Under the pieces are notes generated by a model, which was not told where the DNA came from, ran no database searches, and saw nothing but the letters and a program-made list of their open reading frames with translations. This document shows positions 1 to 64,000 of a stretch of DNA of 64,000 nucleotides, piece by piece; positions within the stretch are counted from its first letter, which is position 1, and every line of letters begins with the position of its first letter. The stretch covers positions 4,092,001-4,156,000 of the forward strand of contig CM102285.1 of NCBI GenBank assembly GCA_046563655.1, written 5' to 3'. The position numbers and the translations under genes were made by a program. The stretch is from Yuukianura sp. NJ FZ-2021. Its lineage: Eukaryota.

Positions 1-1211
1 CTATAGGTACTTGGATGCGTAAATTTTGCTTGACAAAACGGACATTGATGTTCCTTGTATCCGCTGTGAGTTCGTTTGTGATAGACGAGAGAATTCTTAT
101 GACGAAGTTTCCTAAAGCAAATGTCGCACTCGAACGTCCGTCTTTTTATTCCATGTGTTTCCAAATGACTTTTGAGCCCTCCAACTGTAGTAGCTGAATA
201 TGGGCAATGTGGACATTGCAGAATCGTCTCACCGACGTGTCGCCTTATGTGTGAATCCAATCTCTACACAAAATGTAAAAACTGTGTTTAAACATCAACA
301 GAAACTTTTTCGCTTAAAAAATTCACTTCAGTTCCTAATTTTAAATTCTGGAACTAAATGTTCTTATTCTTTACTAGCGACTAAAACTTGTAGAACTAAA
401 TTCTAACCTGCTCAATGAGACTCTTATAGTCGCAGTAAGGGCAGTGAAATTTTTTTTTCAAATGGCGTCTGCTGTGGAGTGTGAGGCCGCCTTTAGTAGT
501 AAACGTTTTATCACACACTTCGCACTTAAACGCTCTCTCCTTTGTATGAATAGTCATATGAATCTGGAGTGATTTAGAACTGTGTGCAGCATGTGGACAT
601 AGGGTACACATGAACCTGCTTCTGCCAGTGTGAAGTCTGACGTGTCCCTTAAGGTTATGCTTGGTGTTGAATACTTTTGGACAGTGATTACAACGAAACA
701 TTTCACGTGTGTGCTTTTCGCGTCGGTGGGCATCAAGGTATGCCGATTGCCTGAAACTTTCTGGGCATTCAGCGCAGACAAACGGTTTCTCGCCTGTGTG
801 AATTCTCATATGCGTTGTTAGACTGCACTTGTAGCTAAACAACTTGTAGCAAATGGTACACTCAAACTCTAGTGGTAACGGGCCCGTGTGTCTTCGTACG
901 TGCAGAGGAAGATATTTCGCCCTGAAGAGTTTCCCACATTCTGGACAAGGCTTCATGTCCGCCTTTGAATGTGTCAATAAGTGACTGGTGACTCCATTCT
1001 TCTGTCCAAACCTTTTGGGACATTGAGGGCATTGGTATGGCAATTCAGTGCTGTGTACTACCCGGATGTGACTTGTCAAAATAGTCCTCAGTTTAAACTT
1101 TTTTGGGCATAATGTACACGTAAATGGCCTCTCTGTTGAATGTACCGCCAAGTGAGACTTCAAATACTTTTTACTTTTTAACTCTTTTCCGCAATCCTGG
1201 AATGTTGCCAT
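1..1211 (-). CDS. Tandem C2H2 zinc-finger protein (>=12 fingers), runs off the left edge of the window
   Basis: ORF 396..1211 has repeated CxxC...HxxxH units with TGEKP-like linkers. A phase-0 intron (407-264) completes the finger CPYCDYKSLIEQ|RLDSHIRRH, and exon 263..1 encodes further fingers (CPHC, CDIC, CPFC). The first finger lacks its first Cys, so the true 5' end is uncertain. Confidence 0.9.
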
Positions 1212-2082
1212 TTTTCATACCTGTGAAAGTAATATAGTTGAAAAAGTGCAAACACGGAATAAAATATTTATAATATTTATAATACAAATACAATGCAAGT
1301 ACTAAATTTGCTAAATCGCAATTAGTGGTTGATAATTCAATAGCTTGCTTCAAAACAAATTCGCTTAATAATAATGAAGAATTTTTTACAAACCCAAATT
1401 AGTAAATAGTTTTAGTTTGTTTGGTTTCTCAATCTCTTTTTCACAACAATGCACTCAATTCAAAAAACAAATCGCAACAGCACAAAGTATTAAAGTAATT
1501 TTCTTTCTTTTTATTCATATTATATTCGTGCGAAGCATCAACTAAATATAGTAGGCAGATTGGTTCCCTCCCAATGTTTCAAAATTGTTTAAATAAACCG
1601 GCACTAAACCGGAGTGTTCAAAAGTAGCGAACGATGGCGATGCGTTGTCGATGCTCACGCAGATACATAGTTGAGAAATAATGCACTTGAATGGCAAAAG
1701 GGCGAATAGCTGGCCTGTGACCGAGAAAGAGGTCAGGTAGGGTCACGTGGAGTACATAAATATTTGTCTCGGTGAAATTAACAACTTTTGTGCAAGTCAT
1801 TTTCCCCGCATCTGGTTGACGATGACCTATGACCCAAGAGGGAGTTGATCCACAGGGATGATATTCAATGGTATGGACATCTTGGTGTTGAGCAGTCATC
1901 CCTAAAATTTTGACGCGTTTCCGAGAAAATTGCCGCTGACAGACGGCCAGCCAGACAGACAAACAAGGTCAACGCATAAAGTAGCTTTCGCTACTTAGTA
2001 ACGCAGACGAATCCAAACAAACCAAAATGCAAGTTAAGTGAGGGTAACAAAAATAGAGGCTCCACTCCAAGGACGAGGACTC

Positions 2083-2110
2083 CTTATAGCAAGTACCGTT
2101 ACTTATAGCA
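2083..2110 (+). promoter_or_regulatory. Invariant 28-bp motif CTTATAGCAAGTACCGTTACTTATAGCA upstream of each ZAD-piggyBac gene
   Basis: Identical at 2083-2110, 18115-18142 and 23292-23319, about 120 bp before each ATG, while the flanks carry many substitutions. It is a direct repeat of CTTATAGCA around an AAGTA/TACTT dyad. Confidence 0.55.
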
Positions 2111-2233
2111 AACTTGTTTATCATAAAACGAGAGCAGAACTGGAGTAGAGTTACTTTGTGTGAATTAGTTTCAAGTTTCAAAATTATTTTACAAAAAAAA
2201 ATAGTTTGTTTACAGTAACAACAGTTAATTAGG

Positions 2234-5200
2234 ATGTCACTTTTAAGTCATCAAATGGTTTCCAATTCATATTTACCGAATGGAGTTCATTCCAATTTTG
2301 TTAACAGTGTTCAATTGTGTTTTACGTGCACACAAGTAAGAGCACCACTGGATTCTACTTCTTTGGTTCTGGAATTGCAGAGTTTAGATAGCAACACGGA
2401 GGCGAAATTGAACATTGTGGAGGTCATTTGTCAATTACTAAGAGTGAATTGTGGGTCACTTAAATCCCTGGTTCGGGAATATGACAACCTTCCATTTTGC
2501 GCATCCTGTCTCAAAGTCATCACGGAAATCATCATTTTTAGAGAGAAACTGTTTCAAATCGAAGCAAAAATTCGAAACAAACTGAGTACACTTGAAATGT
2601 TTGTAGCTGAATGTTTTCAGATTTCTGAAAACAAAACTAAGGAAAACATTCACGAAGAATCTGCATTTAACTACAATGACCTCAGAAGCACATTCCAAAA
2701 GAAAGTGATGAAAGGTGAGGATTGATAACAAAAGTATTTATTAGTATAAGTTTCCTATCTTTTGCAAAACACATTTCGAAGTGCGCATTTTTAAAAAGTC
2801 ATCAAAATTTTGTCTGTTTAGAGTTCTTGAATAAAGAGTTACTGCAGCGGAAAATCCTAGAAATGAATCAGACTACAAATGTATTCATTACGGAAACCAT
2901 GCCTTCGATAGTTCAATTGAGTTTGGACAAAAATATTTTTTCAATCGTGGACTGGAAGCCGTCTATGCAGGTCAGCACAAGCACAATTGAGTTTCCAATT
3001 CTGCTGGCAATGACTGATGCATCAACTGATACTAAAGATTTGGAAACGTCGGAAGAAAAATTTAAAGTGGTCAGAGATGCTAAGTTCGGCGGTTTTGAAA
3101 ATGATGATGATGATGATGAGAAGCCTCCCGTTCTTGAAGTAGAAGGGTACTGTGCAACCATTCAAATTTCGGATGCTGAAGAAAACTTTAGCCTTGTTCC
3201 TGTCGGGGCGGAAGTAAATGTCAGCGACGACAGCGACTACGGTTCGCCAAGGTATTGGCTACATGATTACATTGCACAATTTCATTTAAAAAAATACATT
3301 AAAGAAAATCCTTCAGGAACATAATTTGCATTTAGCAAAAAGCCAAAAACCGAGGTAACAACAATGAATGAACGCCCTCAGCCTATGAAAAAACACAGAC
3401 GCGGAAAAGCAGTTCTTGTAGTAAAGAAAAAACTCTTTACTAAAGAAACGAAAAACAAAAAATCATGTTTCATCAAGACTTCCGAAGTATGCTGGAAGGA
3501 TATACTGGTCAAAAATACAAAGGTGAATCCTGTTGCCACTAACACTTCAGAAAAGCAAAAGACACCGAAATCAATGAGTAAGTATTTCAATTGTCAATTA
3601 AAATGTTCGAAAAAAAATTCAAAGTTCCATCTCTACAAAGATTTTGCCTTCTGAATAACAAACGGACTGTAGTGGGAATGGCATAATTTTTACAAAGCTA
3701 AATGCAACAAGGCTTATGCACTGCATACTTCATTGTATTGATTTGATTAATATTAAAAAAATGTGTACAGACTTATGTTTACGCATTTTTTCAAAGTACA
3801 AGAAAATGTTGTAAGAAAAATGAAAATTTCAGTAACACAATTTTTTTTTTTAAATTTTTAGTTGGGGATTCCGGTGAGGAATGCGAGGATGATGAAGAGG
3901 AATGCTCTGATTGGTTGATGGAGAAACAGGATTTATCCGAATCCTCATCAATTGACAGCGATCGTGAAGAACCAGAACCGCAAGAACGTGATGAAAAAAA
4001 TGATCATGCTCAAGACAAGCCCGAGGACACGGCACAAGTTCCTATTTCAGAAATTTGCAAGAGACTGCCAACTTCGGATATTTACAAAAAGCACGAATTC
4101 AAACCAAAACATTCTCTCCATTCTACTCCAGACCAAAACAAGCCAACATACGTTAGGCTCGTTCAGCAAGAGGCAGCATTTACTGCTAAAGACAAAACAG
4201 TTTGGACTACAAAGGAACCCAACCAGCAAAGGAGAATAAGGGCGCATGAAATTCTAAAAGAAAATGGCGGCTTAGAGGGTCCTGCGCAGGACAGCAGCTT
4301 GAGTCCAACACAGCTCTTTAAACTCATGTTCCCACCGGCCATTGTAGAAACTATTGTCAAACACACCAACTCTTACGCTACACACATACACATTAAGAAT
4401 CCAAAGAAAAATAAGCTGGGTGATGTCATAAAGTGGTCTCCGGTTACGGTAGAAGAAATTTATGCTTACATTGGAATCCTACTCTACTTAGGAGTTGAGA
4501 AGAAACGGTAAGATGAAACGGTATTTTGTTTCTCATAAAAAATACTTCCGGTGTTAAAAATGTCTTACGTTTCTAAAACACATATCAACGCTTTTGTTTT
4601 TAAGAAACGGTAAGATAAAAAACGTTGATGCTTTTCTTTTTAAAATTGGCATATTTTCTAAAAGCCTTACGTTTACACAACACACATCAAACGTGTTTTC
4701 CCTATTTTTTTTTCAGTAATACGAAATATGACGAGGTGTGGGCGTTGGAAGAACGATATGCCATTCCTGTCATTGTGGCTACCATGGGCAGAGACAGGTT
4801 TGGAAGAATTCAAAGCTTCTTGAGATTTGATGACAAAGTAGCACGCATGACCTCGTCTAACGAAACGGAAATCGAAAATGACTTGGACTCCAAGTTCCGT
4901 TATGTTGCAGAAATATTTGAGCCATTTGTGGAAAATATGCAAACACACTTGCGACCCTACGACACACTCATTGTGGATGAAATGCTTGTGAAATTTCGAG
5001 GGAGTGCCAAATTTCGAGTTTACATGAAATCCAAACCTGGAAAGTAAGCAATATACCAGTCGGTAGTCAGTTAGTAGTAAATAGTTGATTGCAATAAATA
5101 AGGTAACGATTAATATTTTGCTCTAAAGGTATGGAATTAAGTTCTGGGCTGTTTGCGACGTGGAGACAGGCTACATTTTGAAAATTGCTCTTTACGAGGG

Positions 5201-6438
5201 GAAAGTTGGCGACCAAGTGGAGAGGGAGCATGGAAAGAAAGTCGTTTTGAATATGGTTAAGAAATACTTTGGTTCTGGGCGCGGAGTGACAATGGACAAT
5301 TTCTTTACGTCCAAGGCCTTGGGCGAAGAACTGATTAAGCAGAAGATGTCAATGCTTGGAACGCTCAATCACAATCGAATGGATGTGATTCCACAGTTTG
5401 TGGATCCCAAAGGAAGAGAACTCGAATCATCAGTTTTTGCATTTCAAGGAGATTTTACAATGGTAAGGCGTTATATTCTTGGCGTAGTTAGGTTTAGGTT
5501 AGGTTTTTGCAAATTATAATTTACTATTACAATTTTTGTAGGTTTTATTTATTTATTTATTTATTTTTTTTGTAGATTTCTGCAAATATTGGCTTTCTTA
5601 TTATTCTCAATTTTAAAACTTTTGTATTTTGGATTTTTCATACAAGAATGTTTTCTAGGTTTCCTACGTTCCAAAAAAGAACAGAACCGTATTGCTCCTG
5701 TCAACGCAGCATCATTCCACACAGATCGATCCAGAGCGTAAAAATAAACCTAGGATGATCCTTGACTATAACAGTACAAAAGGAGGTGTGGATACTGCCG
5801 ATCAAATGATAGCAATGTATTCCTGCCAGAGAAGCACTCAAAGGTAAAATATATAACTCGATATAATTTAGAGTTGAAGTTGAAGCTTAAGTTAAAATGA
5901 AGCGAAGGAACAACTGCAATTCAAACATGCTCTTAGGTGGCCAGTGAAAGTTTTCCAATCCCTTCTGGACATTGCTGCCTTCAACGCGTACGTGATCCAC
6001 AAACGTCACAAGAGTTCGGCCGACGTCAAAACCCCCAGTAGTTGTAACTTGCGTAAAACGTTCTTGAGGAACCTTTCGGAGGGACTTATGAAACCTTTAA
6101 TTTCAACAAGACTTCAAAGGTTTCCGTCGAGCCAATCGTATGTCCGAAGAGCCATTGCGAAATTAGGTTTTGCTTTCGAATCCGGAGAACCGGCGACAGT
6201 GAACGACGTCGTCGATATAGTCCCACAAGGAGGTCCGCAGACCCGTTGTCACTTTTGTGTAGGACGAAGGTCACGAGCACGGCGTAGGTGCACTGGTTGC
6301 AAAATGGGGCTTTGTGCAAAGTGTGGAGTAAAAAGTTTTCATTGTTCAAAGTGTTACAAACAAATATTTATATCACCACGACCGACCACGAAAAATGTAT
6401 TTCGACCAGAAGTAAGAAGGGACTATTCTAAGCATTGA
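2234..6438 (+). CDS. ZAD-like domain / piggyBac transposase-derived (PGBD-like) fusion protein, copy 1, 8 exons
   Basis: Exons 2234-2714, 2822-3251, 3336-3577, 3862-4507, 4717-5043, 5129-5462, 5659-5843, 5937-6438 splice in frame with GT-AG. N-terminal CFTC...FCASC zinc domain, acidic/basic linker, piggyBac motifs VDEM, KPGKYGIK, MDNFFTS, YNSTKGGVDTADQM, RWP, and a C-terminal Cys-rich domain. Confidence 0.88.
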
Positions 6439-6949
6439 ATTGAATTCATTTGTTCCGTTAGACATTTATATATTTGCATATTAAAATTTGTGTAGGTAAT
6501 TCCGAAAGTTTTGTTTTCTAACGTATCGGTATGTAATAAGCAAAATAAAGTCTTCGACAATGCTAAGCAATGTGTACGTTCCAAATACGTTGTAGAGTTC
6601 GAGACAAACATTGCTAAATTTGGCTCCTGTGAGATGGGACTTCCAACTGCGGCGTAATTTCATTTGCGTTAACAACTGAAACTACCACCGAATTTTTTTT
6701 ATATGTATGTAGAAAATGATTGCAATTTTGAAATTGAAAAAGTTTGCGGAAGTCCTACCGCAAACTCGCGAAGTTTGTATAGTTGAGATAAAAATCTCAA
6801 TTAGCTCAGGTTTTTACGCTGATTCCGAATCTGCAATTGGTTTTGAGCGTTGTCGTCGCGTTCGATCATATTTTTATTTTTGAATAATTAAAATACGAAT
6901 GTGTGTGACTTTTTGGGTTCCCTCTCTATACGGCAAATACGAGTTGAGA

Positions 6950-8930
6950 CAGTAAATAGGAGTTGAATTGACAAAACGGACATTGATGTTCCTTGTATCC
7001 GCTGTGAGTTCTTTTGTGATAGACAAGAGACTGCTTATGACGAAGTTTGCTAAAGCAAATGTCACACTCAAACGTCCGTTTTTGTATTCCATGTGTTTCC
7101 AAATGACTTTAGAGCTCTCCTACTGTAGTAACTGAATATGGACAGTGCACACATTGCAGAATGGTCTCACCGACGTGTAGCCTCATGTGTGGATTCAATC
7201 TCTATACAAAATATAGGAACTCCGTAATAATTTCATGTAAGATTTCAGTATTCTTAACAACTTTCAGAACTTTTGGATTCTTTTACTCGTGAGTCAAAAA
7301 TTTAGAACTAGCTTCTAACCTGCTCAATGAGACACTTGTAGTCGCAGAATGGACAGTGAAACTTTTTTTTTCAAATGGCGTCTGCCGTGGAGTGTGAGTC
7401 CGCCTTTAGCAGAAAACGTTTTATCACACACCTCGCCCTGAAACGCTCTCTCCTTTGTATGAATAGTTATATGTATCTGGAGTGACTTTGAACTGTGTGC
7501 AGCATGTGAACACAGGGTACACATAAACCTGCTTATGCCAGTGTGAAGTCTGACGTGTCCCTTAAGGTTGTTCTTGGTGTTGAATACTTTTGGACAGTGA
7601 TTGCAACGAAACATTTCATTTGTGTGCTTTTCGCGTCGGTGGGCATCAAGGTATGCTGATTGCCGGAAACTTTCTGGACACTCAGAGCAGGCAAAGGGTT
7701 TCTCGCCGGTGTTAATTCTCATGTGCGTTGTTAAACTGCACTTGTAGCTAAACAACAATGGTGCACTCGGGTCGCAAACTCGATTCTGGAGACGGACTCG
7801 AACTCGAGTACCCGTCCATTTTTTTGGGACACGAGACTCTGTCTTCGACTTTTCAAACTCTAGTCTCACTTCAAAATGGAACTAAATTGAGGTGCTAGTT
7901 TTGCTTATTCTGTTGTTTTATATAACGCGGTAAATTGGCCATTTAAAAAAATCGAATACGGTTGAATAAGGGTAGCGATCAAAAACGTTCCTTTTTCACT
8001 TGTTGTCTGAAACACACTTAAAACTCATTCTAAACACTCTGCAGCACGGAACGAGCCAAAAACAAATTTTTTTTTGACAGTTTAGAATTTCACAAAAAAA
8101 ATCCCATCTCTTCGAGAAACTTCATTTTACCAAGCTTGAAAAAAATTCTTTCTTTTCACGTGTCACGCTGCTTCAAGCCATTTCCAGTCGTTTTCCACAA
8201 ATTTCATTTTTTGGTGTGAAGGCCAAGGGTGCCACTCCCTTCTTTGTATGTTTTTGGACTTGACTTTTTTAACTTTTTGGAAATGAACGGGGGACTCGTC
8301 ATATTTGCATGACAATGCAAGCATGGGTTTAGGTCAAAGGTTAGCTTGGATGGCTTGACCTTAACAAGTGTTCGGATGAGAATTCTAAATGGTGGATAGA
8401 ACGGTTGAACGTGTCTTGGGCGAAGCCCCAGCAAGAATGCGAAGCATTCTAGTATAATCTACAGTGATTCCATTCTCTTTAATTCCTAGAGTAGAGAGAG
8501 AATTTAAAGTTCAAAGTGAGACTCGAGTATAGACTCGTGGCCCAAATTCTAGACTCGAGACACGCTTCTCAAAAACCGAACGAGTCTGCGACACTGCGAC
8601 CCCTCAAACTCTAGTGGTAACGGACACATGTGTCTTCGTACGTGCAGAGGAAGATATTTCGCCCTGAAGAGTTTCCCACACTCTTGACAAGGTTTCATGT
8701 CAGCCTTTGTATGCGTCAATAAGTGGCTGGTGACTCCATCCTTGCGTCCAAACCTTTTGGGATATTAAGGGCATGGGTATGGTAATTCAGTGCTGTGCAC
8801 TACCCGGATGTGGATGTGACTTGTCAATATAGTCCTCGGTTTAAACTTTTTTGGGCATGATGTACACACGAATGCCTCTCTGTTGAATGTATCGCCAAGT
8901 GAGACTTCAAATACTTTTTGCCTTTTAGCC
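6950..8930 (-). pseudogene. Degenerate duplicate of the C2H2 zinc-finger gene
   Basis: Collinear with 30-1180 (e.g. YKCSLTTHMR.TGEKPF.C.ECPESFRQSAYLDAHRREKH) but has frameshifts, loss of Cys codons and an 834-bp insertion at 7769-8602. Confidence 0.88.
7769..8602. mobile_element. Non-autonomous DNA element (MITE-like) inserted in the ZNF pseudogene
   Basis: Ends GGGTCGCA...TGCGACCC flanked by a CTC duplication. The paralog shows the empty site (ACACTCAAACTC at ~858). ACTCGAG-rich subterminal repeats occur at both ends. Confidence 0.75.
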
Positions 8931-9139
8931 GTATATGGAAAGTATATCTTCTTTTTTTATTCGTGCGAAACAAATTTTTGAAAAGATTTGGGGAGAAAAT
9001 TGTAATCTCTCCGCTTCCATGTGAATGGTTATAAAAATTGTTTAAAGAAACCGGAATTTGCAGAAGTAGCAAACGATGGAGCTTCATTGCCTAAGCTCAC
9101 TCGGACACATAGTTGAGCAATAAATGCACTTGGAAAAGG

Positions 9140-11417
9140 CTAATAGTTGACCTGTGGCGGAAAGAGGTCAACTGGGGTCACGATTCGCAATAATAAAGCA
9201 TATGTATTAACATTTTGACAATTTTCAATAACAAATGCTATTATACAAATGATAAAACAGAAACCAAATGCTGTTAACGCTGATTGAAACAAGTTACTCT
9301 TAGCGTCAATCGGTTGTGGTCCAACTCTCTGCGTTTTAAGCAGTGCTCTTCGACTTTTAATTTTTGCCGCCAGTCCCTCCAACTCTACACTTTTATGGAA
9401 GACTCCAGAACTGAACATTGAATGAAACCTTTGGTACAGAATCATCAGTCGGTCCCACTGCGTATTTTCTACACTGAACGCTCTATCTTCCCTGTGAAAT
9501 TTATCTGTTCCGTAGTATAGCTTAGCAGATGACTCCGACACTTTGCTGGCCATCCTTGCAAACCAGTTATCCAGTTTTTTTGGAATGTCAGCAACTAACG
9601 TTTTGTCACATTTTAAAAGTTCCCGCTCTAATGAAATGTTTAAGTCGTTCAAATGCGGCTGCTTGTCTGATATTCCAAGGCATTTGGTTTGTCGATACAT
9701 GCCCGGCGGTATGGTGAATCCACCACTGTTGTAATTGTAATCGGTTTCATATTCGAGAGCAAGCAAAAAGTTAATATCTGAATACATGTTGCATACGATA
9801 TGTAAACGTCTCGGCTCAAAAAGGCGGTGAGTGCCATCGGGGTCTGCTAAAAAGAAAATCAACTTAAAATGCATTCTTCCAAAAATATTTTTGAAAGCAT
9901 ATTTTTTTTGAAATTTTTTGAAACTGAGCTAGGCCTTTATACAATATATGGTATACTAATGTTGGTGTCTACTTTTTGCTGAACAACACGTTAGAAAGAT
10001 TGTAGGCGACAAGCGGGCATATTGTATATGCCCAATAATAATAATTATGACTTACTTGAAAGTTGTTCTTTAACGAAGTCATTGTCCAAGTCCAGTGGGA
10101 TAAGGAATGTATAGTTTTGGTTAACTGCGTCCCTAATCATTTGGAGTCCAGTGCCCGGAGTGGGAGCAGTCAAATTTGAAGTAACACGCCCTCTGTACAA
10201 CGTCGTCAAAACTAAAGATATGAAAACCAGTGTTCCCGCCACTGTTTTGAATCCGGTAATGTTCATCGCCTTTTTCGAAATCTCAATGCCTTGCTCTGCA
10301 ATAATTCTCGAAAAAAAAGAACCGCGCTGTCGTTGATTTTAGAATGACGAAGAAGTACCAAAATGAAGGCTGTTGCAACAGTGAAGCAAGAAATTGTTGC
10401 AATCCAGACTACAATAATTGCGTAGGGTGAAGAAAGGTAAGCAATATTGAGGTAAAACGTCATTCCGTCACAAGTCATAAAGTTATACCATACGTTTTTG
10501 ACAATGAAAACGTATGTGTCCTGGGCTTGTTCAAGTAACCCGTATTGTGACAGAGAGTACGCAAAATCAGGCAGAAGCGTTACGTCTATCTTATGCCTAA
10601 CTTTTTTCTTACTAAGCACAGCTTTAGTAAAGTTGGCATACTTTGAAATCGTCGTTGGTCTAATTAGATGCCATATAACATACATTTCGGAGTACGGTTT
10701 CATTGGTTTCCCACGAAACATATCTTCGTCCATTTCATCAAATTGAAACAAATTGGGAGCATATTGCCTTTCAATTACCCATTGCATAGGCCATATGTGC
10801 ATAATAAGTTGGCCATAGAAATTATCCAAAAATACTTTGGACAGAGATCGTTTACCTCCACTATGTGACAATTTGTATCTAAATCGATTCTCCATCTGAA
10901 CTGTAAGCAGAGACATATTGTGACTAGTCTGCTCCAACGTATAAGTCGGTATATTTTTGAACATTAATGTAAAGACTTTGAACCTGTGTGTTGTACCAGG
11001 ACGTAGGACTATGACGTAATAGGTGTATCGACCGTAGCAAATGTGACGAAGCGCTTCGTCTTGGTAACACGATACTAGCCTTTCGTACGAATCATGATTT
11101 AGTCCACCGGGTTTTGTAGTCGGTGGGTAAATGTCCACTATGACGTAGCAATGAAGTTTTAAAAGTGGCCAATATTTAAGCAAATCCAGGGGCTGTACTC
11201 TAACGTCTTCGTCTATTGTGTTTGCGGTAAATGGGTGGCCTACCGTGTATATAGAAACAGGAGACGGAATGTTACCATAACTCTCCAAGTTCAAACCGGA
11301 ATCCAAAATGTCTATTTGACAGTTAGGAAATGCGGTAGTATCAATGCCTAGTGGTGCTCGGCCATACGCAGTGTTTAATAAGGAAAGGAACCATAAGTAC
11401 AACAGTGTAAGTGACAT
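9140..11417 (-). CDS. Divergent ionotropic-receptor-like chemoreceptor, paralog 1 (one frameshift)
   Basis: Signal peptide MSLTLLYLWFLSLLNTAYG; YNFMTCD, SSPY..VW, ..EQG, LTTLYRGRVTSNLTAP and a final TM. Exons 11417-10056 and 9846-9140. One base is missing in the A8 run at 10311-10318 relative to paralog 2. Confidence 0.7.
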
Positions 11418-12004
11418 TTCAAAGATTCTGATGTTTTTTAAGGTGACCGAGTCGTTTACTATTCTCAACTGACCGTATAGAAAAGGAGGTATTAAGATAA
11501 AAATTACTAGAACCATCTCCTTATTTTGTAAACTGCTCATTTTGCAGCAATTTAGTAGTACAGACATCCCTTGAAGGATGAATTTCCTGAGATAATTTGT
11601 TATGTTTGATTCAACTGTTTGAGTTTGCACGCGACTATACAAAATTTCTTGTTGTGTAGAAAGTTTCTACTAGAAACTCAATTTTCGTATTTCTTCAGTG
11701 CACCTAGGAGTTGAACTTAGTAGTTTTAAGTTGTTTTTTAAGGAGCGTAGCTTTCAAAGTAATGTGGGCATAATCTCCGGCATGCACATAAAATTAGTTC
11801 AACCACTTTGTCATGCTACCACACCACACATCAACTTGATATGTCTTGATTTCATTATGTATCATTTGTTACCTCTGGATAATTTCTCAAAAAAATGAGT
11901 GCCATAGAAAACATATCATAATAAATGATGAACATAATAAAATATTATAATCTGTAAAGCATTAAAATATCCACAAAGGTCAAGTTGTAATCATTAGCTA
12001 TCAC

Positions 12005-12972
12005 CAGACCTGCCAGAAATATTTCTTATCAATTTTTTCAATATTTTCAATATTTCCGGATTTTTAGTAAATACCAAATATTTAAGTTTAAATCAATATT
12101 TAACTCAATATTTGCGGCTTTTTTGAGATTTTAATTAAAACCTAGACTAAAAGCAGAAATCTGGCACATATTGACTTTAAATGACACCGAAACACCGATG
12201 TGATAGGAATTTTTTTGTCATTACCCGGGGGAAAACAAGGTAGTGTATGATTTGCTTGTTTTTTTAAGCTCAGAGTCTACTCACGATGGGGCTTTCGTGA
12301 GGTATTTGTTGCTGCTGAAATTCAATTCCAAAAGTACATAATACAAATGCAGCTAAAAATTGCATTATGTATTATTAACAGTATCTTTGGAAAACGTATT
12401 TAGTCTATGCATATGAATAAACACAGAAAACTTAGTCAGGATGACACTCGCATACGCAAATGAAGACATGGAATTAGAAATGGGAAATTGAGGAAAGGAA
12501 ATTGAGGAAAGGAACGGTAGCACGCCATTGTATCAATTGAATTGTATCAACTGCCATTGCATCAACTGAATTGTGTCAATTTGAATTGTATCAACTGGCC
12601 AATTGTATCAACGACTAATTGTATCAACGAGTGTAATGCTTAATTTAGCTTAGGTTAGGTTAGGTTACGTTGGTTGATACAAGTAGCCGTTGACACAATT
12701 GAGCGTTGATACAATTCAAATTGACACAATTCAGTTGATGCAATGGCAGTTGATACAATTCAATTGACACAATGGCATGGAACCAACTGAACTGCGTTGT
12801 GTACTACAAACTATTTTTCTTCACCGAATAGTGTTAGACTACGTAATTTGCTTCATTTTTTCAACAAATTATCTAAAAGTTGGTCAATATTTACGTCAAT
12901 ATTTCAGCAGTTTTGAGTCAATATTTCAATAAATATTCTTTAGGTTTTTAGAAAATATTTTTGGCAGGTCTG
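12005..12972. mobile_element. hAT-type MITE
   Basis: TIR CAGACCTGCCA...TGGCAGGTCTG, perfect 8-bp TSD GCTATCAC (11997-12004 and 12973-12980), CAATATTT subterminal repeats. Confidence 0.9.
12515..12785. mobile_element. Foldback/palindromic element with a (TTAGG)n core, nested in the hAT MITE
   Basis: Arms of ATTGTATCAA repeats are near-perfect reverse complements over ~70 bp and more loosely beyond. The centre reads TTAGGTTAGGTTAGGTT. Confidence 0.75.
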
Positions 12973-13178
12973 GCTATCACTGACCTTGAAATTAATAATG
13001 AACCTTAAAATATATCGCGAAATCAATTTCCTCTTGCTTTCAATAAAATATATCAGTAAAGTACTATTCAAGGGCAGCTCCCCAATACACAGATACTACT
13101 GAAACTACAACTTTTAATTTTGTAGTCGTAGACATCACAATAAATATATTACATGTGTACGTATAATTAAATAAACTC

Positions 13179-15644
13179 TCACCAAAAATATTTTGCAATA
13201 CAGTGCATAACATTCAGCCACATCTCAATACTAAATGCAATTATACAAATGACAAAACAAAACCCAAATACAGTGAATACTGATAGAAACAAGTTACTTT
13301 CAGTGCCAATTGGTTGCGGTCCGCTTGTCTCCATTTTGAATAATGCCTTTTGACTACTAATTTTTGCCGCCAATGCCTCGAACTCTGCACTTTTAGCAAA
13401 TAGTCCAGAATTTAACATTGATTGAAACCTTTGGTACAGAATCATCAGTCTGTCCCACTCCGTTTTTTCTATACTAAACGCTCTGTTTTCACTATGAAAT
13501 TTATCTGTTCCGTAGTAAAGCTTTGCAGTCGACTCCGAATCTTTGTTTGTTAGCCTTGTGAGCAAATTATCCAGTTTATACTGAGTGCTAGCAATTAGAG
13601 TTTTGTCACATTTTAAAAATTCCGAAATGTTCAAGTTATTTAAATACGGTTGTTTGATTGATGTTCCAAGGCATTTGGTTTTCGGCTTGCAGTCCTGCGG
13701 TAGGATGAATCCACTGCCATTGTAATTGTACTTCATTTCATGTGCGAGAGCGATCAAAAAGTCCTTATCTGAATACAGCTCGCATGCTCTTTCTACACTC
13801 TTGGGCTCGAAGAAGCGGTGAGTACCATCGGGGTCTATTTAAAAAAAATCAACTTAAAATACATAATTCCAAAAAAAAATATTTTTTCCTCTCAATGTTT
13901 TTAAATTCTTGGGCCTCTCCAGCAAACGAGCACGGCAAGCGCCAGTAATGCAGCCAGTGAACTTCTTTTCACAAAGAAGCGAACTATAACCGCGCGAACC
14001 AGTACTAGCTCCGGTTTTTGAAATTGCAACCCCCCAGTCGAATCTCTCTGGAGCTTGTGGTACTCGTACTTCCTGCTCATTTCATGGAGTTAAGTAAAGA
14101 AATGGGTGCAAGTCAGAGAGTGTGGTTGTGTGTTACAAAAACCGGAGTTATATATTTGTTAGCGTGATTATATAAAAATTTTTTCCGCCGGTTCGTTCGT
14201 AAGGCTTACATAATGGGGCAAAGTGAAAAAATCATTCTAACCACTAGACAGTACACAATAATAATTACGACATACTTGAAAGGTGATCTATAACCATATA
14301 ATTGTCCAAGTCCAGTGGATACAGAAATGTATAGTTTTGATTGACTGCGTCCTTAATCCTTTGTAGTCCAGTGGCTGGAGTAGGAGCTGTCAAATTTGAA
14401 GTGACGCGCCCTCTGTACAAAGTCGTCAAAACTAAGCATATGAAAATTAGTGTTCCCACTAAAGGTTTAAATCCCGTAATATTCATCCCCTTTTTTGAAA
14501 TTCCGATGCCCTGCTCTACAATAATTCTCGCAAAAAGTAAAATCGTGCTGTCCTTAATTTTGGAATGGCGAAAAAGTACAGAAATGAAGGCCGTTGCAAT
14601 AATGAAGCAAGAAATTGCTGCAATCCAGACGCGAATTTCGTAGGGTGAAGAAAGGTAAGCAACGTTGAGGTAAGACGACATTCCATCGCAAGTGATAAAG
14701 TTATACCATATATTTTTGACAATGAAAACGTATGTATCCTGCGCTTGTTGAAATAATCCGCGTCGTGAAATGGCCAAAGGAAAATCAGGATGGACTCTGA
14801 CCTCTATGTTAAGCTTTGCTGTTGTCCGGTTAAGCACAGCTGTAGTAAAGTTCGAATACTTTGAAATTGTGGTTGGCCTGACAACATGCCATATTACATA
14901 CATTTCAGAGTACGGTTTGATAGGTTTTCCTAGAAAATTACCCGTGAGAAGATCTTGAGACTGAAAGAATGTGTCGGCATAGTGCCCTTTAAGTAGCCAT
15001 TGGGTAGGCCACATGTCTTTAGCAAGCTGACCGTAGAAGTTATCCAGAAAATGTTTCGACAAAGATATTTGACCTCCAGTATGTGACAATTTGAAGTATT
15101 CACGTGTCTCCATCTGCAGGGTGACAAGAGACGAATTTGGACTTCTTTGTTCATATGTGTATTTTGCTATTTTTTTGAACGTCCAAGTATAAACGTTTAG
15201 TACATCTGTTGCACCAGGTCGTAGGACTGCGATGTAGTAGATGTACCGACCGTAGCAAATATGATGATGCGTTTCATCTCGAGAGCACCATACAAGGCCT
15301 TGGTACGAATCATGATTGAGTTTAATATGTTTTGTAGTCGGCGGGTAAATGTCAACTATGACGTAGCAACGAAGTTTTAAAAATGGCCAATATTTGAGCA
15401 ATTTTAGTGGCAGTACACCGACGCCGTATTCATTTATAGGTGTTGAGGTAACTGGGTAGCCTAAGTTTGTGTATATAGAAACTGGAGACGGAATGTTACC
15501 GTAACTTTCCAAGTTCAAACCTGAGTCCAAAATGTCTATTTGACAGTTAGGAAATGTTGTGGTATCGATTCCAAGCGTCGTCGCCTGCGCAAATACTGTG
15601 TATATGGTGGAAACGAAGACTGCGTACAACAGTACAAGTGACAT
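13179..15644 (-). CDS. Divergent ionotropic-receptor-like chemoreceptor, paralog 2 (intact)
   Basis: Exons 15644-14276 and 13834-13179 splice in frame (..DHLS|NPDGTH..). Signal peptide, YNFITCD, SSPYEIRVW, IVEQG, LTTLYRGRVTSNLTAP, C-terminal TM. Clearly homologous to 9140-11417. Confidence 0.75.
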
Positions 15645-15764
15645 TTCAAAGTCGGTTGAGATATTTTGATGTAACTACTGTTTCGTTTACTATACTCAAC
15701 TGAGGGCATCAAGAGCAAAGTAGGATGATAACAAAAATTACTCTAAAAAGTTTGTTGTAGCTGG

Positions 15765-15817
15765 TTATTAAGTATCGTCAGATACTTATAGGGATCGTAA
15801 TGTCCGTCCGTCCGTCT

Positions 15818-15875
<58 letters not shown>

Positions 15876-16580
15876 CCGTCCGTCCGTCCGTCTGTATACT
15901 AGCCACAGTATCTCTGTAACCGCTCTACCGATTTTCAATCTGTCTTCACAGATGAACTTCACATGGTCCAGGGGTGAACAAGTGGTTTTCGGTTTGACCG
16001 AAAGCGGCCAACTTCCGGGTCAAAAGTCAAGGTCAAGTACATTTTCGACTGAATTTGGAAAAATGGTCTCTACAAAAGTTGTTCATCTCAATGAGAGGAA
16101 CAACTTCGTGACCTTGCAGCTTTTTAATGAGTAACTACAAACCAGATGACAAAAATCAGTTTTTGGATTCACCTTAAGTGACCTCTATTGGTGTCATAGG
16201 TCAAGGTTATGCTTGATTTACATCACGGAAACGGATGGGCAGACTCGGAATGGGAATGCGGGGATCCGATTTTGATGAGCTTGAGTGACCTCTAGCAGGG
16301 TCAAAGGTCAAGTTCATCTTTTTTTCCACAATTCAGAAATTCGGGGATGGATGTTTGACGACGCGAGGATTAATATTATTAATATTATATTAATGCATAT
16401 GTTAATATTATATTAATATTATATATTAATGCAATTTGCTATTAATTAATATAATGCTGAATGTTCTTTGACCTCAAGTAACCTCTAACAATATCAGAGT
16501 TGTAGGTCAACAATATCCGGGGAATTCTCTATAATTGATCTGACGATACTTATTTACATCGTCTTTGCAAGAAGTTTATT
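15765..16580 (+). mobile_element. DINE-1-like / Helentron-associated non-autonomous element
   Basis: Subterminal inverted repeats TAAGTATCGTCAGAT (15769) and ATCTGACGATACTTA (16538), a 5' hairpin, a (GTCC/GTCT)n microsatellite at 15801-15894, a 3' stem-loop then T-rich end. It is absent at the paralogous site upstream of IR paralog 1 (~11535). Confidence 0.82.
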
Positions 16581-18266
16581 TTGTATCAATTTAGTAGTAA
16601 ATACATAGCCGCATAGGATAAGTTTCCGGGGATAATTTGAATGCTACAGTTATTTGAATTTTCACGAAAGTGGTCAAAGTTTGTTAACTGTGAAGCACGA
16701 CTGTTAATATTTCTTAAGTCTAGCTCGAGTTGGTAATAATCGTATTTAAGCTTTTTAATTGAACCGTGAGCAGATAAAGCCTTTTTTAATCGTAAAACTT
16801 TTTTTTCTTTTGAAAATTTTTGAAAATTTGAACACGATTGCGTGAGAATGTTTCTGGAATTCGGTTTAAATTTCTTTGAAAAGGTAAGGACTACAATGCT
16901 TACTACTTAGCTTTAGCACAAAAAACTAGATTTGTCTTTTAGTTGATCAGAAATGTTAAATAGTTAAGGTTATTCTGTTTTATAGATTTTTTAAATAAGT
17001 TTTGATTGTGTTTCCCGCGAAAACGAAAGTTCAGATTTTGATGAAACTCGGGGGACTTAATGTTTATGGTATATAGTGTGTTGGCTATAATTTTCATCTT
17101 TCCGATAAGTATAGTTTTTCTGTAAGTTGTGGGTGAAGATTGGGAGCCCGCGTAGCGTCTGGCCTTGGGCCTTTTGTCGCGTCTCTTCTTTTTTCTCTCT
17201 CTCTTTCTTTGATGATAGAATAAGACGCATAAGGATAAGTAAGAAGCAAGATTTCAACTGTTGACAGAGTAAGACTCTCTCCCTAAGTTAAGAATTGGCA
17301 ATTGTGTAAATTGGATTTTAAATTAAGTTTTCATTAAAAGTAATCAATTGGCTAATTGGGAGTTGAGTACTCTGCATTCATTGATCTAAGAGAACGAGTT
17401 AGTAGTGATTTTCGGATCAGGATACATCGATAGTTCTAGGCGTGGGAACGGAAATCGAAAGGGACTTTTCTTCGGGTAGAGGACTTGACCTTTCAGTTGG
17501 ATTTGTCGTCGACTATCTAACAAGAAAAGTGGGAAAGTGCTAAGACAACTCTAGGGCATATGGAAGCTACGAAATATGAATAGTTCACAATCTCAATGTT
17601 ATGAATTTTAAATAAATGTCAAACTTGCTTAAGCTTACACTTGATTAAAGTCTTTGTCATACATCGCCCCAATTTGAAGTAAAAGAACAAATACCGCGAG
17701 AATTTTTTTCCCCTTTAATTCAATGAAATCGATCATTACAGCAACAGTCCAACACGTCGATACTCAAGCTGTAACTGTTAATGCTGTAATTGTAGATATC
17801 GCAGTACATAAAACTTGTTTGTCTCGGTGAAATTAACAACTGTAAGTCATTTTTAATCCAACCAATTGACCTTGACCCGGAAGGGTGTTAATCCACCGAA
17901 ATGATAGTCAATGGTTTACAACTTAGTGTTTAGGAGTGATCCCGGAAATGTTGACACGTTTCCGAGGTAATTGCCACTTACAGACGGACGGCCAGACAGA
18001 TAAACAAGGTCGACACATAAAGCAGCTTTCGCTCCTTAGAAACGCAGACGTAGCCAAACAAACCAAAGTGCAACTAACAGGAGGGTGATAAAAATAGAGA
18101 CTGCAAGGAAGAAGCTTATAGCAAGTACCGTTACTTATAGCAGTCTGCGTCTCAGAAAACGAGATGCCTATAGGTTGAGTCTGAGTGTGTGATTGTGTGA
18201 ATTTAGTTTCAAAATTATCTTCAAAAAAAAATATTAGTGTGTTTACAGTAACAACAGTTAATTAGG

Positions 18267-21200
18267 ATGTCACTTTTAAGTCATCAAATGGTTTCCAATT
18301 CTTATTTACCGAATGGGGTTCATCCCAATTTTGTTACCAGTGTTCAACTGTGTTTTACTTGCACACAAGTAAGAGCACCACTGGAATGTACTTCTTTCGT
18401 TCTGGAATTGCAAAGTTTAGCCAGCAACACGAAAGCCAAATTAGACATTCTGGAGGTCATTTGTCAATTACTAAGAGTGAATTGTGGGTCACTTAAATCT
18501 CTGGTTCGGGAATATGACAACCTTCCATTTTGCCCATCCTGTCTCAAAGTCATCACGGAAATCATCATTCTTAGAGAGAAACTGTTTAAAATCGAAGCAA
18601 ACATTAGAAACAAACTGAGTAAACTTGAAGCGTTTGTAGCTCAATGTTTTCAGACATCTGAAAACGAAACTAATGAAAATGTTTACGACGAATTTTTACT
18701 TAAGTACGATGACCTCAGGAGTACATTCCAAAAGAAAGTGATGAAAGGTGAGATTTGATAACAGAAACATTTAGTGGTATAAGTTACATTCTTTCATAAC
18801 TTGTGAAAAACACATTTCGAAAAGCGTATTTTTAAAAAGTCATCAGCATAGCATTGTTGTTATTTTTTAGAGTACTTGAATAAAGAGCTACTGCAGCGGA
18901 AAATCTTAGAAATGAATCAGAATACAAACGTACTTATCACAGAATCCATTCCTTCGATGGTTCAACTGAATTTGGACAAAAATGTTTTTTCAATCGTGGA
19001 CTGGAAGCCGTCTTTGGAGGTCAGCACAATTGAGTTTCCAATTCCGCTGGCAATGACTGATGCATCGACTGATACTAAAAATTTGGAAACTTCGAAAGAA
19101 AAAATTGAAGCGTTCAGAAATGCTGAGTTCGGTGCTTTTGAAAAAGATGATGATGATGCTGATGATGATGAGAAACCTCCCGTTCTTGAAGTGCAAGGGA
19201 ACTGTACAAGCATTCAAATTTCGGATTTTGAAGAAAATTTCAGTCTTGTCCCTGCCATGACGGAAGTAAATGTCAGTGACGACAGCGACTACGGTTCACC
19301 CAGGTAAATCTTTGCTTATTCATTAAAAAGTTTGAAAAAATAATTTGCTTAAAAAATTTAATTTTCATTTAGCAAGAAGTCAAAAACTGAGATAACACAA
19401 GTCAAAGAACGCCCCCAGCTTATGAAAAATCAACGACGCCGAAAAGCAGTCCTTGTAGCAAAGAAAAAACTCTTTACTAAAACGAAAAACAAAAAGTCGT
19501 GCAAAACTTTGGGGTCCGAAGTATGCTGGAAGGATATTTTGGTGAAAAATACAAAAGTGAATCCTGTTCCTACTAACACTTCAGAAAACCAAAAAACACA
19601 GAAATCAATGAGTAAGTCTTTCAATTGTCAATTAAAATGTTCGAAAAAATTCAGAGTTCCGAATTTGTCTTTTGAATAACAAAAGGACTGGTAGCGGGTA
19701 GTACATAATTTTCATGCAAAGCTAAAGGTAACTAGGCTTATGCATTGCATTGATTTGATTAATATTTAAAAAATTTGTATGGAATTTTGTCGTCCGCATT
19801 TTGTCTAAGTACCACAAGATGTTGTAAGACAAATTTAAGTAACACAATTTTTTTTTTAATTTTTAGTTGATGATTCTGGGGAGGAATGTGAGGACGATGA
19901 AGGGGAATGCTCTGGTTGGTTGATAGAGAAACAGGATTCATCCGAATCCTCATCAAGTGACAGCGATCGCGAAGAACCGGAACTGGAAGAACGTGATGAA
20001 AAAAATGTTGATGCTCAGGACAAACCGGAGGACACGACAGCAGTTTCTATTTTGGAAATTTGCAAGAGACTGCCAACTTCGGACAATTATAAAAAGCACA
20101 AATTCAAACCAAAGCATTCACTTCAATCTGCTCCAAACCAAAACAAGCCAAAATACGTTAGGCTTATTCAGCAAGAGGCAGCATTTACTGCTAAAGATAA
20201 AACAGTTTGGACAACTAAGGAACCCAACCAGCGTAGAAGAATAAGGGCACATAAAATTCTAAAAGAAGATGGCGGCTTAGAGGGCCCTGCGCAGGACAGC
20301 AGTTTGAGTCCAACGGAGCTCTTTAAACTCATGTTCCCACCGGCCATTGTAGAAACTATTGTCAAACACACCAACTCTTACGCTAGACATATGCACATTA
20401 AGAATCCAAAGAAAAATAAGCTGGGTGATGTGATAAAGTGGTCCCCTGTTACGGTAGAAGAAATTTATGCTTACATTGGAATCCTACTGTACTTGGGAGT
20501 TGACAAGAAAGGGTAAGATGAAACTGCGGTAATGGTATTTCTAAAAAAAAATACGTTTGGTATTATAAGTCTTACGTTTGTAAAAACTTATCAAACAACG
20601 CTTTTATTTTTGCTTTCAAGTAATACGAGTTATAAAGAAGTGTGGACATTGGAGGAACGCTATGCCATTCCTGTCGTTGTGGCTACCATGGGAAGAGATA
20701 GATTCGTAAAAATTCAAAGCTTCTTGAGATTTGATGACAAAGTAGCACGCATGACCTCGTCTGACGAAAAGGAAATCGAAGATGACGGGGATTCCAAGTT
20801 TCGGTATGTGTCAGAAATATTTGAGCCATTTGTGGAGAATATGCAAACACACTTGCGTCCCTACGACACACTCATTGTGGATGAAATGCTTGTGAAATTT
20901 CGAGGGAGTGCCAAATTCCGAGTTTACATGAAATCCAAGCCTGGAAAGTAAGCATTATACCAGTCGGTAGTCAGTTAGTAGTGGTTGGTTGCAATAAGTA
21001 AAGTAACTATTAATATTTTGCTCTAAAGGTATGGAATTAAGTTCTGGGCTGTTTGTGACGTTGAGACTGGCTACATTTTGAAAATTGCACTTTACGAGGG
21101 GAAGGTTTGCGACCAAGTGGAGAGGGAGCATGGAAAGAAAGTCGTTTTGAATTTGGTTAAGAAATATTTTGGTTCTGGCCGCGGAGTGACGATGGACAAT

Positions 21201-22224
21201 TTCTTTACGTCCAAAGCCCTGGGTGAAGAACTGATTAAGCAGAAGATGTCGATGCTTGGAACGCTCAATCACAATCGAATGGATGTGATTCCACAGTTTG
21301 TGGATCCCAAAGGAAGAGAACTCGAATCATCAGTTTTTGCGTTTCAAGGAGATTTTACAATGGTGAGGCGATTTGTTTTAGGCGTTCGTAGGTCAAATTT
21401 TTACAAATATTGGGTGGCCTATTATTTTCAATTTTAAAAATGTAGTTATTTTGAATTTTTCATAAACGAAATGTTCAATAGGTTTCCTATGTTCCAAAAA
21501 AGAACAGAACCGTATTGCTCCTGTCAACGCAGCATCATTCCACACAGATCGATCCAGAGCGTAAAAATAAACCTAGGATGATCCTTGACTACAACAGTAC
21601 AAAAGGAGGTGTGGATACTGCCGATCAAATGATAGCAACATATTCATGCCAAAGAAGCACTGCCAGGTAAACGCTACTTTAAAGCTAAAGTTAAAACCTA
21701 AATTAAACTGAAGCCTATGCACCGAAAATGCTTTCAGGTGGCCCATTAAAGTTTTCCAAAGTCTTCTGGACATTGCTGCCTTCAACGCATATGTCGTTTA
21801 CAAAATTCACAAGAGTTCGGCTGACGTCACCCCCGTTTCCAACATGCGCAAAACATTCTTGAGAAAGCTTTCGGAGGGGCTGATGGAACCTCTAATTTCA
21901 ACAAGAGCTCAAAGATTTCCTATGAGTCAGTGGTTTGTTCATAGAGCCATTGCGAAATTAGGTTTCGCTTGCAATTCCAGCGGACAGGCGACAGATAACA
22001 ACAGCGGCTTAGTACCACAGGGAGGTCCCCGGCGTATCCGTTGTCACTTTTGTGTAGGACAAAGGTCAGTAACACGGCGTAGTTGCACTAGTTGTAAAAT
22101 GCAACTTTGTGCAAACTGTGGAGTAACGGGTTTCCATTGCCCAAAATGTTACCAACAAATGTTCAAATCACCGCGGAAAAATATTTTTCAACCTGAAGTA
22201 AGAAAAGACTATTCTAAGAATTGA
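18267..22224 (+). CDS. ZAD-like / piggyBac transposase-derived fusion, copy 2, 8 exons
   Basis: Exons 18267-18747, 18871-19303, 19373-19611, 19867-20512, 20621-20947, 21029-21362, 21482-21666, 21738-22224. Same intron phases as copy 1; VDEM, MDNFF and GGVDTADQ intact. Confidence 0.88.
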
Positions 22225-23437
22225 ACTTTCTTTGTTCAGTGTGAGGATCGCCGTCCGATCTCCACATCTGTTATGCATTATACAGTATAGTTATAATTAT
22301 TTATGTAATTTCGCAAGTCTTCTTTTCTAACGTAGCGGTATGTAAAAAATATTAAGACTTCAACCATTTGAAGTCTGAAGAGGAGATGCAATCTAAAATG
22401 CATGTGAGGACAATACTAATAATTTTTAAAATACGGTTTGAAACGCAATCAGCGTCTGATTTTCAGGTTCTCTGTATACGTTTTCAAAATTATAAAGAAA
22501 ACCTATTATTATTATTTTACAGCGCATCTTGGTATGTGCGATGAGGAACAGAAATTTTTGTCTCCAGAAGGAGATGTAGATGAAACGTCGTTACTAGCAT
22601 ATGTTGAAAGGAGATCCCGGCGTCCGTACAAAACAGGGTGATAGAATTCATGCTCAAATGCCAACAATTTGAATGTAACCTGCTTCATTTTTTTAAACGA
22701 GTTTATTCTTTATAATTCACTATTCATCTAAACGACAATAATATTTCCAATTGCAAAAATTACACTTCAGCTGCCCTTGACACTGAAGAAGAGAGGTATT
22801 TGTCTTATTGTGGTTTGATCAAATCTGCACTTCAGTGGCGTTTAATGAATTTACAAGTTAACCAGCTATGTCCAAATTGCAATGTTCAACCAGTTCTGCC
22901 ATAAAAAAAATAATTTCTCCGGGAATTTAGTTTTGCAACTAAACCGAAGACCCTGTCGATTTTGGATTTACCCTCTAATCTTGCTGTTGCAATAAAATTT
23001 TATTAATACTACATAGTCCGTGTATCAAAGAAGTTCATTCGCCTTGTCCAAAGTTTTTATACCTTATGGTATAATTTTTTTTTAAATAATGTTATGTATG
23101 TAAGACTCTTCACATACGACTTGAAACAACAGAGGAAGAAATTCTCAGACGCCAACGACCGGCAATACAGATACACAAAATCGACAAATTAAGTAAGCAT
23201 TCGCTTCGCTATCGAATAACGCATGGACCCAAACAAACCAAAATGCAACTATAAGCAGAGGGTAACAAAAATAGAAGATACAAGGACGAGACTTATAGCA
23301 AGTACCGTTACTTATAGCAAGCTGTTTCTCATAAAACGAGAGCAGAACTGGAGTAGAGGTACTTTGTGTGAATTTATTTTCAAAACTATTTTACAAACAG
23401 AAAATTAGTGTGTTTACAGTAACACCAGTTAATTAGG

Positions 23438-26400
23438 ATGTCACTTTTAAGTCATCAAATGGTTTCCAATTCATATTTACCAAATGGAGTTCATTCCAAT
23501 TTTGTTAACAGTGTTCAATTGTGTTTTACGTGCACACAAGTAAGAGCACCACTAGATTCTACTTCTTTGGTTCTGGAATTTCAGAGTTTAGCAAACAACA
23601 CGGAGGCGAAATTAGACATTCTGGAGGTCATTTGTCAATTACTAAGAGTGCGTTGTGGGTCACTTAAATCCCTGGTTCGGGAATATGACAACCTTCCATT
23701 TTGCGCATCCTGTCTCAAAGTCATCACGGAAATCATCATTCTTAGAGAGAAACTGTTTCAAATCGAAGCAAAAATTAGAAACAAACTGAGCAAACTTGAA
23801 GCGTTTGTTGCTCAATGTTTTCAGACTTCTGAAAGCTGCACGAAAGAAAATGGTCAGGAAGAATCTTCATTTGAGTACAATCACCTTAGAAGCACATTCC
23901 AAAAGAAAGTGATGAAAGGTGAGGATTGATAACAAAAGCATTTAGTTGTATAAGTTTCCTAACTTTTGAAAAACACAATTCGATATGCGTATTTTTAAAA
24001 AGTCATCAAAATTTTGTCTTTTTTTAGAGTACTTGAATAAAGAGCTACTGCAGCGGAAAATCCTAGAAATGAATCAGAATACAAACGTACTTATCACAGA
24101 ATCCATTCCTTCGATGGTTCAATTGAATTTGGACAAAAATGTTTTTTCAATCGTGGACGGGAAGCCGTCCTTGGAGCTCAGCACAATTGAGTTTCCAATT
24201 CTGCTGGCTATGACTGATGCATCAACTGATACTAACGATTTGGAAACTTCGGAAGAAAAAATGAAAGTATTCAGAAATGCTGAATTCGATGCTTTTCAAA
24301 ATGATGATGGTGATGAGAAGCCTCCCGTTCTTGAAATAGAAGGGTACTGTGCAACCATTCAAATTTCGGACGTTGAAGAAAACTTCAGTCTTGTTCCTCT
24401 TGGGCCGGAAGTAAATGTCAGCGACGACAGCGACTACGGTTCGCCCAGGTAATTTTTTTTTCCACATTGAGCAATTTCCTTCGAAAAGGAACCTCAGATA
24501 CTTAATTTTCATTTAATAGCAAAAAGGCAAAAACACAGATAATACAAATCAATGACCGCCCTCAACCTATGGAAAGCCAGAGACGCGGAAAAGCAGTCCT
24601 TGCAACAAAGAAAAAACTCTATACTAATAAAGAAACGAAAAACAAAAAATCATGCAAAACTTCGGGGTCCGAAGTATGCTGGAAGGATATACTTACAAAG
24701 GTGAATCGTGTTGCCAGTAACACTTCAGAAAACCAAAACACACCGAAATCAAGGAGTAAGTATTTCAATTATTGCCGATTAATATGTTCGAAGAAATTCA
24801 AAGTTCAATCAATTTCTACAAAAAAGCAGAGTTGCGATTTTGTCTTTTGAATAACAAAAGGACGGTTAGTGGGTATTACATATTTTTTACAAAGCTAAAT
24901 GCTACAACGCTTGTGCATACTCTATTGCATTGATTTGGTTAATATTTAAAAAATCTGCACAGACTTTTGTCTTCCCCATTTTGTCAAAGTGCCAGAAGAT
25001 GTTCTAAGAGAAATGAAAATTTCAGTAACAGAATTTTTTTTGAATTTTTAGTTGAGGATTCCGGGGAGGATTGCGAGGAAGATGAAGATGAATGCTCTGA
25101 TAGGTTGATGGAGAAACAAGATTCATCCGAATCCTCATCAAGTGACAGCGATCGCGAAGAACCGGAACTAGAAGAACGTGCTGAAAAAAATGATGATGCT
25201 CAAGACAAGTCCGAGGACAGGACAATTCCTATTTCAGAAATTTGCAAGAGACTGCCAACCTCGGATATTTCTAACATGCACGAATTCAAACCAAAGCATT
25301 CTCTGCATTCTACTCCAGACCAAAACAAGCCCAAATATGTTAGGCTCGTTCAACAGGAGGTAGCATTTACTGCTAAAGACAAAACAGTTTGGACTACAAA
25401 GGAACCCAACCAGCAAAGGAGAATAAGGGCGCATGAAATTCTGAAAGAAGATGGCGGCTTAGAGGGCCCTGCGCAGGACAGCAGTTTGAGTCCAACGGAG
25501 CTCTTTAAACTCATGTTCCCACCGGCCATTGTAGAAATCATTGTAAAACACACCAACGCCTACGCTACACATATGTACATTAAAAATCCAAAGACAAACC
25601 AGTTGGGCGATGTGATAAAGTGGTCCCCTGTTACGGTAGAAGAAATTTATGCTTACATTGGAATCCTACTGTACTTAGGAGTTGACAAGAAATGGTAAGA
25701 TGAAAAACGTTAACAATATTTCCTTGTCCAAGATTTTCACATTCGGTTTTATAAGTGTCTTGCATTTACAAAACACACATCAAACGACGTTTTTGTTTCT
25801 TCTCAGTAATATGACTTATAACGAGGTGTGGGCATCAGAAGAACGATATGCCATTCCTGTCATTGTGGCTACCATGGGCAGAGACAGGTTTGCAAGAATT
25901 CAAAGCTTCTTGAGATTTGACGACAAAGTAGCACGCATGACCTCGTCTAACACAACGGAAATGGAAGATGATTTGGACTCCAAGTTCCGTTATGTTGCAG
26001 AAATATTTGAGCCATTTGTGGAGAATATGCAAACACACTTGCGACCTTACGACGCACTCGTTGTGGATGAAATGCTTGTAAAAGTTAAAAGGAGTGCCAA
26101 ATTCCGAGTTTACATGAAATCAAAACCTGGAAAGTAAGCACTTGAACCACACTTACTTATTGAGCCTAACCTTGCACCACACTAATATAACTGCATGTAA
26201 TAAACCCGCTAACGATTAATATTTTGCTCTAAAGGTATGGACTAAAACTCTGGACTGTTTGCGATGTTGAAACTGGATACATTCTGAAAATTGATCTTTA
26301 CGAGGGGAAAGTTGGTGAACAAATGGAGAAGGAGCATGGGAAGAAAGTCGTTTTGAATTTGGTTAACAAGTATTTTGGCTCTGGACGTGGAGTGACGATG

Positions 26401-27460
26401 GACAATTACTTCACGTCCAAAGCCCTGGGTGAAGAACTGATGAAGCAGAAGATGTCGATGCTTGGAACGCTCAATCACAATCGAATGGATGTGATTCCAC
26501 AGTTTGTGGATCCCAAAGGAAGAGAACTCGAATCATCAGTTTTTGCATTTCAAGGAGATTTTACAATGGTGAAAGTGTTTTATTTTTGACGTAGTTTAGA
26601 TTTTTTCTGTTTTCAAATTCATGTGTGCTATTTTTCTTAATTTTAAGAGCTATTTATTTTGAATTTTGTATGAATATTCTAGGTTTCCTATGTTCCAAAG
26701 AAGAACAGAATCGTCTTGCTTCTGTCAACGCAGCATCATTCCACACAGATCGATCCAGAGCGTAAAAATAGACCTAGGATGATCCTCGACTATAACAGTA
26801 CAAAAGGAGGTGTGGATACTGCCGACCAAATGATAGCAATGTATTCCTGCCAGAGAAGCGCTGCAAGGTAAAGTTTCCGACGCGAAAGTAAATTTGAAGC
26901 TATAAAGTTAAAGCTTAAGTTAAAATGAAGTCTATATACACAAATCCCAACATGCTCATAGGAGGCCAGTGAAGCTTTTTCAAGCCCTTCTGGACATTGC
27001 TGCCTTCAACGCATACGTCGTTTACAAAATTCACAAGAGTTCGGCTGACATCACGCCCGTTTCCAACATGCGCAAAACATTCTTGAGAAGCCTTTCGGAA
27101 GGACTGATGGAACCTCTAATTTCAACAAGAGTTCAAAGGTTTCCTACAAGTCCGTTGTTTGTTCATAGAGCCATTGCGAAATTAGGTTTCGCCAACGATT
27201 CAAAAGGACCGGCGATAGATAACAACGGCGGTATAGTACCACACAAAAGTGGCCAGCAGCACCGTTGTCACTTTTGTAGAGGAATAAGGCCACGGTCCCG
27301 GGCACGAACACGGCGTAGTTGCACTGGTTGCAAAATGGAACTTTGTGCGAAGTGTGGAGTAAAAAATTTTCATTGTCCAAAATGTTACGAACAAATATTT
27401 ATATCACCACGAAAAAATATTTTTGAACCTGAACTAGGAAATGACTATTCTAAGAATTGA
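23438..27460 (+). CDS. ZAD-like / piggyBac transposase-derived fusion, copy 3, 8 exons
   Basis: Same exon architecture with open frames. The DDD residues are kept (VDEM, MDNYF, GGVDTADQ) but FRG is replaced by VKR and RWP by RRP. Confidence 0.85.
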
Positions 27461-28173
27461 AGTTTATTTGCTCAGTTAGACATTTAATACGTTATTAGAC
27501 ATTATAGTTATTACTTATGTAGTTTCGAAAGTTTTCAAAATTTCTAACGTAACGGTTCCTAATACAGTGAAGATTTACGATGCTACAAAAAAGGGGTACG
27601 ATTAGTGCGCGTATTTGTGCCCCTTTCCATATGATTTATACCAAAGCCTGGGCCCCCGATTGTTGATCTTTTTATTGTTGGAATGCACAACTGACCACTT
27701 TTCGGGTTTTTATGATGCACAATTACCAATTCTAGGGTTCCTGTAATGCACAATTGCCACTTTTTTTGGTTTTCAAGTTGCACCCATAAATCGTTGGTTA
27801 CCGCACTGAACAATTTCACCGGTTTTCAGTTTTTGACATGCACAATTTAAAATTTTTGAAATTGTGCATATTAAACATAACCTTTCAACCGTTTCCATTT
27901 TTGTTGCACAAATACTAGGTTTTGGGTTACAGGTATGGTGCACCTGCTTACTTTTGTGTTTGTTTGTGTTGTACAATTTCTAACTTTTCGGTTTTTGATG
28001 TTGTACAATAATACAATTTAATTAGTAACATAATTAATTATAATACTTATCTGTATATTTTTATTTTCCGAAATCGGATTTTAAGACTTCCTTCCTTGTT
28101 TTACCTTCACAAAGCAAAGAGGTGGAAAATCTGGCATCAAATTTTGAAACTTAAGAACAGTCGAATTTAAAAC

Positions 28174-28399
28174 ATGAATTTGTTCACATATTTCTTAGCA
28201 CTTTTCGTTGTTTCAGAGGTGAAGGGCAAATTGTGGTATATTTATGTAAGTACTTCAAGACTTACGTTAGTAGGAAAATATTTATAAGAAATTAATATAC
28301 AGCGTTTAATTATTCATAAATAAGAGAATTCAATATGCTACATGTTATACATTTTGATTTACACGATGTAACTACCTGCATGCAGGGTATCAGTGGCAA

Positions 28400-28435
<36 letters not shown>

Positions 28436-28845
28436 ATGATTTTTAAAGAAAACTAAATTGATTCTGTAAGGAAACAAAACTGTTCTGGAGGATTTGGACG
28501 GAGTTGAAAAAATGTTAGGAGTCAATGGTGAGTGCTCGCTGACAGCAGTCGAATTGGTACTTGTGCGTGTGGACAGATGCACACTCACATTATTTTTTAA
28601 CCAATTATACCAATTTGAAAAGTTTGACTTTTCGGGAGGGAAAGTGGGAGTAGAAAACTGAAACGAATTTCCAAAAGATATATCTTCCCAATTTAAATAA
28701 TTTTAAACTTGAGCAAATTCATGATCCACAATATGCTGGGAGCGTCCACGAAATATTAGCGTCTGTGAGCTTCTTTTATTCAAATGGAAACACAGGAACA
28801 GGGATAATCAATGTGCTCCAGAATTTGTACTTTGACATTTCTTGG
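28174..28845 (+). pseudogene. Truncated 5' copy of the LRR-GPCR gene
   Basis: Signal-peptide exon (MNLFTYFLALFVVSEVKG) and the start of exon 2 are homologous to 31441-32000, with a stop and indels. It breaks off into a DINE-like fragment at ~28880-29040. Confidence 0.8.
28401..28437. repeat. (TAAA)n microsatellite
   Basis: About 9 perfect TAAA units. Confidence 0.9.
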
Positions 28846-29302
28846 TTATAGTAAACATAAATATTCCGTTTTAGAAAATTTTCTCGAGTGACATGACCCC
28901 TGACAACCCAAAAAATGACATTTACAAAATTTGTTGGGATTGATGAGGAGATCATTTTTTGTCCTGTGACATATGACCCTGTGACCCTCCGTTGAGGTCA
29001 TAGGTCAATTTGAAGGTTAGTTATAGGTTAGGCTAACATTTCTCTTACTTTGTTACTTAAATTTGTGAAATTTTGAAATACTAACTCAGCAAATTTCTCA
29101 GGCGGTTCCGCACATGAGCATTGTGCCGGTATCGGAGAATGATGAAAAGCTTCGGGAGAAAGTTCTGGTGAAAGCAGAAAATTTGTTTACCTCTTATGCA
29201 TAACAAATCAGTCGAATTTGGACAGCACAAGCAACAACAATACCAAAGCAATTATGTTGAAAAACTGTTCAAACTTTTTATAGTTTTCCAAAATTTTGAG
29301 TA

Positions 29303-30250
29303 ATGGGAAAAGAGTTAGAAGCTGCTGAGAAGGACAGTGACCGTGAAAACCTCATGGGTCAGGTCATCCGGGTCAACCAATTCCTTGGCGTTTTTCCACA
29401 CAAATTCTGCGGTAGCCAACTCTGTTTCCGGTGGTGGTCGGCGTCCTGCATCAAAACTCTTTTGAACCTTGCAATTCTATTGGTCTATTTTGGATTTCTG
29501 GCGTTCCGATTGGTCCTTTCTCTCTGCCATGGCCCATGGCGAGAACATACTTGTCCTCACTCAGCTTTGGTTCTGGATGGCCGGCCATGGTCTCTATTCC
29601 AATCTTCATCCAACGACTATCTTTCTACAAAAGCCAACAATTCACCGACTTTTTTCTCAATTTGGACCAGATGCGTGAATTTGTCAATTCCGACCAAGCC
29701 GTCATCTATTCTCGCCGAATCTACAAATTTTACGTCGTTTTGGCCGTCGTTTCAGCCATCCTCTTTGGGGTCAAATTCTACCTCCAACCGGCCAAACACG
29801 TTTCACTTTTGCTCTACATTGCCGAATCGTCCACAACGTGAAAATTTTTGGCGCCGTTTTTGCCGTCTACATTATCCTCATTTCGTCCGCGGCTTTATCC
29901 TTTGTCGAAGTTCTTTGTCCAGCGCTGGCCGTCGGTTTGTTCAATTCACTCAACATGATTCGCGAAACGCTGGTGGCCGAAATGCGGTAAATCATACTTA
30001 CGGCTGAAACGGAAAAATATTCGATAACGGCGGACGAAAAGATTCAGCCGGTGGACGAAAATGGCCGAAACGCGCAAAAAGGCACGAGGAAGTGTTGCAC
30101 GTCTGACGAAAGCCATGCAACGTTATGAAGTGATTGCGCAGCATCAAGGATGATAACCACTGGCTGTGGGTTTGTTCAATTCGATCAACATGATTCGCGA
30201 AGCTTTCATGACTGATTTATAGGTCAACTTACACTTCTGGGGAGCCTAAC
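29303..30250 (+). pseudogene. Gustatory-receptor-like pseudogene
   Basis: The N-terminus QFLGVFP...FRWWS followed by hydrophobic helices resembles arthropod GRs. Coding similarity switches frame (ORFs 29303 and 29431). The 3' limit is approximate. Confidence 0.5.
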
Positions 30251-31440
30251 GGACAACTCCACCACAAACGCCTCAAGCTCCTCAGGCGGGATGCTGTAAG
30301 TTCCAAAATTTTGAAAATTCTAATCGGGAATTTTGAAATTTAAAACTTTTTTTTTAAATTTGTCGTGCTTTGCTGCCTGTAAATTCGAAAAACTTAACTT
30401 GCTCGTAGACGGGCAGTTGGAGATGGACGCTGTTGAGAAGCACGTTGCAGGAAGTTTCCCGATGAAATCACGCGCGTGAGGAAATCACGACTGGAATCGC
30501 TGATTGCAACTTCAAACTCAATGAAACTATTTCTACTGACGACAAATGCAAGTCATTCATCGATTCATCCCACTCACCAAAGTGTATCGGGTCATCCAAC
30601 GTCAAGGCGGAGCAAATTTTGAAAAAATAAGTTGAAAGATTTTTCTGAAATTCTATATTTTGAAACTATTTTGAATTTTTTTTGAACAGGGTTGCATGGG
30701 AAGGAAGACCTTGCATGGAAAGGAAGTACCTTCGCTACCAAAAGGTTTGAAAAAATCATGTAAATGCTTTCCCTTCCTAAATAAAAACGGTTTATTTGCT
30801 GAAAAGTTTAGTTCTTGTGCGGGCTTTTTAATTTACTCTCCAAAAAAATTTCAACATTAATTTTGTTACTTCATTACTCAAATTGTTATAAACTAAAAAA
30901 GTTTGTAGTTTCCTTTTTCACGAAAAAAAAATACCATGTTGCGAACCAAGGATTTAAGCGAGTATTTTTTCCGCGTCCTAATTATCGTCCAGTACGTAAT
31001 GGTTAATTAGGGAAGTCTCAAATTTTTTTTACAATTTCAAAAACCTTTGGCGTCTTACGACTAATGTAGTTGAACATTTGAGGTTTAATTTTTTTAAATT
31101 AATTTTGTGGCAGCAAACCTTACTTAAATGTGGTCCCTTTTTAGATGAAAAAATTTTGGCCGGGAAATTGTCTAATGATTTAAGGAACTAATTTCCGCGC
31201 TTTAATTTTGACCCTATTAGTAAAATTTTCATTTAAAAAAAGTTTATCATAAAATTTAATTAGTAACTTAATTAGCTTTCGTGGGGCGAAACATAAATTA
31301 ACTACACCAACATTCTTGTTTTACAAACTCGGATAAACTTACGGCTTCCCACCCTGTTTTACTTTCAGAAAGCGAACGAGCGTTACACGTACAAAATTTG
31401 GAATCAAAAATTTAAAGGAATTTAAATTTGAATTTTTAAA

Positions 31441-34250
31441 ATGAACGTTTTTATAAATTTCTTAGTATTTTTTTTTGTTTCGGAGGCGGAGGGCGAATGG
31501 TATATCACGGTAAGTAAGACTTATTGTAAGCAGGCAATATTAATACAGAGCGTGTAATTACTCATAAACAAAAAAATTCAATATAATACACACTATATTT
31601 TTATTTCTAAAGGAAAACAAAATAATACTGGAAGGAAACGAAACTTTTTTGGAGGATTTCGAAGGAGTTGACAAAATGTTAACAGTCGATGGTCACTGTG
31701 CACTAACAGAAGTGGAATTGAAGTTTGTGCGCGTGAGGAGATCCACACTCGCTAATTTTTTAACACATTGCAACAATTTGACAACTTTGAAGTTGACAAA
31801 AGTAGAGTGCAAGTGGAAAACTGAAAAGTATTTTGAAAAAATTTACCTTCCAAATTTAAAATTTTTTGAATATGACCAAATTGGAGATCCATCCAATGCC
31901 TGGAACCCCCGCGAAACGTTAGAGTCTGCCATCTTCTTTTATACAAATGCAAGCACAGGAAGTGGAATAATCACAGTACTCCAGAATTTGACTTTCGACA
32001 TATCTTGCTCTAGTGCACAAGACGAATATTTGAGATTGAGCAATTCAATGTTGGAAGGTAGGAAGATTAAAGACGGCACCATTTGGAGAATGCTGTACGG
32101 CATAATTCCAACGTTCAAAATATTCCACGCATGGCACTGCACAATTGATGTGAAGTCATTGAACTTGACCTCTGTCGAAACTCTGTACTTGAAATACAAT
32201 GACCTCATCGGCGGTACCATATCACAGCTTATTCAGTCTGCTGTTGTCCTCCAAAATCTAACAATTTATAGCAAAGTTCCTGAAGCAATAGACGTCGCAC
32301 TTCTTCCCGTCAATTCACTCTTCAGAATTCAAACAGAATCGTTGAGTTTCCGCTTCAACTCGGCTCCTCCTCACTTAAGACAACAGTTCACCAAGCTATG
32401 GTGGATTTTCGTTACCTTCGGTGACATTGACCTCGGTATCTTCAATTTATCTAAAGGATTTCGATACCTTGGCCTATACAATTCAAACTTGTGGAATAGT
32501 ACAGTAAATGACATTTTGAAAAGTCGTGAATTGAAATATCTGTCCATCAATTGTCAGTATTTGGATGAAGAGTGTCCTGAAATTGACCTGGGGTTACCCG
32601 CATTGCAGTCGCTAGAAGGCTTAAATTTGCATTCTGTTGACGTCATGGTCTTAATGTTACCAGTGCGGGCGTTATTAAACGTAAAAAATTTGACACTCAT
32701 GAGGTGTACAATAGACGATACAATTGTAGACAATATTGGCAGTATTTTTCCAAGTGTAGTGAGAGTTAAGTTGGAGATGGAGGATGTTTTATCTGAAACG
32801 TTGCTGTTAGGATTTGTAAAAACCCGACCTCGGCATTTCTACATCAAAATGCCTGTCTACGATATTGAAGAAACGGTCAAACGTCAGTTTATGAAAGTGA
32901 TCAAAAAAATTTTAAACGCAACAATCCCCGACAACACGTTTGTAGGACAAAAGGTACTACTGTTCACTTTAGGTGACACAGATGGCTATCGGTTTGCTCG
33001 CGTCGTTCGTTCCCGCTTTCTCAGGAAAGAGTACAGAATTGCGCATTTTTTGAAATTAAATGGATACTCAGAAAAACAAATAACTTCAATGCTGTTGTCA
33101 CACATTTACTACACCTACATGACATTTTTGTACTTCATTTGTGGTATGGGACTAATTTGCAACTGCTTGAGCTTCGTTGTGCTCATGCGTAAAGTAATGC
33201 GCAGTTCAACAAGTATACTTCTATTGGGACTCACATGTTGCGATTCGATGTTCTTGATTGCAGCGTTTGTTACGTCGGAGGAATTCAGTAACTTATTTCT
33301 TGAAAAATTCCGGCGCTCGAAATGGAATGGATACGTTGCTCATCCAATCAGCAAGACAAGTAAGCATACGTTTTAATTTTATGTCTCTAGGTTCGTAATA
33401 GATTAAAAATAGAATATATGTACAAGAATATACCTCATTTTCAGTGTACACAGCCTCTGTATACATGACGATATTGGTTACGGTGGAACGCTTTGTTGCA
33501 ATTTCGAAACCACTCCATGCGTCATCAATGTTTACAATTCGCAAAGCACGACGTTACACAATGCTAGTATTCGGATTTGCAGCATTTTTAAATTTACCTC
33601 GGTGGTTTGAATTTATAAAATGGAGCTACGAAGCATCGTCTCCTGAGTGGAGCACATACTTCCCGCGTCAGTTGCACAGATACCCACTCTATCAACTTAT
33701 TTACCAGCAAGTATTGTGGTACACATTCATCTACTTGGTTCCCTTCGTTACCATCGTTCCACTCAACATACTTATCATTCCAAAGGTAAATTTCAAAACA
33801 AAAGTTATACAAAAAAAATCATGTTAAATGTTTAAGGTGACCAAAGCAGCGAGAGAGCGGCGCCTCACTGCAACCAGAACCACACACACTACTCCCCGTG
33901 CCCATGACAGTTCTCTGAGCAGATTGCTGCTTTCAGTTGTGTTTGTGTTCATCCTGCTTAACTCTGTGGCAGCTGCACTGGAACTCAACTTTATTCTGAA
34001 TGGAGTGGAGCCTGAAGTGGCAGCCACAATTGTCTCTCTCCCCATACTCATCAACTCTGCTCTCAATTTCATCCTCTACTCATTTCTCGGGTCCAAATTT
34101 CGCACACAGCTTAAACGTCTACTAAAAGAAGTTGCAACATGGATTTCAACTAAATGTACTTCTAGAAGAATACGCGGGTCTAATACAATGGAGTTAAGCG
34201 AACGTAGTTACGTAACTACATCGTCCCATGTTAGAAGTTTAAGAAATTAA
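31441..34250 (+). CDS. Class A GPCR (FMRFamide-receptor-like 7TM) with signal peptide and large leucine-rich-repeat-like ectodomain, ~856 aa
   Basis: Exons 31441-31509, 31613-33359, 33445-33785, 33837-34250 are in frame. Signal peptide MNVFINFLVFFFVSEAEG; LxxLxL units (NLTTLKLT, LPNLKFF, VETLYL, LQNLTI, LKYLSI, LEGLNL, VKNLTL); 7TM motifs GLICN, L.CCD, TASVYMT..VTVERFVAI.KP, NLPRWFE, INSALNFILY...SKFR. Confidence 0.85.
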
Positions 34251-34360
34251 ACACAAAATATACGCGACGAATTCATATTTTTGCTAAGATGTCTTTTAGT
34301 TTACTTTTTTCTTTTACTCGTTGATGAAAAAGTTGATGAAATTTTGGAACATTTAATTTC

Positions 34361-34687
34361 TCATCCGGCTACTCGGCAGCAGCATTCCTCTGACAGTCTT
34401 CCGTCAGGGTATCGTTCCATAGCATAAGCACAGTTTCCCGGACATGTCAAAGGTTGGCGATTTGCGTCAGCGCAGATCGTAGACCTGCACTGCTCAACTG
34501 TCTTGCGAGCTATAGATTTAAAGTCAAAAAATGGATTTTTATAAAAATTGCTCAAATTTCAAAATTTCCAAAAAAATCACATTTTCAAAAACTTGGTAAC
34601 TATAGAATATAGTAGAACTCACCAATTTCTTGGATGTGAACTCCAGCTAGGCAAAGTGTGACCAACTACCAAAATCATTTGTCTCAT
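34361..34687 (-). CDS. Small secreted Cys-rich (defensin-like) peptide; +1 frameshift in the signal exon
   Basis: Exon 2 (34509-34361) encodes ARKTVEQCRSTICADANRQPLTCPGNCAYAMERYPDGRLSEECCCRVAG*. Exon 1 (34687-34623) reads MRQMILVLVTLCLAGVHIQEI if one extra G is removed. Intron is GTGAGT...TATAG. Confidence 0.6.
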
Positions 34688-35072
34688 TTTTGGCAATTTC
34701 TGTTCAATTTTGATTGTTGTGCCAATTTCAAAAACTGTTTTGAGTCACTTCACACGAAGCTTCTTAAAAAGAAGTGTGAATTAAAATAAGTACCACAAAT
34801 TAAGTTAATTAAGTCAATCTACATAACTGCTTAGTAACTATTGCTATTTGACCTAATTTGACTCAAGGCTACAAAATGCCCGCGAATTAAATTAAGTTTA
34901 AAAATTACAGACGACGTGACCTTGAATTGACCTTTGACCGTGTTAAACACTTTAAAATAAAAAGAATGTCTATCATCGTACGATGTCGCATGCACACTTT
35001 CGTTTAAAAAATGCAATCAATTTGTTAGTCCGCGACTTCAATTTTTCTAGCAAGTTGTAGTTGTGGTTACAA

Positions 35073-36448
35073 CCCGGTAAACACGAGCGTAACGGCAATG
35101 TGAATAAACGGTAGCTGAAAAGTAGTCACGGCTTGGTTCATAAACGCCCCATTCTACGGTGCGCAAATCGTGCACCTGTTTTGGGCGTCGAAACTGTGCA
35201 CTTTTTTCAGGCACAAAAGCAACTACTTTTCCGTTATGATATATGTACACTAATTGCATTCGCTATCAATCTGCCCTACGTATGACTCCAGCACCGAAAA
35301 TGCACAATAAACAAAACCACAATACACATACATTTTACGATAATTTTATTAACATGGTAAATGTAACAGATCTAAATAGCAACAAAATTAATCTTAGTTT
35401 AGTTATATTATTTAACTACAATAGTGACAAGAACAGTTATGTACTTAACATTTTATAAACATACTCCAGTTAATTAGATTGTTTAATGAAGTACACAGGA
35501 AAAAACACATGAATTGGGACATATGAATTGATGGATTGTGGCACACAGTTGGAATTAAAGCCGGAAATGATTCTGTTACAGTCAATCCCACTACCTCTCC
35601 GACTGATGTTGTCGACCGATGCTCTTGTTTTGGGTCACTGCTTTCCAGTTGGAGTGTGCTGCGTGGATCTCAATTCCTCGGATCGATTGTAGGCATTTTC
35701 GTAGTGTTCTAGAAATGATAAGAAACGATTTATATCAATAGACAGCTCTAGGTACAAGCAGTGTGACCACAAGAGAGTTGAGATATGAAAAAGAGCTTAC
35801 CGTATGATTAAATCAGTTTACACTTATTTCCTTGCCAGTGACACTGTCCCCCCCCCCCCATCTACTAACCAAGTTGATGGTATCACGGTGTATCGTTGCT
35901 CCTTTGCAAAATAAACTAATGCGAACTTTTTCATTTTAAGTCGTTATTTCCCCTGAATGGAAAATGAAAATGTCGTCAAAAACACCAAAACAAAAGAACA
36001 ACTGGAGTAACGGTTGACACTATGTTTTTGTACGAAAAAAAGGAAGACGTGATGGAAACCGAAACGATTTCGGTGACAAGCCGGTACTAACTTTAACGGA
36101 ACTGCGTGTACATCTATTATCAGCACCGTTAACACACCCAAAATGACGCAATATTGAGACAATGGAACTATTGTTCCAATACCGCGCCGGCGATGCACAT
36201 GAAAATTAGTAGAGGATGAGAGCTGTTTTTTATGCACATTTTGTGTTCGGTAGAGTTGGAGCAATTCCAGCGAATAAAATTCCCGTACACATTTGCTCCA
36301 TTTTCGTTATCATACATTAACTGAATAAAATTAGTGTACATTTCCGCCGCGTTTAACGTTATTCAATTATCAATGCCCGGTTTTACTGCACAATCCCGGC
36401 ACATGTGCACTGATTTTATTCACATCGCCGTTAAGTGTGTTGATCGGG
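35073..36448. mobile_element. Non-autonomous CCC-terminated DNA transposon (CACTA/EnSpm-like)
   Basis: Imperfect ~35-bp TIRs CCCGGTAAACAC...TAACGGCAATGTGAATAAA / TTTATTCACATCGCCGTTA...GTGTTGATCGGG, flanked by AA on both sides. TGCAC-rich subtermini; decayed exon-like segments inside. Confidence 0.6.
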
Positions 36449-36778
36449 AAACGTTCCTCAAAGGTGGTTCCTTTTTAATGAAAAAAAAATCGTGGCGGGA
36501 ATGATTTATTTTTTAGTATTTGAAACTTTTTTTCCTGCGCTTTAATTATGGTGCAGTACGCATTAGAGAATTTGTAATTTTTCCAAAAAGTTTATTACAT
36601 AAATTAATTAGTAGTTTAATTAGTTGGTTCTTTGTATATTTAATTAGTATATTTTTATTTTACGAAATCGGATAAATTTAAAGCTTCCCTGCTTGTCTTA
36701 CCTTTCACAAAGCAAGTAGAAGTAGAAAATCTGGCATCAAATTTTGAAATTTAAAAAGTTTACAGTCGAATTTATAAC

Positions 36779-39700
36779 ATGAATTTGTTCACGAATTTCT
36801 TAGTACTTTTGGTTGTTTCACAGACCAAGGGCGAATTGTATATCGATGTAAGTACATCAAAACTTAGTTGGAAAATGTTTATATAAATTAATATAGAACG
36901 TTTAATTATTTCTTAAAAAAACAATTCAATATAATACATGCTATATATTTTGATTTTTAAAGGAAAATATAATGATACTGGAAGGAAATAAAACTTTTCT
37001 GGAGGATTTGGACGGAGTTGAGAAAATGTTAGGAGTCGATGGTGAGTGCACACTGAAAGCAGTGGAATTGATACTTGTGCGTGTGAAGAGATCTACACTC
37101 GTAAATTTTTTAACCAATTGTACCAATTTGACAACTTTGAAGTTGACAAAAGTAGCGTGGGAGTGGAAAACTGAAACGAATTTCAAAAAGATTTACCTTC
37201 CAAATTTAACATATTTTGCATTTGAACCAATTCGTGATGCACAATGTGCTGAGAGCGTCGGAGAAGAGTTAGAGTCGGTCGTCTTCTTTTATACAAATGT
37301 AAACACAGGAACAGGGATATTCACAGTACTCCAGCATTTGAAGTTTGACATTTATTTCTTTCCTGCACAAGATGGATTGTTGCGATTGAGCACGTCAACG
37401 TTGGAAGTAAGGAACATTAAAGATGACGCCAGTTGGAGACTGTTGTACGGCATGATCCCAAAGTTCAAAACATTCCAAGCAGAGTACTGTACAATAGATG
37501 TGAAGTCGTTGAACTTGACCTATGTCCAAACTCTGTCTTTGCGCTCCAATGACCTCATCGGTGGGACAATTTCACAACTTATAAAGTCAGTTGACCTTCA
37601 ATCTCTACATATTTACAGCAAAGTTCCTGAAGCAATCGCAATTCTTCCACCCAAATCACTCGTGAGAATTGTAACAGAATCGTCGAGTTTCCGCTATAAC
37701 TCAGCTCCTCCTCACTTAAGACAACGATTCAACAAACTACAGGAGATAAGAGTGACCTTTGGTGACATTGACCTCGGCATTTTTAATTTATCCAAACAAT
37801 TTAACCGACTTACAACTCGTATTTGTGGAATACTAAACTTGATGATATGTTGAAAAGCCATGAATTGGAAGTTCTGTCCATCAACTGTCAGTATTTGGAT
37901 GACGGGTGTCCCGTAGTTGACCTGGGGTCACACGGATTGGGGTCAATACGAGGGTTGTCGTTGCAGTTTGTTGACATTAAAGCCAAAATGCTGCCAGTAC
38001 GGCCGTTGTCAAGTATAAGGCATTTGACATTCAAGAGGTTTACAATTGACCACAACTAACAACTTTAAACAATATTGGCACTATTTTTCCTCATGTAGCG
38101 GTAATTGAATTGGATATGGAGGATGTTTTAGATGAAACATTGCTTTTACAATTTGTAAAACACGGAATTCAAAATATCTATATCAAAATACCTGCGCATG
38201 ACCCTGGAGAAAAGGTCAAAGGTCAATTTCAAACAGTCATCAAAACAATTTTAAACGCAACATTTGCCGATCACACATATAAAGGAGAACACGTAGTATT
38301 GTTTACCCTAAACGGGGCAGATGGATACAGGTTTAGCTATGTACGAGCGGACACATGGCTCAGAAAAGAGTACAGGATTGTACGTCATTTGAAATTACAT
38401 GGATTGTCGGAAAAGGAAATAACTACAAGGTTGTTGTCACAAATCTACAACACGTACATGGCATTTGTTTACTGCATTTGTGGCATTGGACTGGCTTGTA
38501 ACTGCTTGAGCTTCGTTGTGCTCATGCGAAAAGCAATGCGCAGCTCAACGAGCACACTTCTCTTGGGACTCACATGCTGCGATTCCATGTACTTAATGAC
38601 GTCGTTTGTCACGTCGGACGAATTCGGCAACTTGTTTCGTGATAAATTACTGCGCTCAAATTTGAATGGATATTTAGCTTACCCAATCAACAAAACAAGT
38701 AAATATTTAAGCTTACAATCATTATATACTTGAACTACTTGTATGTTTATTATATAAACTATGTCATAATACGCTTATTCTTTTCCTCTAGTGTACACAG
38801 CGTCGGTGTATATGACGATTTTGGTTACGGTAGAACGCTTTGTTGCAATTTCGAAACCACTGCAAGTATCATCAATTTTTACAATACGGAAGGCACGACG
38901 ATACTGTAAGTGTCAAAAAGGTCAACGGGCCACTTCGAGCAAGTGCCCTACCCGATTGTCCACTTAGCGTAGGGGCGTGGTCACCTGGCGCTAGAAAGGC
39001 CAATTAGGTCTCGTAAAAATCGAAGTTACACCCTTAAGGGGTCCGTTGAACCGGTCAGCAGACCCACTTCGCCACCTTGGGCAGTCAAAGACTACCCGCG
39101 TCGGTGGCGCGGAGTGGACGCTGAAGGGACTCCTAATAGACAGGGGCCCACTTAACTGTACGCCCCACCTCCTTGGGTCAGTCGCAACTGCCCGTGTCGG
39201 AGGCGCAAGGCGCACGAAGGGAATTCCGGTGGAGGGAGCCCTAACCTTTTGACGGGTGAACCCGTCCAGGAGCCGACAGGCCCTGATCCCTTCCCAGTCC
39301 CGGTCCCTCAAGTCTTCTAACCAATAATTGAATTGTTGAGCTTTGTTTGTTATGTACCTTGGCTTTTAGCTTCCTTGTCTGCTGGAGAGGTCCTAGCTGC
39401 AGTGAATGATCTCAAGCTGTCCCTTGGAGGCAGGAAGAAATGACGAAGAGTGAAGTGGAGAAGCTTCTTGAAAACTTTGGTTTTTAAATTTTATTTTTCT
39501 TAAAAGGAAGTTTTGAACTTTAAAATTTTCGAATTTCTAACTTGAAAGTAACAGCTAAGAAGTAAACTTAAATCGAAATCTAACTGAAGGAAATGATCTT
39601 CGTTTGCATGCTTGCACCCTATATTTATAGATGTTACTTTTAGTTGCTACCCTGCAACTCTTGACATTGTATTTTTCGCAAATTTTGAGAAATTTGCAAC

Positions 39701-40673
39701 TTTGTATTTTCTATAATCTAAAACCATGTTCAAGCCAACAGCAATCTCAATTGCTGGTGACTTGAGTCTGGTGTCTTCCCATGCACTCTAATGCATCTGC
39801 AACTTAGAGCTTAACCTAATTGATCCCATTAGTGTCAACGCCTAAGTCTTTCTCTATCAAATTTACGACACTTTAAGTTTTTCTACAATTTTACTAAATT
39901 TTAGCAACATTTTTTAAAAACAGCGAAATGAATGACCTAATACAAACCGGTTAAAACCGGATCTTATTTTAAAACTACCTTCATGCACCTTTTTCCAGGT
40001 GTTACAATACACACTGACAGTATTTGGATTTGCAACATTTTTGAATTTACCGCGGTGGTTTGAATTTGTGAAATGGAGCTACGAAACATCTTCTCCTGAG
40101 TGGAGCAGCAGTTTCCCGCGTCAGTTGCACAGATATCCACTCTACCAAATCATTTACCAGCAACTGCTCTGGTATGTATGCATCTACTTCATTCCATTTG
40201 TTACCATCGTCACACTCAACATAGTCATCATTCGAGCGGTAAAGTTTGAAAGAAAGGTTTTAAACAATACAAAACTAAATAAAATGTGTTGCTTTATTGT
40301 TATGTTTAAGGTAACCAAAGCAGCAAAAAAGCGACGCCTTACGGCCACCAACAATAGTACAGCGCATGACTCTTCCTTGACTAGAATGTTGCTTTCAGTT
40401 GTGTTTGTTTTCCTCCTGCTTAACTCTGTGGCTGCTGCACTGGAACTCAACTTTATTCTGAAGGGAGTGGAGCCTGAAGTTGCAGCCACAATTGTGTGCG
40501 TCCCAATACTCGTCAATTCTGCAATCAATTTCATCCTTTACTGCTTGCTCGGCAACAAATTTCGAACAGAGTTCAAACTTCTAGTGCGACAAGTTGCCAC
40601 ATGGATATCAGCTAATTGTACTCGCAGACGAATACGCAGATCAAATTCAGTTGAGTTAAGGGAACGTAATTAA
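36779..40673 (+). pseudogene. LRR-GPCR paralog, disrupted
   Basis: Full-length homolog of 31441-34250 with frameshifts near 37810 and 38055 and a solo LTR inserted in the exon just before TM4. Confidence 0.87.
38905..40006. mobile_element. Solo LTR (probably Ty3/Gypsy), 1102 bp
   Basis: TGTAA...TTACA termini and a 4-bp TSD ATAC (38901-38904 and 40007-40010). Removing it restores ...ARRYTL... as in the intact paralog. Confidence 0.85.
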
Positions 40674-40980
40674 GTAGCTAGATATCACGAATTCATATTT
40701 TTGTTAACGTTTCTCTGACTTTGGAACTCAAATTTGTGAAATTTTGAAATATCTCAGCAAGTTTCTTAGGCGGTTCCGCACATGAGCATTGTGCCGGTAT
40801 AGGAGAATGATGAAAAACTTCGGGAGAAAGTTCTGATGAAAGCAGAAAACTTTTTTTAGCTCTTATGCGTAGAAAGATTCACAAATCAGTCGAATTTGGA
40901 CAGCACAAGAAACAACAATACCAAAACAATTTTTTTCAAAAACTGCTCAAACTTTTTATAATTTTCCAAAATTTTGAGTA

Positions 40981-42190
40981 ATGGGCAAAGATTTAGATGC
41001 TGCTGAGGAGGAAGTGACCGCGAAATCTTCATGGGTGAGGTCATCCGGGTCAACCAATTTCTAGGCGTTTTTCCACACAAATTCTGCGGTAGCCAACTCC
41101 GTTTCGGTGGTGGTCGGCGTCCTGCATCAAAACTTTTTTGAACCTTGCAATTCTATTGGTCTATCTTGGATTTCTGACGTTCCAATTGGTCCTTTCTCTT
41201 TGCCATGCGGAAAACATACTTGTCCTAACTCAACTTTGCTTCTGGATGGCCGCATGGTCCCTATTCCTACCTTCATCCCAGAGGTGGTAGCCTGCAGGTA
41301 ATCCTGCGCAGGTTGCAGGCCAACCTGCAGCCCGTGCACGCGGGCTCAACCTGCGGTGGATTTTTGCAGGCTGCAGGCGTGCAGTTTTTTATTTGGAAAT
41401 GTTGCAGGCGAGCGGGTTCAGCCTGCAATGCTCTGCAGGCGCCTGCATTTGGCCTGCAGGCTGCGGGTTGTGAATTTTTGAGTGTTTTATTCTCTGAAAC
41501 TTCAAGAAAAGATAGAAACGAATAGAAAAATTACTTTGGAATGTTGAAGAATTAAAGTCAATGGAACTAATGTAAACTTTTTGCTGCACATTAGTTGCAC
41601 TATAGGGCTTTTAAACAATAAATAATCAATCCGGAGGCAGAAGAAATATGGTTAAGTAAAGTTGGCGTTACACTTGCACGTGTAGACAACGCAAGATTTG
41701 ACAGTATAACTTTTGCGGATTTTTTTATGTGCAAGGATCAAGAATTTTTAAAAGTTAAACAAACTAAAAGTAAGGTAGCAGTGTCGCCAACAATTTATTA
41801 CTAGGAATTTTTCTCCCTACGTCTTTGGAAAGGACAACCGACAGATAATCGAGGGTGATTGAGTAATTGCCGTTATACGCAAACGAATTTACGCAGTAGT
41901 TGTAAGTGTATATTAAAATTTTCGCAGATTACAGTTCGTATAAAAAAAATTGCAGGCTAACTGCAGGCAGCCTGCGCAGGCTGCAGGCTGGCCTGCCAAA
42001 GAGCCTTGCAGGTGCAGGCGTGCAGGCTGCCGATTTTCGATAATTTTGCAGGCTGCAGGCGTGCAGGCTAAAAATTCCTGCAGTGCAGGCGGAGCAGGTT
42101 GGGGAAAATAGTTGCAGGCTACCACCTCTGCTTCATCCTCTAACTATCTTTCTACAAACGACAACAAACTACCGATTTTTTTCTCAATTT
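40981..42190 (+). pseudogene. Second, truncated gustatory-receptor-like fragment
   Basis: 40730-41278 and 42131-42190 are collinear with 29060-29670. It has an early stop and is split by a MITE. Confidence 0.6.
41279..42130. mobile_element. hAT-type MITE
   Basis: 18-bp TIR CAGAGGTGGTAGCCTGCA / TGCAGGCTACCACCTCTG, 8-bp TSD CTTCATCC, many CTGCAGGC subterminal repeats. Confidence 0.92.
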
Positions 42191-43093
42191 GGACCGAATA
42201 CCGATCACACAATAACTATTTATCTTTCAAGATGCGGCCACTTTTCGGTTTTTGTGCTGCACAATTTCCACTTTTGCGTTTTTCTGTTGCAAAACTTTTA
42301 GCCCTACTACAAACATCCCCCAACAACACGGTTGCCCACGTATTTTTTTCTTAATTTTTGAATTTTTCGAGCTTGAAAGTCGCTAAAGTTGCCGGGTTTG
42401 GAGCCCAGATTTGATCAGTATTTGAGATGACGCCATTTTAAAAGTTTCACGCAGTTTTCTACAGGGTTTCATGTACTAGCTATGCTGAAAATTCCATCAT
42501 TTCATTCTTCAATGTCGTCATTTCAAATACAGCACAGGCCGATCATAGAATTCATTCTTTGTACGCCCCAAATACGTTATCCGTCAGGATGTCGAGACAA
42601 AATTTGGTTAACTTCACTCTTGTGGGGTGAGGCTACTAGCTATGGGGAACTTTTTTTGCGTTAACAGCTGAAACTATCACCGACATTTTTTGTTTACAAA
42701 TACATATGAGAAGACGATTGAATTTGTAATTTTGAAATTTAAAACTTGGACGACAGGTACATAAGTGAATGTGTTTCCCTCACGATGCATCGTGAATACG
42801 AGAATCTCGGCGCATCCAAGGATTAGTGATGCCCAATAGATTTAGTCAAGACTTTTTGTTGACGCAAGAGTAAGGTATAGCGGTTGAAACCACACTGCAT
42901 AACTAATTCCCGATTCGGCCCTGATATGGTTGTCTAACAACTAACAAACTAATGATGATAAGTTGATTAATTGAACTGATTATTTTCCTTATTAAATCTT
43001 CTAATCAAATGGGTGCAGTACCTACTCAATGTAGGGCCCAAAGATTTGACGGAAGTGGAAGAGTTACCGTTTCTTAAACTCCACGGTAACATA

Positions 43094-43106
43094 GTTACCA
43101 GGCAAC
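43094..43106. promoter_or_regulatory. RFX X-box-like site in the Set2 promoter region
   Basis: GTTACC-A-GGCAAC matches GTNRCC-N0-3-RGYAAC, about 240 bp upstream of the ATG, next to TACGTCA and ATTGG motifs. Confidence 0.3.
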
Positions 43107-43337
43107 CTTACGTCATCCCATTTCTTATTGGTGAAAAACATTGTAAAATGTAATGTTAGGTAATGTACCTAGCGAATCTTCTCTTGTTGTTGTTTTCAAA
43201 GGTAAAGGTAAAAGTAAAAAGAAAACGTCAAAGTAATCTCAGCTTTGTGTTTTGATGGTATGAAATGCTTCGTTGAAGAAGTTAAGGTGGGATAAGGTAT
43301 AAGTGTTACTCACGTCAGTTCCAGATCCTGATATAGA

Positions 43338-46300
43338 ATGGCCAGGGGCAAGGGAAAGGCAAGTATAATTTAACGATTATATTACACTGTAGTATCTTAG
43401 AAAGCATGCTGGCAGGTTTGGTTAGGTTACACGGGCAGGTTTTGTACGTGTGGAATTTTGCCTCTACATATTCCAATTTGAAATGAATTTGCATTTAATT
43501 GTTTTTGTCGTACTTGTAACTGTCTACAGGGGAGAGGAAAACCGCAGAGGGGTAGAGGAATGGGGAGAAGGCGAGTTCAACCCCAATCAGCCGCTGTTAC
43601 TCGCCCTTCTCAGAGCCAAAACGATGTTTGTTTGGATGATCGAATACCTGTGTTATTGATATCACGCCTGGAATCAATGGACATTAATCCAAGGAACTTA
43701 GGCAGAACCGAAGCAATTCAAACTGTTCCCATTGCAACTATCCCAACTGAACCCGCGAATAGTGAAAGTCACCGGAAATTACCGCTGGAGACGTCAGCTG
43801 CATTCCTGGACTCAAGCGTCACAGCAGTAACTCCTGTTTGCAATTCGTTTTCGCCCGACATTATTTCTTTTCAGCCAATCTCTACAAGCGAAAGGGAATC
43901 CGAAGTTTACTTCGATGAAAATGAGGGAATTGATTCAAACGATGATCAAGCAGATGCTGCTCGTAACTTGGACGAAGAGGAGAATGCGGATCTTGATTCC
44001 TCTTTAGAGGAGGACGGAATAGTATACACGCGCATATCCCAGATCGTCGCCTCAAGTCGTAAATATTTTTTTAACTCATCTGATTGTCAAAGGATTAAAC
44101 TTTAATTTATTACATCTCATTAGCAGGTTCAGAATCAATTGGAGCAAATTCTACGGAGATGGGGAAACTAAAGTCGATGGGAACTCAAGTCGAAATCACT
44201 GCTCTGACACAGTGTAAGAATACGACGGTTATCAGCCTCAGTGTGGTTCCTATTCTTGCTATTATTTCGAATTGCATACGCAGGACGGGACTGAGCAGTA
44301 CGTTTAGCGGTTACTGTATTTGCGTTTGCCTTATTTTGCAGCCTCGGAGTCCGCGGTAGTTGACAAGGAGATCACCCTGGATATTGAAGATGCCAATTCC
44401 ACGAGCACACAACGCTGCTCTACATTTACTACTTATATTACAACATCTGATGGTAAGCTACAGCATCTGATAAAATTCCTTAATGGTATTATTCCGCAAT
44501 CCGGATTTGAGATCTATTCGCATCATTATTTTATAGTCGCGGTCTCGGAATCGGCTATCACGTCGGATTTTGTTCGAGATGATGCGGGACTGGCCATGTT
44601 GACGAATGCACATTGTGATTCTGCTGAGGCTTCTGATGGTAAATCTTCATGTGTAGCAGTTAGCAAATAATGCTCATGTTAATCTTCGTTTCTCTGGGTT
44701 TGATTTGAATTTGGTTTACCAATTCCTAATAGCTTGTCTTAATTTTAAAGTGTCAGAGTCTGTTGTCCTTGCCATGTGTATATCTCCCCATGTGGACATG
44801 AAAGACGCCACTTTGGTCAACGTACAACATTATTCTGACTCTCCATCGGACGGTAAATTATTATGTATAATTTATTGAGTATCCTCATATGCTAATTATT
44901 ACTTTAAATCCAAACCTACCGATGATGTGACGTATCTAACCAGATTGGTATTTTGTATTGATTTTGAACTTGCAGTTTCATGTAACGTTACTAGTGTGGA
45001 GAATGCTGTTAGCCGGGATATGGAGGATAAGGATGTCAATTTGTCGAAGGCTCAAGCGACGCAATGCTACTCTCACTTTGCTGCTGATATTGCTTCGGAT
45101 GGTAATGTAAATACTGCTCCTAATGTGTGTTCTTGCATGTTGTCATATTTTATGGTCTCAGATTCCGTTATCACAGGTAATGTGGAGGTGGATGTGAAAT
45201 TGGAAGAGGACAATTCGACACACACCGAATTTGATTGTGATGTAGCCTGTAGCGGTAAGTACTCAATTCTATTAACGATTCCTTATTTTCGATCTAAGCG
45301 CCAAAACCATAAGCTATTATGTAGTGACTTACTTAGTTTTGTTAGTAATTTTTAGTAAATAGTAACCTTCAGCAATCTTAATTTTAGGTTCATATTTCGA
45401 TGTCATGGACAAAACTGTACAATCGGACTTGGAAGATAAGAAGTTGGAGAGCATGCAATTAGACTCTACTGTAGCTTCTAATGGTAACTATTTACAAATA
45501 TTTACTTATTGCATAAGTCGTGATTGTAGTCTAAAAATACGAACGTAGATGATCTATCCAATCATGCATTACCGTTTTCTATTGTGGTATTAGACTGTGT
45601 TCAGATGGGCAATCCTATTCGCGAGGATGTGAAGGGTGAGAAGTTGGGAAACACACAACGCGATTCTGCTGGGACTCCTAATGGTAAGAATTCTGGTAAT
45701 AATGTTTAATTTAAACGTTAAGTTTGGCTGGAAGTCAAAACCAGCCAATTTGTGGTGTGTAATTTTCATTTGCCTTAATTTAGTTCCAGATTCCATTTCC
45801 GTTGTCATGGACAGCGTTATCCGGGCAAGTGTGGATAATCCCAGTCAGACGACTCCATCCTCTTCTAAATCTAAAGCTAAATCTTCAAAAGGTCAGTTGA
45901 AGTTAACCACCCACTTGCCCGTTCTATTCCAGTTTACCTGAAATTGAAATTGAAATAGAGGATTTTAATAATTGAGTTTGGTTCGAACGATTGCAGCTAA
46001 AAGTATCCGTAGAAGCTCCAGAATCGAGACATTAGAATCACGACGTGGTGGTCAAAGAAGAAGGGAAGTTGTGTTTTCCGGTAGTTGGGAGAAAGAAAGT
46101 CGGACTTCCACAAACACTGGGGTCGGGGAAGACGAATCAAATCAACTGTCTAACATTACAGTGGCTACCACACCTTCACCTTTAGCCACAAAAACTGTCT
46201 CTGGTGTCTCAACTGGCTTCAGCTCTCCACCACGGGATACAAATGGCACTTCTTTGGCGAATGTGATCTTGTCTCCAGCTTCCCTTCTCAAGTTGAAATC

Positions 46301-49300
46301 TCGATGGCGTTTTTCTTCTGATGCTGAATCGCTCAATTTTCCGGGTACAGAGCCTGAAACATCTCAACCCCTGACTGTACCCACAGAATCAGCGGACGAG
46401 CTTCAACATAATCCAAACTTGGTGAAGAAGTCAGGCTTTATTTTATACGACCAGTCAGACACGGAGCTTGCAGAGAAATTAGCAAAGTTCCAAGGGATAG
46501 ACGAAAACGTGTTTCGCTCGGCGCAACGAACAATTAGTAAGGAGAGTCGTGGCTTATTATGCGACTGTTACCTGAGCAAAGACGAAATCATCCGAGGGGA
46601 GATCGGCTGTAATGAAAATTGCCTGAATCGGTTGCTCATGGTGGAATGGTAAGTTTTTATCCTGGAAGTTTTACAGTTTTAGTACCTACGTATGCTTTTG
46701 TTTTATTTCAGTGGAGTTCGATGTCCAACGGGGGAGAGATGTACGAATAAAAAGTTCCAGCGGAAGGAATATTGCAAGTTGGAAGTATTCAAGACTGAGA
46801 AGAAGGGTCATGGACTCAGGACGCGCCAAAGTTTGCCAAGGTATGAATAAAATGTGGTTCTGAAAATACAACGTAAGTAAGGAAGTGCAAATTCATCCTG
46901 ATTCTTAAAGTGAATTTGTTCGTTAGTGGTGGATTTGTCATTGAATACATCGGTGAAGTTCTCGATCCCCGAGGATTTGCTCGTCGAACCAAAGAATATG
47001 CAAAAGATAACCAGGAACATTTTTACTTCATGGCTCTCAAGTCAGACTCAATCATCGATGCTACTCAGAAAGGAAATTGTTCAAGATTCATTAATCATAG
47101 CTGCGACCCAAATTGCGAAACACAGAAGGTATTCTGAATTAGTGAATTCGAATTCACAAAACTCAGTTGAAGACATCTTGTATTTGTTTGACTTGCAGTG
47201 GACTGTAAACGGAGAACTTAGAATTGGATTTTTTGCAATCAAAGACTTAGCGCCGGGAGAGGAAATTACTTTTGATTATCAGTTTCAACGTTACGGGTAA
47301 CTCTCAACTAATGAGAACGATTCAGTTGTGATTTATGTCATACATAATTTGATAATTTCCATTTTTGGAAAAATTGTCAATGAACAGAAAGGAAGCGCAG
47401 AAATGCTTTTGCCTAGCATCAAATTGTCGTGGGTGGATTGGAGGTGATGAGAACGAAGAAGGAATTGAGACGCGTGAAGACGATGAAACTGAAGTCGGAC
47501 CAGAAGAAACTGAAACTACTGTTGTACGTCCGAAGGTTAAACGTCGATACGTGCGAAAGCAGAAAAAGGCGGAACAACTGGAAGACAAAGCTGTAAAAAA
47601 ACATTGTTTCAAAATAATTTGGAGTTGGGGCTAATAATTACACCTATCTTTTTTCAGTTTGAGGAGGAACTCTCCAAATTGGCTAGTTCAGGTCTTCGTA
47701 ACAAGAATCAAACACTGTCCCTTTGCCGACTCATGGTTCGAGCTGAAAAGTGGGAAGCCAGGGAACGAATTCTGAACATTCTGGTGAATGGCGATACACC
47801 TTGTCGACGATTATTTCTAGACTACCATGGCCTGCGTCTCATTTGGGGCTGGATGCTGGCCTTACCAACTCCAACTTCTGAAACGGATACATTTGAAAGT
47901 GACCAACACCACAAATTGGTGAGTTTACTGCTTGTTTATTTTATCTATTGTCAAGGTTTGTTTATTGAAATTTTTGTTTGTAATAGTTTATTAAAACGCT
48001 CAACTCTCTTCCTATTCCAAACAAAACTATGCTTCAAGACAGCAAAGTTTTGTCCGTGGTTGAAAAGTGGTCACAAGCAACTCCAGTTACAACTAGACTT
48101 GTCAAGATTATTAAACCCGAAGTTTCTGAAATGAACTCAGCCACGAAGGAAGAATGTGTTCAACCTGTTGCAGTTGCACAGCTCGAGGAACCGTTCAAAA
48201 GTTCTCCGGATGAGGAGCCCAGAGGTGATTTACTTACCGGAGATGCAAAAGTAGCGGAAACAAGTGCCAAGACAGACGAAGGAATCATAAAAATCAAAAT
48301 CGAACCGACAGAAGTAGATGTAGAACCTATGGATTCTGTTGCCGCTCATATAGATGGTGACGAAGACGCAACCGTCAAGGTTGACGCATCGGAGTCGATG
48401 GATGTTTCCACTACGATCTCGGATCCAGACAAAACTGCTGTACTTGTAAAAGTTGAAGAAGCATCGGAATCACTTGGCGTAACGAATGCTAATGCAGTTT
48501 CCGAATTACCAGATACGATTTTGTCTGACATCAAACCAAGCTTGGAAAGTTTAGAGGATGCCTCTAATATGGCAGAATCCGTGAAAAGCGATATCATGGA
48601 TGAAACGGTCACCGAGCAACTTACTTGGGACTTCGTCGATAAATCAAAAGAACTGCTGGCTTCCTGGTCAAGTCTCCAGGAGGTGTTTAGAATTCCAAAG
48701 AAGGAGCGTGTGGAACAAATGAAGGAACATGAAAGAGAAGCCGATAAAAGTGATCGCCAACGAACTGAAAGCGACAAGGAAAAAAGTGTAAGCTCCTATG
48801 ACAGAGACAGGTAAGCGAAGCCGGTTGAAAATTGATTGATTTTGATTTTTTTTTCTTGTGAATATTGTGACTGACGATGAGTTTTACATTTTTTGAAAAT
48901 CCCACAGGGGCTCTTCCAAATACCGCAGCAGAACGGATCGTCGAACATCCAGTACTACTAGTGATTCGCACAGTACTAGAGACCGAGACAGACCACGAGA
49001 TTATTTCAGAAATCGAGTTCCTGGTCAAGAAGTATTTTCGTCCGATGCATATTCTCACTTGTCCAAGGAGGAAAGAAGGAATTTATTTGCAGCCCGAGTA
49101 GCTCAGAAGGAAGCAAAAGACAGGGAGCAACGAATCACTGATGAAACCGTGTCTCTGCACCAAGAGAGATGCTTAAGGCTAGGTCTGGATGCAGCTACAA
49201 CTCCAGTTGTTGACCCTAGCTGCGTTTACTATTTGGATGCTTCCACCATAACCTGGAAAGAAATCAATTTTTATGGTAATTTACTTTTCCTCACATTATA

Positions 49301-52300
49301 CGTTGCGTCACAGTAATAATACGTTTGGGTTTCATCAAAAGTGAAACCTTTTAACAACCGGGGTCTCAGAACTATTTTTCAATTTGCTTTTGTTATTTTC
49401 ACTCCACCTTGCTGAAAACATTTGAAATCGATACCACGGAAAAGAAGTTTCATCTCCTCGCTTGTAGTTGAGTTTAATTACTCATTAACTAACTAAAGTT
49501 AATTGACTTAATTGCCCTAATAATAGAATGCTTAATTTCAGAAAGCACATATTTTAGCAACCAGCTTGTATTTGAGTTCAATGCCTCTAATTAACAAATT
49601 GAAATTAATTAAGTTTTAGACCACTATTGGAATGCTTAATTTCAAAAAGTATTGAAAGCAGCTTCTTCAGTCAGTGTCAGGCGTTACATCCTAATCTAGA
49701 CGTATACATCGTTCAAATTCAATTAAATGAAAATGAATGAAAATGTTTTTAACATGAAATTTTTGATTTTGATCCTGCAGATCCTGCCCTACCGCGTAGC
49801 TTGCAATTAATAGTTCAATCTGCGATGTTTCCACCATACCAAGGTCCTACTGCTGATACAACAATGGAATTGGAAACACCCGAGGAAGAATTATTCCCTC
49901 CGTGGCCACAAGGACTTCTTCCACCACCACCGTTGCCACCCACAACTCTGCCGAAACACTGGAAAATGAACGTGGATGATGAAGGACGATGTTACTATTA
50001 CGATGTCCGAACACGAATATCTCAGTGGACACCTCCATCTCCGAACTCTGAAGCCAACTCGGACTCAGAAGAATCAGCAGGAGAGGATAGTGAAGAAGAG
50101 GGCGATAGCGTAGGTGCGACGACTAGCGGAGATGAGTCAGCCCTATCCGCGTCTGGGGATGCTGCGGAGGACCAATCGAAGGCTCTTCAAAAGTTTCAAT
50201 CATGGATGAACAACAGATCGGAGAGAAGGAAACGCTCAGGTTTAGTTACCGAAAGGATCATAAGCGTAAGTCCTTCATTTTTTAAAGGCGCACATACTAC
50301 AATCTACGCAAATATGCTTTTTTGAAATGATGTGAAAGCTGAAGTGTTGAAACTCTTTTGAAGGTAGATCAAGCTTGCAACGGTTTTCATACTCACTCTT
50401 CTAAGTCTATCCTGTATACATCCTCGTCGAGTATTTATCAATGCCAAGGAAATGAATTGAAGCGGAAGATGATTTTGTTAGATGAGGGTTTTGTGTTGAA
50501 TCTACTATACATCATTGAACGCATAGATCATCTTCCATTCATTCTTCATTTTGCATCCTATCGAGCATTTTATAGATTTGCAACTGTAAGCATGTTTACT
50601 GCTTATTCAGTATTCACCTCGATGCTGAAATCTGTAGGATGAGTGTCACAAAGCACTCAGAAAATCACTTCATTTTCCAGGGAAAATATGGGAAATAGGA
50701 GAGCAAAAACGTTCGTGTCATTCCCTTATCCGGTTTACTTTTTTTTTTACTTTTGTTAACTACTAACGAAGCGTCTACTAATTTAGTTTTGCGATGTTTT
50801 GTTTGGAGTTTACAAAAGGCGGGGGTGGAAACGAAATTTGATTACTGTATGCTGTGATCAGCTCAACCTGGCCGTAAGACTGCAAGTTTCTGATACCGAA
50901 TAGTGTAGCGGTTGTCGCTTAAAATGTCCCGAACATTATAATGTACTATAAAAGACTTATAGCGAAAGATTCATTGCATCGAACAGAGAGATGCAAGATG
51001 CTAGCTTGAGTTCTTTTAAACTTTTAAACGTGTTTTGAAAACAAATATACAGACAGATAAGGTTTCTATCATATTCATATCCGAAGTTGTTCAATTTTGA
51101 AATTCATTATGAAAGTCAGTCATACTGTTTTGCGGGAGAAAGGAACTGAAGGCTCCTTTTCATTAAAATCTTAACTTCTGGACGGGTGACAAAAGTAGAA
51201 TTATTCCAGTTCCTCTTCTTCTGAAAACTTTCTTTGTGAGATTGAGATTGTTTTTACAAAGGAATTCTTTCTTTGTTTTCTTTGTTTCTTAAATTCATTC
51301 TTTGCTCTTTTCGTGCGAATCTTCTGAAAGAAGTTGTGTAAACTTTCATTCTGCCTGAACTGATGTTCGTAGTCCACGTTTGAGTAGGGTTAGGGGGGTA
51401 TGGCGTTTCTTCGTTTGTTTTGTCGAAGAAGAGATGTGAAATGGAGCGCGAACGCAAACTGAAAGCATTTCTAGTGGTTCTACGAAAGTTATCGGATTGA
51501 AGTTGTTCTAATAGTTTTATTGCTGGATAATTCCATGCGTTCTTCGATACGATTGACTTTGTAATTTGCGTAAATTGGAATTCGTAATTATCCAAATTCG
51601 GCTGGATTTTGTCTAGCAAAATCTAGTATTTAAGGCGTTTTTGAGGTAAACTTTAAGATTTTGCACGCTTTGCGGGTGTTTGGTGTTGTACTAGGATTGT
51701 AATGTAGATTAGACACGTAGGTAACAGTTCAATTGAGTTTAAACCTGATTTCACATTGTCTTGGTCAAGAAAAACAATAATTTTTACACCTAGGACAAGC
51801 TTTTACATAGAACGACCTGTGACGCGGATTGTACTACCTTGGAAAAGTCGTTTTTACTTAACGTCTACTTAACTGAAAATATTTCACCAGTGATATTACA
51901 GATATTTGATAGTATCGGCTGCTTCAAAGTGCATGAATGGTTCCACAATTGGCTTTGTTATGAGAAAGTCCCTGGCCCTGGGAGACTAAGCTCCTGTAAG
52001 AAACTAGGAAATTTTTTGTGCTCATCGTCTGCTAGAAATTATGAGATTGAGGAAAGTTTGCTTTCTCCCTAAAGAATTGGTTTCTGAGTTGAGTCGTGCT
52101 TACGAGAGTGAAATGAACCATTCATAAAACAAAAGGCCAAATCAAATCTTGGTAGCTTTTGTTTTCTGTACTCTTCAGCTATGCTGTTACATAATTCATC
52201 AGATGGATAGAAGAAGATGATTTAATTTATCTCGGCAGAAGGAACTCTTCCTTGCTGTGCTTGACAAAAACAATTACCAAGAAGGAACGGAATTTATTTC

Positions 52301-53575
52301 GTAATCTAAAATTGGAATTTGGTTTCCTTTTTGTTTCTTCGTTTCAGTTGCGTTTTTTTTTTGTTGTGTTTTAAGTAAAAACAAATTTTGGTCTCATTAA
52401 TTTTTTTGTTCTATTTCTAGCCGAGAAGTGAAGAGGACAAGTCATTATCTTTCATAAGTCAAAGTGCCATTCGTGAAAACAAGTTGCAAGCCGCGGAGCG
52501 GAAAGGAAAGAAAGTCACAGAAGTGCAAAGTTCTGTTTCCAGTGAGGTACCGCAGGAAGCGAAGGATGCCAAGAGTGTAGTGATGTCTGGACAAGTCGGA
52601 AATAATCTATTTCAGACCGAAAAGAGAATGGAAATGGATGAAGACGAACCATCCAAGCATGGAACTAAGCAATCACCAAGTCCCGTGCCAACCGTTCAGA
52701 AGCGTGAGAAATCCAAAGTACAGGGTCCAGCGACCAGTCCAGGTGAACATGAGTATAGTCCTGGCACGAAAACAACTTCGGACATTGGTCCCCAGAACCA
52801 GAACCAAGTTTTGCCGGATATCGAGACTCTTAACTTGAATGAATCCCTGGATAAAAGCGAGGAAAGTGTGGAAGTCATTCCCGGACTTCTGGATGGTACA
52901 ACTGCAGCCATTAACGCTGGAGATGAGAAAAAGAGTCCCGCTGCTGGATTTGTGTGCAATAGCCCTGCTGGTTTAGCCGCAGCACCCACTGAGACTTGCT
53001 CTGAACATCAGCATTTGGGCGAAGAGAGGTCAACCAAAAGAAAGCACAAAAAATCGAAACATGCACATGGCAACGTTCCCTCTGCCACCAGTCACCACCA
53101 CCCACAATCCAGCGGAAGTTTGTCCAAAGAAGGACATGAACGAGAGCGGATGAGTGATGATCGAAAAACTAAGGCGGCAAATGTAGAGGCATTTAGAAAT
53201 CAAATTGCCAACGTCATTGTGCAACACTTGAATCCTTATAGAAAATCCAGTTGTAAAAATGGTCATATTTTGAGCAATGAGGACTTCAAGCACTTGGCAC
53301 GAAAAGTAAGTTTCCTTTTACGAACTGGATATTCATTTCTTGTTTTCCTGACTAGAAATAAATATTTAACTTTACCAATAATTATAACTAAATCGCCTTT
53401 CTTTGTTTTTCAGATGACCCATGCCATAGCTCTAAAGGAGATGAAACACAGCAAAGATGGGAAAACGATTGTTGTGAACGATAGTGTGAAGCATAAGACA
53501 AAAGAGTACGTGAAGAAGTACATGGGAAGATTCCAAGGGAACTACATCCGATCTCCGGAAGACACGCAATCCTAA
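43338..53575 (+). CDS. SETD2: Histone H3K36 methyltransferase Set2/SETD2, multi-exon
   Basis: AWS (CDC...CNENCLNRLLMVEC), SET (KGHGLR, EYIGEV, RFINHSCDPN, EEITFDY), post-SET (CFCLASNCRG), LFLDYHGL, WW domain (HWK...GRCYYYD...QWTPP) and C-terminal SRI (LNPYRK...EDFKHLARK|MTH...KTKEYVKKYM). Confidence 0.95.
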
Positions 53576-54267
53576 ATCCGATTTTATAGTTACTTTTTCT
53601 ACACTTTTTTCGTAATGAATTTAGTACCTAGTTTCATGCCCGCGGTATAAATGAGTTAAAGTCTGCAAGGTGAAAAAGTTTAAGTTTTTGTTGGCGTATA
53701 TAAATGCGTAAATAAAAATAAATGTAATTTACGATTCTCTGTAAACTGTTTCATGATTTTAATAACGACCAAAAAATTTTATGCCTCACAGTTTCACAAA
53801 TTCCGGTGAACTAAAGCCGAACTAAGGTTACCGTTAAATTGATTCGTGTCAAAGGTGAAATTGACTTCTCAAGTGAGAAATTAAATGTTATTTAGTTAAT
53901 AATTTTTTTCAACTCTTGGTTACAAGAATTGATCGCACGTACGCTCTGCTAACATTATTTTAAACAATCAAAACTTTCACTTCCACTTTCTCCTTTGCCT
54001 GTTAGGGTACTTCTCGATTCTCGTATTATTCGATATACGTGTTACCCAATTCCAGTTTCAGCATGTTGTGGACACTGACGTGTCGTGACCCAAAGTCAAC
54101 ATTGACTTTTGACCTCACATTTTCATACTCTTGGCATCTTTTTGTACCCGGAATGACTCTCCTGATAGATCCGCCTAACCTAAACCCGGGTTCATTCGGG
54201 TCTTACCCAGTCAAATCTAGGTAGCGGGTTGCTCCATCTTTATTCTTATTTTTTGCCATGTTCAAGA

Positions 54268-55829
54268 TCACTTGAAGTGTCGCGGGTCAAAGATGCATGA
54301 TATTTTAGCACCCATGACGCTCAATCTGAAATGACCTTCAGCCGTCATGAGGTTCTCATAAGGAGTTTCGTCGAGGAAAATACGCTTCCACATCAAGATG
54401 GCTATGTATGTTTGCCTTTCCAGTAACATCGGAAACACTGGTATTGTGATCGTCTTCCTCCAGAAGTTAATTGTTAACTGTACATGGGTAGGTTTTCTTC
54501 CGTACCATTCCAACTGCTCCTTAAGGCGTTCCAGCGTTTCCTCGGTCAACCAGTATACGTGGAATTGAAGAGCGTCAAAGTTACGAACATTGTCTGTCAA
54601 TGTAAAAGAAATAAGATTTTCGTGTAAATAATTATAGTATACACCTTGCCGCCATGTGTATGTACTTACTACGGCGAAAGTTTTTGGCACAGTTAACATT
54701 CTTTATGTATCTTCTGTCTGTTACTCGCGTGGGGTCGTATCCACGAGCAACTGCCATAATGTACTCTGCTTGCTCGTGTCCAAAATTTCTCCTCAACCAT
54801 GCAAACGGAACTCGCTGAAGTTCACCCATTGTACTAATCCCACACTGAATTAATTGTCCTTTCACGTAGGGGTCCAATGGTGATAATTTTTTGAGTGGCA
54901 GAAGCCAAGAGTTGATCCATTTGTTGATTCCCGCCTTGGATAGAACAGATAAGGATCCTGGTGGATTGAGGCCACAGGCAATCTTTGCAAGCATCTTGTT
55001 TGGACCAATCCCAGCAGAGCAGTGAAACTTTGTTGCGGAGTGAACTCTTTCTTGGAGATTTGAGCATAGCTTCGAAGCGATTTGAATCTTGGCTTCATAT
55101 TCGTTTTGTGGCTTATAATTCTGAACTGGCGATTCCCGGTTTGTGTGCAGTGGCCATTTCAAAGCTGACGCTTCGACAAGTCTCATGCTGCACAAGTAGT
55201 ATGCGTGTTCCAGATTACCATTTACTGGGATATCGTTGTCGAACATGTAGTTGACCTGATCTGTCATGTCAATGTACGTTTCATCTTGTGGCACCCAGTA
55301 GAGTATGGGTGGATATTCCCATTGCGCAGTGCATGTTTCAATGACTTTGAATACATCATGTCTCGCACGCCGGAAGAGGGTTTGGTCGGGCTTGTTGTTT
55401 GGCAAATTTGGCTGTACAAATTGCTTCAAATTTTTGCAAATCGCGAGTGCTTCCTCCAGTTTTACGGTGTTGTCGATTTCAAGTTGTTTGGCTTTGTCAT
55501 TGGCGGAAATTATTCTGGAAATCCAAAACACAAATAAAAAGATTAAAGTAGAAAAAAGTATTTTTCATAGTTTAAATTTTAATTAAGTCTATATTATCAA
55601 CAATTGAAGCATTTAACTTACCAGTTAACGTAGAAAGTTGTTATTATTATTATGAGAGAATTTGTAATTCAATATAATCCTACCTTCCAGACGTTAAAAC
55701 GCTGACAGTCGGAAAGTCGTCCCAATTGGTGTCCCCTATTTCTTTTGCCATTACTTGTGTGGCAAAAGTGTACACGTCAATTAATCCTATATAGCGTGAC
55801 ATAAATTCGGTACCGAAGGTTGCCTCCAT
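54268..55829 (-). CDS. Divergent Y-family DNA polymerase, Pol eta-like, catalytic core only (~438 aa)
   Basis: Exons 55829-55684, 55514-54670, 54593-54268 total 1317 nt in frame. Motifs IGLIDVYTFATQV, PQDETYIDMT, CSAGIGPNKMLAKIACGLNPP, ARGYD, CAKNF, ETLERL. Confidence 0.85.
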
Positions 55830-56170
55830 TTTTTTAAACCAATAGGATCAGTAATTTATTATGTAGATTTAATGAAAATACTTAAGAAAATATTCACGGG
55901 TTGTCTTGTCTTAGAGTGTGAATTCTTAGTTACTAAGGGGAATTAATTTCCTTCAAACTAATCAAGATTTGGTTGAGGGTAACCACATTTATATGTTGTA
56001 ACCACTGTAAACTATATTTGCAACCACTTGGTAGTTGCAACTCTGTGATGTTATACACTTATATGTTATATGTATATATTAACACAAAAGTATACGTTAT
56101 ATACTTTTAATGCTTAGCTGTTCAATAGCAAAACGCTTCAAAAATATTTCAGCACTTATGTAACATGGGC

Positions 56171-59002
56171 TTATGTTAGCACACCACACTTCTTCAAATT
56201 TTGACAAAATGGTATCTTATCCGCAAGTAGCAGAGCAATTGCAATTAGTAAACCAACACCATATAAGCAAAAACACGTCAATACATTACTGTTCAAAGCA
56301 AGTCGTTTTGGCTTCGAATCAGTGTGTTGTTGCTTTTTTTGATACTTTAAAACGATTTTAGCATCATCCGTTGGGTGATGAATTTTTATCCACTTGTCCC
56401 AAATTTGAAATATTCCTGAAGACAACAACAGTTGTATTCTGGCATACAATTGGGCATGGTACTTATGACCATAAAATACAAAACCAGTCCAGTAGCCGTG
56501 AATTTTGTTGCTCTTTCGGAAAGTCGCGCCGGTGTTCGTCGGATCTCCTTCAAGTTTCCGGAGTTCGTTAGCTGCATGTACTGCATCAACTGTTTCTGTC
56601 GTACCAAAAACGACTGATTTGTCAAGGACAAGTGACGCATTGATATAATAATCCATTATAACTTCTTTTATATCTTCCATTTCAATTGAAGACTTATTAG
56701 GCCCCGTTCGAAATGAAACTTGTGCCAATATGAGCTGTTCTGGGATTGGATGCTGAATTCCGCATCCTTTTTCCAACAGAAACCAATCGAAAGCCCACAT
56801 CAACTCTTTGTGTGTACTTCCAAGTCGATTCATGTACTCTTGCAAACGTAATCCGACGATAGTACTTGAATTGTCTGGTTTAGGGAATGAGCCAGATGCA
56901 TTCCTATACCAGGATTTTACAAATCCTGGTATTACGTTGTGGGCAATAATTGGCCTGTACCTAGTACGAGTCAAACCATTACAGGAAGGAAACCGTTCCC
57001 TCACATCATTATTTAGTAGCTCGATTAGCTCAATCAGAACGTTTCTAGGGTCGAAATCCAGAATAACAACAAAATTGTTAATGTCGAGTAGCGTTTTATA
57101 CCGAGAAGAAATAGGAATTGGGGCCACGAGATCCGTCACCACAACTCCCTTGTAGCCATTGATTAAAACAACGCACGTTAAGCTCCATAGTCCAATCATA
57201 ACGCGGAACCAATATTTGACTAAAAGTGGTTTCACATTTGCTGTGACCTCGTAGCCTGCTTCGAGTAGGGATCGGTACACAAGCCATTGAAAATCTGCAA
57301 GCAGTATGGATGGGTTTGTGCCAATCTTGAGCGTGACGTCTGCCACTGCCATGAGGCAAGCGCAGCTAGGTACGGCAACGAACGCAAAGATTGCAATGTG
57401 TAACCATGACAACCAGTCATAGGTTCGGTAGTACAATGAGAAATCCAGTGTCTGTTGTATTCCTTTAGTCGTCGTGTAAGATAATTCTAATTCTCCAGTG
57501 GGTATGGCAGTGAGAACACGAAATATTGGTCCATGTCTTAACCGTTGTAACCATACTTCGTGTGACACTGTTTGCTCCATGAACCCATTTAAATATGCTT
57601 TGAACAGCTCATCCTGCAATATTGGTTCATAGGCAAGGAAGGAAATAGTTTCAAAGGCAATTTGCTGCATTGCAACTTCAATGTTGGTAACATTCGGATG
57701 TTTTACAAACGGTAGCAGATTGGACTCCACTATTGGAACTTTGTAGTACTCTTTTTGTTGCAGAAAATTTGTTTGGTTCTCTGTTTGGTACAAGAAGTAG
57801 TAGTTCCTACCCAGTCCAATCCTACGATGGAAATTTTTAATTTCCATAATAAAACTTTGGTTTGATATATTTGTATACTCCATCCAATCTCGTTCTTTAA
57901 ACAGTTTTGCTGCGTACGGAATGACTATTAATTTGGTAAAATGAATTGTTACTGCCTTTCTGCTTATCTTCCTTTGATTCAAACTGATTGGCTTCACGTA
58001 GTGAATCAACTGAAATGTGTTTTGATTTGTAGAGCCAGAGCGGTAGATCTTCAGCTTGGATTTCATTACGGTGTGTGTCAGTGTCGTTACAATGTTGTAG
58101 TAGAAAACATGTGAGGATGCTTGGATCTGTCCATCAACAGATTTGCGCCCAGTATTATAAATGTAGCCAAATTCAAATGTAGATACTTTATCGTGTTTGC
58201 TAACTTCTGGGAACATTACAAAGAGTGCGTAACACGAATAGCCATTTCTCGGGCGTATAAGATGAGACTGCTTCTGAGTTGTGCATTGTTTCTTGTTTCT
58301 GAAAGTTAAAGGAAATCAATTTTAAAATTATATTACACGATTAACAGTTTTCTCTGCTGGTAGAGTAAGATATCCTTCGCCGCCTCTCCCGTCTCCCAAC
58401 CCCTTCAAATTTTCTCGTTACCTCCATTGCCCCCACCGGATACATACAGTGCACCCACCCATTGCCAAATGTATCCATCCGGTGGGGCAATAGGTGGGTG
58501 GATCCAATGTATCAATGCACTGTATCTACCCGGTGCGGTGGTGGCAATTGAGGCAGCGAGAAAATTTGAACGGGTTGGGAGAGCCGACGAAGGATATCTT
58601 ACTCAAACGTCCAACCCTTTTAAAATGGCAGTAGTAAAAATAGTTGTCAAGAAAAAGTTTTGTTTTCAAAATACCACGATTACTTAAGTTAAGTAGTAAA
58701 CAACTGAAATTGAGTTACATGGCTACAGGTCTGCTGTTTTCGTGGACCATTGTTGTTTCGTTAAAAGTCAACAGAAAAATGGGTGTCGCAATTGACTGCG
58801 TCAAGTTGTAGTAATGCGTTTGAGGAATGTAGACAGTTACGTAGCAGCTGGAGAATTCTGCCACGACATCTTCCATGTTTTCAATGATATCCACAGGGTA
58901 ACGCATGCCGTAGTTGCTATTGTAATGAAGGTTGACAGTAGCTGCAATTAGCTGAACGGCCCATGTGATGACGCCGTAGAACAACATCAGTGCGCGGAAC
59001 AT
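56171..59002 (-). CDS. Divergent ionotropic-receptor-like chemoreceptor (~803 aa)
   Basis: Exon 1 59002-58719 (signal peptide MFRALMLFYGVITWAVQLIAA) and exon 2 58298-56171 are in frame. YDWLSW, YRSLLE, GLWSL..VVLINGYKG....DLVAP, LLSSGIFQIW, final TM. Confidence 0.72.
58363..58604. mobile_element. Palindromic MITE (~240 bp) in the IR intron
   Basis: GAGTAAGATATCCTTCG...CGAAGGATATCTTACTC plus further paired segments (TTCAAATTTTCTCG / CGAGAAAATTTGAA) running inward. Confidence 0.85.
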
Positions 59003-60714
59003 TTTGACGATGGCAGCAATCGTCTTCGCCGTTTTATATTCTGACAAACCCAACGAATTTATTTTTTGTGTCTGCCTGTTTGGACGCCAAAAATTAGGAC
59101 TGTTTTAAGTACGAGCTACTGATTAATCCAAAATAAGATTTAGCGTAGGATGCAGTTCTCGTCACTTGTTTTATTACACAATATTAATAATTAAGCTGTT
59201 TTATACTGCTAAAGTTTTATGTGAATGTATTTTCAGAATTTGGTAATGTATACTACTGCTAATCTCAGCTTTTGATGTAATTGGCATTCAAATATATTAC
59301 TACTATTATTAGTATTGGTTGTCAAGATTAAGCTTTGCAGAACTGTCTCGAGCTATTACTGGATTTGTTCAACTGAAACGTTCATAAGTGGAAGTGTTTT
59401 ATCCAGTTTAATAAAAGCGCGTCACAGCGTCTCAAGACACCTAAATTGTTTTACCGAAGTCTAAATACTAAATATTTGATTTGTAGAACCTTGCATCGGG
59501 AAAGAAAATGGTTTATCAATTTAGCTTACCTACACGCAATTAACAAACACAGGCGACTAGGCTATGTCAACGGTATTTTCAGTAACTAGGAGGGCTGAAT
59601 TGTTCTAAATGTTTATTAATAAATTAGCCCCAACAAAATTAGTATGCAATCTTCAAGTAAAAAAAAATCAATGAGAAATTGATTATGTGCTACATACCCC
59701 ACTTAAAGCAGGTGGGAGATCATCATACAACTTCAAAAACTGACAATTCCAAGTATAGTAAGAGGTATGGTAAACAAATCTTATAAGTGTGTGTACCTGT
59801 ACATGTGCGTTGACTTAGGTACATGCATTAGGATTAAAAATATAGAGTTATAAATTCGTTTTAACGTCATTGTACTGCTGCTTTTGTATACATTTTATTT
59901 TCACCTTCTCTCTTGCTTATCCTTTTTGTGCTTAGCAAGTTTGGTTGAGTTCATAGTATGGACTTGCTACCGTAACCTGTTGGCTAGACTTTTTGGAATT
60001 ATTAAAAGGAACTTTCTAATACTCATTGGAACTGGGGGCAAATAAAGGCGCCCTTTAGACGTAAAAGCAAACTTTACATTTTTAGAATACGTAAGAAATC
60101 TGATCGGTATCTATTTAGTATTTCACAATTGTGCATGCAAGCGACTTTGTATATTGTATGATGCCACCATACGTGAAGAAACTCAATTGACGTTTGAATA
60201 AAAGGTTTCTCATAATATGTATCGTCAAAAACCAACAAATGCAGAATTGTTCAAGGCACACTAGCTCCGCGTTACATATTTTACCCAAAACCTAAAAATG
60301 TTCATTGCTATTGCGATGCCATAACCCATTTTACAACTTACTTAACTAATCCGAAATTATCTATTTTAGCCCGAGAAGGGAATAGAAATGGATGAAGACA
60401 AAGCTTCCAAGCATGGTAATAATAACAAGAAGAGGTTTTCAGCCGTGTCTCAAAATGAAATATGAGACTAATTGCAAAAAATTTTTTATAATCAATTAGA
60501 ATTTTTGGCACTATTGTGGTTTGCGAACACAAAAAAATCATTCCTTTACTTGGAACTGAACCCACGGCCAAGCCGACTTACGTCTGGGAATGTTTTTTAA
60601 AAAGCTTTCAAGGAGTCTAGAACGTTAAAAATGAAAAAGTTAGAACTTAGAGCTGTTTGTCACATACAAAGTTTGAAATTGAAACAAATTTAGTCTTCTT
60701 GATTCACCTTACTA

Positions 60715-61061
60715 TGGTGGCCCCAGAGTGCCACTGCTGTTTTTGCCATTTTGTAATTTAAAAAGCATTTTGATTTGCATTTCAATTTCAATTTCATTTT
60801 CAGTTGCATTTTGAAATGCATTTTCAAATGCATTAGGTTAGGTATTTTCAAATGCATTTCAATTTTAATTGCATTTTCAATTGTATTTTAATTTCAATTT
60901 CATTTTCAATTGCATTTTGAATTGCATTTCAATTGCAAAAGCATTTTCATTTGCATTTGAATTTCAAAAGCATTTTCAATTGCATTTCAATTTGAAATGT
61001 ATTTTCATTTGCATTTCAAAATCAATTTGAAAATGAAAATGCACGTGGCCCTTCTGGGCTC
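60715..61061. mobile_element. Short element with imperfect TIRs, GCATTTTCAATT tandem repeats and a TTAGGTTAGG core
   Basis: GGTGGCCCCAGAGTGCCAC versus GTGGCCCTTCTGGGCTCC at the ends; internal ~11-12-bp repeats; TTAGGTTAGG at ~60833. Confidence 0.55.
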
Positions 61062-61071
61062 CTAATTCAAC

Positions 61072-64000
61072 TTTTTTTTTTTACAATAAGAATGGAGTTT
61101 ATTATTCTTCAAAATAGATTTGGTTTTTCATAATGTGACTTAAACTAACGGTTATAACTTAGAAATAGTATAACTTAAAATTACAACCTAATTTCTACAG
61201 AATTTGCGTTAATATTAATAAATTGGGCATCTGACCAAAGAAGTCTGAATTGATCAAAGTCATTTTTACTTTTAAAACTATGGAAGCTTAAAAATATATT
61301 TTGGAACAGAAATTGCTTGTATTTGCCTACAATATCGAAATCTGTCTTACCAGAATTAATATTATAGATAAATCTATTATATAAAATATATATTGCACTA
61401 AAAATTAGATAGTTAGCAAATTCATCATTACAACCAAAAGTCTTATCATAAACCTTATTCTTTGAATTTGATCTTTTTAATAATGAGTGAACATATTCCC
61501 ACAATTTTTTTGTAGATATGCACACAATTAGATGAGAGCAGGAAGTCTTTGTTTGATGGCAGTATGGGCAACTGCCGTCTGAAATTAGGCCCATATACTT
61601 TGCAATATCGAAAGAAATAATGGCATTATGCCAAAATCTCCAAATTAAAGACTTAATATGAATGGGAAGTAACTTATTTTTCAATCTTTCCCATTTCTTT
61701 GATTCAAGTTTTTGTTTATCAATTAGTGAAAGTTTCTCGTAGTGAAACAATGAGAAAAAATCGTAATATATTCGTTTTTGTTACTGAACGGTACGTAATC
61801 GTCGAGAATTGGATTAAGAGCTTTCAATTTGACCTTTTCGCCTTTTGAAGATAAATTCTGTTTGAAAACTTTTAAATTTTCCTCGAAAGTTTTAATTTCG
61901 GTTTCAAATGACCGTTTACGAAAAATCGGAACGGTTAGATCCTTAATTGAAGAAAATTCAGAAATGTACTTTATTCCAAAGGATTCTAGAAGCTTTAGTG
62001 GTCTTGGGAAAATTGCCCTATTTTGTATACAAATTTTATTTAAAAGAAATTCTGGTAATTTTTGGAAATTTAGTTTGATCTTATGGATAGCGGTACACAG
62101 TTCAGAGAAATAGTCGTCTTCGTACGAATTTTCAAAAAGTATTTTGTAAGCATCTTTTTTTGATTCTTTCAAATAATAATGATTATCTGCTGTCTGGATT
62201 AATTCTTTTAAGTGGCGAATTTGAAATATAAAGCTTTGGACCTTGGGATGTTTAATCCCAAGTCCACCAAAGGACTTCGGCAAATAAATAAAAGATTTTT
62301 TTACCCAATTTCTTTTTCGTTCCCATATATATTCACAGACAATATCTTCAAGATTTTTGACAAAATTCTCCGGAGGTTTAAGAACTTTTAAAAGGAAGTA
62401 GGTGAGTGGGAGGATAAACGTATTTAGGATCCTGGATTTTAGAAAGAGACTTGAGTTTGGGTACTTTGTTTTGAATGAATCAACTTTTAACTTAATTTTT
62501 GTTATTAAAGAGTCCCAATTATTTTCAAAATTTTCTCCAAAGACAACACCAAGGATTTTAATCCGGTTTACAACTTTAAAATTTGTTTGTATATTTAGAA
62601 CTTTCCATTTACCAAAAAATAGAACTTCCGTTTTGGAGTCTTTAATCTTTCCACCTGAAAGCTTTCCATAGTTTTCAAATTCTTGGACTACAACATCAAA
62701 CTGACTCAGTGATGATATAAAAATAGTAGTGTCGTCGGCATATGCACTGATATTAGAATTGGGATAATTAAGAAAAGGACTTGGACCAATTTTAAGTAGT
62801 TTTGCAGACAAGTTTCGAATTAAAGGCTCTAAACACAGAATATATAAAGAAGATGCAATAGGATCACCTTGTTTTACCCCTTTACCAACTGTTATCTTAT
62901 TTGTAAGTCCATTACCATAGTTTACATGAACAAAGCTGTTCTTGTAAAGTATTTTAATTGAGTTAACAAAGGTGTCAGGGAATTCATAGTATTTTAAAAT
63001 TGAAAACAAATAATCGTGGTTTATATTGTCAAATGCAGATTCTTGGTCGATTGAAAGAATTGCACCATCGTTTTTATCACAAATGTTTTCTGATAAAAAT
63101 TTTAAATTGTGAAAAATATTTCTTCCAGGGACATTGCATGTCTGAGCAGAAGAAATCAAATCATCAAGAAATTTTGAAATTCTATTTTTAAAAACAGTGG
63201 AGAAGACTTTGTAATCCGAATTTGACATAATAATTGGTCTCCAATTCGAGAGGTTCATAGGGTTATCTTTTTTATAAATCAAGGTAACAATTCCACACTT
63301 AAGAGAGTCGGGCATTTCATCGCGAAATAAACATTCGCTCCATAGCCATTCGAATATCTTGGTAAATTCAGCAACAAATTTTTGAATCAATTCACTTGAA
63401 ATCCCGTCAAGACCAGGACACGTTTCATTCTTTAGTTGTAGGATTGCAGTTTTGATTTCCTCAGGGGAAATATCTTTAGAAAAATAATCAATTTGGTCAT
63501 TATTTAATTTTGGTAAAAGTGTGAAAAAGTTCTCATCTATATTGTTTTGAACCGTATTAGATTTAAATTTTGTAGAGAAAAAATCATAAAATAATTTTGT
63601 TTTGGTTTCGTCTGAAAAATTGTTGAAAACAGAATCAACAGTGACCTCACAGTTAACGTTGAATATTTTATTTGGAGTATATTCGAATTTGTCTTCGAAA
63701 CGTTCGTTATCTGTAATCAGATCAAAGAATTTGTTATGATTATTTTTCATAAGAAACTTCATTTCATTATAATTTGAAATTTTTAAGAAATGTTTGTAAT
63801 TTAAATAGGAAATTGCGCATTTTTTCAATTTCCACTTTAAAAGTTCATAAGAGGTGAACGTCTTCACATTCAAATTTAAAAAAACATTTAATAGTTGTTT
63901 AATTTGGACGATGAAGTAATCATCATTTAATATGTAATTTGGAAATTTCCAGATTCGAAAAGAATTTTGGTGTAGAAAATTAAATTTTGTACAAATCATT
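61072..64000 (-). mobile_element. Non-LTR retrotransposon, L1/Tx1-like ORF2 (RT plus C-terminal zinc finger), 5' part outside the window
   Basis: CPGLDG, NWRPI, DQESAFD, GVKQGDP, YADD, ILG, GGLG motifs; C-terminal CPYC...H..C; one frameshift near 61740; AATAAA and a poly(A) tail at 61072-61082. Confidence 0.92.

Follow-up and report, generated by a model that had tools for sequence, protein, structure and literature searches.

We found that a three-exon gene within the 64,000-nucleotide window, the whole stretch of DNA analysed here, encodes what its sequence identifies as a Y-family polymerase core derived from Pol eta, with palm, fingers, thumb and little finger. By alignment, an alanine occupies the steric-gate position of this core. 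The gene is, as judged from sequence comparison, a member of a small conserved offshoot of acariform-mite Pol eta. Our tentative preferred reading is that the product is a core-only offshoot of mite Pol eta that would still act as a metal-dependent, template-directed nucleotidyl transferase with an open sugar pocket, and that would not be recruited as a translesion polymerase.

The gene lies on the minus strand at 55829..54268, is intact, has three exons and GT-AG introns and encodes 438 aa, exactly as delimited in the initial annotation. The spliced coding sequence of 1317 nt contains a single terminal stop. Exon 1 (55684..55829) begins with an ATG at 55829, which is immediately preceded by an in-frame stop, and comprises 48 codons plus 2 nt covering the N-terminal strand and motif I, followed by the donor GTAGGA of intron 1 (55515..55683; 169 nt, phase 2, GT..AG). 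Exon 2 (54670..55514) carries the Y-family core of fingers, palm and thumb and is separated by intron 2 (54594..54669; 76 nt, phase 1, GTAAGT..AG) from exon 3 (54268..54593), which encodes the remainder of the little finger and closes with the stop codon TGA at 54270-54268, with no tail after it. On the same strand, 24 nt 3' of the stop, an AATAAA hexamer (54239..54244) resembles a polyadenylation signal, as a consensus match only. The motifs quoted in the initial annotation were recovered in the translations: IDVYTFATQV in exon 1, and NDKAK, PQDETY and NKMLAK in exon 2. The GC content of the gene resembles that of its neighbours, and no convincing terminal repeats indicative of a mobile-element origin flank it, only chance-like arms (73-81%). 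A protein search returned no homologues of the proteins of the neighbouring genes, no synteny was detectable with the flanks of the two closest relatives described below, and an Rfam search of the window gave no match.

The assignment to Pol eta is based on several comparisons. Exon 2 alone matches the Pfam IMS family (PF00817) at 6.1e-18 and 65.6 bits, with a cut-off of 23.2. Human Pol eta is the best solved relative in the PDB (1.8e-18), and the comparison with Pol eta, iota and kappa called for by the initial annotation places eta nearest, with kappa at 1.7e-5 and iota at 2.8e-4; further PDB matches are Pol IV (6.6e-8) and REV1 (3e-6). Pol iota (RAD30B) is an older paralogue of Pol eta and illustrates that duplication of Pol eta can yield a different active-site logic; as an identity for the present gene it was rejected on the PDB values for iota versus eta. 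A profile built from 85 canonical Pol eta cores matches the spliced protein at 1.2e-60 over residues 9-374, and the identity of the protein to canonical Pol eta proteins is 25-32%. The little finger (PAD) follows the thumb in this alignment, which reaches residue 374, and it aligns with the little finger of mite Pol eta up to the last strand; Pfam IMS_C gave no match.

AF2 models were obtained for exon 2 and exon 3 separately, from unspliced translations. The exon 2 model has a pLDDT of 84 and the best 50 fold matches listed for it are all human Pol eta, while the exon 3 model (pLDDT 82.6) shows an alpha-beta-beta-alpha-beta pattern and has weak fold matches (best E 0.015, none with E<=0.001), the best 50 listed all being Pol eta or iota; both input alignments included canonical Pol eta rows, and the models are therefore biased towards the Pol eta fold. 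Searched alone, exon 1 returned chance-level rows only in the PDB (E 0.25, the unrelated ORF34P2) and no match in Pfam, and exon 3 returned no rows in the PDB and, in Pfam, just one SLATT_1 row at chance level (0.054). In both sequence and fold the best match is thus Pol eta (RAD30A/POLH), here in the short, UBZ-less form found in acariform mites, with which the gene shares the four-domain core, the catalytic Asp, the Asp-Glu pair and both lysines of NK..AK.

Motif I was delimited by the profile alignment and column counts, with codons L16-M27 LIDVYTFATQVM located at 55749..55784 on the minus strand. The segment IGLIDVYTFATQVMAKE aligns beneath the Pol eta consensus ialvDmDCFYvQvEqrl with top posterior marks. 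D18 (codon 55778-55776) is the first catalytic Asp, Y20 occupies the position of an invariant second Asp, F22 precedes A23, and M27 stands at the position of an invariant Glu. An earlier ungapped alignment had put an alanine at the steric gate. The profile of 85 canonical cores likewise puts Ala23 (codon GCC, 55763-55761) in the gate column, and the spacing from the conserved Asp to the Gln-Val pair is unchanged, which leaves no room for an indel in the interval; Ala23 thus represents the gate column, with the placement of its side chain at the gate predicted from the alignment. Among 101 homologues this column contains Tyr in 89, Phe in 11 and Ala in one. That sole other alanine is contributed by P0084, a tandem double protein that has it in its first module and in which the catalytic Glu is missing as well.

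The three metal-binding carboxylates are retained, as the initial annotation had stated: D18 (Asp in 97/97 sequences of the column), D126 (133/133) and E127 (134/134). The Asp126-Glu127 pair (GAT GAA, 55280..55285, minus strand) lies inside a block that is invariant in the family, WVPQDE.Y.D.T..VNY. The DE pair is present in all three family genes and the first Asp in both of those that cover it.

The initial annotation described a Pol eta changed by a gate substitution. The alanine stands, but the description was too narrow, since all family members depart from the canonical residue at 21 of 56 near-invariant columns. Besides the gate, the replaced positions include the equivalents of human D15, E22, Q38, Y52, R61, S113 and K231 and the thumb GGKxG loop. 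In human Pol eta, Q38 and R61 contact the nascent base pair, S113 aligns the primer end, and the GGKxG loop of the thumb contacts the DNA backbone. The Q38 equivalent is L45 (canonical Gln in 99/104) and the R61 equivalent is N64 (canonical Arg in 104/117), and neither canonical residue survives in any family gene spanning the position. P124 takes the place of the primer-aligning serine (canonical Ser in 125/133). The thumb loop reads LSPLDPYVKG (54857..54886, minus strand) in place of the glycine-rich LGGKxG loop, whose Gly, Lys and Gly are canonical in 144/147, 134/147 and 135/147 sequences, and it is variable among family members. The invariant Glu nine residues after the first Asp (E22 in human, E39 in yeast; canonical in 99/101) is M27 here and Phe in one relative, L002; a passage of PMC5264235 reports yeast E39 to be essential.

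The residues that hold the triphosphate have changed as well. These are a Tyr, an Arg and a Lys, namely Y64, R67 and K279 in yeast and Y52, R55 and K231 in human Pol eta, according to passages of PMC5264235 and PMC4824119, the former of which describes yeast Y64 and K279 as holding the incoming dNTP. The fingers motif S52-N64 SANDKAKQLEIDN (55469..55507, minus strand, assigned by profile columns) is remodelled, and the reported change of SYEAR to NDKAK was confirmed: the Y52 position, Tyr in 111/111 canonical sequences, is D55, and the R55 position, Arg in 105/112, is K58. The former varies within the family, with Lys or His in the relatives. The segment NKMLAKIACGLNPPG (54956..55000, minus strand) retains K222 and K226 and has P233 (CCA, 54964-54962) at the human K231 position, which was assigned by counting from the alignment to human Pol eta. 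This position is Lys in 147/147 canonical sequences and Pro in all three family genes. The lysine of NKMLAK is kept, as the initial annotation noted, but it is not the triphosphate-binding lysine, whose equivalent is Pro233.

Close relatives are few. Among 1.84 billion representative proteins we detected only two, L001 and L002, both from one metagenome; they have the same core-only length and carry the same replacements as the window gene. A word-index search among longer proteins yielded none (0/1182 candidates passed). As for a relative on a viral contig, one of 45 pattern matches encoded a candidate, but it proved to be an ordinary Y-family gene with 27% identity, outside this family. The position and phase of intron 1 are common to the three genes, and intron 2 has the same phase and place in L001 and lies one codon earlier in L002. 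Pairwise identity in the family is 35-42% (35% for L001 vs L002), and the invariant blocks surround the metals: the one containing the Asp-Glu pair, HCS.GI...KM.AKIAC.L.PPGSL and PLKKL.P. L002 is the only relative covering exon 1, and its motif I, LIDVYTFATQV, is identical at 11/11 residues despite 40% overall identity, while 7/11 codons differ synonymously; motif I is thus known from two sequences, and the whole family from three.

Synonymous sites are saturated in all three pairs (NG86 dS undefined), with dN of 0.58-0.70 and identity at four-fold sites of 27/68, 12/67 and 14/57, and the reading frames are open in 3/3 family genes. This shows the family to be under purifying selection; the argument is qualitative, no omega being given because dS is saturated. 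For the initial annotation's question of whether the gate alanine is conserved or the gene evolves neutrally, the alanine of L002 and the frames that stay open at saturated dS indicate a conserved lineage, not a decaying copy. A decaying or neutrally drifting duplicate, or an artefact of the gene model, is disfavoured as highly improbable. Only three copies are known and numerous conserved residues have been lost, as such a duplicate would have it; against this stand a frame that stays open over 438 codons, canonical splice sites, three open frames with common introns and 35-42% identity at saturated synonymous sites, an unaltered motif I across seven synonymous changes, and confident AF2 models.

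In two quick trees the family groups with acariform-mite Pol eta (SH-aLRT 99 and 98), both trees carrying a warning of long branches meeting. The neighbouring mite proteins are those of Halotydeus destructor, Dinothrombium tinctorium, Blomia tropicalis and Dermatophagoides farinae. The family stem measures 2.1-2.2 changes per site, about five times the median end branch, and the end branches of the family measure 0.8-1.6. A long stem followed by shorter end branches fits a burst of change and then constraint. On this evidence the family changed in a burst along its stem lineage, and purifying selection has since preserved the rebuilt sequence.

Past the last strand of the little finger, the protein continues for about 12 residues. 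The initial annotation had drawn attention to the missing regulatory tail; none is present, but the absence of a UBZ is not special, as the neighbouring mite Pol eta proteins also have none (0/12), and a UBZ-like pattern occurs in 75/100 other homologues of at least 550 aa (the UBZ-like and tail patterns are regular expressions written for this analysis). The neighbouring mite proteins do carry a C-terminal [GS][FY]F motif (12/12), and by this comparison only the loss of the GFFYRK-type tail is special to the present gene. It differs from mite Pol eta further in its Ala gate in place of Tyr or Phe, in a Ser replacing A49 and in its very long stem. Without any handle of the PCNA, REV1 or ubiquitin type, the protein would not be expected to be recruited in the manner of a translesion polymerase.

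The grouping with mite Pol eta would also suit the idea that the gene is the sole, fast-evolving Pol eta orthologue of a mite lineage, whose compensated active site would still perform ordinary bypass of UV lesions. We consider this improbable: the equivalents of Q38 and R61, which are hallmarks of Pol eta, are replaced together with the gate and K231, the tail motif of all 12 neighbouring mite proteins is missing, the stem is about five times the median end branch, and two family genes with 35% identity to each other occur in one metagenome. Ordinary lesion bypass is probably no longer performed.

As to what the protein might do instead, the two-metal centre of D18, D126 and E127 is intact and lies where the family is most conserved. 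Substitutions have affected the substrate-positioning residues of Pol eta: the sugar gate, the clamp on the triphosphate, the residues contacting the base pair, the serine at the primer end and the loop of the thumb. Under the preferred reading, metal-dependent, template-directed nucleotidyl transfer would have been kept. Ala23 would open the sugar pocket, so that ribonucleotides would not be excluded as they are in Pol eta, and the weak grip on the triphosphate would be expected to make the enzyme slow, with a high Km. Precedents exist in bacteria: passages of PMC6846668 report that the F13A substitution in E. coli Pol IV raises rCTP incorporation ~35-fold, and, together with PMC4176160, that mycobacterial DinB2/MsDpo4 has Leu instead of the aromatic gate and adds rNTPs. 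The primase-like role raised in the initial annotation did not hold up, as only IMS families and no primase-type domain were found in Pfam and nothing points to primer-independent initiation.

Relaxed sugar selectivity is therefore a plausible, reasonable but unproven proposal, and a non-catalytic derivative appears nearly as likely. The latter would be a pseudo-polymerase, in which the Pol eta fold serves as a module that binds DNA or protein and does not catalyse nucleotidyl transfer, the carboxylates being kept for structural reasons or for metal-dependent binding. We regard this as a real, if doubtful, possibility. Most substrate-positioning residues have gone together, in 21/56 near-invariant columns and including the equivalents of yeast E39, Y64 and K279, and with these contact residues replaced the productive binding of nucleotide or primer-template may be lost. 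The Y52 (Asp, Lys or His) and E22 (Met or Phe) positions and the thumb loop vary among the family genes, as in sites that no longer work. ImuB offers a possible model, having a Y-family fold with much of the canonical active site lost; PMC11791113 and PMC6511836 describe it as a catalytically dead Y-family member. It acts through clamp- and partner-binding regions. By contrast, no part of the present family is better conserved than the three carboxylates and the palm motifs beside them. The window gene has its catalytic triad intact, whereas those papers describe ImuB-type members as having no catalytic activity, and it carries no extra interaction domain or tail that could serve for scaffolding.

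A stronger form of the preferred reading, which we hold with considerable doubt, is that the gene would encode the first Y-family polymerase of a eukaryote to lack a gate naturally: a mite-specific, substrate-switched enzyme whose pocket has been rebuilt and conserved (Tyr20, Thr21, Ala23, Thr24, Ser52, Lys58, Asn64, Pro124 and Pro233) and which is free of control by PCNA, REV1 or ubiquitin. Its activity might be, for example, to place ribonucleotides or short patches of RNA on DNA, or to perform another metal-dependent nucleotidyl transfer. Engineered gate mutants are the usual means of studying how polymerases discriminate between dNTPs and rNTPs. In the open-access literature searched we found one well-studied natural Y-family enzyme without a gate, the bacterial DinB2/MsDpo4, no eukaryotic case of natural gate loss, and no relevant publication on a mite Pol eta paralog, only reviews unrelated by title. 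The family described here represents an animal Pol eta from which the gate has been removed and most other substrate contacts replaced, with the metal centre preserved and the result conserved. An active enzyme would offer a natural experiment on minimal Y-family catalysis and sugar selection and would suggest that mites carry out a DNA or RNA transaction not yet recognised; an inactive one would be a eukaryotic counterpart of the ImuB-type pseudo-polymerase, undescribed within the literature searched.

The likeness to DinB2/MsDpo4 lies in the natural, conserved loss of the aromatic gate within a Y-family core, which in DinB2 goes with the use of rNTPs (passages of PMC4176160 and PMC6846668). 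DinB2/MsDpo4 belongs to the bacterial DinB branch, whereas the window gene is nearest to eukaryotic Pol eta and matches Pol IV at only 6.6e-8. The gate residue also differs, being Leu14 in the bacterial enzyme (in a passage of PMC6846668) and Ala23 here. A further difference concerns the polar-filter position, located three residues N-terminal to the Tyr position of the fingers, which a passage of the same paper describes as tightening sugar selection: DinB2/MsDpo4 has Cys47 and hence no polar filter, human Pol eta has Ala49, and the window family has gained a serine, Ser52, in 3/3 genes. The canonical residue at this position is Ala in 105 of 111-112 sequences, Thr in 5 and Ser in 2. By analogy, Ser52 could bring about a partial return of sugar discrimination.

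The polymerase gene lies on the minus strand at positions 55829..54268 and comprises three exons (55829..55684, 55514..54670 and 54593..54268, the second being the largest), separated by introns of 169 and 76 nt that both follow the GT..AG rule. The spliced coding sequence of 1317 nt encodes 438 codons with a single terminal stop; an in-frame stop is found just 5' of the ATG, and an AATAAA signal 24 nt 3' of the stop codon. The gene model and its translation reproduce exactly the coordinates proposed in the initial annotation, and all of the motifs quoted there are present in the exon translations. Exon 2 alone matches the Pfam IMS domain (6.1e-18), and its best PDB match is human Pol eta (1.8e-18), followed among the other Y-family branches by Pol IV (6.6e-8), REV1 (3e-6), kappa (1.7e-5) and iota (2.8e-4).

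The AF2 model of exon 2 (pLDDT 84.0, pTM 0.78) is disordered only at residues 110-128, and its best 50 fold matches listed in the PDB are all human Pol eta (best E 2.8e-11, TMq ~0.6). Exon 3 (pLDDT 82.6) is modelled as an alpha-beta-beta-alpha-beta pattern, and its elements, together with the strand ending exon 2, make a predicted little finger. The best 50 fold matches listed for exon 3 are all Pol eta or iota, none at E ≤ 0.001 (best 0.015). Both input alignments held canonical Pol eta rows, which biases the models towards that fold.

Exon 1 alone is too short a query and gave no match in Pfam or the PDB. Therefore, we aligned the spliced protein to a profile of 85 Pol eta cores from an exhaustive search, which were picked by a pattern demanding the canonical motif and are thus canonical by construction. 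Residues 9-374 were aligned (1.2e-60), with IGLIDVYTFATQVMAKE beneath the consensus ialvDmDCFYvQvEqrl at maximal posterior. The spacing from the conserved Asp to the Gln-Val is the same in both, leaving no room for a register shift in motif I. The alignment bears out the earlier claim of an alanine at the steric gate, placing Ala23 in the gate column, from which the side-chain geometry is predicted. A second alignment took in all 150 homologues from the database, with no prior filtering; its gate column holds Tyr in 89, Phe in 11 and Ala in one of 101 homologues. The three metal-binding carboxylates are retained: D18, D126 and E127 fall in invariant columns (Asp 97/97, Asp 133/133 and Glu 134/134). 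The sole other gate Ala occurs in P0084, a database homologue of 919 aa with two Y-family polymerases in tandem, where it lies in the first module. In this module, Thr also replaces the fingers Tyr, and Asp-Gly replaces Asp-Glu, with loss of the catalytic Glu; the second module is canonical in appearance. P0084 is a separate case, in which a degenerate Y-family module is joined to an intact one.

A HMMER search of 1.84 billion representative proteins recovered 1766 matches at E ≤ 0.001, only two of which reach E ≤ 1e-30: P0004 (1.2e-57) and P0005 (4.8e-48). The third-best match drops to 3.8e-24, and ordinary Pol eta proteins come in at ~1e-19. Both close relatives are encoded on short contigs (L001 and L002) of one metagenome. 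The L002 gene model is complete (441 aa, four exons), and that of L001 is without exon 1, which lies beyond the contig end; the family thus comprises three genes, with motif I covered in two. In all three genes, exon 1 is followed by a phase-2 intron. A phase-1 intron precedes the little finger, at the matching site in L001 and one codon further 5' in L002, and both relatives' proteins stop right past the little finger. Conservation of the gate Ala extends to L002, the sole relative covering motif I: its motif (LIDVYTFATQV) is identical at 11/11 residues, while 7/11 codons differ synonymously, including the gate codon, GCC in one gene and GCG in the other.

Pairwise identities among the three genes are 40.1%, 42.0% and 35.5%, and dN is 0.58-0.70. 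Divergence at synonymous sites has reached saturation: dS by NG86 is undefined, and of the four-fold sites at conserved residues, 27/68, 12/67 and 14/57 are identical. That the frames are still open, the introns shared and the proteins recognisably similar despite this saturation indicates purifying selection, and we consider neutral decay of the gene very improbable. The blocks that are invariant across the family are the palm motifs surrounding the metals; at the Y52 and E22 positions (human numbering) and in the thumb loop, the members differ.

As read from the alignments, the change to the active site is much wider than the gate substitution described in the initial annotation. In 56 near-invariant columns, at least 90% of canonical homologues agree on a single residue. 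All family members conserve this residue at 27 of these columns and all have replaced it at 21; another 7 give a mixed picture, and 1 reflects a gap artefact. In human-to-window terms, the replacements include D15 to Y20, F18 to A23 (the steric gate), E22 to M27 (Phe in L002), V36 to S43, Q38 to L45, A49 to S52 (the polar-filter position), Y52 to D55 (K and H in the relatives), R55 to K58, R61 to N64 (from the homologue alignment), S113 to P124 and K231 to P233 (Lys in 147/147 canonical sequences); the thumb LGGKxG loop is replaced by LSPLDPYVKG. The S52, K58, N64, P124 and P233 replacements are also found in L001 and L002. The lysines of NKMLAK (K222 and K226) are retained as first noted, but they are different from the triphosphate Lys, whose K231 equivalent is P233. 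The equivalences of human D15, F18, E22 and D115/E116 are presumed or deduced from spacing. Human K220, K224 and K231 were counted off the printed PDB alignment; Q38, R61 and S113 also occur as mutant names in PDB entry titles; A49 follows PMC6846668, and D13, Y52, R55 and R61 follow PMC4824119.

Several of the replaced positions have reported roles. In yeast, Y64, R67 and K279 grip the incoming dNTP and F35 packs on its sugar, and D30, E39 and D155 are essential according to earlier mutagenesis summarised in the same source (PMC5264235). M27 lies nine residues past D18, the same spacing as from yeast D30 to E39. R61, R55 and Y52 are described as acting on the triphosphate and pyrophosphate (PMC4824119). 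At the polar-filter position, Ala49 in human Pol eta and Thr43 in Pol IV, a Ser or Thr is reported to draw the nucleotide against the fingers, strengthening rNTP exclusion (PMC6846668). With Ala at the gate and Ser at this position, the family would have lost a steric filter and gained a polar one.

A tree was built from 130 of the 152 aligned rows, leaving aside 21 short ones and P0005, which is a fragment of the L002 gene. It unites the three genes (SH-aLRT 100) on a stem 2.08 changes per site long, versus a median end branch of 0.43, and places them inside a 15-row group (SH-aLRT 99). A quick search of 45 rows under a site-heterogeneous model recovers the same group at 98; both runs carry a long-branch warning. 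The group holds 12 neighbours; among nine looked up, the four named organisms are all acariform mites (Halotydeus destructor, Dinothrombium tinctorium, Blomia tropicalis and Dermatophagoides farinae; lineages of three checked). From this placement, and from the likeness of the adjacent gene to arthropod ionotropic-receptor clusters, the window itself would probably derive from an acariform mite. The family is probably an offshoot of mite Pol eta, and we find it unlikely that the gene is simply the lineage's only Pol eta, evolving fast. In the neighbouring mite clade (P0006-P0087), all 12 canonical Pol eta proteins are short, have no UBZ-like pattern and carry a [GS][FY]F motif at the C-terminal end, typically as GFFYRKT.EL; the UBZ-like pattern occurs in 75 of 100 other homologues of at least 550 aa. 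This suggests that the absence of the UBZ was inherited, and that only the tail loss is new to the family. The protein is indeed without a regulatory tail, as initially reported, but its lack of a UBZ is not special. We found no published description of such a branch in the open-access literature; on sequence grounds, it is a conserved, previously undescribed Pol eta-like Y-family branch with a rebuilt active site.

We tentatively favour an active, sugar-indiscriminate, weak-binding and untethered polymerase, because conservation within the family is highest at the metal centre and around it, because the residues of the new pocket have become fixed and do not drift, and because the tree shape corresponds to a burst of change followed by constraint. 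Y-family enzymes that lack the aromatic gate admit rNTPs, in both natural and engineered cases (PMC4176160; PMC6846668): DinB2/MsDpo4 naturally has a non-aromatic gate, Leu14 (PMC4176160; PMC6846668), and Pol IV F13A incorporates ~35-fold more rCTP (PMC6846668). A non-catalytic derivative is somewhat less probable, and the two readings are close to each other. The loss of residues reported as essential or substrate-holding, the present variability of two of these positions and the disappearance of the primer-binding thumb loop would all fit a protein that no longer catalyses; the conservation of the metal centre speaks against it. Nothing was found in favour of the primase-like role also proposed initially.

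Directly upstream of the polymerase gene, on the same strand, is an intronless ORF of 714 codons (56171-58315, minus) with no Pfam match and no homologue by word-index search. A language-model atlas places it beside unnamed arthropod clusters (0.98) and an 'Ionotropic receptor' cluster (0.92); the ORF probably encodes an arthropod ionotropic (chemosensory) receptor that has diverged very far. Just upstream of this ORF, a nested inverted repeat (58363-58604; arms of 28 nt at 93% and 47 nt at 89%, with 97 nt separating the inner arms) looks like a MITE or hairpin. Convergent with the polymerase gene, with ~690 nt between the stops, is the 3' portion of a gene for a SETD2-like histone methyltransferase (~49753-53575, plus; WW domain 49753-50322, SRI domain 52421-53575). 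A reverse-transcriptase ORF (61723-63999, minus; RVT_1 1.9e-32) runs past the window end in a stretch with GC of 0.29-0.30 versus ~0.39, and is likely a non-LTR retrotransposon. Two plus-strand ORFs (19860-20516 and 24943-25698) each end in the first ~54 positions of the piggyBac-type DDE_Tnp_1_7 (~1e-10). ORFs of similar size repeat ~5 kb apart (18252/23423 and 19860/24943), which suggests a duplicated segment with a transposase remnant. The ORFs at 31568-33376 and 38050-38733 (plus) match weakly the start of an Srw-type 7TM chemoreceptor/peptide-GPCR model (1.3e-4 and 1.4e-5), and an ORF at 396-1214 (minus) encodes multiple C2H2 zinc fingers (zf-H2C2_2, 2.7e-48).
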